Shown: positions 1 through 64,000 of the stretch, one piece after another
How the letters are laid out: each line of letters opens with the position of its first letter
How positions within the stretch are numbered: the stretch's first letter is position 1
Made by a program: the position numbers and the translations under genes
The notes under the pieces: model-generated
Databases searched by the model: none
What the model saw: only the letters and a program-made list of their open reading frames with translations
What the model was told of the DNA's origin: nothing
Assembly: GCA_964016885.1 (NCBI GenBank)
Contig: OZ024743.1
Location: 145,762,001-145,826,000 of the forward strand
DNA from: Eledone cirrhosa
Lineage: Eukaryota
Direction of reading: 5' to 3'
DNA: 64,000 nucleotides

Positions 1-825
1 GTAACACAGTCTTCGTTCAATTTCTGTTTATGTTGTCAATTACGATTTTATTTGATGTATCATATCTACATGTATATATACTTGCGTATAATATCAATAT
101 ACACACTACACATGCTAGCAGAAAACCACCCAAAGGGTGGTTTTTCTGCTAGTTTATATAATGGCTGACCTGGACTGAAGCATACCAACCAGACGTAAAA
201 ACTTTCGAAACTTTCTCTCCGAATAGAAAAATAGGCAGAAAGAGGAAAGAGAGATATAGATAGAGGGAGAAAGTAGGAGAGAGATACAGAAAGAGGAAGA
301 GAGATAAAAAGACAGAAATACAGATAGAAATACAGATAGAAGGGCAAAGAAATAGACAGTCAGAGAGAGGCAGATATGCAGACAGGGAGGGGGAAATCTT
401 ATCTTCGATTATCAAAAACCATAATTTAAATGTTAATGATAATTATTTTTCATAATGAAAATTATTTTTTCAAACTTACCTTTAACTTTGACATTTTTAG
501 AGATCGGAGTAGTGGAGAGTGGCCGAGAGTGAGAAAGAGAATGAGAATGAGATTGGATGAGGTGGGGTTGGGGGAAATAAATAATTTTTATCTTGGATAA
601 AAAGATAAAAATTAATTTGAATGTTAAAAATATTTAAAACATCAAATCCTGTTGGAGATATAACGCTTTTAAAAGAACAGATACGACATTAACATTTTTG
701 TTAAATATTGAACATGTAATCAGTTTTAATTTGAGACATTTTATTGAGAACGGTTTCAGCTGGGAATATCTAGGATGGAAAGAGAAATTGAGCTGGACTG
801 AAATAACCGAAGGAAAATGGTTCAG

Positions 826-1080
826 GTGAAGGCACGTAGCTACGTGGTTAGAGTTGAATTCGCAATCGTGAGGTGGCGCGTTCAATTCTCGGGCCGGGTA
901 ATGCGTTGTATCCTTGAGCAAGACACTTTATATCACGTTGCTCCTTCTGCCAGGGTTGCGACCGGTAGATAGTATCAGCAATGGAAAGACCAATGGAAAC
1001 ATTGTTTTCTTGATCCGATATGGCGAGGTTCACCCCTCTCGGCAAGTGAATGAGGTCTGGATCTTGTCGCTCGATCAGAG
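826..1080 (+). mobile_element. tRNA-derived SINE with CORE-like central domain
   Basis: tRNA-like head (TAGCTACGTGG A box, GTTCAATTCT B box) then TCCTTGAGCAAGACACTTT; homologous copy at 37063-37280. Confidence 0.7.
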
Positions 1081-1696
1081 CGAGTGAAACTACCGATGAA
1101 GTAAAGATTTATTGGGGGTAATTCCGTTCCAGAACCAGATTTTTTTAATTATTTAAAATGCATGAAAACATTTTTAAAAACATTTATTGTGTATGTATGC
1201 GCCTTTTAGTATGTGTGTGTGAATGCGCGTGCGTGTGTGTGTAGGCGCATGCATGTGAGTGTGTGTATGTGTGGGACTCTGAATGGGCATGTGTGTGTGC
1301 GTAGTTGGAATTTTAGCTACATTTGCTCTCCTAAAATTAAATATAGTCACCGTCCGGTAAGAAAGACATATTTTAATGTGAACGATGTGGCACAGGGGTA
1401 CCATAAGACCTGGCGCCGATGTTTGCTATGAAGACAACTATAGCTGTCTCCTCGTAAGAAAAAAAATGTTTTTTTTCTTTGGCGAATTACCCACCTTTAC
1501 GTGTGTAAAGTCGCCGGACCTATGATAACAAATGAACCATGTGTTTTTCATTACAGTCAAACATTGCTGTCTAATAAACGAACAGCAGAAGGCCTCAAAC
1601 AAACATATGTGTGCGTGTGTGTGTCTGTGTGTGCGCGCTCGCCTACCTACATATAAATGATGTCGTAATAAGGACCAGAAGTCTCTCACTACTGTA

Positions 1697-2150
1697 TACA
1701 TACATGATGATGGCTGCAACTCGATTTTGAGTAATGCCATCGCTTGATACTTAAGCATGATCATCACGAACATGGCTTCCTAGTCCTGCTGGAGACTAGC
1801 TCATGGGCAGCAATACCATGCATCGCAAAAAAATGTCACATATCAAGCGATGCCTGCGAATGTATTTGCCCAAAAAGAAAAACTGGGCTACACCATTGGA
1901 TGTAAACGAAGTTGCAGGTTTTATATCAGAGTGACCTTCTCCTAGAGAAATGTCTTAATGAAAACTAGAAGTCTCTCGTTCCACAAAAAAAAATACTTTA
2001 TTGGATGGCCGTTGACTCTCCTGAGTTCCTCCGCTCTTTGACGGATTTTGTTTTTCATCCTGCAGGGTGTTGCCGGTTTAGTCGCTAACGACCCGATCAT
2101 GCACAGGTTTTATTGGGTTACATGTTACCAGTAGCGTTGAAGAGTGACCT
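1697..2150 (-). mobile_element. Older bipartite RTE-derived non-autonomous retroposon with (TATG)n tail
   Basis: Minus strand has the RTE 5'UTR-type motif CTAGGAGAAGGTCACTCTGA and 3' end GAGTTGCAGCCATCATCATGTATGTA; homologous to 35843-36375. Confidence 0.65.
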
Positions 2151-2164
2151 GACATAAACATACA

Positions 2165-3690
2165 TATAAAAAACAGTTGGACCTCATTACACAATTTTCT
2201 GCAGACATCAGAATGAAATTTGGTGAGTCCAAATGTGCATATTTGACAGTAAAACGTGGAAGTGTTGTGCCCTCCTCTGGAAATCTAGAGATGAACAGCT
2301 TGATAATACAACCTCTACAGTCAGATGACAACTACAGATATCTTGGACAGGATGAAAATGTCAGATATGATGGACCCATAAATGAGAGAACCAGAACTAA
2401 ATATCTCAGGATAGTAAAGAAAATATATCAGAACTATCAGTGTGCAACAAATACATTGCCCACAATACTTATACTGTACTAATCCTAACGCCAACATTTG
2501 GTCTGCTGGACTGGTCATTGCAAGAACTAAGTGCGATAGATGTAAGAACTCACAAGCTTCTCAGTGTTACTGGAAACTTTAACATCAATGGGGATGTGGA
2601 TAGGCAAGGAAAGCGGCCGGGGTCTAAAATCCATATTAACATCATACGAGACCCAAATAGTAACACTGAAGCAGTATCTTCAGCAGAAGAAAAGGGTCAT
2701 CAACCATCTTGCCCAGGTCTATGAGCATGAAGAAAATAAAATCATTAGGATAGCCACTGATCTGGATGAGAGATATGGAATAAGGTCTGATATAAATCTC
2801 TCTCCCAGGGAAATTGGAAGATCCTATTCAATGTTCGAAGATAAAAAAAAAATGGACCAATTTACAGAGAAAGTTGTGAATGGGCACCTAAGATGAAAGA
2901 CACAGACCATAGAGGGGATAAATCATTCAAAAATCCTGGCATGGAGTTCCAACAAGCTTATGACATCCCACCTTGAAGGATATCTCTATATAATACAGGA
3001 ACAAGAAATCCCTACCAAATATCTGCTACACAAAAGAGGAGGGCAATCAGTTGACAATAAAAGTAGGCTTTGAAAAACAAAGATCGAGGATGTTAGCCAC
3101 ATTGTTGCCAACTGCGAATGAATGTCGTCTTGCTACTACCTCCCTGTGAGACACGATGTGATAGCTAGAACGATCTGGAGCGCACTTAGGAAAACAAAAT
3201 TAAAAACAAAGTAGGGGGAATATGTTGAGATAGATGGCACTAAAGAATACTGCCACCAAACTAAAGCACAGCCGGCCTGACGTTGTTGTTTGGGACCACA
3301 CATTGAAAACGTGCTCTGTTGAAGGGATCAGCTGCCCACTTGATGTCAACGTTGTAAGAAAAAGGCAAGAGAAGGAGGACATCTATGGACCATTGATGAG
3401 AAGTTTACAAATCCAGTATCCAAGATACACCTTTAGCTTCATACCCATCATTATTGGAGCTACAGGTTATATACCAACCCGCTTGAACCAAAGTATAACT
3501 AAACTTGGATTTGTGGACAAAGAACGCAGCTCCCTAATTCATAGCCTACAAATGGCTGCGATAGCTGGCACCTTCAAAATTTGCAAAACATTCTTGCAAT
3601 TCAAGGGATGATAATTTCTTTTCTTTTTCAACCTTGCCACCAGGAAGGTGGCCAGTCAAAAATGTACTCGAAATTAAAAGAAAGAGAAAC
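2165..3690 (+). pseudogene. 5'-truncated, frameshifted R4/Dong-like RLE retrotransposon, family A
   Basis: ORF pieces MKFGESKCAY...YRYLG, RPDVVVWD...ISCPLD...EKEDIY, GTFKICKTF; homologous to 39381-41009; followed by (CATA)n. Confidence 0.85.
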
Positions 3691-3776
3691 ATACATACAT
3701 ACATACATACATACATACATACATACATACATACATACATACATACATACATACATACATACATACATACATACAT
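3690..3776. repeat. (CATA)n microsatellite, antisense tail of an RTE-type 3' end at 3777-3815
   Basis: Perfect CATA tract followed by GATGGCTGCCCCCTCGTTATCG, which matches the reverse complement of the 3' end at ~34195-34222. Confidence 0.85.
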
Positions 3777-3832
3777 GATGGCTGCCCCCTCGTTATCGAG
3801 TATGGCCATTGCACGAGAAGAAAAAAAAAAAA

Positions 3833-3881
<49 letters not shown>

Positions 3882-3935
3882 TCTACATAATAATGTCTAC
3901 ATAATAATAATGTCTACATAATAATAATGTCTACA
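3833..3935. repeat. (TAA)n followed by four GTCTACA units separated by short TAA runs
   Basis: Directly visible. Confidence 0.9.
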
Positions 3936-4159
3936 TCAACAATTATGGGACTGCTGGCTCACCCCTTCCTCACCAACAATATAAAAAGCCCCGGCACCAC
4001 CACCGACATAGCCAGCAGCAATAACAGCCAACTACAACAAAAAGTATATTATATTATTGTAATGCACTGGGTGATTGCTGGCCTTGTCCCTGGAGTGGAG
4101 ACAATTATTAATAATTTCATTCTTAAGCCACGCAATGCTCACATTAAGGAACCACTCAT

Positions 4160-7100
4160 GATAATAACAATTTAAAAAAAACAACAAAAAGAAAACCCCG
4201 TGACCAAGAAATACCGGGATGGCGGCCGGCGGGGAATAGCCATGTCTCTAGGGGAGAACGACCCCTCTAGTCTTGGTTGACACTCGTTCTAGAAGTGGTA
4301 ACACGAAAAGATTACCCCTTGGCGGATAAGGATAAAACGCGACAAAATAAAGTAGATGTCTAATGATGAAATCTCATACCGGATCGGCCGTCACCCGGGT
4401 AAAAAAGGGCCGCGTCCCTCAGAGAGGAACCAGACTGGGGTCGAAAAATCAGCTAATGGTTCAAACCTTCCCATCACTTCGGAGCTGGAGACCTCCCATA
4501 ACCGGAATACTCCTACTGTTGGCCCTCCATGCTCACCACCAAGAAATCCAAAGAAAAAGAGAGAAAAATGGTCAAGGGAAGATAATAAAGAAGTCCTTGA
4601 GGCTTTCTACACTGCCATGTACTACCCATCAAATACATCGAATACAGAGCAAACATATATCAACTGGAAAAAGAAACATCCCGAAAACAGAGGCTATATT
4701 GACAGTAACAAACTAGCCAATATACGAAGAAATATTGTAAGAAAAAAGTTACTAACTGATATAGAAATTGATCAGATCAAGCTAGTAGCACAAAGTCAGC
4801 GAAGGGAAAATGAAGCATGTGTCAGTGAAAACGAGGTAAACTGTAACACTTCGAATCCCAGAGTTGGGGCGGAATCACTGGCAACAGAACAAATTAAAGA
4901 AAGGAGCGAAAAAGTGGAGGGAGTGCATGCTCAGGATGAAACTCCAAATGAAAATAATGAGATCGTAAATGATAAAGAAATGAATGAGAATGAACTTGCC
5001 AACTTGAAGGATGAAATTATGATCGAATGGATGAAAATGAAAGAATCTGACATGGGGGAACGAGACACCCTCCCTAAGATCCAGAACTCCAAACAGAACC
5101 AAAAGATAATACACAAGACTAACATAATTCTCAAAAACATTATCATCACAAACAAAATAAACATTACTGACTTAAATCATCTCTATTATGCATCGGCTAA
5201 AGTCACCACTCACTTATGTGGAGTGAAGATGAAAAAACAAAGGAATTCCCACAAGAAATCTACTTGGCAAGATAACATCAATCGCCAAATAAACCTTCTC
5301 CGATCTGACATAGAAATTTTAACAAACTATAAAGTAGGTGAACATGTTAAACAAACTAAACTTAGAAAATTGAAAAAAAAGTACAGTATAAGATCAACAT
5401 GTGACATAGACATGCTGATAGAAACAATCAAGCAAAAAATGTCGGCCAAAGCTGCTCGTATAAGGCGCTTTGAAAAACGATCTAGATTCTATAAGGACAA
5501 TAATATGTTCAAAAACAACCAAAGAAACTTCTACAGAAAAATTGGTAAGTCAACAATAACTGCTAAATCAATACCACCCAAGGAGGAAGTGCAAGAATTC
5601 TGGGAAAAGATCTGGGCCGAAGAAAAAGTTCATAACATACATGCCCCATGGATAGACAGACAAATGAAAGAAACAGCTCACCTTGAAGAACAAACATGGG
5701 AAAATATAACAGTTGAACAGCTGCGCTTGGCTCTAAGAAAAACCAGCAAATGGAAATCCTCAGGAAAAGACAAAATACAAAACTTTTGGATAAATGCCTT
5801 CACAGAGTCTCATGAGCTGTTAGCCCAACTTTACAATGAAATAGTTAAGGAGCCAGAAAAGATACCATCATGGCTAGTTAACGGCATTACATTCCTGCTA
5901 CCGAAGAATGATGAGACAAACAATCCCAAAAATTACAGACCGATAACCTGCTTGACCACAATGTATAAAATTTTAACATCAGTCCTAACTGAATACACAT
6001 ATGACCACCTGATAACAAATGACCTATTTCCCATTGAGCAGAAAGGGTGTAAACGAGGCTCATATGGCTGTAAGGATCAGCTTCTGGTTAACAAAATGAT
6101 ACTGGAAGATTGTCATAATAGACACAAAAATCTATCGATTGCTTGGATAGATTATAAAAAAGCATTTGATAGTTTGCCACACAGTTGGATTGAAAAATGT
6201 TTAGAGATTTTCAAAATATCCCCCGTTGTCAGGAGGTTTTTGTCATTCAGTATGAGGACATGGAGAACGACACTCCTTTTGAATAGTGAAACAAAATCAC
6301 TGGAAGCTGGAGAAGTTAACATTAATTGTGGAATTTTTCAGGGTGACTCTTTATCACCGCTTTTATTCTGCATCGCACTTATACCATTAAGTAAAATGCT
6401 CAATGAAACAAAACATGGATATAGAGTCTATGACAAAACCATTAATCACCTGTTCTACATGGATGACCTGAAACTATTTGCAAAAAATGATGAACAATTG
6501 CAAGGGCTATTATCCACTGTGAAGCAGTTCAGTGATGACATTAAAATGGAGTTTGGACTGGATAAATGCACCAAAGCAACGTTCACCAGAGGAAAGCTGC
6601 TGAAGAGTTCAGACATTAATCTTGATCGGAGGAACGTGATAAGAGAGCTTGATCAAGAACAAACTTACAAATATCTAGGTGTTTGTGAAGGAGACGGAAT
6701 CAAGCACTCGACAATGAGGGAAAGGATAAGGAAGGAATGTTACCGCAGAGTCAGAGCAATCTTAAGAACGGAATTGAATGCAAGGAATAGGATCGATGCT
6801 ATAAACACGCTTGCCATACCAGTAGTAACCTACAGTTACAATGTCATCAACTGGTCAAGCACAGAGATCCGTAGGCTCGATACAAAAATCCGAAAATTCT
6901 TAACCATGCACAGAATGCATCACCCTAAGGCAGACATAGATAGAATATATCTCCCTAGGAAAGAAGGAGGACGTGGGTTAATCCAGTTAGACATTGCGTT
7001 GAAAACTGCAACAATTGGATTATCCACATATCTAAGGGAATCACATGATTGGATGATCAAACTCGTTTTGAAACACGAAAGCACCAAAAGATTATATTCC

Positions 7101-8147
7101 ATTACAAAAGATGCACAAAGATATAGTAATGGACTACAAATTTCAGAAGTCCCATTTACTGCTGAAATGGAAAACACAGAAAAAGCAAAGCAGGTAAAAG
7201 TAACTGCAAAGAAAGAACTGCTACAGAAACTGGCTAAGAAATGGCAAGAAAAGCCTCTGTATGGAAAATACCCAGAGCGAGCTAACAATCCTGATGTTGA
7301 CAAAACTTTAACCCATCAGTGGTTGGCATCCTCTGGACTGAAATCGGAGACTGAAGGACTGATTATATCCGCACAAGATCAGTGTCTGCCAACAAAAAAT
7401 TACCAAGCCAACATAATAAAAAATGGGTGCAGCCCATTATGCCGTGTATGCAAAAAACAACCAGAGACCATTGACCATATAATTTCAATGTGCAGTCCTA
7501 TAGCTCCAACCGAATACCTAAACAGGCATGACAGAGCTGCACAATACATACATTGGATAATGTGTAAGCATTTTGACCTGCCCCATCAAAAGAATTGGTG
7601 GGAGCATCAACCACCTCCCATACTTGAAAAAGATCACATCTCAATCTTGTGGAACTTTAGCATCCAAACAGACCGAAAAATAGATGCAAATAGACCTGAT
7701 ATAATATTGAAGGACTTTCAAAGGAGGGTATGCCTGCTAATTGATATGTCTGTTCCAATAGACAAGAATGTATCTATAAAAACATTTGAAAAATTGAGCA
7801 AGTATAAGGACCTGGAGATAGAAATTGGAAAAATGTGGAAATTGAGAACTAAAACAATACCAGTGGTTGTAGGCGCTCTGGGAATGATACCTAAGGGGTC
7901 TAACGACTACTTATCGCAAATCCCAGGAAACCCGCGTATAGGAGAAATACAAAAGATAGTACTAATGGGAACTGCCCATATACTAAGGAAGATCCTGTCA
8001 ATATAAGTACATCACAAGTCTAAACACTAAGGATGCATGTGTGAATATGTGTGTTCTTTCTTGAACATGGCGGACCTTGTTGTCTCTTGAGGTCACTGGT
8101 TGTGACTTGGTGATAACTCGTATAAACATAAAGCAAGATAAATGCAA
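4160..8147 (+). mobile_element. Apparently full-length R4/Dong-clade site-specific non-LTR retrotransposon
   Basis: Structured 5' leader, single long ORF, ~140-nt 3'UTR ending at (TAA)n 8147-8167; 5' boundary approximate. Confidence 0.9.
4356..8006 (+). CDS. Intact 1216-aa reverse transcriptase + CCHC + restriction-like endonuclease (R4/Dong-like)
   Basis: [46 protein letters not shown]...HIISMC, RHD, RPDII...LIDMSV...KLSKYKDL. Confidence 0.95.
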   Translation: MSNDEISYRIGRHPGKKGPRPSERNQTGVEKSANGSNLPITSELETSHNRNTPTVGPPCSPPRNPKKKREKWSREDNKEVLEAFYTAMYYPSNTSNTEQTYINWKKKHPENRGYIDSNKLANIRRNIVRKKLLTDIEIDQIKLVAQSQRRENEACVSENEVNCNTSNPRVGAESLATEQIKERSEKVEGVHAQDETPNENNEIVNDKEMNENELANLKDEIMIEWMKMKESDMGERDTLPKIQNSKQNQKIIHKTNIILKNIIITNKINITDLNHLYYASAKVTTHLCGVKMKKQRNSHKKSTWQDNINRQINLLRSDIEILTNYKVGEHVKQTKLRKLKKKYSIRSTCDIDMLIETIKQKMSAKAARIRRFEKRSRFYKDNNMFKNNQRNFYRKIGKSTITAKSIPPKEEVQEFWEKIWAEEKVHNIHAPWIDRQMKETAHLEEQTWENITVEQLRLALRKTSKWKSSGKDKIQNFWINAFTESHELLAQLYNEIVKEPEKIPSWLVNGITFLLPKNDETNNPKNYRPITCLTTMYKILTSVLTEYTYDHLITNDLFPIEQKGCKRGSYGCKDQLLVNKMILEDCHNRHKNLSIAWIDYKKAFDSLPHSWIEKCLEIFKISPVVRRFLSFSMRTWRTTLLLNSETKSLEAGEVNINCGIFQGDSLSPLLFCIALIPLSKMLNETKHGYRVYDKTINHLFYMDDLKLFAKNDEQLQGLLSTVKQFSDDIKMEFGLDKCTKATFTRGKLLKSSDINLDRRNVIRELDQEQTYKYLGVCEGDGIKHSTMRERIRKECYRRVRAILRTELNARNRIDAINTLAIPVVTYSYNVINWSSTEIRRLDTKIRKFLTMHRMHHPKADIDRIYLPRKEGGRGLIQLDIALKTATIGLSTYLRESHDWMIKLVLKHESTKRLYSITKDAQRYSNGLQISEVPFTAEMENTEKAKQVKVTAKKELLQKLAKKWQEKPLYGKYPERANNPDVDKTLTHQWLASSGLKSETEGLIISAQDQCLPTKNYQANIIKNGCSPLCRVCKKQPETIDHIISMCSPIAPTEYLNRHDRAAQYIHWIMCKHFDLPHQKNWWEHQPPPILEKDHISILWNFSIQTDRKIDANRPDIILKDFQRRVCLLIDMSVPIDKNVSIKTFEKLSKYKDLEIEIGKMWKLRTKTIPVVVGALGMIPKGSNDYLSQIPGNPRIGEIQKIVLMGTAHILRKILSI

Positions 8148-8167
8148 ATAATAATAATAATAATAAT

Positions 8168-10197
8168 AGACCTATCACATGTCTGTCCGTAATGTGGAAA
8201 CTGTTGACGAGCATTGTGTCTGAGGAAATCTACCATCACCTCCACACAAACAACTTGTTACCGGACGAACAGAAAGGATGCCGAAAGAAGTCACGTGGTA
8301 CAAAGGACCAGTTACTTATTGATAAGATGGTAATGGAGAATTGCAGGAGGAGACACACTGATCTTGCCATGGGATGGATAGACTACAGAAAGGCATTTGA
8401 CATGGTGCCTCATTCTTGGATCACCAAAAGCCTGGAGATCTTCAGGGTGGCAGATAACATCAGACAGTTGCTGGGCAGGAGTATGGGATCCTGGGAGACA
8501 GAGTTGATATCAACTGGAGTATCCTTGGGAAGCGTGAAGATCAAGAGAGGTATCTTCCAGGGAGATAGCCTGTCCCCTCTGTTGTTTGTCCTTGCCCTAA
8601 TGCCCTTGACCATTATGCTGCGAAAAGTGAGAGCAGGATACAAGTTGGGAAGGGGAGAACTTACCATCAATCACCTCCTCTTCATGGACGATCTTAAGCT
8701 CTTCGGGAAAAGTGAGAAGGAGTTGGATGTGCTTGTTGACACTGTCCGTATTTTCAGCAGTGATATATGTATGCAGTTTGGTATTGGTAAATGTGGAGTC
8801 ATTGTGATGAGGAGGGGTAGGTTGAGCAGAAGTAGCGGGATCCAGATACCAACAGGTGAGATGATAAAGGAAATTGACTCTGAGGAAGGATACAAGTATT
8901 TGAGCGTTCTGGAGGCTGATGGCATAAAGAACAAAAAAATGAAGGAATTGTTAAGAACTGAATACATTCGGAGAGTAAGGAGCGTATTGAAGTCACATCT
9001 GAACAGCAGAAATGCCATAAGCGCAGTAAATTCCCGAGCTGTGTCTATTATTAGGTACAGTGCGGGAATTCTGAGATGGAATGTTGCTGAACAAAAAGAA
9101 ATGGATAGGAAGACTAGGAAGATATTGACTATCTACAACATGTTCCACAAGAGGAGTGATGTCGATAGACTCTACCTAAGGAGATCTGAGGGTGGAAGAG
9201 GTCTTATCAGCATAGAGGACTGTGTTCAGATGGAGAAAAACAACCTATACAAATACGTGACCTATAGTAAGGAGCCAATGCTCAAAACTGTACTGAAGGA
9301 GAGGACAGTAGGCCAGGGGATGTCCAAGGAGGAAATAACATCAAGGAGGAAGAGCAGCCTTAAGCGAAAATCCCTTCATAGTACCTTCTTTGAGAAAACT
9401 GAATTTAGAGATCCACAGACATGGAACTGGTTGAGAAGAGGAGACCTCAAAAAGGCTACAGAAGGAATGATAATGGCTGCGCAGGAGCAGGCCCTCAAAA
9501 CGAAGTGGTTGAAGCACCATATTTACAAGGAGGAGGCTAGCCCACTGTGCAGGATCTGTGGAGAGAGAGAGGAGACTGTGGCTCACATTGTGTCCGAGTG
9601 TAAACACCTAGCCCAGACCCACTATAAGGGCTGGAGACACGATGTGATGGGCAGGGTGATCCACTGGCACCTGTGCAAAGTAAACAATTTACCACATTCT
9701 GAGAAATGGTATGAGCATAGGCCGGAGGCGGTGATGGAGAACAATCAGGTGAAGGTGCTGTGGGATTTTAGGATACAGACGGACAAAAAACTGGAACACA
9801 ATAGACCTGACCTGGTGGTTGTAGACAAAGAAAAAAGATCGTGTCTGATTGTGGATGTGGCCTGCCCGTTCGACACGAGAGTGCAAGAGAAGGAGAGGGA
9901 GAAAATTAACCGATACCAGGACCTAAAGTGGGAGGTGAAAAGGATTTGGAACTGCCATGAAGTCAAAGTGATCCCGATTGTCATAGGCGCACTGGGGACT
10001 ATCTCCAAAAGTTTCCAGGGATGGTTAAAGAAAATCGGCCCCTTCACGCTTTTTGGAACGCTTCAAAAGGCATGCTTGCTTGGAACAGCAAGAACCCTCC
10101 GATACGTCCTGAATATCTGAGGCTGCAGGTAGTGGCTTGATATTCATTCCAACGGACTTTCCAGTTAACCAACATCAATGACTGAGATTCAAGGAAT
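8168..10197 (+). mobile_element. 5'-truncated R4/Dong-like element of a second family, flanked by (TAA)n on both sides
   Basis: Starts mid-RT at RPITCL straight after (TAA)n; short 3'UTR then (TAA)n at ~10197-10225. Confidence 0.9.
8192..10120 (+). CDS. Uninterrupted but N-terminally truncated RT + RLE ORF (642 aa)
   Basis: [31 protein letters not shown]...[14 protein letters not shown]...DVACPFD...KINRYQDL. Confidence 0.9.
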
Positions 10198-10200
10198 AAC

Positions 10201-10233
<33 letters not shown>

Positions 10234-10271
10234 AAAAGAAAATAAAAATTTTAAAAAAAAATTTTTTAAAG

Positions 10272-10304
<33 letters not shown>

Positions 10305-10624
10305 CATACACATATACACACACACTCACACACACATATACACACACACATACATTAATAACAATAATAATGATTTCATTTATTGGCCACAAGGGCCGAC
10401 ATATAGGGGACAACACAATAGACAGGGACAGTGGGGGTTTACATAGAGATCGAGTAAGTATAAATAACAAAAAAACAAAATAACAATAAAAATACAACAA
10501 TGAAAGTTCCCCAATAAGAGGGATCACCACCCAGGGTTGACTCAAGCACCCCACCAGTCCTGAGCCACCCGACGCTCCTAGGGCACCCGGGAAGGGCACC
10601 CCTCTCCTTCTCGAATTCACCAGC

Positions 10625-13600
10625 CTACAGGCGCATGATCAGAGTAGGCCCACTCACGCGGGCCATTCTCGCCACATTCACCCACCTTTCAGTAAATGTA
10701 CTGGGGGGCAGCACTTCTCTCTCCACCCTCACCTTCCTTTCCAAGTGAAACTTGAAGAAGTTGATGAGGGATTGGCCGAAGAGAAAAGTGTCTGTCTTCA
10801 GTCCTTTCAACCTGGTCCACCATGCAACCTCTTTCGCTACTGCCACCAGGCAGAGGAAAATTGCCTGCCCTTCCTGACCAAAAGAAGGCGGCGGGTCAAT
10901 CTTCACTATGGACTCGGACGATAGCCGGATCCGTTCTACACGCGACAATAGCTGTTCGACATAACCCCACAAGTCAGCAATGCACGGACACTGGACGAGT
11001 GCGTGCAGAACGGTTTCGTCGCTCTGCGCGCATCTCGGGCAGGTTCGTCTGACAGCACTTCCGTGCCTGTAGAGTTTATCCCGAACCGGCAGCGCCCCCC
11101 GGTAGCACTGCCAAGCGAGGGATTTCTGGAAGTTATCCATCGTCCCCGGCTCGAAAGTCCTCCGGAACATACTGGTCAGTTCTACTTCGTTGACGCCCAG
11201 AGCCTCTCCTAGTACGTCATCGCACTTGCCCTCCACTAATCCTCTATAGAAATCTTGAGTGGAAGTTCCACTGACCGCATTGCCCACCTTGCAGAGTGCA
11301 GTGAGCGCCTGGCAACATTCCAGATGCCAGTCGCCCAGTCTCGGTCTCTTCTTGACCCAGGACTGCAGCTCAGTCAAAGAGATGAGCTGCGGAAAGGCCC
11401 GTCTAACAAACGGCGACCACACCTGTTCACCGTTTAGGCAAAATATCTGGAGATGTCGCAGCCTCAGCGCATGTCTGCGCATCATTAGCCACGGCATGCC
11501 CAGCCCTCCACGAAGAGGGTGCTGGCAGCAGATGGACCGCCTCACCAACGGGACCCGTCCCCTCCACAAAAATTTGAAAAGGAGCCGTTCCAAATTGGCG
11601 AGACGTGGACGGGGGCAAGGCACGACGGTCAGGCGGTAGTAGATGACGGACGCGATGTACGCGTTCGCCACCTCCGCCCGCCCTTTCAGTGATAGCTTTC
11701 TCTCAGCCCATTTCTGGGTGAGGTTGGCTATCCTGCTCGTCACCTCGTCCCAATTCTTATCCACCTGGAGGTCTGGTCCGAACCAAACCCCGAGCAACTT
11801 TACCGGTCCGTCTGTCCAGCGCCCAACGACGCTGTTGGACGGCATGGACTTGCCTCTCCAGGTGCCGAGCTGCAAGCCCACCGACTTTTCCGGGTTAAGT
11901 TTTGCTCCCGTCAACCTTTCATATTCCTCCAAATGGGTGCGGATCACCTCGATTTCCGAGGTGTCCGACACCATCACGGTGATGTCGTCCGCATAAGCGG
12001 ACGCAGCCTTTCTACGTCCCGGTTCGAGCGGGATGCCCTGCAACAACTCCAGCTTCCGCAGTAGAGGCTCAAGAGTCAATACGTACAGAAGTGAGGAGAG
12101 AGGGCACCCTTGACGGACCGATCGAGAGATCTGAAACGGTTCCGAGAGGTGGCCATTAACTTTGACCACCGAGCAGATGCCGCTGTACATTGCAGCGATC
12201 CAGCTTCTGAAGACGGGGCCGAAGCCAGCCGCCTCGAGGACAGCCTCCAAGTACCGATGGTCGACCCTATCGAATGCTTTCGATTGATCTAAATTGATCA
12301 GAGCCCCACCGAAGCCAGGTTTGCACCCAACCCTCTCTATGATGTATCGCATGAGGTGGAGGTTGTCGTGTATGGACCTGGTCGGGATTGCACAAGTTTG
12401 CGCCTCCCCAACCAAATCTTTGACGACAAGCGCCAACCTTTTCGCTAACACCTTGGCCAAAATCTTAAACTCTGTGTTGAGCAGGGTTAGGGGCCTGAAA
12501 TTATCTAGTGTGTCCCTCTTGTTCTCGTCTTTCCTTATCAGCGTCACTACGCCACGGCTCACAGAACTGGGAATGCTCCCGTTCTGCTGCCAGTTGCAGT
12601 AGAGCGCTTAGAGGAGATCGGAGAACAAGTCTGGCATATTTACGTAAAGCTCGTAGGGCAGACCATCCAAACCGGGTGACTTGCGACTCGAGCAGCCGAC
12701 AAGGGCGTCCTGAATTTCGACTGATGTTATCGGCTCTTCGCAGCGCTCAGCGTCGGCCGTCGAGAGGCGTGGCAAGCCGTCGAGGTAGGGACTGAAGTCC
12801 GCCGCCGTCTCCGACTCACCCATCCTCCCGAACAATCGAGCAAAGTGCTGGCGAAAGGCCTCACACATCTGCTTGGAATCGCTCAGTTCGTGTCCATCTC
12901 GATCCGTCAAAGACCGAATTGTGGTTTTATTTCCACGCTGCGTCTCTGCAAAGCGAGCCCATCGGGCAGCTTTGGTTCCCTCGTTCCTCAGAGCACGCGC
13001 CTTAGCTCTGACAATGCAACCTTCGTGTTTCGCATTGAAGAAATGGTCTAGTGCCATTCTCGCCGCTAGCACGTCTGTTGCAATGCCACTACAAATAGCC
13101 TCGTCTAACTTAGCTATCAGCCCCTCCTCCTTTCTATTTTTCTCTATTGCTACTTCTTTGCTAAATCCTATCGAGGTTGCTCTAATCTCTCTTTTGAGTG
13201 CCCCCCACCACCTGTTGTTGACAACCCCCCCCTGTCAACTTTTGCTTAACTAAGTTGTTGACCCGGTCCCTGTAAGCTTTACGTGCCGGAAACGACATGT
13301 TTAGCTTCCAGTAGCTAGGTCCTAACCTACGTGTCTTATCTAGGTCGACCATACAGATCACAAGCTTGTGATCTGAATAGGCAACCGTTTTAAAATGTGG
13401 ACATCCTACACTATTTCTATCTCTTTTCCTAATGAAAATCCTATCTATGTACGATCTAGATGACCCTATGCGATTGGTCCAGGTCCATACTGGCGCATTA
13501 GGGAAATCTAGTCGGTACCTGTCAGACAGTTGAAACTGGCTGATCAGGTACTTGAGGCTTTTGCACCCCCCGCTCCTATCAGATACTCCCACACAATCCC

Positions 13601-14045
13601 AGCGTGCTTCTAAGATGCCATTCCAATCCCCTATTAACAGTAAAGGGCGAGACGTAAGCAGAAAGTTTTCCAGGCGCCTAAAGAAGTCCGGCCGACCGGC
13701 CCCAGTAGGGGCGTAGACGGCCACCAGTCTAAAGGCACCACCTTCGCTATTGCTCACGTCCAGGACCACCAACTTTCCGTCAGGATCCCGGAAGATTGAC
13801 CTTACCTCGAGATCCAGACATTTCCTAAACAGCACAGCCACTCCACCTCCCATTCCCGGCCGACTAACAGATGCAAAGATCTGATAATCGTCGAAAATCG
13901 GCGCCAGTGCGCGTGTGTCGGAAATTCTGGTCTCGCTGATGGCAATTACATCCATTCCTAGTGACCTGAGGTCGTTGAGCAAGTGACCTTGCTTCCAGGG
14001 CGACCCCAGGCCACGAACATTTAAACTTCCTACTCTTATGGCCAT
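10625..14045 (-). pseudogene. Tx1-type ORF2 (APE endonuclease, RT, C-terminal Cys domain) with one frameshift (~13225-13232) and one in-frame stop (12608-12610)
   Basis: SLNVRGL, ISET, VYAP, GDWN, YIDRIF, SDH; KSPGLDGLP; FRPLTLLN, LDQSKAFD, VRQGCPLS, YADD; CPRC...HALVQC. Confidence 0.9.
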
Positions 14046-14074
14046 GCTGGCAGGATGAATGGGAGAGGAAAGGT

Positions 14075-15985
14075 CTACTTACCTTCCGGGGTCTTGTGAA
14101 GGTCGGGTGGTTCGACCTCCATGGTTTGTGGGGTTTCTTTTGGGAACCCCTTTAATAGTCTTGACGTGGGTTTTACGTTCGGGGTTCCCACATCCCGAGG
14201 AAAGCTCTTTCGAATTTCTTTGTATGAAGCGAGCGACATTCGCATCAGAAGCAAATTATCTGGTACGCGAAATGTGCTCGCTTCAAATGTTTCCCCGTCT
14301 TTTTCGATGTTTGTGCTTCGTGCTACATGGGCCATCAATTCCTTGTTGGCCCTTCTGGCAAGCACGAAGTTTTTAATGTTTTGTTGCTCGGGTTTTATTT
14401 GTTCGTGTGATTGTGGTGGTGATAGCTTTGTTAGTGTTGTTTCTATTGTGTCTGCGTTTGTTGTGGGTGGGGTGTCTGTAGTTTCTGATGTTTGTGTGTC
14501 TATTTGTTCTTGTGTCTGTTTAGCTTGTTTGCGTTTGGGGGATTTTGGTGGTTGTGTTGGTGATGCTGTGGGGAAAATGTTTGTGTGGGTGGTGTGTGTA
14601 TTTTTTTTTGTGGGGGTGTCTGTGCTTTGTGGATTTCTTTTTTTTTTGTGTTTTGTTTTTTGTATTTTGGGGGACTTTGGTTTTCCCTCATCTTCACTGC
14701 TGGAGGATGAGGGGTCTGTGGCTGTGAGCGTGTTTGTGTCTGAGTGAGTGTTTATGTTCTTGTTCGTGTGTGTATTTTGGGGGGGAGGGGGAATGGGAGA
14801 GCTTTCCTCGTTTCCCCCCTGGGTGTGCAATTTTGGTGGTTCCATTGTTGACGGTGTTGCTGGTGGTCCTTGTCCCGGCGTCGCCAGCAGTGGAATCTTT
14901 CGACCCCTTGCGCTTTTCGGCAGTTGAGGGCAGAAGGCTCGCAAGTGTGTCGTTTCCCCACAAAGGAAACAATGCGGCCTTTTGCCCTCAGTCATTATAT
15001 GCAACACCCTCCCGTTTTGGAGGCGGATGTGGTCCGGGATTGCTTTTACGTTTTCGGGTCTGATTTGGAGCAGTATCTCCAGATCAACCCCGGACCAGTC
15101 GTCCCTGGCAGTTCTCGTTGCCTCTACCGGGACTGTATCCGTTCCTTCCACGATTACGCAACCCAGGAGCCACCACATATCAAGTCCTGGTGGAATCCTG
15201 GGAATGCGCACACGTGCTATTCGTTTTCCCATGTGGGAGGGGTACATTATGACCTTGCTGGTTTTGCAAGGGGTCATTGAATGCTTCACAGCGAGGGCTT
15301 CAGACTTGAACAGCACCGAAACGGTGCCGTATTGCCTGCCCCTCTCTATGAAGTCTGTGTCCTCTCTGATGTATTTCAGTGCGGCTTCTATATCAGCTTG
15401 GGCGATTATCGCTGCCCTCTTTGTCTCTACTGAGATGCATCTGAAATGCACCGTTCTTTTTTCCACTGCCTCAATGGCTTCTGCCGGGACAGTTAAGTTT
15501 GCCCAGGTCTGCTCTTGATTTATGATTTTCCAGGCCTGGGCCAACTTTTCCTCTCTGTTGGTTAAGTCGATGCTGTAGCATGGTCTCCTTTTAGCCGCTG
15601 CCACAGCAGCGAAGGTGTTCTTGTTGGTGTTGTCACTGTTGTTGTTCTTGTTGGTGTTGCTGCTGCTATTGCTGTTGTTGTTCTCCCCTGTGTCGTGGTT
15701 ACCCTCTGTGCTGTTGGCCTTGTTGGTGCTGTTGCTGTCGCTACTATTACTCTCTGTGCTGTTCGTTTTGTTGGTGCTCTCGCTATTACCACCTTCTGCG
15801 CTGTTCGGCTTGTTGGTGTTGGTGTTGTCGCTGTTACCACCTTCCGCGCCGCTCGGCCCGTTGGTGCTGGCACTGTCGCTGCTCACATTCGTGCTGGTGG
15901 CGCTCCTCGCCTCACCTCTCCTCTCAACGCTCAAGTCGCCGTTGCACGACAGCAGACCCGCCTCTAGGGGGCGTGGCTCCGCCAT
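14075..15985 (-). CDS. Tx1-type ORF1 (636 aa), zinc-knuckle nucleic-acid-binding protein with low-complexity ends
   Basis: CFLCGETTHLRAFC knuckle (CX2CX4HX4C); stop lies 29 nt before the ORF2 ATG; N/S/T-rich repeats. Confidence 0.85.
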   Translation of the reverse strand: MAEPRPLEAGLLSCNGDLSVERRGEARSATSTNVSSDSASTNGPSGAEGGNSDNTNTNKPNSAEGGNSESTNKTNSTESNSSDSNSTNKANSTEGNHDTGENNNSNSSSNTNKNNNSDNTNKNTFAAVAAAKRRPCYSIDLTNREEKLAQAWKIINQEQTWANLTVPAEAIEAVEKRTVHFRCISVETKRAAIIAQADIEAALKYIREDTDFIERGRQYGTVSVLFKSEALAVKHSMTPCKTSKVIMYPSHMGKRIARVRIPRIPPGLDMWWLLGCVIVEGTDTVPVEATRTARDDWSGVDLEILLQIRPENVKAIPDHIRLQNGRVLHIMTEGKRPHCFLCGETTHLRAFCPQLPKSARGRKIPLLATPGQGPPATPSTMEPPKLHTQGGNEESSPIPPPPQNTHTNKNINTHSDTNTLTATDPSSSSSEDEGKPKSPKIQKTKHKKKRNPQSTDTPTKKNTHTTHTNIFPTASPTQPPKSPKRKQAKQTQEQIDTQTSETTDTPPTTNADTIETTLTKLSPPQSHEQIKPEQQNIKNFVLARRANKELMAHVARSTNIEKDGETFEASTFRVPDNLLLMRMSLASYKEIRKSFPRDVGTPNVKPTSRLLKGFPKETPQTMEVEPPDLHKTPEGK

Positions 15986-16196
15986 GTTTTTTTGAGAAAA
16001 AAATTATTATTTTTTTTCAAAATAAAGTTCAAATATTTGGGCCAAAAGGCCCAAATATTATGAGTTATTCCTTCACAGGATACAAATTAATGTCTTATAA
16101 TGCTTCAGCGGTACAAAAAATAAACAATTCTCTACAATTAATCCTCAAAAAATTGCTTACTCACGGAGCTTCAAAAAACGTACATCCACTTTCGTC

Positions 16197-16228
<32 letters not shown>

Positions 16229-16306
16229 CAATAATAATAATAACGACAACAACAATAATAATATACATATACATATATATATACACACACACGCACACAC
16301 ATAAGC

Positions 16307-16342
<36 letters not shown>

Positions 16343-16344
<2 letters not shown>

Positions 16345-17655
16345 GATAGCAACTAACAGCGTTGCGATCGAATGTGGCTTTTTAGCCCAGCCAATGATCT
16401 AAAATGTCTTGCACAGAGTCGGCAACCAAAACATTCACTGGGAATAGTCGGCTGTGGTTGGAGTTCGTGTACTTTTGCATGTCGCTTGGGCCCTCCTGCT
16501 GATTTACATTCTCTACCACATGTTTGACAAGCATGATGAGTAGCATCTCCAACAGCAGCCTGGTAGTCAACCACTGGTCTTACTTTATGACTGCGAAGAT
16601 GACTTTCGAGTCCAGCTTTGCTTAGGCAGAGTCTCGCACATACGCTGCATGTCAGCACCATAGGAGGACCCTCGCCGTCTGGAAGTGCAACAGCAATGCC
16701 CTTCCTCACATCCCGCTTTACTTTCTCGTATGCGATTCGAGATGCCTCAAAGGCAACTTTTCCCTCATATACAGTCTTTCTCCATTTATTACGATCAGCA
16801 GCAATATTCTCCCATGTATCAGCAGAGATGTTAGGGTCTTTCAGAGAGGCTTTCAAGGAATCCTTATACCTCTTTTTTGGTTTATGTGGCGGTCGTTTTC
16901 CTTTAACCAACTCTCCATAAAAGAGTTGTTTTGGTATTCTAGAATCCTTCATCCTGGCAAGGTGACCACTCCAACGGAGTCGTTGCTTAAGCACAAGAGC
17001 TTCTATACTGTCACACATAGAGCTTTCCAAAATCTCGACATCACTGATGTGGTCCCTCCAGTGAACGCCATGGATCCGTCTGAGATACATCTGATGGAAA
17101 CGCTCCAATTGCTTAAGGTGGTGTCGATATGTGATCCAGGTCTCGCAGGCATAAAGAAGACAAGAGAGCACACATGCCCTGTACACCTTTACCTTTGTCC
17201 TCCTGCATATGTCTCGCCGACCCCAGAGTCGCCTTTCTAGCTTTCCGAAAGCATCACTTGCTTTCCTAATCCTAAGTGAGATTTCACTGTAAAGGTTGCT
17301 GTATCGATTGACAGTGCTTCCCAGATAGACAAACTGATCAACCACTCCAAGTCGTTTGCCATACACATAGATGTTTGGTTCAGTGTACTGCTTACCAGGG
17401 GCAGGTTGGTACATGACGACGGTTTTCTTGAGACTGACAGTCAGACCTAGGGCAGTGCAAGCGTCAGAAAATGCATTCAAAATGTGCTGCATATCACTCT
17501 CTGTGTGCGCTACAAGATCGCAATCATCTGCATACAAGAGGTCTCTTATGATTGATGTAAATACTTTTGTCTTCGCAGCAAAGCGCCTGATGCTAAATAT
17601 GCTGCCTGAGGATCGATATCGGATGTAAACACCATGCTCGCAATTCCTGAATGCA
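16343..17655 (-). mobile_element. 5'-truncated RTE LINE with three C-terminal C2H2-type zinc fingers
   Basis: LLYADDC, FVYLGS, LLYACETW, LRWSGH, CSVC...HLRSH, CQTC...HAKVH, CRLC...KSH; 5' junction in (TATG)n. Confidence 0.9.
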
Positions 17656-17744
17656 ATACATACATACATACATACATACATACATACATACATACATACA
17701 TACATACATACATACATACATACATACATACATACATACATACA

Positions 17745-18270
17745 TGGTGGCTGCCAACTCGTTCACATCCGACGTAAGTTGTATTTCATCGGCTTTGTTA
17801 TTCCACCACTTATTCTTCATTTCACGCAAATTTTTTATATATATACATACATATATGGTGGCTGCCAACTCGCTTTCGAGTACGGCCACTACTTTATATC
17901 CATGTAGGAGAACTCCTACCGATGCGCTGAACGAGTGTGACTTTTTAGTCCAGCCAGCGACTTGAAAACTCTGGTACAAACACTACACTTGTGACAATTA
18001 TTGACACATAGTGCTGGACCCATGGTACCATGTGACGACAATTGCAGAGAGATCTCCATATATAAAGCAATGCCTGTGCCGTGAAGCTTATATAGTGAGC
18101 AAAGGCACTGTACAAAGCCAGTCCCACTCTCTTAACCAAGATGATATTTACCAAAAAGAAGAACAAGTCAACTTCATTGGATACCATCAGGGTTGCAGGT
18201 GTTATATCAGAGTTTTCCTTCTCCTAGAATTCTGCCTTGACAAGGGCTAAGGTGTCATCTCTCCTGGACA
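17745..18270 (-). mobile_element. Bipartite RTE-derived non-autonomous element plus fused short RTE fragment and a second tail
   Basis: Near-identical to copies at 35843, 38882 and 41058; KNLREMKNKWW fragment at ~17765-17835. Confidence 0.85.
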
Positions 18271-18408
18271 TACATACATACATACATACATATTATTTCC
18301 CAAAATACAAAAATAGAATGCATTTCGAAGCGGTAGTCTTATTAGATTGGTGAACATACTGATGATTAGAGCTTTATGTATGAAAAAACAATTCGAGGCA
18401 TATATATA

Positions 18409-18467
<59 letters not shown>

Positions 18468-18474
18468 TATATAT

Positions 18475-18945
18475 AGTAAGAAACACAGTAAACCGTGTGT
18501 CTAATATTACAAGGGTTGAAAGACCACATTTGTTTGAAATATTTAACCATGAAGCAGACAGAAATTTATATTTCGGCTCCCTCATGAGGTGAGCTTATTA
18601 AGTTGCGTGTGTTGGACTGTTGTTTCTAACCAATACACTCATACCACTTTTGACTTGCGGCGCACGAGGTGATAAATTCATCTTTCTGTGTGAACGTTGG
18701 TACATAGTGTTTGTCGCATTTAATCAGATTCTCTCGCTGATGATGCCCATGATTATCTGTTGCAAACACACTCAGGGCGAAACAGATTATCCCTAATCTG
18801 TCCGAGAGATATAATTGTTATTGAGGCGGTTTGTATAATATAATTTTATTTTATCATTCTGTCTGCTTCTTGGTTAAATATTTCAAACAAATGTGGTCTT
18901 TCAACCCTTGTAATATTAGACACACGGTTTACTGTGTTTCTTACT
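18475..18945. mobile_element. Element with ~89-bp terminal inverted repeats around a hammerhead ribozyme, in (TA)n
   Basis: 18475-18563 is the near-perfect reverse complement of 18857-18945. Confidence 0.8.
18730..18809 (+). ncRNA. Type I hammerhead ribozyme with complete core
   Basis: TCTCTCG-CTGATGA-T-GCCC..GGGC-GAAA-CAGATTA(TCCC)TAATCTG-TC-CGAGAGA; predicted GUC cleavage after 18802. Confidence 0.85.
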
Positions 18946-19134
18946 ACATATATATTATTATTATAATGCTCAGTATTTATACTTGGAGCTTAATGATTAC
19001 AGGGTTTCAATAAGAGTTATTAACTCTAATTTTCATTTATATATATATGTAGGAGGTGAGTTTTATTGTAGTACAATAAAGCAATGCAGATATCGGATAA
19101 GAAGCACTCTACAGTTTGTGGGACTGGAGTATGC

Positions 19135-19310
19135 ATAATATAAGATCAAAAGATGGTTAAAGGAGTTCAATATATTTTATTATGCGCATTTCAAAAACAA
19201 ACATCATCAAACAATAATATTTGAAAACACAAATATTATTGTTTGATGATGTTTGTTTTTGAAATGCGCATAATAAAATATATTGAACTCCTTTAACCAT
19301 CTTTTGATCT

Positions 19311-19318
<8 letters not shown>
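19135..19318. repeat. Perfect fold-back palindrome (~88-bp arms, ~6-nt loop)
   Basis: Arms are exact reverse complements; single-arm relative at ~23330-23515. Confidence 0.9.
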
Positions 19319-19389
<71 letters not shown>

Positions 19390-19545
19390 ATTAATAACAC
19401 AGCCAACGCTCTACTGTAAAATTAAATGTGTGCACTCTAAACAGGTGATTGCAGGTGCATAACTGCAATTCACCAGATTTGTTGAGTGAGCTAGACGCTG
19501 GCCGAAGGGCGCTGTATTTATACCAGCGATCTTCGTTAATATTGT

Positions 19546-19625
<80 letters not shown>

Positions 19626-19712
19626 GTATTTCCGTAGAAAGGGTAAAGGAAAGAAGAGTGCTCTATGTATTTTTATATATGCTTTTATGAACTGTTATTT
19701 TTATTCTTAAAT

Positions 19713-19900
19713 AATTGTTTCTACTTTAGCCACAAGGCCAGCAATTATCCAGTGCATTACTGGTACTTTATTTTATCGACCCCGTAAGGATGAAAGGCAA
19801 AATCAACCTCGGCGGGATTTGAACTCAGATCGTAAAGAGACGTAACTATGCTGGAAAGCATGGCGTCCGACCCTCTACCGATACTGCCAATCCACCGCCT
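19713..19900 (-). mobile_element. Nin-domain tRNA-derived SINE
   Basis: TTTGCCTTTCATCCTTACGGGGTCGATAAAATAAAGTACCAG on the minus strand; multiple copies in window. Confidence 0.8.
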
Positions 19901-20004
19901 TAAATAATATCTATACATGTCTTTTCATATATATATATATATATGCGTGTGTGTTTATTGTCGTGAGTGTGTATATATTGATAGACACATTTTTCAAATG
20001 CAGG

Positions 20005-20571
20005 TGGGTGTTATAGAAGTGGTTGATAGCTTTCTGTACCTAGGTGATCAGATTAGCATGGGAGGGGGTGTTCCGAGGACATAGTATCTAGAATAGGGAG
20101 CTGCTTCCTCTGCCGACGAAGAAGGGTTTCTCCCTGCGTACGAAAGGCCGGTTATATGATGCCTGTGTGAGGTGCGCGATGCTGCGTGGTAGTGAGACAT
20201 GGGCAGCAACTGCAGAGGATATGTGACGGCTGGAGAGAAATGAGGCAAGCATGCTCCGTTGGATGTGCAATGGCAATGTGCGTGAACGACCGAGCATGGA
20301 TGTGTTGAGAGAGAAACTGTCTGAGAAGGATAAATTGTTGTGTGCAGGAGAGGAGACTGCGATGGTATGGACATGTGATGCGCATGGAGGATGACCGATG
20401 GGTGAAGAAGTGCCAAGAAATGCCAGTTGAAGGAAGACGTGGTAGAGGTAGACCACAAAAAACATGGGCGGAGGTGGTGAGAGCAGACCTCAGATCGCTG
20501 AAGCTCACAGTGGAGATGACAAAGTATGGTGCAAGCAGGGAAAAGCGGACGTAAAATGATGATGATGATGA

Positions 20572-20575
<4 letters not shown>
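20005..20575 (+). mobile_element. Decayed 3' part of an RTE LINE (GAT-tailed family)
   Basis: GSETWA, ERRLRWYGHVMRME, GRGRPQKTW; (GAT)n tail. Confidence 0.8.
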
Positions 20576-20630
<55 letters not shown>

Positions 20631-20708
20631 TTGTGTGTGTACTTGTGTATGTGCATTTACATACACGCATATGTATGTTTGTACGTATGTATGTGTACGT
20701 GTATGTAT

Positions 20709-20792
<84 letters not shown>

Positions 20793-21300
20793 TAGTATAT
20801 CTACTAACATATGCGTACAGATGTACGCTAATGCCAGCAAATACACAGGTTATGTCATAGTATATATACTAAATTCTCTATATTTATCTCCAAATCACTT
20901 ATTTGTCGAGCAAACCTGCCAAAACCACTACTAATTTTTTGGTGTGTTAGTAGGCTTCTGTCATCTTACCATCCCACTCCTACCGACTAGCCTCAGTGTC
21001 ACGTGATTGATTCTTTAGAATCTGCCATTTGACCAGTGACAGCGAGATTTTCAGTACATGGAATCCAGTCCCCGCTAGCTGTTCCATTTACCGAATTATT
21101 ATTATTTTTATATGAGTCCCCAGTGTCCGCGCATTGCCTGGAGACTTAGCTGAGAATAGACCTCCCTGATGACGCAATGAATTCTCAACAGTTTATTACG
21201 TAACTGTCTTTGTCCCATTGCAGAAACTAATTAGTTGGAATGAAAATTTTAGTAAGTAAGTTAATTTTTTTTAATTTTTTTAAAATTTTCTTATTTTACG

Positions 21301-21339
<39 letters not shown>

Positions 21340-21340
<1 letters not shown>

Positions 21341-21774
21341 TCATCCTCATCATCATCATCATCACCGTTTTACGTCCGTTCTTCCACGCTAGCATAGGTT
21401 AGACGGGTTGTCCTGTTGTGGGCAGTGTCCAGTCGGCTGACCTTGTCTTGCTCATACAGGAACTGATTCTGGCTTGATTTCTACAGCTGGATGCCCTTCC
21501 TAACACCAACCTCATTTACAATGAGTGCTGGGTGGTTTTTTTCCGTGACGCCTAGACGTCCACTTTACAGTGTGGGCTGGGTGCTTTTTTGCCGTGGCGC
21601 CTCCACGACCACTTTGCAGTGTGTGTGTGGGGGGGGGGGGCATATTGTCCATATGCTTCAGCTTCGGTTTGTTCCTGTGGGAAGTCGGGTCTTCTGTATT
21701 ATTGCGTGACGCCAGAGGTCACGGTCGTGTATCATCGCCCTTGAGAGGTGCAATTGGGTAAGGTCGGCCTTTAT
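21340..21774 (-). mobile_element. 3' end of GAT-tailed RTE family, cut by the gap
   Basis: GGATGCCCTTCCTAACACCAACC motif shared with 61225-61565 and 63810-64000; (CAT)n on plus strand. Confidence 0.7.
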
Positions 21775-21974
21775 NNNNNNNNNNNNNNNNNNNNNNNNNN
21801 NNNNNNNNNNNNNNNNNNNNNNNNNNNNNNNNNNNNNNNNNNNNNNNNNNNNNNNNNNNNNNNNNNNNNNNNNNNNNNNNNNNNNNNNNNNNNNNNNNNN
21901 NNNNNNNNNNNNNNNNNNNNNNNNNNNNNNNNNNNNNNNNNNNNNNNNNNNNNNNNNNNNNNNNNNNNNNNNNN
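21775..21974. other. Assembly gap (200 N)
   Basis: Run of n. Confidence 1.
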
Positions 21975-21989
21975 TAAATGCCAATAGCC

Positions 21990-22800
21990 GAAGCGGAGTG
22001 TGCTCAATGCTTGGGTTAGCAGAGTTAAATATTAGAGAAGATTTAATATTTAGTAGATTGTTCAAGCAGAGCAGGAATAAGTAAATGAATGAATGAAGGA
22101 GTTACAAGCTGTTAAAACAAGTTCTTTATATAAATCTTACATAATGTTTCGCCCACACGGGCTCCTCAAAGAAATAATTGTTTATATAATGTCATCAATA
22201 AGTATAAATACCGTTGAGAATCTTTGCATTAGATTAACGCCTCCTTGCATGGTAGGCGAAAAAATAATAATAATGGCGTCGGTGGAAGGGGCATAATCCA
22301 CTAAGGGAGGCAACTGCACGGTGTAAGGCAGGAAATTACCCTAAAATATTTAGTATATCCCAGCTAAAGGGATGGTTTAGCAGGGTGAGCCTAATTCAGT
22401 AGGTGATGGGCAGTGCTTGGATAAAAATCAGGTGGCTGGTTAATAGCGTCATTAAACACTGTACTTAAGTCTAATTATTACAGGTGGACTAAATGGTGGT
22501 CTGATGTAGATAGCTGTGGGGATAGGGTGTTATTACTGTTCTAGAGACCACTTGTAGAACGAGTAGTGTAGCCTGTGTTTGCAATTTATGACCATTTCAG
22601 CTCGACTATTAATGAGTTCATGGGATGAGCTTACTATACAATATGTTTCCATTAGGTACAGCTGGCAATTTTTACTAAAGTTGTAAGGCGTTGCTTGATC
22701 TACTATTCCCCATTGTGTGGTGTAGCTAATGTTAGATTCAGTTAATAGTGTAATATAATTAGCAAGGGAGGTAGAGAACCTGAGTTTCTTATTTCTAAAT
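21990..22800 (-). mobile_element. Penelope-like element 3' remnant: GIY-YIG C-terminus plus hammerhead motif at 22135-22172
   Basis: Minus translation FSTSLANYI...QW...CQLYLMETYCI...LINSRAEMVINCKHR resembles a PLE endonuclease tail; TTGAGGA-GCCC..GGGC-GAAAC-ATTAT-GTA. Confidence 0.65.
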
Positions 22801-22990
22801 GAGTGGAGATGTAAGTAAATGTATATATATATATACTATATATATATATATATAATAAATGTAATCTGAGTTTTTCGAATATTAATAATAATATTCGATT
22901 CGTTTGCAATTATGCAAACACCTCATTTTTAAAGCCATGTCAGTAGAATGAGCCCCTCATTCTTGCTCTTATGTTGGCATGTAAACAGAA

Positions 22991-23034
22991 CTGCAGACAC
23001 TAATGTTTCTGGGTATCAGCCTTCATCAGTACAG
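22991..23034 (-). ncRNA. Degenerate hammerhead ribozyme motif
   Basis: CTGTA-CTGATGA...GAAAC-ATTAGT-GTC-TGCAG; stem II weakened. Confidence 0.5.
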
Positions 23035-23263
23035 CTCACTGTTCACCTGCCAGCTGTCAGAGCTAGTGAAAATATATGGTATTTTCTAAAATATAGTGAC
23101 TGATCGGCCTGATTTGCATATTAACAGACTGGCTGATCAGTCAGATCTGCATATTAGTAGATCCATTGATCAGCCAGATTTGCATATCAGCAGACTGGCC
23201 AGTCAGTTTCCTGTATACGAGCGATAAATGGCCGGCTTTGCCACATTCAAATAAAAAATATTT

Positions 23264-23332
<69 letters not shown>

Positions 23333-23514
23333 GGAGGTGAGTTTATGTTGACTAGACACTTTCTTGTTGACAAGTGGTTTTTTTTTAGGCATCATATCAT
23401 GTTACCTTATTTTATCTGATGAGAACGCAACTATCGTTCCAGGATGATATTTGTTTTTGAAATGCGCATAATAAAATATATGGAACTTTTTTTAACCATC
23501 TTTTAATTTCTTCT

Positions 23515-23592
<78 letters not shown>

Positions 23593-24058
23593 TGTGTGTG
23601 TGTGTGTGTAGTAATAATAATAAATGTGAAGGCTAAAATCCGAAGATTATTATTTTTCAGTCGGTCAGTTTATATATATTTATATATATTGTCACCAAAA
23701 CTATTTTGTCACACATTCTGTGACCTCGTCAGTGACTATTTATTTTGTTATTTTGTGTCGCTCCTTTGTTCTGTATTACACCATCTTGTTTTTGTGAGAT
23801 GTCTACTTGGGCAGCGCATGCGTATACACTTACTGAATGGAAAAAGATGTGCATCAGCATATATGGGTGTCTGGCCGCTTTCCATTGTTTACGTAATAAC
23901 TATTAAGTTATAGATCCTAAAAATAACGGAAGGTGACGAGTAGGTTGATTGGCGCAATAGTAGCGTTCCTGTCCGGTAAACAGATGTGGGTTTGGCTCCC
24001 ATGGGTACAGATACTCATCTTTTTCCGTTTAGTGAATTTATAAGCACTGTTATTAATC

Positions 24059-24143
<85 letters not shown>

Positions 24144-24154
24144 GAGGGGGGGTG

Positions 24155-26060
24155 TAAAAGGTAAACAGAAATAACAACACAATCGGTACAGTATATGGAA
24201 GGTATATATTAGATTAACGCTTGATATAGCAGGAAGAGGGTCTTAACGTTTCGGATGCTAGTCCTTCATCAGAAGAAAGAATGAGAAATAAAATAGATTA
24301 AGGGCGGGATGGAATTGGAAAAAATGTCTTTAGATAAAAATAATAGGTCCATTCACGTTGACATCTCTTGCAAAACTATTGGTGTTGGCGTTTTGTGTAT
24401 GATTTGTTTTTTAGAAAAGTAGATGATGGCGCGCGTCTACTTGAAATGGAAAAAAACCCGTTTGGTAAAAAGTGCTATACTTGAGCACCTGCGTAAGCAT
24501 ATGTGTGTGTGTGTGTGTTATTATAGGTCCGTACGAAGCTAAGAAGAAATGTGTGTGTATATGTGAGTAAAAGAGTGTGTGCATGTAAGTACGAAGCTAT
24601 GAGCAAAGAGAAAGCGATAGGAATCTAGGGGTGTGATAATGGACGGGGGTAGTAGAGAAATTGGGGAGGTGAGTTGAGTCCAAGAGGGGAATAGGACCCA
24701 AGACGGGGAATCAGACTTTGTTCAGTCCTGGTGCGCGAGGCCTGTGATCCATGATGTAAAAGGACACCCAGGACTGAAACATGTAGGGAAGAATGACCAG
24801 GAAAACATAAATGACGGGCGACAGGAGAATCCAAACCGAGTCGTATGTCCCTCAAATGTTCGGCAAAACGATCCGCCATACGGCATCCCGTTTGTCCGAT
24901 ATATAAAGACCCGCAAAGGGAACACCGGAGGGCATAGACAACGTTGGTGGATGTGCAGGTGAAGGAATGGCAGATACGGAAAGACTCGTTAGGGCCTGTA
25001 AGAGTGGTGAGGGTGAAAAAGAAAATCCATTAAGTGTGAGAACAAGCTCAGCCAGACGGAGAAGAGTGGTAGTGCTGGGGTAAGGGGTAGGAGGTAAATC
25101 TAAAAAATGCTGGTAAGGCCGTCATCATGAGGGATGACGGTATAGAGAGAAGTGATGTCCAGGGTAAAGAAAAGGCGGGAGGGACCAGGATGGAAGGAGA
25201 AAGAGTTAAAAAGTCTAAGGGCATGAATTGTATCGTGTATGTGGGAGGGGAGATTGCCGACCAACGGGACGAGGATAGTGTCTAAATATTCAGAAATTAT
25301 CTCGGTGGGGCAGTTGCACACAGAAACGGCCAGGATTATTTTGTTTGTGTATTTTGGGAAGGAAGTAGATGGTGGGTGTGCTAAGGGTGCGTACAATAAG
25401 GTTGGTGGCTGTGGGGGTAGGTGAGAGGAGGAGATGAGCTCGTGGATGGTGGAGGGCACGAGTTGTTGGTAGCCAGGAGTGGGGTCAGAGGATAAAGGGC
25501 GGTAAAAAAGGGTATTGTGAAGCTGGTGGAGAGCCTCTGCCCTATAGAGGTCAGCGCTCCAAACCACCACAGCTCCACCATTGTCAGCGGGTTTGATGAC
25601 AATGTCATCGCGACGCCGAAAGTTAGGAAGAGCGGAGAGCTCAGTTCGCGTGATGTTAGAACGACGAGAATGCTGGTGGAAACGTAACCGATTCACAGTA
25701 CGCCGGCAAATATCGACAACGGAGTCGAGGGTGCTGAACTGGTCATAGCTCGGCGTCCAATGTGATTGCAGGCGACGGAGACGAGTGAAGTCATCCTTCT
25801 GTGTCGATGATGGCGTGTCGTGAAAAAAAGCTTTCAGCTTTAAACAACGGAAGAACCCTTCAATCTTGGCACGTGTGCGGAACTCGTCGCAGGTAGATGT
25901 GGTTGGTATAAAACGCAAACCACGGGCGAGGAGGGAGCGCTCAGCTTCGGAGAGTGGTAGGTCCTGGAGTATGGTGATTACAGTGCAGGGACGTGAGGGG
26001 GTGAAAAAGGCGTAAGCGGAGGGGTCAAGGTGGTTGGGCAAAGCGTGTGCAGATTCAGTG
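24155..26060 (-). mobile_element. Internally deleted Penelope-like element (partial RT, GIY-YIG, hammerhead-bearing terminal repeat)
   Basis: GLRFIPT, IKPADNGGAVVVW, TLDITSLYTVIP; FTCTSTNVVYALRCSLCGSLYIGQTG...RFAEH; minimal hammerhead at 24241-24276. Confidence 0.85.
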
Positions 26061-26225
26061 GCCCAGAACTATATGTCAATAATTGTCACAAGTGTAGTGT
26101 TTGTACCAGAGTTTTCAAATCGCTGGCTGGACTAAAAAGTCACACTCGTTCAGCGCATCGGTAGGAGTTCTCCTACATGGATATAAAGTAGTGGCCGTAC
26201 TCGAAAACAAGTTGGCAGCCACCAT
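26060..26225 (+). mobile_element. 3' part of the bipartite RTE-derived element
   Basis: Reverse complement of ~17855-18020. Confidence 0.85.
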
Positions 26226-26244
26226 ATATGTATGTATATATATA

Positions 26245-27775
26245 TAAAATTTGCGTGAAATGAAGAATAAGTGGTGGAATAACAAAGCCGATGAAATACA
26301 ACTTGCGTCGGATGTGAAGGACGTTAAGGCAATGTATAATCTTCTTCGTGAAGTGTATGAACCACCTACATCGCCAGTTGCGCCTCTTGGGACAAAGGAT
26401 GGCAATCAGTTCCTTAGAGATCCCAATAATATCCTGTTGAGATGGCGGGAACACTTTGACGAGCTTCTCAATAGGGATTCAGAGGTTGACGAAGAGTTTA
26501 TCAGGTCCATACCTGATAAGCCAGTAAAGGAAATCCTTGCTGAGCCTCCAACGATCGAGGAGGTTAAAAGTGCTGTCAGGAAACTCAATGGTGGGAAGTC
26601 GCCTGGATTGGATGGGCTGTATGCTGAGATCTTGAAGCACGGTTCTGGATGCCTGGAACAACAATCATGTTCCCGATGACTGGAAGGAAGCTGTGATGGT
26701 TGTTTTGTACAAGGGAATGGGAGACAGGGATAACTGCGCAAACTATCGTGGAATATCACTGTTGTCTGTTGTCGGCAAAGTTCTCTGTAGAGTTCTGTTG
26801 GACCGTTTGTTGCTCTACATTGCTGATGAAGCTCTACCAGAGTCGCAATCGGGCTTTCGGGCTGGGCGTGGCACTGTGGACATGATCTTTACAGCCAGAC
26901 AACTGCAGGAAAAGTGTGTTGAGCAGAATGTGGATCTCTACCAGGTGTTTGTTGATCTGACAAAGGCGTTTGACACGGTCAACAGAAAGGCTTTATGGGA
27001 TATCTTGAGGAAGCTGGGGTGCCCTGAGAAGTTTGTTTCCATTTTGCGTTTGTTTCATGATGACATGAAGGCATGGGTAAATGTTGGTGGAAAGCTCTCT
27101 GAGCCGGTGACGGTCGAGAATGGAGTCAAACAGGGTGACATCCCAGCTCCAACGCTCTTTGCTTTCGAACAGGCCTTCGGGAACTGCAATCATGGTATAT
27201 ATGTTCGCTATCGATCAACTGGAAAGCTGTTTAATATCAGGAGGTTCAATGCTAAGTCAAAGGTTCACTTGTCACTAATCAGGGATTTGCTTTATGCAAA
27301 TGACTGTGACCTGGTAGCGCACACTGAGATTGATATGCAGCATCTCATGGATGCATTTTCTAATGCGTGTACTGCATTTGGACTTACCATAAGCCTGAAA
27401 AAGACAGTAGCCATGTACCATCCAGCCCCTGGGAAGCCATGTTGTGAGCCCAACATCTTGGTTTATGATGAAAGGCAGTTTTGTATATCTTGGAAGCACT
27501 CTTAGTATGTCCTGCGATCTTGATGGGGAAATATCAAACAGGATACAGAAAGCCAGTGACGCTTTAGAAGGCTGAACAAGCGTCTCTGGTTTCAACACGG
27601 AATTTCGGTAAAGACAAAGCTCAAAGTGTATCATGCGTGTGTGCTCGCGGCACTTATTTATGCTTGTGAGACGTGGGTGGTCTACCGTAGACAGATGAAG
27701 CGACTTGAGAGGTTCCACCAGTACTGCTTACGCCGGATCCTCGGCATAACTTGGCAAATGTTTGTCAGTGACGTC
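26245..27775 (+). mobile_element. Decayed RTE LINE, truncated at both ends
   Basis: KSPGLDG, NYRGISLLS, DLTKAFD, GVKQGD, LLYAND, YACETW. Confidence 0.9.
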
Positions 27776-27800
27776 AGTGACGTCGTATTTCTGTTTGCAT

Positions 27801-27834
<34 letters not shown>

Positions 27835-27874
27835 GTGTGTACACACACTTATATATATATGTGAGTGTGTACAC

Positions 27875-27947
<73 letters not shown>

Positions 27948-27969
27948 TGTGTGTGTGTGTGTGTGTGTG

Positions 27970-28294
27970 TGCAAACAGAAATAACAAGGCAAACGACACA
28001 GTACAATGAAGAAATATATTAAGTTTACGCTTGATATAGTAGAAAAAGAGTCTGAACGTTTCGGACGCTACTCCTTCATCAGAATGTAGAATGGGAAATT
28101 AAAGAAATAGAAAAACAGGGGAGAGTGTGGGCAGTGGCAGACACGAAATGTCTCGATTTATTTTTTCATTCAGTTTGGTATCCGTTAAAATTTTATTCAT
28201 GGTGTTTCCCTCTAATATTGTAATTGAGTTCACTCTGATTCCAAAGTACTATATACATGCATACATGTATACATATATATATATACACATTTCA

Positions 28295-28384
<90 letters not shown>

Positions 28385-28560
28385 GGTAAACAGAAATAAC
28401 AAAAATAACAAAACAAACGGCACAGTATATGGAAGAAATATATTAGTTTAACGCTTAAAATAACAAGAAGATAGTCTCAACGTTTCGGACACTAGTCTTT
28501 CATCAGAAGATAGAGTTAGAAATAGAAGATAAATAGAAAGTAAAGTGTGATGAGAGGAAG
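27970..28560 (-). mobile_element. Two solo Penelope terminal-repeat remnants with minimal hammerheads (28051-28086, 28475-28510)
   Basis: Homologous to 24155-24300; CTGATGA...CCGAAACGTT; each abuts (GT)n. Confidence 0.7.
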
Positions 28561-28635
28561 GAACGATATGATGTAACTATGCCATTGAAATACGTATAGT
28601 GTTTTGTCAACTATTTCTAGTTCGGCCTAGATTTA

Positions 28636-28698
<63 letters not shown>

Positions 28699-29619
28699 TC
28701 AACAATGCAGATGGGTAAATCTCCTGGTAAGAGAATCAGGTGGTAATGAGAAAGAGATGTAAGAGGAAGCGTAGAAAGAGACGTGGAGAGCGTAAAGGAA
28801 CGTAGGAAAAGTGTAAAAAATAATAACACGACATAGAATTACCTTGGAAGCGATTTAATAGTCCCTATATTTCGGATTTCGCATCAATCAACTAGGGGTT
28901 TTCTGAGGGGAAAAAGGTTATGTCTCGGAGAGGGATAACACGTGGCCTCCGCTGTTTACTTGTATATATATATATATATATTTCCTTTGTTAACATTTTG
29001 AATTTACCCGTCAAAAACCGAGGGTTGCTTCCCTTGTTGGAAATAACACGTGACAACGAAATGATTGAAGGCTGTCTATTGTGGCAGTCGCATTTAGTTA
29101 ATGTTCACACCAGTTTGAAGCAAAAGAACGGAGTGCCTGTTGATGAAGTGAATCCCTTGTTCGATCATGGAATACCACAAGCTTACGTGTTACGTAAGTT
29201 GGATAGACGATTTCGGATTCATAGAAACATATCGGACGCATTGCAGAATATCGTTCGATCTGTCCAGGTATGTTGTTTTAACCTGATTAATTCTTTCGTT
29301 GTTTTTGGTATTGTATGATTGGGTTTTGCCTGCCGCAATTTTCAATTTGTCAAGCTTTTTAAACGTAATGTTATTACTCTAAGGACCTACCCTTATTGAG
29401 TGCTTTGCTACTCATTCCTTATTGTAGGTCGACTTTGCTTGGCCACAGCCAAAGCTTCGATTTTACTAAGCTTCCACTTGTATAGATGGCTTTTGCAGAC
29501 CCATCGAAACCGGTCATTTTTTATACCCTTTATTATTTCCTTACCTTATAAAATTATGTTTTTTCACAAAAAAGTATTCTGTCTCTTATATATTCCATGT
29601 GCCATTACCAACCACAATT

Positions 29620-29658
<39 letters not shown>

Positions 29659-30031
29659 AGTAAACAATGAAGACTTCAGTGTAACATTCGTTTATTATGT
29701 AATGACCGTTTGTGTAACAATCCTGCTCACGGCTGTAGTATTATACAAATATTTATACACCGGAAATTGCATAACTAATTATAGCTGGACTCAAAGGGTT
29801 GTGTCAGACTTATATAAACAGCACCGAATTTAGAATCAGCGTGTCTTCAATTATAACGACATTACCGTTATATATCCCAGAAAACATTTTAAAATATATA
29901 ACATGAAAATAAAGATATAAATTAAACACGAAAGGGAGTAACGGAGAAAGAGAGAGAGTAAAGAAAAAGACGTGGATCATAAAAGGATATGTCTAAATAT
30001 TGTACATTATATCCAACAAAGTTTTCTGCTA

Positions 30032-30078
30032 CGCCAGACATTAGAGTTTCAGATTTTTTTCACCCATCATCAGTGACG
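30032..30078 (-). ncRNA. Hammerhead ribozyme motif
   Basis: CGTCA-CTGATGA-T-GGGT..ATCT-GAAAC-TCTAAT-GTC-TGGCG. Confidence 0.55.
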
Positions 30079-30724
30079 TTTAATCACTCGGTTCTGAGAT
30101 AAGAATAAGGTATAACTTCTATACGTCTTGCGTATAAAACATCTGCTGGTGAAATTATGTTGTATATAGTGCGTGCTTGACTTAGCTGGGGTTAATTAGC
30201 AGTAGCATAGCGTGATTCAAAATAGAAGTCTATATAAAGGCATATACGTTATGTTTATGTATGATAGATAGATTTGTCTCACTGTGAATGTTTTAGGCTG
30301 TATTCGCGCACGAAATTTTAATGCAAACGATCATATCTTAAAACGTTCACAGTGAGACCTATATATGTTTATTATGCATAAACTTATCGTATATGCCTTC
30401 AAATACACCTCTATTAGCTTAATAATGTCTTGTGTATGCATCTATGTGTGTATTATAGTGGCCAGCAGCAACAACACGAACCAGTCGGTAAAAGGTTGTG
30501 ATCACCACTCCCATACACAGTTCTGATTATGGTAAATATAATACAATATTTATGCATAGACTATGATTTTTGTTTGAAATGTGATACTTCATGAAATGTA
30601 AATTGACTATTAATATGGATGCTACACACACGTTCTGAAGAAGTCTGAGTGACCGAAACGTAAGTATACAAGTCGAGAAAAATATAGCTAAAATTGAACA
30701 ATGAATATTTTCCTTATTTAATAA

Positions 30725-30908
30725 TATTGTTTCTAACATAGGCACAAAGCCCAAGCATTTTGGAGGAGTACTTGACAGATTCTTTATTTTATCTACCACG
30801 AGAGGATGAAAGGCAATGTTAACATCAGGGAAATTTGAATTTAGAACGTAAAGAGACTGAACAAATACTGCTAAGTATTTGTCCGACGTTCTAACGAATC
30901 CACCGCCC
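30725..30908 (-). mobile_element. Diverged Nin-domain SINE
   Basis: GGCACAAAGCC...GGATGAAAGGCAA...TTTGAA...TCCACCGCC. Confidence 0.65.
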
Positions 30909-30924
30909 TAACATAATCTTATAT

Positions 30925-32844
30925 TATTAAGAAGGAAAAAATGTGTGTAGTATTAAGAAAAGCTGTTAGCGAAAAACGCCGATACCTGAAGAAGGTAGAT
31001 GAGAGAAAAGTGCTTAATAAAAGATTCAGACGAAACCAAACATCAGTCTATAGAGATATGAAGAACAAAATAATAAGTGTCATTGAGGCCCCATCCCAGA
31101 AAGACATAGATTCCTTTTGGAGCAAAATATGGGGTGAAAAGAAGAATTTCAACCAAGATGCAGTGTGGCTAGGAGAAATCCGAAAGAACTATTGCTCCTA
31201 CACTACAACAAAAACATACGACATAAGTGAGGGTACCCTTGAGACTGTGATAGGAAAACTCCAAGATAAGAAAACACCAGGAAGAGACATGATTGTCGGC
31301 TACTGGTACAAAAAACTGATATTCTATCGGAGGTATCTTACTGACCTCTACCAACAAGTTCTTAAGGGAGACACACTTATACCAGAATGGTTGACATTCG
31401 CACAAACATTACTGGTCCCAAGAACAAAGACACCCACTAGGCAAAAAACTACCGACCCATTGCATGCCAGAACCTGATGTATAAGATGTATACAGCCTGC
31501 CTGAACCTATTCCTCCAAGATCACTGTGAAAATAATAACATCATCACAGATAAACAAGCAGCTGGAAAGAAAGGCTTTGGGGATGTGCTGAACAACTCCT
31601 AATCAACAAAACTGCGATGTCAGAGGTGCGACAACTTAGGAGGAATATGGCTACAGTCTGGCTGGACTACAGGAAAGCTTTCGATTCTGTTCCCCACTCT
31701 TGGATGATAGAGGCCCTCCAACTTGCTAAAGTCCCAGACATTATTGTCAGAGCCATAGAGAGGCTGTCTTCTTCTTGGGCTACTATCCTAAGGTTAAAGA
31801 CAGAGAGGGAGGACTCTATTTTCCCTGATAAAATAAAATGTTGCCAGGAAGCTCCAGAGTAAGAGTAATATAGATAAGGAAAGTAGTCTATCTTGGACCA
31901 ACAACCGCTATATTGGCTCCCACTTTGAAGGATACGCTTTTGCAATCCAAGAACAGGAGATTAACACGAAATACCTGATTCACAAAAGAGATAGGGATGC
32001 AGGCAAAACACCTAGATGTGATAACAAGTGCAGACTCTGCAGAACTAACATTGAGGATATCACCCATGTCATCAACAGCTGTCCAAAGATGTCATCGCGG
32101 TACTATCTACCTATGAGGCATGATGTAGTGGCCAAAACACTGTACAATGCAGTCCGTAAAAAAGATAGCCCCGATAATAAACACATTAAAAGCTACAGCA
32201 ATGTGGAAGACATTCACGTACATAATATGAAAGAGTACTGGTGGAATGTTCCAGTAAAAAAAAACAATAAAATGCAGGCATAACAGACCAGATATTATGA
32301 TATGGGACAGGGAGAAGAAAGCATGCAGAGTAATAGGAATTAGCTGCCCAGCGGATGCTAATTTAATATCAAAGATTAGCGAAAAGGAGAATATTTATGC
32401 AGAACTGATTGGAAATCTGCAGATACTCCACCCTGATTACACCTTCAAATTTATGCCTGTGATTATTGGGGCACTGGGGTATGTTAGTAACTGCCTCAAT
32501 ACAAATCTTGAGAAGCTAGGCTTTACAAGAACAGAAAGAACACAACTAGTTAGGAAATTACAAGTACAATCCATTAATGGAACAGTAAAAATATGTAAAA
32601 CATTCCAAAAATGTTGCATCTAATAACTGCATATACACATGCACAGATACAAAGCATGCACACATACAACTCAAAACATACACATCCACACATACAATAA
32701 CATCCATATCTACACATGCATGCATGCATACATAATTTACCTAGTTGATGTTGTGTAAATTCCAATGAGAAAGTATTGTGTCTATGTTAGAAACCGACTC
32801 TCCCTCTATTGGTAAACATTTGTGAAATTATAAAACCAGAAGAA
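30925..32844 (+). pseudogene. R4/Dong-like RLE element, family B, 5'-truncated with ~0.9-kb internal deletion
   Basis: KTPGRD, WLDYRKAFDS, RHD, ISCPAD, GTVKICKTF; homologous to 41662-44212; ends at CATA repeats. Confidence 0.85.
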
Positions 32845-33397
32845 CATACATACGTACATACATACACGCACGCACACAAATATATACACACGCATACACT
32901 GACATACATACACTGTGATTAATTACTTTGAAGTTTTACCAACGTAACTGTGTTGTCAAAACTGTTTTGATAAGTCAATAACATTGGCGAAACTTCGAAG
33001 TAAACAGCCGTCATTAACAAGTGTGTGTGTGTGTGTATGCGTGTGTGTGTGTGTGCGTGTGCGTATGTGTGCGTAATTGTGCGTACGTGTGCGTGTCTGT
33101 GTACGTGCGGCGTGTGTGATTACGTGTTTGTATCTTTGTTTGTGTGCATGTGCTTATATTAAAGATGTCGCTCTGTTTTCCACCAAGAATAAATAATGAT
33201 ACACTAATTTCAAAAATTCAGAATTTTGTAGCCTAATAATATTTTACATGACAAACGATTGATTTGAACTGGGAATCGTTTGACGAAAAAAATAGACTAC
33301 AAGCTTCATCGGGGAATTTTGCGAAAGAAGCATTTCTCGAGCTAATGAGAATCTAGCGATGTTATATTAATACAATATTATATTTAATAAAACTCAG

Positions 33398-33588
33398 GGC
33401 GGTGGATTGGCAGTATTGGGAGAGGGTCGGACGCCATGCTTTGACGTATAGAGTTACGGCCCTTGCCATTCTGAGTTCAAATCCCGCCGAGGTTAACTTT
33501 GCCTTTCATCCTTACGGGGTCGATAAAATAAAGTACCAGTAATGCACTGGGTTATTGCTTGCCTTGTGCCTAACGTAGAAACAATTAT
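33398..33588 (+). mobile_element. Nin-domain SINE
   Basis: GGCGGTGGATTGGCAG head, GAGTTCAAATCCC B box, Nin core, AGAAACAATTAT tail. Confidence 0.8.
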
Positions 33589-33619
33589 ATTTAATAAAAC
33601 TGCTGACCTTGCCACGAAC

Positions 33620-33890
33620 AGAGTCCATTGACGAAAACGGCTTGGCTAATGTTGAATGCAAATCCGTTACATTGAGGACTATACATTATGAAAACGGAAT
33701 GTGCATGTATTTAGGGCACATCTTTTGTCTGTTAGATTTGCTGCAGATCGTGTAAATCTAAAGCTGGACTTAAAAGTCACCTAGGAGATCATGAACGGAT
33801 GTTTGGAGTTTGACACAGCTGATGGGGGCGCATAGGGAGACGGCAATCGTCTGCAAAAATGAAGCAGTTACCATGTATGTATGTATGTAT
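33620..33890 (+). mobile_element. 3' fragment of zinc-finger RTE with (TATG)n tail
   Basis: ICCRSCKSKAGLKSHL; ends CAGTTACCATGTATGTATG. Confidence 0.6.
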
Positions 33891-33892
33891 AG

Positions 33893-34236
33893 AAATAGCC
33901 AGACTGGATACCCGATCGCGCGGTTAAACCACTGGGAGTGAAGGACCCCTAGCCTTTGTCAGGGCATTCTTCTAGAAGGTAACTCAGGAAACTGGGATAA
34001 CTCCGACATAAAACCTGCGGCTCAGTAATTACCGATGATGTTGATCTTTTCATCTTTTCGGGTTATATAGCTACTGTCGCTCAGAGAGTGGGATTGGCTC
34101 TGTGCACAGTCTTTCCTCACATTAAAATAAATCTTCATGCACAGGCATTGCACGATAGAATTAATTAATAATGGTATATCGTGCACTGGCCATACACGAT
34201 AACGAGGTGGCAGCCATCATCATGTATGTATGTATG
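33893..34236 (+). mobile_element. Variant bipartite RTE-derived element with (TATG)n tail
   Basis: Shares GACCCCTAGCCTTTGTC, GATGTTGA, GAGAGTGGGA, CACAGGCATTGC and GGCAGCCA blocks with the main family. Confidence 0.7.
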
Positions 34237-34391
34237 TTATCTCTTTCTCTTAATTTCGAGTATATTTTTTGACCGGCCACCTTCCTGGTGGCAAGGTTGT
34301 AAAAGAAAAGAAATTGTCATCCCTTGTATCGCAAGAATGTTTTGCAAATTTTGAAGGTGCTAACTATCGCAGCCATTTGTAGACTATGAAT
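34237..34391 (-). mobile_element. Extreme 3' end of RLE family A
   Basis: Reverse complement of ~40855-41009. Confidence 0.85.
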
Positions 34392-35114
34392 TATGAGGCA
34401 TGATGTAGTGGCCAAAACACTGTACAATGCAGTCCGTAAAAAAGAAAGGCCCGATAATAAACGCATTAAAAGCTACAGCAATGTGGAAGACATACATATA
34501 CATAATATGAAAGAGTATTGGTGGAATGTTCCAGTAAAAACCCCAATAAAATGCAGGCATAACAGGCCAGATATTATGATAAGCGAAAAGAAGGCATGCA
34601 CAGTAGTGCAAGTTAGCTGCCGAGTTGATGTCAATATAATATCAAACATTAGCGAAACGGAGAATATCTATGCACAACTAATAAAAAATCTGCAGATACT
34701 CCACCCTGACTATACCTTCAGATTCCTGTGATTATTGGGGCACTGGAATATGTTAGTAACTGCCTCAATACAAATCTTGAGAAGCTGGGCTTCACAGGAA
34801 CAGAAAGAACACAACTAGTTAGGAAATTACAAGTACAATCCATTAATGGAACAGTAAAAATATGTAAAACATTCCAAAATTGTTGCATCTAATAACTGCA
34901 TATACACATGTACAGATACAAAGCGTATACACATGCACACATACAACTCAAAACACACACATCCACACATACAATAACATCCATATCTACACATGCATGC
35001 ATACATAATCTACCTAGTTGATGTGTAAATTCAAATGAAAGAGTCTTGTGTCTATGTTAGAAACCGACTCTCTCTCTATTGATAAACATTTGTGAAATTA
35101 TAAAACCAGAAGAA
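34392..35114 (+). mobile_element. 3' part of RLE family B
   Basis: MRHDVVAKTL...NRPDIMI; 3'UTR matches 32623-32844; followed by (CATA)n. Confidence 0.85.
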
Positions 35115-35140
35115 CATACATACATACATACATACATACA

Positions 35141-35828
35141 GGCTGCAAACTATGCCAAGAGTATTGCAATCGCTTGTCAGATTCAGATCTGTGACGCTCG
35201 GATATGGCTTTTCAAGCCTGCTAGAGACTTGCACTCCTTCATACACTGACGACAACTATGGATCTCCCTGGCTTGAGGTCCTGCATCAGCATCAGGGTGC
35301 CCGTGAACCCTCAAAACACCGTGGCGATCATAGTCCACTGGTTCTCTTTGAACATGGCTGCGACTGTGACTCCTGAGACCAGATTTGCTCAAGCAAATTT
35401 TTCCACACTCAGGGCACTTCAATTCAATGGAGACACCGTTCGTTTCGAGAGATACACCAGGGCATTGCTTACGCACATCCTGTTTGATCTTCTCGTGCTC
35501 TATGCGTCTGTCCTCAAAATTATGGACCCCATCATTCATCTTTCCACGCCAAGTTTCCCTTTCAAGAGCTTCTATCTCCCAGTCAACCATCATCAAACCA
35601 GTTTTTTTCAACGCGTCCTTTACACAATCCTTGAATCGGAGCTTTGGCTTGTGAGGTGGTCTCTTACCCTCACAAAACTTGCCATACAAGTGTTGTATTG
35701 AGATTCGATCATCCTCCATTCTACGCCGTTGGTGGATGATACTCTCAATGCTCCGACACTCACTTCTCTCAAGGACCTCAACATCATTCACATGCATCTG
35801 CCACTTGATACCGAGCATCTTTCTGAGA
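35141..35828 (-). mobile_element. 5'-truncated zinc-finger RTE with (TATG)n at both ends
   Basis: GKRPPHKPKLRFKD, CPECGKICLSKSGLRSHSRSH, CRQCMKECKSLAGLKSH. Confidence 0.85.
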
Positions 35829-35842
35829 CATACATACATACA

Positions 35843-36375
35843 TGGTGGCTGCCAACTCGTTTTCGAGTACGGCCACTACTTTATATCCATGTAGGAGAAC
35901 CCCTACTGATGCGCTGAACGAGTGGTGACTTTTTAGTCCAGCCAGCGACTTGAAAACTCTGGTACAAACACTACACCTGTGACAATTATTGACACATAGT
36001 GCTGGGCCCATGGTACCATGTGACGACAAGTGCAGAGAGATCTCCAGATATAAAGCAATGCCTGTGCCGTGAAGCTTTTATAGTGAGCAAAGGCACTGCA
36101 CAAAGCCAGTCCCACTCTCTTAACCAAGATGATATTTACCAAAAAGAAGAACAAGTCAACATCATTGGATACCATCAGGGTTGCAGGTGTTATATCAGAG
36201 TTTTCCTTCTCCTAGAATTCTGCCTTGACAAAGGCTAAGGGGTCATCTCTCCCAGTGATTTTGGATGGCCATTGATTCTTAAGAGCTCCTTTGCCCCTCG
36301 ACAGGTTTTGTTTTTAGTCCTGCAGGATGTCCAAAGTCACCCTCCTCACCAAGAAACTTTGGTGGGGTTGCCAGT
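35843..36375 (-). mobile_element. Longest copy (~530 bp) of the bipartite RTE-derived non-autonomous element
   Basis: RTE 5'UTR motif CTAGGAGAAGGAAAACTCTGA joined to the last zinc finger (CSVCTRVFKSLAGLKSH) and 3'UTR with TATG tail. Confidence 0.85.
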
Positions 36376-37062
36376 TTAGTCGCCAACGACCCGACCATGA
36401 GACAGTTTGTACTGGGATACATGTTACCAGTAGCACATACATATATATACATACATACATACATACACATACACACATATAGACACATACATACATACAT
36501 ATAGACACACATATATACACATATACACATATATATATATAGTATTAAGGATACTATTTATGGTTATGCATATACTAAAACGTGTGTGTATTCATATACA
36601 CACTAGTATTTCAGTATGCATATGTAGATGTACATTTTTAACTTAATTGTTTAAGCGTCAGTCATACAAAAGTGAGTTACAAACGAAACGAAATTTAATT
36701 TCGTTTGTTTTTAAAACCTTTTATAGTTATATATATATATTATACCCTAAATAGTGAAAGACAGTAATTTATTACTATCTTGTTACCAGTAAGATAAATA
36801 GCTCAATGTAACAACATCAGTTGTTTTACAGAGCAGTTATATAGAGATCACATGAAACAAAGTTCTGCCCAAACCACCCATCCGCCCACAACCATGGAGG
36901 AAATGTGGTAAGGAACCAGGTGGACCATAACGCACCAAAGTACTCAATACTTAGGGTAGTAGAGTGGGTGATAGGAACGAGTGGGACCCCGACGGCTGAG
37001 CTCAAGCCATTTCGACGGCTAATTCTGGACTAGTCCAGAATTGGCCGTCGAAACGGCTATAT

Positions 37063-37280
37063 GTGAAGGCGTGTGGCTGAGTGGTTAGAGAATTGGATTC
37101 GCAATCGTAAGGTTGTGAGTTCGATTCCTGGACCAGGCGATGCGTTATGTCCTTGAGCAAGACACTTTATTTCACGTTGCTCCTTCTACCTGGAGTTGCG
37201 ACCCATAGATAGTATTAGCAATTGGAAAGACCAACGGAAACATTGTTCCCTCGGTCTGATTTGACGAAAGTCGATCGTTC
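37063..37280 (+). mobile_element. tRNA-derived CORE-like SINE
   Basis: TGGCTGAGTGG A box, GTTCGATTCC B box; homologous to 826-1080. Confidence 0.75.
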
Positions 37281-37729
37281 CCATATATATGTATATGTGT
37301 GTGTGTATATATGTATATATATGTATACGTACATATATATATGCATATATATATATATATATATGCATATATGTACGTATATATATACATATATGCGTGC
37401 ATGTATATATATATAGAGAGAGAGAGAGATTGCATGAAGCAGGGTTCTGTTTGGGTCGTTTATCTGCTTGCAATTGTTTCTTCCAAACCGAGGTTTGGAG
37501 TCTTCGGAGCAATTATTCAGTGATTTTTAACATACTTGACCTCCTTTTCAACACAAGAGACATATAGAAACATATGTATATATTGACCCACAGTGGGTTG
37601 ACATCCATTATAATAATATAGCATACATACATACATACATACATACATACATACATACATACATACATACATACATACATACATACAAACACGCACGCAC
37701 ATAAATGAAGATTGCAGCGGCTTCACAGA

Positions 37730-38578
37730 CGAATGCCGTCTCTTATTAATTTTTCATTGTCATCCCATCTGCGTCCATGACTTCGTAGATTACTTTGTAG
37801 ACCAGCTGCAGATCTGCAGGGGACAGAAGAGAGTTGTGCTTTCCATAGGATTGGTGAGATCATTTTGTGGGATACAATCTTTATGCACCACCATGTGTAT
37901 TTTTAGTCCGGAACTAGTTCTACACACTTTGTTACATATCACGCACGTTGTTTCACCAGGTCTTTGTTGAGTGGTGTTGGGGTGGTTGTTCTTTCATGTG
38001 ACTTCAGGTGATTAACATAACCAGCTTTTGAGAGGAGTACACGCTGACAGAATTTGTACGTCCAAATACTGATGACTTCATCAAGAGTGTGAGCACAGCC
38101 CTTCCGGAGCTGACGCTTCAGTTGTTTATGATCTATGCGACATTCTTCAAAAGTGTTGCAGCTCAGCCCTTTATGCACTTTCTCCACTCAGCCCTATTTA
38201 GAGCTATCTCCTCCCAGTTGTCTATATCAAATGCCAGCTCTTTGAGATTGTTCTTGGTGCTGTCCTTGTACGTCATTTTCGCTTTGTGTTGAGGCCTTTT
38301 TCCAAGATGGAGCCTACCGTAAAAACAGTTGCTTCGGGATCCTGCTTTCTTTCATGCGGACGATATGTCCTGTCCAACGCATTTGAGATGTTACTAGAGA
38401 CTCAATGCTTGGACATTCCGCTTTGATAAGGACATGGATGTCAGGAGTTCTGTCTTGCCACTTGATGTTGAATATGGGCCTTAAACGTTTCTGCTGAAAA
38501 CGCTCAAGCAATTTGGTGTGTTTGCGGAATAGCGTACAGGTTTCGGAGGAGTATAAAAGAGTAGACAGAACACATTAT
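37730..38578 (-). mobile_element. Decayed zinc-finger RTE 3' portion
   Basis: LERFQQKRLR, MRWTGHIVRM, FCQRVLLSKAGYVNHLKSH. Confidence 0.8.
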
Positions 38579-38610
38579 CTATACACACACACACACCATA
38601 CATACATACA

Positions 38611-39292
38611 TGGTGGCTGTCAACTCGTTTTCGAGTACGGCCACTACTTTATATCCATGTAGGAGAAACCCTACCGATGCGCTGAACGAGTGTGACTTTT
38701 TAGTCCAGCCAGCGACTTGAAAACTCTGGTACTTGTGACAATTATTGACACATAGTGCTGGGCCCATGGTACCATGTGACGACAAGTGCAGAGAGATCTC
38801 CAGATATAAAGCAATGCCTGTGGCGTGAAGCTTTTATAGTGAGCAAAGGCACTGCACAATACATACATATATACATACACATGGTGGCTGCCAACTCGTT
38901 TTCGAGTACGGCCACTACTTTATATCCATGTAGGAGAACCCCTACCGATGCGCTGAACGAATGTGACTTTTTAGTCCAGCCAGCGACTTGAAAACTCTGG
39001 CACAAAGACTACACTTGTGACCATTATTGACACATAGTGCAGGGCCCATGGTACCATGTGACGACAAGTGCAGAGAGATCTCCAGATATAAAGCAATGCC
39101 TGTGCCGTGAAGCTTTTATAGTGAGCAAAGGCACTGCACAAAGCCAGTCCCACTCTCTTAACCAAGATGATATTTACCAAAAAGAAAAACAAGTCAACAT
39201 CATTGGATACCATCAGGGTTGCAGGTGTTATATCAGAGTTTTCCTTCTCCTAGAATTCTGCCTTGACAAAGGCTAAGGGGTCATCTCTCCCA
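38611..39292 (-). mobile_element. Two tandem 5'-truncated bipartite elements separated by CATA repeats (38611-38858, 38882-39292)
   Basis: Direct homology to 35843-36375. Confidence 0.85.
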
Positions 39293-39380
39293 AATACATA
39301 CACATACACACATACATACATACATACATACATACATACATACATACATACATACATACATACATACATACATACATACA

Positions 39381-41009
39381 TTATCTCCCATCTTTTCTTT
39401 GTTGATGACCTGAAGTTGTATGGGCCAAATATCAATGACATCAAGAAACAATTGGACCTCATTACACAATTTTCAACAGACATCAAAATGAAATTTGGTG
39501 AGTCCAAGTGTGCATATTTGGCAGTAAAACGTGGAAGAGCTGTGGCCTCCTCTAGAAATCTAGAGATGAACGGCCTGACAATACAACCTCTACAGTCAGG
39601 TGACAACTACAGATATCTTGGACAGGATGAGAATGTCAGATATGATGGACCCATAAATAAGGAGAGAACCAGAACTGAATACCTCAGAAGAGTAAAGAAA
39701 ATATGGTCATCAGAACTGTCAGCGTACAACAAATACATTGCCCACAATACTTATGCTGTGCCAATTCTAACGCTAACATTTGGCCTGCTGAACTGGTCAT
39801 TGCAAGAACTAAGTGAGATGGATGTTAGAGCTCGCAAACTTCTCAGTGTTACTGGGAACTTTAACATCAATGGTGATGTGGATAGGCTACATTTCTCACG
39901 CAAGGAAGGTGGCCGGGGTCTAAAATCCATATTAACATCATATGAGACCCGGATAGTAACACTGAAGCAACATTTGCAACAGAGGAAAAAGGTTGGCAAG
40001 CATCTTGCCCAGGTTTATGAGCATGAAAAAAAATATATCATTAGAATAGCGACTGATCTGGAGGAGAGATATGGAATAAAGCCTGATATAAATGTCTCAC
40101 CCAGAGAAATCGGAAGATCCTATTCAATGTTCAAATAAGATGAAAAATTGACCAATTTACAGAAAAAGTTGTGCATGGATACTTGAGACGTAAAACACAG
40201 ACCATAGAGGGAATAAACCACTCAAAAAGCCTGGCATGCAGTTCCGACAGGTTTATGGCGTCACACCTTGAGGGATATGTCTATGCAATACAGGAACAAG
40301 AACTCCCTACCAAATATCTGCTTCACAAAAGGGGAGGGTCATCAGCTGACAATAAATGTAGGCTATGTAAAACAAAGATCGAGGATGTAAGCCACATTGT
40401 TGCCAGCTGCGAAAGAATGTCGTCTTGCTACTACCTCCCTACGAGACACGACGTGATAGTTAGAACCATCTGGAACGCACTTCGGAAAACAAAATTAACA
40501 ACAAACGAGGAAGAATATATTGAGACAGATGGCCCTAAGGAATACTAGTGGAACCTGAAAATAAAAACTGCCACCAAATTAAAGCTCAACCGGCCTGATA
40601 TTGTTGTTTGGGACCACACATTGAAAACGTGTTCTGTTGTGGATATCAGCTGCCCACTTGATGTAAATGTTGTCAGAAAAATACAGGAGAAGGAGGACAT
40701 CTACGGACCATTGATGAGGAGTTTACAAATCCAGTATCCAAGATACACCTTTAGCTTCATACCCATCATTATTGGAGCTACGTGTTATATACCAACCCGC
40801 TTGGACCAAAGTATGACTGAACTTGGATTTGCGGACAAAGAGCGCAGCTCCCTAATTCATATTCTACAAATGGCTGCGATAGCTGGCACCTTCAAAATTT
40901 GCAAAACATTCTTGCGATTCAAGGGATGACAATTTCTTTTCTTTTACAACCTTGCCACCAGGAAGGTGGCCGGTCAAAAAAATATACTCGAAATTAAGAG
41001 AAAGAGATA
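39381..41009 (+). pseudogene. RLE family A, 5'-truncated, (CATA)n on both sides
   Basis: HLFFVDDLKLY, GGRGL, CRLC...HIVASC, RHD, ISCPLD. Confidence 0.9.
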
Positions 41010-41057
41010 ACATACATACATACATACATACATACATACATACATACATACATACAT

Positions 41058-41607
41058 GGTGGCTGCCAACTCGTTTTCGAGTACGGCCACTACTTTATAT
41101 CCATGTAGGAGAACCGCTACCGATGCACTGAACGAGTGTGACTTTTTAGTCCAGCCAGCGACATGAACACACTGGTACAAACACTACACATGTGACAATT
41201 ATTGACACATAGTGCTGGGCCCATGGTGCCATGTGACGACAAGTGCAGAGAGATCTCCAGATATAAAGCAATGCCTGTGCCGTGAAGCTTTTATAGTGAG
41301 CAAAGGCACTGCACAAAGCCAGTCCCACTCTCTTAACCAAGATGATATTTACCAAAAAGAAGAACAAGTCAACATCATTGGATACCATCAGGGTTGCAGG
41401 TGTTATATCAGAGTTTTCCTTCTCCTAGAATTCTGCCTTGACAAAGGCTAAGGGGTCATCTCTCCCGGTGATTTTGGATGGCCATTGACTCTTAAGAGCT
41501 CCTTTGCCCTTTGACAGGTTTTGTTTTTAGTCTTGCAGGATGTCCAAAGTCACCCTCCTCACCAAGAAACCTTGGTGGGGTTGCCAGTTTAGTCGCCAAC
41601 GACCATG
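41058..41607 (-). mobile_element. Bipartite RTE-derived element between two (CATA)n tracts
   Basis: Direct homology to 35843-36375. Confidence 0.85.
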
Positions 41608-41661
41608 ATACATACATACATACATACATACATACATACATACATACATACATACATACAT

Positions 41662-44212
41662 ACATACGAAATAAGTGAGGGTACCCTTGAGACTGTGATA
41701 GGAAAACTCCAAGATAAGAAAACACCAGGAAGAGACATGATTGTCGGCTACTGGTACAAAAAACTAATATTCTATCGGAGGTGTCTTACTGACCTCTACC
41801 AACAAGTTCTTAAGGGAGATACACTTATACCAGAATGGTTGACATTAGCACAAACATTACTGGTCCCCAAGAACAAAGACACCCACTTGGCAAAAAACTA
41901 CAGACCCATTGCATGCCAGAACCTGATGTATAAGATGTATACAGCCTGCCTGAACCTATTCCTCCAAGATCACTGTGAAAATAATAACATCATCACAGAT
42001 GAACAAGCAGCTGGAAAGAAAAGGGTTTGGGGATGTGCTGAACAACTCCTAATCGACAAAACTGCGATGTCGGAGGTGCGACAACTTAGGAGGAATATGA
42101 CTACAGTCTGGCTGGACTACAGGAAAGCTTTCGATTCTGTTCCCCACTCTTGGATGATAGAGGCCCTCCAACTTGCTAAAGTCCCAGACATTATTGTCAG
42201 AGCCATAGAGAGGCTGTCTTCTTCTTGTGCTACTATCCTAAGGTTAAAGACAGAGAGAGAGGACTCTATTTTCACTGATAAAATAAAATATTGCAGGGGT
42301 ATATTTCAGGAGGACAGTCTCTCTGTGATATTGTTCATCTTGTCATTAAACCCCTTGTCCTTTCTGCTCAAGAAATGTGAAGGATACATCATTGGCTCAC
42401 AAGAGGACAGAAATACGAACCTAACCCATAACTTCTTTGTGGACGATCTGAAACTCTATGCCAAGAACATGGATGGGATGAAGAAAAATCTTGACCTGGT
42501 TACAACGTTCTCAAAGGATATAGGAATGGAGTTTGGCCAAGATAAATGCTCATACATGACTGTAAAGTGGGGAAAAACAAGAACCCAATCTAGCAACATT
42601 GTCATCAATGGTATAACTGTTTCACCGATATCTGATGAGGACTGCTACAGATACCTGGGGATAGATGAGAACATATCCTATAATGGTATCTGTAATAAAG
42701 AATGCGTAACCAGGGAATACTACACCCGATTAAGAAAGATTTGGTCATCGGAACTCTCTGCGCAAAACAAAACAGTGGCTCACAATGTGTTTGCTGTGCC
42801 TGTCCTAACACCAACGTTTGAAATACTCAATTGGACGCTAGACGAAATCCAAGCAGTTGATGTTGGAACTCGAAAAATACTGAACAACACCGGAAACTTC
42901 CACATCAACAGTGACATGGACCGCCTTTACTTGAAACATAAGCAGGGAGGCAGAGGCCTAACATCAGTCCAGACAACATTTGAATGTCGCATCATATCTC
43001 TCCGACAACATCTACGAACCTCGAAGCGTAGGAGCCCGCTTCTCGAGCAAGTCTATCTGCATGAAACAGATAAGATCGTAAGAGTTGGGAAGGAACTCCT
43101 CGAGAGATATTCCCTGTGTGATAATCAAAAACTCACACCCAGGGATGTCGCTCAGCAGTATCGCAGTGAATCCATGGATGAAAAACTGCATGCCTATCAG
43201 CAAAAAAATCATGCATGGATATGTTGCCAGGAAGCTCCAGAGTGAGAGTAATATAGATAAGGAAAGTAGTCTATCTTGGACCAACAACCACTATATTGGC
43301 TCCCACTTTGAAGGATACGCTTTTGCAATCCAAGAACAGGAGATTAGCACGAAATACCTGATTCACAAAAGAGATGGGGATGCAGGCAAAACTCCTAGAT
43401 GTGATAACAAGTGCAGACTCTGCAGAACTAACATCGAGGATATCACCCATGTCATCAGCAGCTGTCCAAAGATGTCATCGCGGTACTATCTACCTATGAG
43501 GCATGATCTAGTGGCCAAAACACTGTACAATGCAGTTCGTAAAAAAGATAGCCCCGATAATAAACACATTAAAAGCTACAACAATGTGGAAGACATCCAT
43601 GTACATAATATGAAAGAGTACTGGTGGAATGTTCCAGTAAAAACCCCAATAAAATGCAGGCATAACAGACCAGATATTATGATATGGGATAGGGAGAAGA
43701 AAGCATGTACAGTAGTGGAAATTAGCTGCCCAGCAGATGCCAATATAATATCAAAGATTAGTGAAAAGGAAAATATTTATGCAGAACTGATGAGAAATCT
43801 GCAGATACTCCACCCTGATTACACCTTCAGATTTATGCCTGTGATTATTGGGGCACTGGGATATGTTAGTAACTGCCTCAATACAAATCTTGAGAGGCTA
43901 GGCTTCACAGGAACAGAAAGAACACAATTAGTTAGGAAACTACAAGTACAATCCATTAATGGAACAGTAAAAATATGTAAAACATTCCAAAAGTTTTGCA
44001 TCTAATAACTGCATATACACATGTACAGATACAAAGCATATACACATGCACACATACAACTCAAAACATACACATCCACATCTACACATGCATACATAAT
44101 CTACCTAGTTGATGTTGTGTAAATTCCATTGAGAGAGTCTTGTGTCTATGTTAGAAACCGACTCTCTCTCTATTGGGAAAAAATTTGTGAAATTATAAAA
44201 CCAGAAGAACAT
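41662..44212 (+). pseudogene. RLE family B, 5'-truncated, single frameshift at A-run ~43202-43208
   Basis: NYRPIAC, GIFQEDSLS, FFVDDLKLY, CRLC...HVISSC, RPDIMIWD...EISCP. Confidence 0.9.
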
Positions 44213-44478
44213 AAGAGAGAGAGAGAGAGAGACGGGTAGTAGGCGGGGAAGCGATTCGTTAAGACATTCCGCTTTGAAATAGTTTCTGAAATTATTTATC
44301 TCTTTGTCAGAGTGAATATTCAGTGTTTTATTTCTCGCCCTAGCACAGCTGATACAGAAGTGTAAGTATCGGCACATGACAGCTTTAATCGGGCCATTTG
44401 TTTACAAACGAATTGAATATTAATATTAATGTTCGATATAACCCATACGTACACATGTGTATATATATGTGTTGTGTG

Positions 44479-44511
<33 letters not shown>

Positions 44512-44959
44512 ATGTGTGTGCATACATTAATATTCAGTGTATTTGAAAGGAACGAAGCAACTGTGCTCTCTCGAACAAATAGGACACTTTCTCTTGAATT
44601 TAATAGAAGACTACCTTCTTTTAGATAGTCTATCTAACCCATTTGGCTTTCTGAATGGCACGCCTAATTTCAAAATCGCCTTAATTTTTTTGTAGTGCAA
44701 CCCGCCTTCTGATGAGCCACCTCATATGCGGCCCACTGCTCAAAAAAGATTGCCCGTGCCGGATCTAGATAATGAATCTAGAAATTCATTATCCTAGTAT
44801 ATCTCCTTCCTTTTTTTTATGACGGTATGCTGCTATTTAAGAGAGTATGGTATATTTAGCAGGTAGAGCGATTACAGAAGCTCCTTCGTAGGCTCGACTA
44901 TTTCAAAACACTTAGAAACGTGTACGATGAAGTTTAATGACTGAAAAAAGGAAATTGAA

Positions 44960-46650
44960 TCTTCTTTTCCTTCTTTTTTTTTCTTCTTCCTGAGAGCGTC
45001 GTGGGGACAGAGTACTCAAATACTTGTTCCAACGGGTCCTGTCAGAAGTAACCATCTCCAACTGATCTGGCTGGATCCCCAAACGAGACCAGCCAAGCTC
45101 ATGAATGTTATCCAACCATCTTCATTAGGGTCTACCTCTGGGTCTCCGAGCAGTTGGATTTGCTCGTAAAATCTGTCCAGCAATTCTTTCCTGAGACATT
45201 CTAACCACATGCCCATAGTGTTGGAGCTGTGATCTCTCAATTCGGAGAAGTAGCAGCTCTACCTAGAGTGACTCTCTGATCTCCGATCTACGCATTCTAT
45301 CAAATAATGTTACTCCAAAGATCCTTCGGAGGAACCGATTTCGGTCGCTTGTATTTGTGATTGTATTCTTTCAGTCATTACCCAAGATTCATGACCATAG
45401 GTAAAGGTGAGCATGAAGACGAAATTGAAGATAGCGAGTTTGGCTTTTACTCCTACCTCCCTTCTTCTGATTACCGAATGCTGAAGCTGGCGCATTACTG
45501 CACTAGCTCCTGTAATTCTTGCACTTAATTCATCCTCCTCCCTTCCATCACTCGTGAACAGGCCCCCGAGATACTTGAACTTCTCTACCTTATTCAGTGG
45601 AACTCCATTCATATGTAGAGTACACTGCACAGGATTCCTTGAGAGGATGAGTGTCTGAGTTTTCGCAGCACTGATTTTCATTCCAGCCATGCAACACACG
45701 GAATCAAATATATCAAGTGCAAGTCGAAGATCACCTACTGTCGATTTAAGTAGCACCATGTTGTCTGCAAACTCAAGCCGACTGATTTTACACCCGCCAG
45801 TCGTAATACCACTTCCAACCCGGCTGTGCATCTCAATCCTGTTCGTGAAAATAATGAACAGAAGAGGTGAGAGTTCGCGCCCTTGGTCCGACTCCCACAA
45901 CATTGAATGGTTTCGATTTAGCCCCATTTATCCGAACACAAATATTCAAGCATATGTATAGACACATCAGGACAACAAGAAGCTGACCATCGATCCCATA
46001 TTTCTGCAGAACCTACCACAGCAGATCCTATGGAATGCAGCCATATGCCTTTTCAAGGTCTACAAAACAATAATATACCTCTTGGCAATACTCCCATGAT
46101 TTCTCGAAGACCTACCCCGCAGTGTGAATATTTGGTCGACTGTGGTGCGTTCGGGGCGAAAACCGCATTGTTCATAAGCTAGCTTGGCTCGACAATCTCC
46201 CCCACATCTCTTTGACAGGCATTTAGCATAGACTTTACCAGGGAGGCTTAACAAGGAGATCCCTCTGTAATTGGAACACTCTCTCTTGTATCCCTTTTTG
46301 AAAATTGGGATTATCACTCCCGATTAACTCTGCTTAGGTGTCTTTCCAGGGATCCAGGCCACCCAGCACACACGAATCAGCCAGAGAATGCCTTCTCTAT
46401 TTAAGACTTTTAACATCTTGGGCTGGATTTCATCTTCCCCGGCGACCTTGCCATGTTTGAGCTCTTTAACTGCTCTTGTGACCTCAGCCTCCGAGAGATT
46501 AGTCACCGCTCCCAGATGCGCCCCCTGTACACCAGAAGATGCTGTTGTGATCGTGTTTAGGAGATCAGCAAAGTATTATCTCTTTCTCTCGAGGATGCAT
46601 CTCTCTGAAGGGAGGAGAACATCAGAGGTGTCCCTGAACTTTCCAATATT
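44960..46650 (-). mobile_element. Decayed RTE LINE with GAA-rich tail
   Basis: NYRGISLLSLPGK, LSPLLFIIF, LEFADN, FKYLG, YGHESW. Confidence 0.85.
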
Positions 46651-46807
46651 TAAAATAATATTTCAGCGAAATAACAAAAATAATTCTTTCGTTTTTTAAC
46701 CCTATATCAATTCTGATCGAGTAAGACGTATAATGAAAGGTATTCCAGCCTTGGCAATTCCATATATAGGACTAAATGGCTTTTCCCCTTTTTGTTATTA
46801 TACAGTG

Positions 46808-46997
46808 TGGTGGATTGGCAGTATCGGTAGAGGGTCGGACGCCATGCTTTGCAGCAAAGAGTTACGGCCATTTATGGGCTGAGTTCAAATCCTGCCGAGG
46901 TTAACTGCCTTTCATCCTTACGGCGTCGATAAAATAAAAGTACCAGTGATACACTGGGATAATTGCTGGCCTTGTGCCAAAAGTAGAAACAGTTATT
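46808..46997 (+). mobile_element. Nin-domain SINE
   Basis: Homologous to 33398-33588. Confidence 0.8.
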
Positions 46998-47605
46998 ATA
47001 CAGTGTAGAAGTAATTTGGGGTAGATTTAGCTGCTATTTCTAGTAAGTCGAGGAAACACTTAAACACACTTAAAACAAACCTAGATGTTAGTTGAGTAAA
47101 GTACCCTTAAAATGAATATCTGTTGGTTTTCCTCAGTGCAAACTATTTAGCATTTTAACGAATCCAGTCGTAGGTTGTGTTAAGAATTAACTATATTCAA
47201 TAACATCTACCAGTCTCTAAATCAGTCCACCCCCCACTCCACCCCTACAATTCTCAAACCTACTTATGCAACTGATACAGACTCCCAAAGTTGTCGCCCT
47301 TGAACCATGTTTTATCATGATAATTTTGGCAAAACTGTCTAAGCTCTTTTGTTTCTGAATTTGTTTAGCAAGATTCTTTATCTGAAAACGTGTGTTGAAA
47401 CTGATATTGTTATATAATTAAGGACAAAATGAAAACACACACACATAGAACAAACAACCAACCAGTAACATGTAAATAAACAAATAAAAACACACAGAGA
47501 CACCCGGATGTAACACATGCGCAAACTAAGCACACAACACACACAAAAACAAGATGGCGTAGGACAGAACAAAAGAGAGGCACAAAACAAAGAAAAGAAT
47601 CCCCA

Positions 47606-47648
47606 GTCACTGAAGAGGTCACAGAATGTGTGACGAAAGAACTTTGAC
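47606..47648 (+). ncRNA. Minimal hammerhead motif in a repeat also present at ~23690-23740 (-) and ~54700-54950
   Basis: GTCA-CTGAAGA-G-GTCACA..TGTGAC-GAAAGAACTT-TGAC. Confidence 0.55.
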
Positions 47649-47691
47649 AATATATGAACATCCGTCCGGTTGTGGAACCAACCAACTGGAA

Positions 47692-47738
<47 letters not shown>

Positions 47739-48039
47739 TAATAAATTGGAGTGAAAGCAAGTGGTGCGTGTGTTTCTTATTGGCAACATGACCCTCCCAA
47801 AGTATAACAATCTCTAAGCTCTGTTGAGCAGCAAGCACTTCGAATCAGATATTTCCATACTGATACCACCATTGTAGAGTACTTTGAAATAACTTGAGCA
47901 AACACTTCAGGGCTCAACCACTATTCCAGCCATCTTATTTCATATCAATATCTCTTTCATCTAAATCCAAACTTTAAACTTATCAATTTACACTATTATT
48001 AATTCTTCTATTTTTCTTGTAATTCTGTTTGCAGTAAAC

Positions 48040-48420
48040 AAATACCGGGGACTGTCCAGTCGCTTGTTCTTCGTATCGGTCACCGTCGAGACCTCAGGTG
48101 TACTTGGACCTCGTACAACCGAGCTCCTTTGCAAGATTGGAACGTCAACGGCCCATTTGAGGAAGGAGCCCCACGAGGCTGGGTGGTTGTTGCAGCAGAT
48201 GTCGCCAGTCATTGTCCACGGGAATGCTTTTGCGGTCTTGTCAGCTCCTCTGCCTCAATGCCCTAGGCCCAAAGCTGAATCATCCTCTCCCTTCATCCCT
48301 CCCCTCGCTCCTACGACACCAGAGTTCTTGTCATCCCCTCCCCTTCCCATTTTTTCTTTCTTTTTCTCCTTTTCTTTTTCTTGTTTCCTTTTCTATTAAT
48401 CTGTATTTGCAAAAATTATA
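48040..48420 (+). mobile_element. 3' fragment of a CRE-like RLE retrotransposon
   Basis: KY...FVSVTVETSGVLG...LLQQMSPVIVHGNAFAVL resembles the CRE-type endonuclease C-terminus. Confidence 0.6.
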
Positions 48421-48424
48421 AATA

Positions 48425-49212
48425 ACGTGCATGAATGACAAAGCATCAGTGAACTGAAAGAGAAACTAGGCATAAGAGAAGTCAGATGCCATGTACAGGA
48501 GAGGATATTGCAGTAGTTTGGTTCAAGGCACTCAAAGTCGATGGTAACTATGGAAGAGGAAGACTGACCTAGGAAACCTGACCTTGCCCAATTAAACGTC
48601 ACAAAGAAAATGACACAAGATAGAGATCTCTGGCATCATGCAGAAGACTCACCTTCCCATGTGCACAAAATGAAATGAAACAAACATGTAGAGGACACAC
48701 TAGTCTGCAACCCTCAATCTTAATACCCCACTCTCACCTATTAAATATCCCACACACATAGTTGATGTCAAACTTGCTTACCTGTCCCCTCCCCTCCAAA
48801 CTCTTACCCAACACACCTTCCCTGCCCAACCCACACATAGAAGCATGAAAGCTGGACATGCTCTACATCTAATCTTTCACAATGCTGTGGCCATGACAAA
48901 AAGCTCAAAGTCCACCCTTATGCTGATCTGGTGCCACAACATCAAAAGCATCCAGTCCACACATTAAGGTGGTCATACTGGTAACATGATAAAAAGCACC
49001 CAGTTCACCTTGTAAGGTGGTCGTTTCAGTGCCACAATAAAAAGCACCCAGTACACACTGAAATGTGGTTAGTGTTAGAAGGGGCATCTGGCTGTAGAAA
49101 CCAAACCAAAATACAAATCCATATTGAGCATGACACAGACTTCAGACCCGACTTCTCAACCCATCTAAGCCATGCAAGCATGAAAAATGGACATTAATCA
49201 ATGATGATGATG
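48425..49212 (+). mobile_element. Decayed 3' end of GAT-tailed RTE
   Basis: ELKEKLGIREVRCHVQERIL; ends AATGATGATGATG. Confidence 0.6.
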
Positions 49213-49231
49213 TTGATTATATATATATATA

Positions 49232-49558
49232 TAAATGAAAACATTACAAAGGAGAATATATACTGTTAGAACATGTTTATATAAAAGCACCTACGTTCGT
49301 TTCGCCCGAAAAGGGCTTCTCAAGGGCATACAAATCTAGAGAGTGTTCGGTATGGGACTGTGGCAATAACAGCATGCCTGTTTGAACTAAGAATGAACTT
49401 TGATGTGATTATCACCTTAAAACCCCTCCTGGGTCTCGTACCGAACACTCTCTAGATTCGTATGCCCTTGAGAAGCCCTTTTCGGGCGAAACGTATGTAG
49501 GTGCTTTTGTATAAATATGTTTTAACAGTATATATTCTCCTTTGTAATCCTTTCATTT
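49232..49558. mobile_element. Inverted repeat (~120-bp arms), each arm with a U3-A8 variant hammerhead
   Basis: 49232-49352 vs 49439-49558; TTGAGAA-GCCC..GGGC-GAAAC....GTA. Confidence 0.7.
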
Positions 49559-49753
49559 GTAACCACTCTGCTTATATTCACGCCCGCTAAATATTAATGC
49601 TTCCGATATTTAACCCTGTAGACACAAGTATTGAGCACAAATGCACCAGCTTTTGGCAACTAACTATATGTATCGCTTATCCCTTTAAACCTCTACTCTC
49701 TCACGATACTAAAATGTTCTATATATATATATATCATTATTATCATTGTTTTA

Positions 49754-49943
49754 CGGTGGATTGGCAGTATCGGTAGAGGGTCGGACGCCATGCTTTGACG
49801 CATAGAGTTACGGCCCTTGCCATTCTGAGTTCAAATCTCGTCATGGTTGACTTTGCCTTTCATCCTTACGGGGTCGATAAAATAAAGTACCAGTAATACA
49901 CTGGGTAATTGCTGGCCTTGTGCCTAACGTAGAAACAATTATT
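49754..49943 (+). mobile_element. Nin-domain SINE
   Basis: Homologous to 33398-33588; flanked by a possible direct repeat ATTATTATCATTGTTTTAC. Confidence 0.8.
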
Positions 49944-49944
49944 A

Positions 49945-51760
49945 TCATTGTTTTACATCCATTTTCCATGCTTGCATGGGTAGGACGGGTCTTTTGCCAC
50001 ACAGCATCCCTCCACTTGTTGCGGTCTTTTATTAACTCTTCTGGGAGCTACAGCGATTTGCGTTCACTTCTCGCAACCTCAGCCTAGGTTTTCTTTGGTC
50101 TCCTACTACAGCTTACTACCACTGAGATTCCTTAGCACTTCTTCACCCAGCAATCATCAGCTATATGCATTACATAGACATACCAATGCAGTCTTCTCTT
50201 GCACACAGCTCATCCACGCTTTGTCATTCTTGCACATTAACATTGTGCATCCATCAGAGCATGCTTGTTTCATTTCTCTCTAGCATATTCTCTACATTCC
50301 TGTCTTACTGCCATGCAATATTGCACTTTATACACAGACATCATATAACCAGCCTTTCCTTCATAGAGAGAAACCTTTTTTTTTTATCAACAGAGGTAAT
50401 AGCTCCTTGAACCTTTTCCATCCAGTTCTTGTTCTAGCTACTATGTTTTCAGTGCAACCTCCTCCAATGCTAATTAGATCACCTAGGTAGCAGAAGCTAT
50501 CAACTACTTCTATGAATTATTCAAATAAAGCTCTTCTTTCATGACATATGTGTATTTTACTAAATTCATGCAAATGTCCTCAAAGATTTGAACAACTTTG
50601 TATCAAGCAAGGCCACTTCCCCAATGGGATCAGGGTCCTGCCTTCCTTTCTCCTTACCAAAACTTTCATTTTCCCATATTTACTTTCAGTTCTGTTTCCA
50701 AAGCCGGAATTTCTTCTTTAGTTCATCTACAGATTTAACTATAAGAACTATTGTTAGCATACAGAAGTTCCCAAAGACAGCTACTTTTAAATTCCTCTTA
50801 TAGCATGGAGAACTATAATGGTTTCTTATATAGGCACAAGGCCAGCAATTTTGGAGGAGGGGAAAATCGATTAAATCGACCCCAGTGCGAGATTGGTACT
50901 TTATTTTATAGACCCTGTAACGATGAAAGGCAAAATCAAATCCCACCGAGGTTAACTTTGCCTTTCATCCTTACGGGGTCTATAAAATAAAGTACCAGTC
51001 TCGCACTGGGGTCGATTTAATCGATTTTTCCCCTCCCCCAAAATTGCTGGCCTTGTGCCTATATAAGAAACCATTATAGTTCTCCATGCTATAAGAGGAA
51101 TTTAAAAGTAGCTGTCTTTGGGAACTTCTGTATGCTAACAATAGTTCTTATAGTTAAATCTGTAGATGAACTAAAGAAGAAATTCCGGCTTTGGAAACAG
51201 AACTGAAAGTAAACATGGGAAAATGAAAGTTTTGGTAAGGAGAAAGGAAGGCAGGACCCTGATCCCATTGGGGAAGTGGCCTTGCTTGATACAAAGTTGT
51301 TCAAATCTTTGAGGACATTTGCATGAATTTAGTAAAATACACATATGTCATGAGAGAACTGTAATGAATAGAAATAAGCTGATGACTGAGCCTTGATTAA
51401 CACCTACCTGCACACTGAATTCTTCACTAAATGCATTACCTACTATCACCTTACTAACAGCTCTTCTGTACATGACTTGCACTGCTCTTACAAGCCATTC
51501 TTGAACCCCTAGTTTCTTTAGGGACCACCAGATGACAGATCATGGTACTCTGTCACAGGTCTTCTCTAGATCAATAAAAAGCTAGTAGTTGTCTCTTGTA
51601 GTTGTCTTACTAAGAATAGAGCATATATGGTACTAAAACACTTTCTAATTACGTAGTTGCTCCAAAACTCTTTCTGTCATTTTCATAACTTTGGCCATCA
51701 ATTTTATACCCCTCTTGTTGCTCCCTTCTAGAGCATGATCTTTTCCCCTTTTTTCAATAT
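49945..51760 (-). mobile_element. Decayed RTE interrupted by a SINE and an inverted duplication
   Basis: GVNQGSVIS, WELLYAN, KKFRLWKQ, FCYLGD remnants. Confidence 0.7.
50539..51353. repeat. ~400-bp near-perfect fold-back inverted duplication
   Basis: Mirror ORFs 50588-50803(+) and 51089-51304(-) differ by one residue. Confidence 0.95.
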
Positions 51761-51849
51761 ATATCATCATCAAAGGTGTAAATGAGACGGCCCACAAACC
51801 TGGTAACCCTTCAACTAACTCTAATCAAACACTTCCTCCTACCTCACTC

Positions 51850-53793
51850 CCTTGACCTTCCATCTTCTCATTTCCATCCATAGGAATAATTTTTTTGCTC
51901 TCACAAAGCAGTTCTCTCCAGATGCTATTTATTTTTATGACATATTTGTTGTGAATAACTGTTGATCACTGCTACTGTTGGATTTACCGACAGTTCAAGA
52001 TATCTGGAAAGAAGCCATCAAGTGGAAGTGAAAACAGTAGTACAAAAAGGAACCATAAAAGGATTACACTTGTATCAAATTTGATGTTATAAAAAGGCTT
52101 GAAGCAAGGGAAAAAATTACCTGCATTGCCAAAACATTAAAGCTTACAACATCTAGTGGGAACATTACATGACAATAGAGAGATAATTATGTCAAGTGCT
52201 CAAAAGGCTACCCTATTGACTGTATTTTTTCATACATCTAATATGATGCTTAAAATGGAAGAGCTCTATATAGAATGATGATCAGGCTTGACATAATGTA
52301 CCGATAAGCATAATGGTCATTTTTTTAAAAAGCCAAAAGTTTGTATGATAATTTACAGAAAAAGTTCAAATGAAAAATCTTTTCTAGCTAGTAATGGCTG
52401 GTTTCAAAGGATTAAGAAATTCCAGTGCTGATACTGAAGCTGCTACAATTATCCTGAGCAGGTGAAGAAAATTACTGAAGGGGGCTTACACACCAGAAAA
52501 TATACAACGTTGATGAAACTTCACTTTTCTAAAAGTTACATACCTGCTAGAACTTTTATTTCTTGAGAAACAAATCAACACCAGGATTTAAAGCTTCCAA
52601 AAATTGCCCGCCTCTTCAAGGAGGAAATGTCACAGGTGATATGAGATTAAATCCCTTACTTATGTATCACTTCAAAAATTGAAGCACTTTCAAGGGTTAT
52701 GCAAAGTTTAATCTTCTTCTGATTTGGCATTCAAATAAGGAGGTATAGATGACTAAGAGGTTTTTTGAAGAGTGATTTACAAACATATTTTATCCTACTG
52801 TAGAAAGGTACAGTGCCAGACATATTTCCAACAAAAAATTGCTCATTTTAATGAGCTTTCTAACAATGTGAGAGTAGAATATATTCCCAATACAACTTCT
52901 TTGCTACATCCAATGGAACAAGATGTGATATCTAATTTTAAGGAATATTGTATGAGAAGAACTTTGAAACAACTTATAAAAGCAAGTGATGGGATGGATA
53001 AACCTACAGTTAGAGACTTCTGAAAAGAGTTCAACATTATGGATGTTATGGATAACATAGCTGAGTCTTGGGTAAAGTGAAATCCTTAACTTTGAATGGT
53101 GCTTGGAAAAGTATATGGGCAAACTGAATCTTTAACTTTACAAATTTTCCACAAACAGAAAGTCTACATTAAATACAGAAAGATATTGTGACACTTGCAA
53201 ATGATATAGAAGTCATAGAGGAAGATGTGGTTGAATTGTTAATGTTCCATAAAGAACTGATGCTGTTAGAACAAGAGCAAACTGAGAATACAGAATATGG
53301 CTAAAAAGTTGGCATTTATAGGGGAGAGTCTGCAAGTTTTTTGCTGATAATGAATATAACATAAAAATTACAAAAAGAGTTTACAATGAGCTCAGTTCCT
53401 GCACTGAGCTATACAAAGAGATGATGCACTATATACAACGAACAACTTTTGATAAGTTCTTTACCTCTCAAGCAGATGTTGATGGTGATACACTATAAGA
53501 TAGAAAATAGTGTCCCTCATTCTCCCATCACACAGTTTTCAACATCATTTGTGTTAAAAACGTATCCTTTTCAAATGTTTTTATGTGTACATATTGTACT
53601 GTGTAATGTTTAGAAATTGGTTGTCATGCATAAAAGTGGTTGTATCGCTTGATTATTGTTGTTGTGCTGTGTTTTGTTTTTGTTTTTCAAAGTGCATGAA
53701 AATCAATAGGAAAATTAGTGTCACGTTATGGGATTTCACATTATGAAACATTTTCAGGAACATATTACTTCTGTTACTTGAGGGATTCCAGTA
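51850..53793 (+). mobile_element. Decayed pogo/Tigger DNA transposon
   Basis: FLASNGWF, IYNVDETSLF, IPNTTSLLHPMEQDVISNFK remnants; Tigger-like end GAGGGATTCCAGTA. Confidence 0.75.
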
Positions 53794-54569
53794 GTTTGAC
53801 CTGTCATTTCAGTTCATTAAAAATCACACATTAACATATATTCTAATCAACTCCAAAACTAGAGCTGAATAAAGGATTAAAAGTATTAATTACTTCTTTA
53901 ACTGATGCATGCTTTAAAGGGTAAAACAATTTTATAAATGAATTGATAACCAGAGTAATGTGTGTTCATGCTTGATTTTGATTTGTTTTGGGTTATTTTT
54001 ACTATTTTCTCAACAGATGGTTGTGAAGATGTGTATGTTAGGTCTCTGTTGGTTCCAACAATGAGTGCACCAGTTGTTTGATGATTGAAACAGCCTGCAC
54101 ATGAAATTAATATGCAAGTAGCTTGTCATTCTACAGGCATATAATGTAATTCTTTAAGATATTCAACATGACACAGTGTGTGACAAGGCTGGTCCTTTGA
54201 AATACAAATACAACTCAATTTTGCCAGCTATGTGGACTGGAGCAACATCTTGCTCAAGGACACAATGACTTTACAATTGTGAATCAACCACTAAGCCATG
54301 CACTTTCACTATCAAATGAACATTAAACAACAGATTAGTTTTCAAAGGCAAAAGGGTGATATCACTAAAATATAACATCAACAAAAACAAAATATACACA
54401 AGAATAAAGCTTTGTACAGCTGAAATTTATTAGTTTTCAAATCATGGTTTATCAAACAAAAGAAATGCTTGATTGAAATTGTTTTGGTCTTGTAATAACA
54501 ATGATATATATTTAATCATTTTGTTTTGCATTGTAAAATATATACATACAGGTTAATAGTTTATATATA

Positions 54570-55050
54570 CAGTTATACTTTGGGTGGATCATGTTGCTAA
54601 TTAAAATACATACATTGAGTTTCACTTCAGTTTTTATTATTAATCAGGTAATTAATCTATCTATCAATTAGTTAATCAACCAATCAGCTATTTGTTTAAT
54701 TGTCAAAGTTCTTTCAACACTCAGTTTGTGACCTTATCAATGACATTTTACCTTCTGTGTTTCTGTCATGACTTGACTTCCACCTTACTCCTTTTTTCTC
54801 TTTATCTTTATTTGCAGTGTATACACACTGCTGACAGAATGACAAAGAGAAAAAATGAAGGTGGCAGTCAAGACAGTATAGAAAGGAAACACAGAAGGCA
54901 ATAAGTCATTGGTAAGGTCACAGTCTGTGTAATGAAAGAGCTTTGACAATTAGTTAAATAATCAATTAGTTAATGAACCAACTGATTAATAATAAAAACT
55001 GAAGTGAAACTCAACCAGTGCATATGTCTTAATTAGCAGCATAACCCTTA
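54570..55050. repeat. Diverged inverted repeat with decayed hammerhead-like arms
   Basis: TTGAGTTTCACTTCAGTTTTTATTATTAATCAG mirrored by CTGATTAATAATAAAAACTGAAGTGAAACTCAA. Confidence 0.7.
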
Positions 55051-55169
55051 CAAAATATATCTGTTTCAACACATGATTTCATATCAAGAATCTTGCAAAA
55101 TAAATACAAAAATGATGTATGTATATATATATACATACACACACAACTTTTACAAACACTTTAAATCTT

Positions 55170-56370
55170 TCTCCATCCTTAATGACCACCAAACCACCAA
55201 CATGGCTGTCATAAAGCCAAATCTCTGGAGACCTACCTATCTATGACACTCACCAACAGTCAGTCACTGGTGAGCGCTCATTCACAAGAAATTTTGTGAA
55301 AGCAGTTTTGTTGCCCTCAACACAAGCAAAGTTTTTGACAATGACTGGCATCTGAATCTCCTGTCAAAACTGCCCACCTAAAAACCCCATCCAACTTTTG
55401 AATCTTGGATCAGTGGCTTCTTGTCAGATTGCATAAGGACATGTACTAATAAAGCTCTGTCTGACCCACACTTTATCAACTCTGGTGTTCAGTTTTGTCC
55501 CTCTACTCTTGACATACATCAATTACCTACTTAGTGTCACCTCCAATAATGCCCACTCCTACACACAACATAACATTTCGTTCCCATCCTTCTGCACCCA
55601 AGCATCATTCATATGCAATCTGGACACCCCATACCAATTTTGCATTGAATTCATGAGTTGTGACCTAATTGTATCATACCAATTTTGCTCCCTTTAACAG
55701 CAAAAAAAAACCCACAATCATCACACATAAAGAACCATTATCAAATCTCCCTCCCCTTAAACTTGAACAACATGCAACTGAAACCCTCTTTGTCACTGAA
55801 AAAAGCACATCAACATAACGACTGCATGTCAAAAACTAGTCTTCCTCATCAGAGCAAAAAATAATACTTTAGCCCCCAACAATTACTAACCCACTACAAA
55901 GCTCAAGTGAGACCTACAATGGAGTATTGATCTCATTTTAGATGGCATCGCTGTTACACACACACATATCCTAGATAACACCCAAAAAAAGTTTACTTAA
56001 CTGATTGGTATAAAGTTACTCACAAGCTCTCTTCAAACTCTGGCCCATAGATATTCAGACTTTAGAACAGTGGGCACTGCTTCTCAGAGATGACTGATCT
56101 CCTGTTACTTCCATGCAGGCACTTCTGACTCCCTACACTTCTCATCACCTATATTGTGTTCACCACCAACATCCCAGGGCCAGCACTAACAACTATGCTC
56201 AGTCCTTCCTATCCAGAATGTTGGCCTCCTGGAATTCTCTCCCTGCACATGCTTTTCTTGCAGCTTTAAACTTGCAACAATTTAAGCAGAATGTTAAAGG
56301 CAAAAATATCCATGGTCTTGGAGGATCCACAAAGGCCATAGGCACAACCACTTCCTCCAAACCAATAAAC
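55170..56370 (+). mobile_element. Highly decayed CR1-group LINE 3' part
   Basis: YKAQVRPTMEY, SFLSRMLASWNSLP...NLQQFKQNV. Confidence 0.6.
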
Positions 56371-56381
56371 ACACACATACA

Positions 56382-56442
<61 letters not shown>

Positions 56443-59074
56443 TACACATATAGTGCAACATGAAAACCATAAATCACTACACATTATCATAAATACATTT
56501 AAAAGAAAAGTGTTTAGTTTTACCACAAGAATGAGCAACCATTCTGACCCCTAAGTGTGCCGATTTTAAGTTTCCTTGTAATCATAAGGGTCTTACAATA
56601 TAAGATTTTCATTTGTCTTCATTTGGACAATACAATTTCATATATATTATACATCTCAATAATGTGTAGAATTTATTCAAGCATAGTTTGCATATGAACA
56701 ACAATGAACAATGAAGGAAATTCCCAACAAATTAAGGAAATGTGGACATACAATAAATATGGCTTTTCTGTACAAACATCATTGGAAGAGTGTTTGTGAA
56801 GCATTAGGTATTTAAAGCGAGAAAGTAGACCTCTTCACAAAAAAGGCTTTCAATATTTAGCTATATATCTTATTTTTAGGATCTGAAAAAATACATTTTT
56901 GAATATCTAAATGGTATTTAATTATTGTATTCAAATGTTTTTCTTTGTTTGAAATTATTCCAAAAGCATAAGTGTTTCTTTAATAAAATTGATTTCTTGC
57001 TCAGCCCATTTTATAGGGGGCTAAAAGTTAAATCTTTCTTCAGTCTAGAAGCTCATCAGGCTGTAGGGATGAAGCTTATCCTAGTTTCATGAGGCTTTAA
57101 GCAACTTAGAGTACAAGATGAGATGCCAGTCCATTACAAGGTTAGGCTCCAGTTAATGCTGCTGATGGTGTTCATTTTCAGTGGACTTAAACAACATGAA
57201 ATGAACGGTCTTGCTCAACGACACAATGAGTCGATCTGGTTCAGAGATTGAACCTGCAACTTTATGATTGTGAGACCAACACTTTAACCACTAGGGAGTA
57301 GAGTTGATTGACTCAATCTCAGTACATAACTGACACTTATTTTGGTGATGTCAAAATATATATAGAAGACAAAGTTGTTTGAGGTGAGATAAATTCCTCA
57401 TTGTGGGACATGTTAAGCATATTTTTTTTAGACGATGAGAAAGATTTGGCTGCTACATTAAATAAATCAATTTATTACTAAAACCTCCCTTAGCAACATT
57501 CCTATTTTTCAACCATTTCTTGGGTTATAGATATAAACATTACACAAATAATAACTAGTTATTTCTTATATAATGAATTACACCTTGACTAATTAAATAG
57601 TGATGAAGGTTTCTCAAATTGTTCAATAATACTTCTTAACATTCAAATATTTTCATTGAAAATTACCAAGAATGTTTAAAAGATAAATCTGACAAGGATA
57701 TTTACAATGAATGTTTCCCATGCTAGATGATTGTTTGTTAAGGTCTACAAGACACATTGTTCAATTTTTTTTTTATCTCCTTTACAATATTACAATATCA
57801 ATATGAAATATTTTAGAAATATGCCACATTCCTTATGTTATAATAACTTTCAATTCTTATTTGAACCTTGTTTGAATGGATTTGTCAGTTGTATACCATC
57901 AGCACTTCAATTTAATTTCACTTCAATATCTAGGCTTTCATATGCAGAACAGCATAATGAATCTTAATTTTAATTTATATTTACAAGTAATTTAAGATAT
58001 CTGAAGGATAATGAATTTGATATACCACAAACATATAGAATATATAGATTTATATCAATTTTTCTTTCATAGTTCTGAACATACTGAGCCCAGATAAATG
58101 AAAATGAAATCTGAAAGCAGCTACTATTTTATGCAATGACTTATTTATAAATTAATACAACTGGAGTTTTTTCTAGAATCATTCAAATAAAAACAAAATC
58201 CACCATGAAATTACTATCTGACCCTTAAGTTACAGATTAAATAAGTCTTTACAAAAACAGAGAATATCTGCTTAAAGTATTGTTAGCTATAAGATGAAAG
58301 GAAAATTCTTTATTTCACTTCATTTTCTGTAATTGGGTAACATCACTTGTTAATTTTTCACAAGTGAATATAAAAAGGTGGGCTTTTGATAAAAAGTTGC
58401 TGCCTTCATGCAGTACAATTTTATGATGTGCATAAAAAAAAAAAATATGCATTCATCAAAAAAATTGTGCTGATCTAACATAAGCCAATGTTGGTTGTTT
58501 ATCTTCTTTTATCTCTGCAACGTTTGTTTGGGTTAGTTTGCATCAGAAAGAACAATATTTAGAAAGAGCAATATTTCAATAAATGTAAGATAATTTTTTA
58601 AAAAATCAATGATCACATTAGCTAAAAGCTACCAAAAAGAAAACATTAAATAATGAATAAGAAAAATATATTATTTCTTTAGCAAATACTTAAGGACAAT
58701 AGTAATGCATATTTTGTATATTCCTTCATAAATTCTTCTCATTGTATTGAAGTGCATTTTTATGATAAAAATGCCACTAGCAGAGAGATATAGAAAATGA
58801 TGCCAAAAATCCTACATATATATATATAAAATACTAATTAATTTTCCCCACTATTAAACAGCTGTTTATTTACTAATCTATTTTATTCACATGTTCTTCT
58901 GAAATAAATAATAGAATGTAGATCACTTGAGCTAGTCAGGCTCATGCAAATTGTTAAATCAGTAAATCTATTTTTGTCTTCATTGAAACTTCTTAACTAA
59001 CATAAGCAAAATATAATAAATGTGAATAATAATCTCTTCAGTGTTTTGGTTATTACATGCAATATATATTATAG

Positions 59075-59406
59075 TATATAAGTAACATGCACGAGGAGAT
59101 CCTGCGGAGAGCCGAGTCGTGGACGCTACAGAGAGTGGTCTCGGAGCATCGGTGCCGTCTGGCTGGCCATATGCGTCTGCCAAATGAACAGCATTCAAAA
59201 ACAGCGATGAACTGAAGTCCGCCTGGCAGTAAACGGAGGCGGAGTTGCCCAAGGATCACCTGGCGACAAATGTTCCGGGAGGACCTGATGGCAGCCAACA
59301 TCACCTGGGCACGGTCTCGAAAAAGTTGCCACTGATCGTGACCGTTGGTGAGTACTTACTGCTAGATGTACTGAACGGCACGGAAGAATCTAAGACTAAG
59401 ACTAAA
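59075..59406 (+). mobile_element. RTE-like 3' fragment with (TAAGAC)n tail
   Basis: EEILRRA...RLAGHMRLP...PRITWRQMFREDL...DRDRW; CTAAGACTAAGACTAA. Confidence 0.7.
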
Positions 59407-60871
59407 TATCAGGAAAAAATGTGGAGAAGGAGTATTTTCAATTTAGTATAAATTAGAAACTAAAAATAAAATCATTCTAGGCTACAATTATAACAGTTAA
59501 TTTGGAAAGTATAGAGTAATTAAAACTAGAACAAAGTTGAATTAAAAGCATTTTGCAAGAGAGTGCTCTAAAACTTAGAAGAATATATGAAAAAATATGA
59601 ACAAAATATTGCAATAGTTAATGGCAAACAATTTTATTGAAGTTGTCACTAATTGAGTAATGCAAAAATATCTCACTGGTTATTTTTTTTTAATAGCTAG
59701 GAATATTAGTTTTGCTTTTTGGCTTCAATATAGTTTTGAAAACGTTCTCTTGATTTGGAGAAAGAAAAAAAAATCAGTGAACCTCAACACTTTCAATCAA
59801 TAAATGAACTATACAACAAATGACTAAAGAGATATTTTAAATATATTACTTAATATTTGCAAATGTATTTGTTCTGATAAAGATCTTAAATTAATTTGAA
59901 AGCTGGTCTCACGTCTTTTTTTTTTATCAAAGATCAAAACTAAATCATTATATTAAATTTTAATAGTTTCAATCTTATTTAAAATAATATAATTTACAAG
60001 TTAAAAATATAATTAGTTTACATCAAATGACTATGATACTTTACACTATGCCTTAACAATTTATTCTAACTATTGGTTTAAATTTTATACCAGGAAAAAT
60101 ATATTGATAGAAGACATATACAGGTTTCTTTGAGTTGAAAAATTCCCAGCATAGTTTTTAAGTCTATGTGGGGGAATGACATTCCGGTGTTATCACAGTA
60201 TTTCAATGTTTATGTTACAAAAGACAGGAATTATTATTGGAAGATTGGAGAAACTGAAAACAAATAGTTACAATAAAAAGATTCAGAAAAAGAAAAATAT
60301 ACAGAATTCTAACTATTAAAACTACATTTTGCCAATTTTTATCAAGTCAACTTCTTGACAAGAGAAATTATTCTGTGTAATACTGTTGTACATTTTAATT
60401 TATGCCATGCTTCATTCAATTAGATTATTTACAACATTCAATTTTGTGTCATGTTTTAATTTTAAAGCTCCAGACTTTGAAGGAAGGTGTTGCTTTCAAA
60501 AATATTAGCATTGTAAGTGAAAGCAGTTTGAAGTATGGTTCAAAAACCAGGTCACAGACTTAATACACTGAAAGTTTCTGCCATACCACATTATCCACTG
60601 TAACTTTGTGAAATTATAAATGAAAAATATTAATTTCTGTTGTAATGAAAATATTCACAATGTCATCAAAATCAAACAAATGATGTACCAAAAGAATAAT
60701 CAGATATAATAACAACAGCAATTATATGTTAAGAATTAATTAGTCAATCATAAGTAGGCAGCAAGACAATGTCTGAATGCAATCACTAGACATTTCAATA
60801 TCTAGTGATGGGAGAGCAATGATGAGAAATATTTACTGTAATGAACTTGATGAGAAGACAAATGGTGTTTA

Positions 60872-61034
60872 TCATACTTGGGCAGCAAATTCTTCATAAG
60901 GCACATCAAGTCTTTCAAGAGCATCATCTAATGAGTTAGGTAAATGATCCAATAACATCCTTGAACTGACACGTATTTCAGTATATTCATTTGGTCTTGT
61001 CCATTCTATGTTGTAAACTGGCTTCTTGAAGAAA
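60872..61034 (-). CDS. Candidate terminal coding exon of an unidentified host gene
   Basis: After a T-tract and AAG acceptor: FFKKPVYNIEWTRPNEYTEIRVSSRMLLDHLPNSLDDALERLDVPYEEFAAQV*; followed on minus strand by long TE-poor AT-rich sequence. Confidence 0.45.
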
Positions 61035-61565
61035 CTTTTCCATTAAAAAAATAATAATAATGAAATTCATTAAATATGCACAAGTATGTAAAATTAATGG
61101 TACGTTTCAATATTAATATTTAACACATTTCATGATTTAATAAACCTTTTGGGCTACATAACAACTCAAAATTGATATTTTACCATCATATCTTAATGGG
61201 TGATTTTATATCTTATATCATGTATATCATCATAATCACTGTTTTATGTCCATTTTTCCACGCTAGCATAGGTTAGGCGAGTTGTCCTGTTGTGGGCAAT
61301 TCTAAGTCAGGTGACCATGTCTTGCTCATACAGAACTGATTTTGGCTTGGTTTCTGCAGCTGGATGCCCTTCCTGACACCAACCTCATTTACAGTGAGTA
61401 CCGGGTGCTTTTTTCATGTTGCCTACATGACCACTTTACAGTGTGGACTGGGTGCCTTTTGTTGTGACACCTACATGACCACTTTGCAGTGGGGTGGAGG
61501 GGCATACTGTGTATATGCTTCAGCTTCGGCCTGTGCCCATGGGAAGTTGGGTCTTCTGTATTACT

Positions 61566-61880
61566 AAAAATCATACGCAGAGATTTTGATCTCAATGCAC
61601 CTGTACGTTCTTGTACTAATGTGTCATAACATGTTCTAACATGAACCTTTAAATGCATATTGCAATGCGGCACTGCCTGTTGGAAGTCAGCACCCACTCA
61701 AGCAAACATGACATCCATCAAAACATCAAATTCCTGGTGAAGGTAGGGTGGACGAGCAGCCAAATCATTGATGCTCTGGAGCAAGTTTATGAGGATAATT
61801 CCTCAAAGAAATCAACAACCTACAAATAGATAAGTCATTTTAGAAGTGGAAGAGATGAGGTTGAAGATGATCCCCAATTG
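61566..61880 (+). mobile_element. Mariner (irritans/Hsmar2-like) transposon 5' fragment
   Basis: NIKFLVKVGWTSSQIIDALEQVYEDNSSKKSTTYK*ISHFRSGRDEVEDD. Confidence 0.7.
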
Positions 61881-61924
61881 AAGATTGGCCCTCAGTTTTA
61901 CACAAATGGATTTAAAGGCTGGTA

Positions 61925-63795
61925 AGTGTATTGGTCAGAACTGTATCTGGCAGGTTTTCTATGGCTGGATGCCCTACCTAACACCAACCACATATACAGT
62001 GTGGACTGGGAGCCTTTTTGCAATGACACCTACAAGACCACTTTACAGTGTGGACTGGATGTTCTGTGGTACCAACATAACTTTACACAGAAAGGGTGGT
62101 GTGGGTGGAAGTGGGAGGATGGGGGGAGGGGTAGTGGGGTGGGGTGTATATTTGGTTAAGAGGTGCCTACTGACTATAGGTTTAACCTTGTACGTAAGGA
62201 AAGGTGGGTCTTCGTCTTCTGTATTACTGCGTAGCACCAAAGGTCTTGATCCAGTGACATTGTCTTAGAGAGGTGTAAGTGTGCAAGGTCAGTTTTTATC
62301 ATGTCGTCCCAGGTTTTCCTGGGTCTACCTACTCCATAGCTTCGATCAATTTTGATCGCCCTGCACTTCTTTATACAGCTGTCATCTTTCATGTGCATCA
62401 CATGACTATACCAACGTAGTCTTCTCTCAAATAAACAGCATCTGATCCCTCTTATTCCTAATTTCTCGCTTAGTTCATTTATGCTTTCCCGTTCACGTAT
62501 ATTACTATTACACATCCAACGGAGCATGCGTGCTTCGTTTCTTTCCAGTCTGTGCAGGTTCTCTGCACACAATGCCCATGTCTCACTGCCATGTAACATT
62601 GTTTGTATACAAGCATCATACAATCTGCCTTTCATTTTTAGAGAGAAACCTTTTGTGACCAAAGCGGTATTAACTCTCTGAACTTTTTCCATCCTGTTCT
62701 AACTTTGGCTACTGTACCTTCAGAGCACCCTCTTCCACTGCTGATTTTGTCACCCAGGTAACGGAAAGTGTCTACTATTTCTATAGAACCATCTGGGCAG
62801 TTGAAGGAGCTAGTATCCAGTGGGCACTTGCTACTTACTGTACCTGAGCATCTGCCACATATAAAATCTACATTCTTAGATAGCTTACCTGTGATCCCAC
62901 TACATCTTTTATGTACCCATAGTTTGCATTTGGGGCATAGAATGGAATTTCTACCTACACCTTTCTTACACAATGAGCATAGCCATTTCCAAGAGGGCAT
63001 TTGTACCCTATTTTCCTTTCTACATACTAGAACTTTAGTCTTAGACAAGTTAACTTTAAGTTAACTTTTGATTCACGGCCATGTTTCCATGTTTGGAATT
63101 TCTTCTCTAGTTCAGCCATATATTCAGCTATGAGAGTTAGATCATCTGCATATAGAAGTTCCCATGGGGAGCCAGTCTTAAACTCTTCTGTTATAGTCTG
63201 TAGGGCAATAATAAACGGGGGGGGGCTAAGGACAGAGCCTTGACGAACACCTACGTTTAGGCTAAATTCTTCCCTATAGTCATTGTTAATTCTAATTTTG
63301 CTGACTGTTCCTCTATACATAGCTTGTATGGCTCTCACAAGCCATTCATCTACTCTTAGTTTTCTAAGAGCCCACCAGATAATGGCACAGGGGACTCTGT
63401 CAAAGGCTTTCTCCAAGTCAACAAAAAGCTAAGTAGAAGGGCTTACTTTTAGCTAGGAACTTCTCCTGTAGTTGCCATACAAGGAAGAGAGCATCCATGG
63501 TACTTTTACCTGGCACAAACCCAAATTGCATTTCATCTAGATCAATTCAGTCTCTAATCAGTTGTGCAATAACTCTTTCTGTCACCTTCATGACCTGGTC
63601 AACTAACTTAATGCCTCTATAGTTTTCTCTATCTAGAGCATCTCCTTTGTCCTTGTAGCAGTTAACGACGATGATGCTATACCAGTCATTTGGTATGGCC
63701 CCGTTCTGTATTACTTGGTTTACTATCCGGGTGACCATAGTATGTCCCACCATTCCAGATGCTTTCAACATCTCAGCAACTATCTCCAAAGGCCC
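61925..63795 (-). mobile_element. Frameshifted RTE LINE with Cys-rich insert in the RT C-terminal region
   Basis: NYRGIKL, EKAFDRVP, GVRQGSVLSP, LLYADDL, CSLC...CPKC..WVHKRC, HGSETWA, RLRWYSH. Confidence 0.85.
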
Positions 63796-64000
63796 ATATA
63801 TATATATAATCATCATCATCATTTTACGTCCGCTTTTCCCTGCTTGCAAGGGTGGGACGGGAACTGATTCTGGCTTGATTTCTACAGCTGGATGCCCTTC
63901 CTAACACCAACCTCATTTATAGTGAGTGCTGGGTGCTTTTTTGCCGTGGCACCTCCACGACCACTTTGCAGTGGAATGATAGGGATCCCAGTCCTATCAT

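Follow-up and report, generated by a model that had tools for sequence, protein, structure and literature searches.

A Dong-type element and its leader

The window, a 64,000-nucleotide stretch of the Eledone cirrhosa genome, contains on its forward strand an intact open reading frame (ORF, 4356..8006) encoding 1216 amino acids with a reverse transcriptase (RT), a CCHC motif at 1029 and a PD..D..K nuclease motif at 1114-1146. The nearest solved relatives of the product are R2 proteins. The element displays features of the R4/Dong clade, namely a single ORF combining RT, CCHC and restriction-like nuclease, and a (TAA)n target; on this architecture and target we take it to be of R4/Dong type.

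Upstream of the ORF lies the remnant of the 5' UTR (3929..4355, forward strand), preceded by a (TAA)n run with short duplications. The UTR measures 1.09 kb in full-length copies, and the window copy is 5'-truncated near 3929. At this junction (3880-3935) the first 10 bases are repeated four times with TAA units interleaved, a pattern that suggests repeated re-priming of the template. The family is young and large, with 1204 exact matches to a single anchor; at one site (C1:131996043-132011880) four Dong anchors recur with a period of about 5.3 kb, probably a head-to-tail array of full-length elements. Two Dong-type families (window 30917-32623, 39254-40929 and 41593-44005; L103, L146, L150) lie immediately behind (CATA)n instead of (TAA)n, and their leaders are short and AT-rich.

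The leader carries a core module at 4250..4293 (forward strand) consisting of a first helix, P1 (AGGGG 4250-54 with CCCCT 4262-66), a hairpin, P3 (4270-72/4279-81), and a helix joining the P1 loop to a downstream strand, the module ending in CUAG. The words to which the original prediction had assigned the loop pairing, GAACG (4256-60) and CGTTC (4285-89), are present as described, as are its long-range words, and the helix proves one pair longer than claimed (AGAACG 4255-60 with CGTTCT 4285-90). The module is internal to the UTR, P1 lying at 982 of 1087 nt with some 980 nt of UTR ahead of it in full-length copies, and its 3' edge is 66 nt upstream of the ATG. It is present at 29 of 30 sampled Dong loci. 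It is followed by a purine-rich tail (4291..4316), which has diverged from the RTE form, AGGAGAAGG, and preceded by a Dong-specific part (4196..4249) carrying the proposed long-range words. The extra pairings suggested for these words receive no support from covariation: GACCAA/TTGGTT, which would join an upstream word to the P3 loop, gives p 0.10 across 22 representatives, and the other words are unchanged between Dong subfamilies.

Related modules in the window and elsewhere

Six RTE-derived copies in the window contain the same module. One lies on the forward strand at 33933..33975, in a second RTE-derived short family (the 33.9-kb family, 4519 exact anchor copies), with GAAGG/TCTTC at 33940-44/33968-72; another, on the reverse strand at 1917..1984, belongs to a third RTE-derived element and has the minus-strand pairing GAGAG/TTCTC, both pairings being as first reported. 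Four more, all on the reverse strand, belong to the main bipartite RTE family, which counts 17,675 exact anchor copies: 36186..36255; 18198..18265, in a copy that begins 2 nt ahead of P1; 39224..39292, in a copy that begins with the very first base of P1; and 41399..41467, in a copy truncated upstream of the module. The pseudoknot of this family had been described as weaker, and its helix indeed contains a mismatch. Here too the module is internal to the leader, with P1 at 202; a degenerate second module lies upstream of it (159-195 of the L036 reference).

A pattern scan of metagenome sequences, in which P3 and CTAG were fixed and the pseudoknot partners left free, yielded 121 of about 470 loci, while viral contigs gave 0 pattern matches. 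A covariance model was then built from 20 metagenome modules, with the pseudoknot omitted and no Eledone cirrhosa sequence included. This model matches Dong 4249-4316 with 33.5 bits (E 1.7e-7) and every model pair intact. It also matches all six RTE-derived copies of the window: the four of the main family score 38-44 bits, the one at 1917-1984 scores 29 bits, and 33933-34015 gives a weak match (14.9 bits, E 0.019). Two Ceph-type SINEs score 72 bits. In a Ceph-type SINE (L523) the module stands behind a tRNA-like head, and at four loci (L200, L218, L231, L189) it is found upstream of APE-type ORFs. Modules also occur as tandem 70-nt units (L158:1403-1484; L189, L200, L212, L253, L274). Many of the prokaryote-labelled assemblies (L512-L544) contain animal-type R4/Dong elements and SINEs, which are probably host contamination.

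The sequence itself is a known one. Kojima 2018 (PMC5786205) reported it, as a sequence, as a domain of the RTE mid-5' UTR that is also present in Ceph-SINEs, Ingi-3_AC and the coral element R4-1_ADi, and in two copies in AviRTE; the alignments in its supplement show by eye the same motif as the window modules. Judged by sequence, Dong 4250-4293 is a copy of this conserved mid-5' UTR domain of RTE retrotransposons, which shares its mid-UTR position with the modules described here and is kept in bipartite RTE derivatives and SINEs. The cross-clade occurrence of the sequence domain is thus already known from that work. The paper gives no structure, the words 'pseudoknot' and 'stem' each occurring 0 times. 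New against the literature searched are the fold with its pseudoknot covariation, a second R4-type host in which one pair is compensated, and an accumulation of insertion 5' ends at P1. The module had been put forward as undescribed, and this is true of the fold in the literature searched (some key older papers, bioRxiv supplements and patents lie beyond that search) and untrue of the sequence domain, whose presence in R4 and Ingi elements is on record.

No relevant Rfam match, to twister, hammerhead or any other family, was obtained for the whole 64-kb window at E<=1 or in local scans of the Dong and 1.9-kb modules at E<=10. Long near-perfect inverted repeats at 50828-51064 and 19173-19280 have sub-threshold Rfam miRNA matches; the first looks like two SINE pieces placed head-to-head.

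A predicted pseudoknot

Covariation was assessed on an alignment of 34 representatives drawn from 42 clusters, the exclusion of 8 partial or decayed clusters favouring the model; one mis-cut main-family row was dropped from the single-pair and tree-null tests, leaving 33 modules for these. The loop-tail helix (6-7 bp) is 86.6% paired, with two-sided changes in five of its seven pairs, and covaries with a G of 142 against 40±11 in a tree-based null (0/1000), a result repeated in the 20 metagenome rows alone (0/1000). The proposal of a covarying structured module common to the RLE element and RTE-derived elements is therefore borne out in the larger alignment for the helix as a whole. The two best pairs rank as the top 2 of 1830 column pairs, and single pairs are not significant (E about 0.2). 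P3 is likewise supported (0/1000 with all rows, 13/1000 minus four shifted rows), and P1 covaries weakly (71/1000; 30/1000 in the metagenome rows). The sequences of Kojima add independent pairs, by eye, including AGGTGG/CCACCT, AGATTGG/CCAATCT, AGATGAT/ATCATCT and AGGTTGA/TCAACCT.

The predicted fold is an H-type pseudoknot with a P1 of 4-5 bp, a second helix of 6 bp and, within its long loop, an inserted hairpin; the purine tail comes next. There is probably one crossing base, and the caveat stands that, should P1 not form, the fold would become a nested stem with an inner hairpin. Nested folding of single sequences was no better than that of shuffles (z +0.42 for 4196-4345; z -0.15 to +1.37 for six modules), and a loose structure descriptor was uninformative, with 43 matches in the window against 27-37 in shuffles. 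In the tail, the sequence AGGAGAAGG is conserved among RTE modules with no helix supported, and a fourth helix tried there found no support (286/1000 in the tree null).

Origin of the Dong copy

An older Dong subfamily (60-90% amino-acid identity by tblastn) has AGGACG/CGTCCT in place of AGAACG/CGTTCT, and both changes are also seen in contigs of run X1. The compensated pair, 4257/4288, accounts for two of the three core differences within the Dong lineage. A rough count puts the chance of two of three core changes pairing at about 2-4%, so that this one event offers modest evidence of selection.

The leaders of Dong families 2-4 in Eledone cirrhosa gave no module match, nor did the 33 of 34 R4-related loci covered (all but L544), most of which contain little or no leader; strong matches in L523 and L531 are separate SINE-type insertions. 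An ancestral R4 feature was considered and rejected on the lack of matches in these families and loci. The original prediction had left open whether the module was conserved or exchanged between the clades. Exchange is likely and conservation unlikely: because three other Dong families are without the module, capture is a likelier history than ancestry, and the Dong lineage would have taken it from an RTE-derived repeat. Kojima 2018 (PMC5786205) suggested the same route for Ingi. In two Dong families with 42% protein identity (L010 and L109-L113, the latter the window 8132 family) the first 300 nt of the 5' UTR are 72% identical and one of the two is without the module; the shared start is probably a promoter or UTR swap.

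Insertion 5' ends

Two of the four main-family copies in the window start at P1. The pattern was followed in two samples, both from contig C1, with copies chosen on anchors 3' of the module and the start window fixed at 195-208. In the first (81 of 17,675 copies; 41 full length, 40 truncated) 10 of the 40 truncated copies start at 200-208 (p 3.6e-5) and two inside 209-274. In the second, selected on a CpG-decayed anchor (71 of 996 copies; 30 full length, 41 truncated), 8 of 41 start at 200-207 (p 1.5e-4). Combined, 18 of 81 truncated copies begin at the 5' edge of the knot (p 2e-7). Per base, starts in the second sample run at 0.95% on the edge itself, 0.07% within the module, 0.11% beyond it and 0.27% far upstream, this last figure being inflated by microhomology to the (TATG)n target. 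The edge junctions vary in position and 17 of 18 are off target-like trimers; peaks at 33, 51 and 57 fit microhomology. A further peak of the first sample, at 152-156, is near the degenerate upstream module and also on a target-like trimer, and is weak in the second sample (2 copies).

Of the 82 copies of a headless 290-bp metagenome SINE, which lacks a tRNA head, 51 begin exactly on the first G of P1 and 63 in all no more than 1 nt away from it, with one copy running 185 nt further; this start may come from a single founding event. For Dong, 0 of 70 copies (about 23 truncated) start at P1 (Fisher p 0.011 against 18/81 in the main family), and the 33.9-kb family has no visible peak, one of 70 copies starting at P1 and most, by eye, about 56 or 17 nt upstream. 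Accumulation at the base of P1 is therefore seen in the main family and the metagenome SINE and not in Dong or the 33.9-kb family, and it concerns ends of inserted DNA rather than of RNA. The family with the pile-up has the weakest pseudoknot, while Dong and the 33.9-kb family have better ones and no peak. In the 33.9-kb family a GC-rich hairpin stands 56 nt ahead of P1, and its base is where most copies start; this family (L442-L511) travels in composite masters with an upstream microsatellite and pieces of other SINEs.

An RT that stalled would be expected to stop on the 3' flank of a structure, so that ends at the 5' edge point instead to RNA ends at that place or to a lost protein anchor; decay arrest, cleavage and a start site could each supply such RNA ends.

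A start site is what would be expected were the domain an internal promoter initiating at the first G of P1, with the knot at the transcript 5' end of secondary importance. LINE promoters can consist of tandem monomers, which the tandem units resemble; the headless SINE begins exactly at P1, and the main-family starts are spread over 200-208. A speculation that the domain binds transcription factors has also been published (Kojima 2018, PMC5786205). We nevertheless consider a promoter improbable: a DNA element leaves the covariation unexplained, the module lies mid-body in Pol III SINEs, a cap-derived G is not over-represented ahead of P1 (6 of 57 copies), and about half of the main-family copies begin 200 nt upstream.

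Cleavage just 5' of P1 by a slow ribozyme of an undescribed class would also give starts at the first G of P1; the layout resembles the HDV fold minus P3/L3, and ribozymes have been reported from RTE and R4 elements. However, such cleavage would remove the tRNA head of the SINEs and the 980 nt of Dong UTR, both of which are kept; the starts extend across 9 nt, Rfam offers no matching ribozyme, and the HDV-like arrangement that can be drawn for Dong alone has neither the G in L3 nor the C-N-A junction. A ribozyme is accordingly very unlikely.

A candidate barrier to 5' decay

The explanation to which we lean, while holding it short of probable, is that the module acts, alone or with a bound protein, as a barrier on the 5' side against 5'-to-3' trimming of element RNA. 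The RNA would be nibbled from its 5' end as far as the knot, templates starting at P1 would accumulate and be copied into DNA that starts there, and the body behind the knot would be protected from decay. One Dong lineage would have captured the module and kept it under selection, conceivably because obstructing a nuclease of the host would take no cognate protein from the retrotransposon. In favour are the covariation of the helix, the pile-up of 5' ends at P1, the tandem modules and the compensated pair 4257/4288. By analogy, decay arrest would match the xrRNAs of plant viruses, whose pseudoknot is required for halting Xrn1 at the P1 base (PMC6299227), and a host-facing role would fit transfer between clades. 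Against it, the pile-up is missing from Dong and the 33.9-kb family despite their better pseudoknots, and in viral xrRNAs the pseudoknot is a strict requirement; covariation is weak for P1, without which there is no knot, and reaches significance in no pair taken singly; the topology is unlike that of known xrRNAs; and tRNA-headed SINEs keep the module mid-body (L523; Kojima 2018), which a docking site for protein explains better.

Such a dock, in which the knot would be bound by the RTE protein as a second handle besides the 3' tail, anchoring the template during reverse transcription, is possible though doubtful. Copies would then end at the 5' edge through loss of the anchor or trimming of RNA outside the footprint, and the Dong copy would be mostly a passive passenger. 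Many independently born RTE-mobilised SINEs retain the fragment behind a Pol III head (PMC5786205; PMC4844689; L523), few copies start inside the module, the pile-up is in RTE-mobilised families and not in Dong, the tail is conserved in sequence without pairing, and R2 protein binds a pseudoknotted UTR RNA (PMC12222951). On the other hand, the module is present in elements with unrelated proteins (Dong, R4-1_ADi, Ingi-3_AC), there is a compensated pair inside the Dong lineage, and in the second sample 8 of 71 copies start beyond the module, at 275-375. Barrier and dock are not mutually exclusive, and the dock follows close behind.

Of the functions originally named (IRES, ribozyme, RT-binding), IRES and ribozyme are the weaker. 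A knot binding ribosomes or initiation factors would aid translation of uncapped LINE RNA and bring SINE RNA close to freshly synthesised RTE protein, a part played for L1 by the Alu domain. Its host-facing role fits inter-clade transfer, the Dong module ends shortly before the ATG, and IRES-like activity has been proposed for HDV-like leaders (PMC6765202). We rate this too as improbable: the first in-frame ATG lies 64, 95, 230 and 645 nt from the module in four APE elements, a variation that argues against a start-positioning IRES, and several hundred nt away in R4-1_ADi (PMC5786205), and no pile-up at the 5' edge is predicted.

Should the barrier hold generally, the module might represent a class of exoribonuclease-resistant cellular RNAs, undescribed so far and spread across animals, in which a 45-nt pseudoknot protects and sets the 5' ends of RTE and SINE RNA and is portable to R4/Dong and Ingi elements; this broader proposal is a tentative one. 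Kojima 2018 (PMC5786205) leaves open why RTE-mobilised SINEs of vertebrates, insects and cephalopods retain part of the RTE 5' UTR, and the question can be put directly to the test with a covarying fold of defined 45-nt extent that leaves a measurable footprint on the ends of insertions. If the module blocks Xrn1, it would be such a structure in cellular mobile elements, of which a literature search on that point found no description. RTE UTRs are also under empirical optimisation for RNA-based gene insertion (PMC13708176).

Comparison with known structured RNAs

The closest parallel to the proposed barrier is the xrRNA-D of plant viruses (PMC6299227), likewise a small pseudoknot; it gives RNA 5' ends at the P1 base and can precede coding sequence. 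Helix layout and sequence differ, and the module shows DNA insertion ends only, with the peak missing in two of four families.

The R2 UTR pseudoknot bound by R2 protein, a model for the dock, is also small and retrotransposon-borne; unlike the module it is placed in the 3' UTR and is clade-specific (PMC12222951).

The HDV-like ribozymes of R2, R4 and RTE leaders (PMC3774820) similarly comprise a pseudoknot in a non-LTR leader with a hairpin inserted before the closing strand, and in some families the element starts at the first G, as here. The shared fold differs in having no P3/L3/P1.1 core, and in being internal rather than at the full-length 5' end. For Dong alone an HDV-like double pseudoknot can be drawn (P2 4255-59/4286-90, P3 4260-62/4270-72, P1' 4273-78), which competes with the shared helices and needs the upstream-loop pairing that is not general (p 0.10). 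This candidate was rejected, as L3 would be CCCUCUA and the junction GACACUC, so that the G in L3 and the catalytic C with A in J4/2 (features given in PMC3774820) are missing. A strict HDV descriptor found nothing in the Dong leader, and 0 of 70 Dong copies start at 4202 or P1, that is, with the HDV cleavage site as 5' junction.

Twister variants at RTE 5' ends (PMC8501958 and PMC7761336) are also structured RNAs of RTE leaders that set insertion 5' ends. They are terminal and catalytic, and the module has no Rfam twister match. The strict HDV descriptor also found nothing in the 5'-terminal 90 nt of the main RTE-derived family (36340-36434, reverse strand; full form in L034 and L036); this segment is predicted to form several hairpins and includes a CUAA word, and may be a terminal ribozyme of the element.

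Follow-up and report, generated by a model that had tools for sequence, protein, structure and literature searches.

Families A and B, two families of single-ORF retrotransposons with a restriction-like endonuclease (RLE) in a 64,000-nucleotide stretch of the Eledone cirrhosa genome (hereafter the window), appear to belong to a branch of their own within the Dong/R4 group and likely insert CATA-strand-specifically by target-primed reverse transcription, while the RTE-type elements stacked with them are likely tenants of the TATG strand. We hold this reading with somewhat better than even confidence. It draws on direct observation of how A and B are oriented and flanked, of their domain layout and of their place in the tree. 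Flanks, polarity and tree likewise support the original prediction of a CATA-specific Dong/R4-type lineage that inserts into pre-existing arrays and gives self-renewing stacks.

The elements and arrays are listed in Table 1. Copies of A and of B are 87-97% identical within their family, and the two families gave no match to each other by blastn. Because the within-family identities overlap, they do not date the insertions relative to one another. Translations of A and B show, in one ORF and after the reverse transcriptase (RT), CX2CX8HX4C, RHD and RPD..E/D..K motifs, and the copy at 41668-44213 matched Pfam RVT_1 (E 1.7e-22). Both families thus combine the RT, CCHC knuckle and PD-(D/E)xK endonuclease of RLE-type (R2 group) elements, and the top sequence and fold matches of their branch are R2 proteins. 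Full-length relatives in the branch carry PF00078 alone or, in some, together with zf-RVT, and have no N-terminal APE endonuclease, a trait judged from these relatives as the window copies are themselves truncated. The R4/Dong clade has a Myb-like N-terminal domain without C2H2 fingers. In the A/B branch, no C2H2 motif was seen in the N-termini, structure prediction for one relative (P0002) gave an all-helical region ahead of the RT, and three confidently predicted helices at residues 25-78 have Myb-type structure neighbours (best 0.85), which we regard as a lead only.

Table 1. Elements and repeat arrays in the window (†, array quoted in the original prediction)
Feature	Position	Strand	Remarks
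Arrays around family B 2168-3688†	2152-2166; 3689-3776		Degenerate CATA upstream; (CATA)22 downstream
RLE family B copy	2168-3688	+	87% to 39443-41057
Dong-type element C, intact	4356-8146	+	1216 aa stop to stop; (AAT)n after, and upstream at 3833-3880; internal control
Dong-type element D, 5'-truncated	8168-10195	+	(AAT)n both sides; internal control
RTE-only stack (zinc-finger RTE, composite, bipartite 1)	16353-18292	-	All heads in TATG; no RLE
RLE family A copy	30930-32843	+	Internal deletion; CATA tail; no RTE partner
Zinc-finger RTE 3' remnant	33620-33872	+	C2H2 remnant in translation; possible left half-stack founder
(TATG)n	33873-33890	+	RTE tail plus head flank of next bipartite element
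5'-truncated bipartite RTE derivative, family 2	33891-34221	+	Similarity to family 1, common end
(TATG)n†	34222-34238	+	Common tail-to-tail array of bipartite 2 and family B
RLE family B copy	34239-34393	-	3' 155 nt; 97% to 40853-41025
RLE family A copy	34394-35113	+	3' 720 nt; 89% to 43495-44213
(CATA)n†	35114-35140	+	Common tail-to-tail array of family A and zinc-finger RTE
5'-truncated zinc-finger RTE	35141-35827	-	tblastn to 16353-17657 RTE; Pfam C2H2 below curated cut-off
(CATA)n	35828-35843	+	RTE head flank and bipartite tail
Bipartite family 1, nearly full length	35844-36434	-	Head in degenerate CATA/TA repeats 36435-36541
(CATA)17	37622-37691	+	Outer array of main stack, at RTE tail
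5'-truncated zinc-finger RTE	37712-38592	-	tblastn E 4e-31; head in CATA 38581-38611
Two 5'-truncated bipartite-1 copies, head-to-tail	38612-39292	-	CATA between, 38859-38880
(CATA)n†	39294-39381	+	Between heads of bipartite 1 and family B; neither's tail
RLE family B copy	39382-41009	+	5'-truncated, broken; RT end, CCHC knuckle, RHD, PD..D/E..K motifs
(CATA)12†	41010-41057	+	Common tail-to-tail array of family B and bipartite 1
5'-truncated bipartite 1	41058-41607	-	Family similarity
(CATA)15†	41608-41667	+	Between two heads (bipartite 1, family A)
RLE family A copy	41668-44213	+	5'-truncated, frameshift near 43245; RT, CCHC knuckle, RLE, 3' UTR

All arrays quoted in the original prediction are present. 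As it had claimed, A and B end in CATA on their sense strand: ACATA continues that strand at all six RLE 3' ends, in a fixed phase (A-ACATA), with at least two units at five of them, and TATG follows none of the six. At the 5' ends, at least two CATA units lie within the 24 bp upstream in three of six cases, against a background of 569 of 92,324 positions (0.6%) outside the stacks (binomial p ~5e-6, treating stacked copies as independent, which they are not). The claim that truncated RLE copies have (CATA)n upstream therefore holds for these three and fails for the 30930 copy and the 34393/34394 pair. The expected fixed polarity was confirmed, with no wrong-strand case among the 21 elements (RLE and RTE-type) of the 64-kb window. 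The same repeat occurs in one orientation on both flanks of three of the six window copies, of a relative (L001) and at joints at other loci, with exceptions. Neither an empty allele nor a target-site duplication was observed at A or B. The last 6 nt of the 41608-41667 array, ACATAC, are also what family A itself has where the copy is truncated (compared with 31195-31240), and a 4-nt microhomology is plausible from the sequence at the family B 5' junction at 2168.

The two exceptions recognized at the outset are real: the copy ending at 44213 has a single ACATA unit followed by (GA)9, and the 30930 copy has no upstream array, only one ACATA about 15 nt away. Further exceptions had been missed, namely an array-less join of B(-) and A(+) copies, head to head at 34392/34393 with a 2-nt TA microhomology, a family A tail without an RTE partner (32844-32866), and RTE-type heads lying in arrays. 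We considered a family-level chimera for the B/A join and ruled it out, as loose ends there show the normal continuation of each element; according to these loose ends in the reads, the join at 34394 is locus-specific.

The RTE-type elements show the opposite strand preference. At least two TATG units were found at 11 of 15 3' ends and at 12 of 15 5' ends; two CATA units were found at none of the 15 at either end. Because the heads also lie in (TATG)n, the RTE and bipartite elements are likely tenants of TATG/CATA arrays as well. Pfam and tblastn identified RT, a C2H2 end and a 3' end shared with the bipartite derivatives. We provisionally take the zinc-finger elements to be RTEs and the 5' part of the bipartite derivatives to stem from an RTE 5' UTR; the tree rows include no RTE reference, and the window has no full-length RTE 5' UTR. 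Bipartite family 1 copies are 92-97% identical and in their 3' part match the C2H2 end of the RTE; family 2 is 70% identical to family 1 over 228 nt, and both share a GCAGCCA-ATG end. A search with Rfam at gathering thresholds gave no matches in the window.

The original prediction had the RTE clade making the landing pads. In its strict form, in which A and B depend on pads formed by RTE (TATG)n tails and are parasites of retroposon tails, we consider this unlikely. The four predicted tail-to-tail junctions between RLE and RTE-type elements do exist with their arrays, nearly all long CATA arrays in the window touch an RTE-type end, and RTEs are reported as microsatellite generators (Tay 2010, PMC2887409). 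However, if an array was founded by an RTE tail, a bare-headed RTE is expected to lie outermost on the head side, and this holds in only three of seven clusters (1698-3830, 26070-27775 and 33620-34393), among them two of the three that contain B. The head boundary of the RTE remnant in the last of these is uncertain (33620-33713) but outside any array, since 33127-33872 contains no tandem array; read depth begins near 33695. The other four clusters (16353-18292, 30930-32866, 34394-36501 and 37625-44213) have no such founder, and comprise the RTE-only stack and all three A-containing clusters, including the main stack, whose ACATA(GA)n end resembles a compound microsatellite. The 12 RTE heads that are themselves in arrays and the CTTA-flanked relatives, beside which no RTE was seen, also speak against the strict form, although a founder may be masked where an RTE head carries a target duplication. 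RTE tails would be one source of arrays and not a requirement, and the arrays may originate from RTE tails, A/B tails or ordinary microsatellites.

Public sequencing runs gave evidence on 15 of 428 joints. The raw reads were RAD-seq and contig depths were summed, so read depth was not used for junction counts; the comparison left out the family A 3' end (35107-35148), and the A tail is known from the window copies. No one record covered the stretch from end to end. The bipartite head ran into CATA in 6,836 reads of one run (agreement 0.76), and a joint from TATG to head was found in 970 reads with 20 starts. The family B end was followed by CAT in 78 contigs of run X3 (agreement 0.69) and by four CATA units in one contig of run X1. 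Truncated copies with (CATA)n ahead of them were also seen, for A at 34883 (107 reads with 5 starts) and for B at 34388 (run X4), and a joint of bipartite head, CATA and A head (36283 to 34841) had the same polarity as in the window. Two of three bipartite-to-A joints lacked an array, with one ACATA in the joint from 35986 to 34977 and none in that from 36001 to 34892, and a joint at 34965, in family A's CA-rich 3' UTR, may be an internal expansion.

These joints bear on a passive origin of the stacks, in which elements insert elsewhere with self-made tails, and deletion or unequal exchange between same-strand arrays builds polarized stacks. Tail-to-tail joints need no targeting, and elements have clearly been rearranged at 34392/34393, within the 30930 copy with its internal deletion, and at the bipartite-to-A joints that lack an array. 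Such a process gives no arrays at heads, however, and leaves unexplained the three head-to-head arrays that neither neighbour's tail accounts for and the 12 of 15 RTE heads in arrays. The bipartite head junction is, moreover, family-wide, and (CTTA)n lies upstream of the full-length relatives L001 and L004. We therefore regard passive assembly as very unlikely and retain strand-specific insertion.

The RT phylogeny is compatible with the lineage proposed at the outset. In a tree of 83 rows, selected among 120 proteins and 30 labelled loci with a 150-residue cut-off that removed L013, L029 and L043, A and B fall inside a 48-row branch of their own (support 100/99), with all 13 AAT-labelled loci in the tree and window elements C and D outside it; the tree is rooted at midpoint only and its rows include no named R4, Dong, Rex6, NeSL or HERO sequence. 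The nearest relatives outside the branch are AAT-flanked and 28S-flanked elements (30-40% identity), with R2 at 16-20%. Three loci found with the same profile (L044, L081 and L082) have a 28S-like 3' flank, which we take to be the R4 site, L081 with a 13-nt duplication. The 28S-flanked loci form a distant long branch (100/100), and neither A nor B lies in rDNA. One named protein was a close match, P0207 of Argonauta hians (53%). The idea that a Bombyx protein (P0050) is Dong itself was discarded after comparison by eye with published Dong rows. In viral contigs, none of 28 stretches from the profile search was confirmed and the family A 3'-end pattern had no match; the two loci that prokaryote genome contigs yielded belong to the 28S type and lie outside the A/B branch.

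Relatives within the branch point to a related repeat. Sense-strand (CTTA)n was found at four of eight non-coding contig ends of relatives from metagenome contigs. L001, the row nearest to A, has it at both ends, L003 at the 3' end only and L004 at the 5' end only, on the sense strand with no array at the opposite ends. The arrays of L001 and L003 are located about 1.06 kb past the ORF, at contig ends, and these are places at which assemblies break in any case. No array was seen at L002 or L005, although L002 has two CATA units about 200 nt past its ORF. Among 37 other-clade loci with a C-terminus, the first repeat was AAT in 18, none in 15 and another repeat in four, and CATA or CTTA in none. 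Judging from these flanks, the target of the branch more widely is likely (CWTA)n.

A one-base difference between close relatives (CATA versus CTTA) would also suit a model without protein specificity, in which the CAUA tail of the RNA pairs with (TATG)n wherever it is nicked or broken, by RNA-guided microhomology. The fixed A-ACATA phase is what an element-encoded tail would give, and pairing between tail and target is proposed for RTEs (PMC6007223). Nevertheless, we consider guidance by the tail without the protein improbable. The branch has a conserved N-terminal motif of its own ahead of the predicted Myb-like helices, two deep sub-branches (that of L001 and that of L003/L004) have a tetranucleotide flank, and PMC4640811 describes most RLE clades as specific for their targets.

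If insertion is indeed strand-specific, the A/B protein, with its predicted Myb-like N-terminus and RLE, would nick the TATG strand and prime on the freed 3'-OH, probably aided by pairing with the CAUA-ended RNA. The truncated cDNA would then be joined to the upstream array through a few bases of microhomology. On the other strand, RTE machinery would prime on CATA using its UAUG tail. Each insertion would split an array in two and slippage would regrow both, so that stacks may extend while polarity stays fixed.

Dong, DongAg and DongBg of the R4 clade are (TAA)n-specific (PMC3812793, PMC2887409). Like Dong, A and B have a single ORF with RT, CCHC knuckle and RLE, a microsatellite on both flanks and fixed polarity, and they probably share the broad group with the 28S rDNA-specific R4. 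Unlike Dong, their unit is CATA (or CTTA in relatives), and their target is common to a second clade on the opposite strand. All six A/B ends carry CATA, whereas the window's elements C and D have the (TAA)n of Dong proper, and the published Dong RT motifs (PMC2887409, from supplement 7) were found only in rows outside the A/B branch. PMC3812793 and PMC4640811 list other microsatellite-specific non-LTR elements, namely Waldo (ACAY), Mino (AC), Kibi/Koshi (TC/TTC) and Togen (TG)n. Waldo's ACAY includes ACAT and resembles the A/B target; Waldo, Mino, Kibi and Koshi are listed there as APE-type and Togen as NeSL-related, whereas A and B, as RLE elements that probably belong to the Dong/R4 group, would have reached a Waldo-like target independently. 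The RTE-type elements resemble those described in PMC5786205, PMC9115989 and PMC6007223 (RTEs with 3' microsatellite tails, Bov-A-type bipartite non-autonomous RTEs and octopus RTE-2_OV with a C2H2 finger) in their short tandem tail, C2H2 end and internally deleted derivatives. Published animal RTEs show one or two bases of 3' microhomology (PMC6007223), unlike the 12 of 15 heads within (TATG)n arrays here, which is near true microsatellite targeting. In Octopus vulgaris, 'Dong-R4' LINEs comprise 51 families and 92.7 Mb, with five recently active, in a paper whose main text contains neither 'target' nor 'nested' (PMC13282606). A CATA or CTTA target for Dong/R4-group elements was not found in the published literature searched, Repbase being outside that search, and CATA (with CTTA likely in a relative) is, judging from sequence, likely a new variant among the microsatellite targets of Dong-type elements.

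It is possible, though with confidence short of even, that A and B represent a widespread, undescribed (CWTA)n branch of the Dong/R4 group with a one-base CATA/CTTA switch, that the host RTE is microsatellite-specific on the opposite strand, and that mutual target-building sustains a self-renewing niche. If so, the few known sequence-specific RLE retrotransposons would be joined by a class with a new target, and TAA, CATA and CTTA would offer a natural series for asking whether the target is recognized by the N-terminus of the protein or by the tail of the RNA, a question that is open for Dong-type elements and bears on retrotransposon-based gene writers. An RTE lineage would be acting as nearly site-specific, and repeat hotspots such as CATA microsatellite clusters in large LINE-rich genomes would be products of co-targeting.

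Re-examination of the window confirmed the positions of the arrays and elements in the stacks of the original prediction, retroposons nested in CATA/TATG arrays, and the stacks are a genuine feature. The restriction-like endonuclease (RLE) families A and B, represented by three copies each, were 5'-truncated in all six cases. They had been described as ending in CATA, and all six carry A-ACATA at the sense-strand 3' end, five with at least two units. At least two CATA units were present in the upstream 24 bp of three of the six copies, against a background of 569 of 92,324 positions outside the stacks, the stacked copies not being independent. Both exceptions also held: the A copy at 44213 terminates in ACATA(GA)9, and the one at 30930, whose tail has no RTE partner, is preceded by a single ACATA about 15 nt upstream. 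Among the 15 RTE-type elements of the window, tabulated by hand, TATG adjoins the 3' end in 11 and the 5' end in 12, and two opposite-strand units were found at the ends of none. Two copies of a 262-nt stretch, made up of a bipartite end, a TATG/TA repeat and the start of a truncated RTE, lie in inverted orientation at 17759-18020 and 26060-26321 and are 96.6% identical. The copy at 17746 carries a second bipartite terminus at its end, suggesting read-through with a template switch, or local duplication.

Features of the window discussed in the text
Feature	Position	Strand	Remark
Family A copies	30930-32843; 34394-35113; 41668-44208/44213		single-ORF RLE element
Family B copies	2168-3688; 34239-34393 (-); 39382-41009		single-ORF RLE element
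Arrays between two heads	2152-2166; 39294-39381; 41608-41667		
Clusters with a bare-headed RTE outermost	1698-3830; 26070-27775; 33620-34393		
Element C	4356-8146		Dong-type, (AAT)n-flanked
Element D	8168-10195		Dong-type, (AAT)n-flanked
Two-ORF element	10625-16003	-	N-terminal endonuclease-like frame, RT, zf-RVT; stop-broken; presumably Tx1-like
Frame of 322 aa	25103-26068	-	no Pfam match; interrupted by bipartite/RTE cluster at 26070; similar, we assume, to a Penelope-type RT start
Long inverted repeats	19135-19318; 30221-30415; 49230-49561; 50534-51358; 54569-55064		probably MITEs or foldback elements; 50534-51358 is 97% self-complementary over 829 nt
tRNA-head SINE copies	826-1026; 37063-37267		82% alike; without association to CATA arrays

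Three arrays lie between two heads and therefore cannot be explained as the tail of either neighbour. At 41668, the final six bases of the array are also A's own bases at its truncation point, as expected if cDNA had annealed to the target upstream. Deletion through microhomology at some later time would look alike, yet it too presupposes an upstream array. The head-to-head arrays and this overlap thus favour a target over an element-made tail, as had been proposed, and we infer that the arrays were already present when the elements arrived. At 34392/34393, B(-) and A(+) are joined head-to-head through TA, with no array. The join is locus-specific: the two fragments, on opposite strands, meet at a 2-nt microhomology where the stack polarity reverses, with inversion, deletion or two-element twin priming as alternative origins.

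Junctions were also compared between four public sequencing runs and 33600-36446, with the family A 3' end left out. CAT follows the B end in 78 contigs of run X3, as do four units in one contig of X1. Truncated copies are preceded by (CATA)n at two points, A at 34883 (107 reads, 5 starts) and B at 34388 (run X4). A total of 6,836 reads pass from the bipartite family head into CATA, and 970, with 20 starts, cover an array-to-head joint. The joint at 34965 may be an internal expansion. Among the 15 of 428 joints listed, one runs from a bipartite head through three CATA units to an A head, and two same-polarity bipartite-to-A joints without an array are counter-evidence. Passive joining of the elements through recombination appears very improbable as an account of the stacks.

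The original prediction held that the landing pads are made by another clade. If an RTE tail had founded an array, every later insertion would be found on the tail side of that RTE, which would itself be bare-headed and outermost on the head side. This arrangement was found in three of seven clusters and fails in four. The four include the main stack (37625-44213), the stack at 16353-18292 that holds only RTE-type elements, and all copies of A. The main stack is bounded by (CATA)17 and ACATA(GA)9, the layout expected of a compound microsatellite that has been split. RTE seeding could still have occurred, because target duplication could hide the founder, and is not required; strict dependence of A and B on RTE-made pads is unlikely. 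It is safer to regard the two clades alike as tenants of the arrays, each of which renews the target.

The A/B translations contain an RT (RVT_1, E 1.7e-22), a CCHC knuckle, RHD and an RPD..E/D..K endonuclease motif. R2 proteins were the best matches to the predicted structure of the relative P0002 (mean pLDDT 85.5) and likewise the top match of the sequence profile. The P0002 N-terminus is modelled as three bundled helices; its closest feature neighbours are Myb-type (at most 0.85), which may serve as a lead only. Full-length relatives form one block at 43-55% identity, separated by a gap from the remainder at 33-41%; the sole named close protein match is from Argonauta hians, which suggests a cephalopod host. 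In an IQ-TREE phylogeny (245 columns in common with B, 83 chosen rows), A and B fell inside a 48-row branch with support of 100/99, and were not sisters within it. Elements C and D and all 13 AAT-labelled metagenome loci lay outside this branch, and published Dong RT motifs were confined to outside rows. Because the tree has a midpoint root and no named reference sequence, membership of A and B in the R4/Dong clade is only likely. The Dong lineage proper was ruled out on target (CATA, not TAA) and on tree position. C and D form a tandem in (AAT)n at 3833-10226 that adjoins the CATA stack 1698-3830; C retains an uninterrupted frame of 1216 aa, counted from stop to stop, and its tail carries the D insertion.

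A metagenome scan over 16 of 64 parts yielded 328 confirmed relatives, of which 80 were kept. The C-terminus was present at 42 loci, 37 outside the A/B branch and five inside. The first repeat 3' of the ORF was AAT in 18 of the 37, another unit in four and none in 15; inside the branch it was CTTA in two of five and none in three. L001, the nearest row to A, has (CTTA)n 225 nt 5' and 1.06 kb 3' of the ORF, and L003 has it 1.06 kb 3', but contigs break at microsatellites and these 1-kb 3' stretches may be flank. L004 has (CTTA)n about 400 nt 5' of the ORF, L002 just two CATA units about 200 nt 3', and L005 no array. (CTTA)n thus stands at four of eight non-coding contig ends of L001-L005, on the sense strand in all four, and a sense-strand CTTA array of at least three units was absent from every other locus of 82. 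CTTA units are intermixed with CATA units beside the junction in the 5' array of L004 (1-60). Elsewhere, the 3' flank is 28S rDNA-like at L044, L081 and L082, with a 13-nt duplication at L081; the L081 and L082 contigs, from assemblies labelled cyanobacterial, are likely eukaryotic contamination. The long-branch RLE element L058 has an unusual site at its 3' flank, which we take to be the end of 18S rDNA. Two AAT-branch members have (ATT)n, the reverse strand (L020), and (AAC)n (L043) at 3', possibly polarity or target switches.

Published targets are TAA for Dong elements, ACAY for Waldo and other short repeats for Mino, Kibi, Koshi and Togen (PMC3812793, PMC4640811, PMC2887409). Pairing between RTE tail and target is proposed in PMC6007223 to span from one base to several, in animals one or two, and PMC5786205 already describes bipartite RTE derivatives. 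Octopus zinc-finger RTE and Dong elements were reported without target analysis in the portions available of PMC9115989, and PMC13282606, likewise available in part, covers 51 Dong-R4 families in 92.7 Mb without the word 'target' in its main text. The accessible text of PMC7650587, PMC13586686 and PMC13580325 holds nothing further on a CATA/CTTA target. No description of a CATA- or CTTA-specific RLE element was found in the literature searched, which omitted most subscription titles; a target of this kind may already be annotated among the Repbase R4 entries, for example the coral R4-1_ADi that PMC5786205 names. A CATA target would be a new variation on the microsatellite targeting of Dong-type elements, and it probably characterises a whole branch.

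Polarity, flanks, domains and tree position are observed; the mechanism proposed in what follows is, as a whole, reasonably probable. The A/B protein would nick the TATG strand and prime there, assisted by a CAUA tail, and the RTE machinery would prime on the CATA strand through its UAUG tail. Each insertion would split the array in two, and slippage would regrow it. Guidance by the RNA tail, without protein specificity, we consider improbable. Taken together, a CWTA-specific branch and a two-clade niche whose occupants renew it for each other can be put forward only tentatively. That an RTE lineage shares the arrays from the opposite strand is the more unusual side of the finding.
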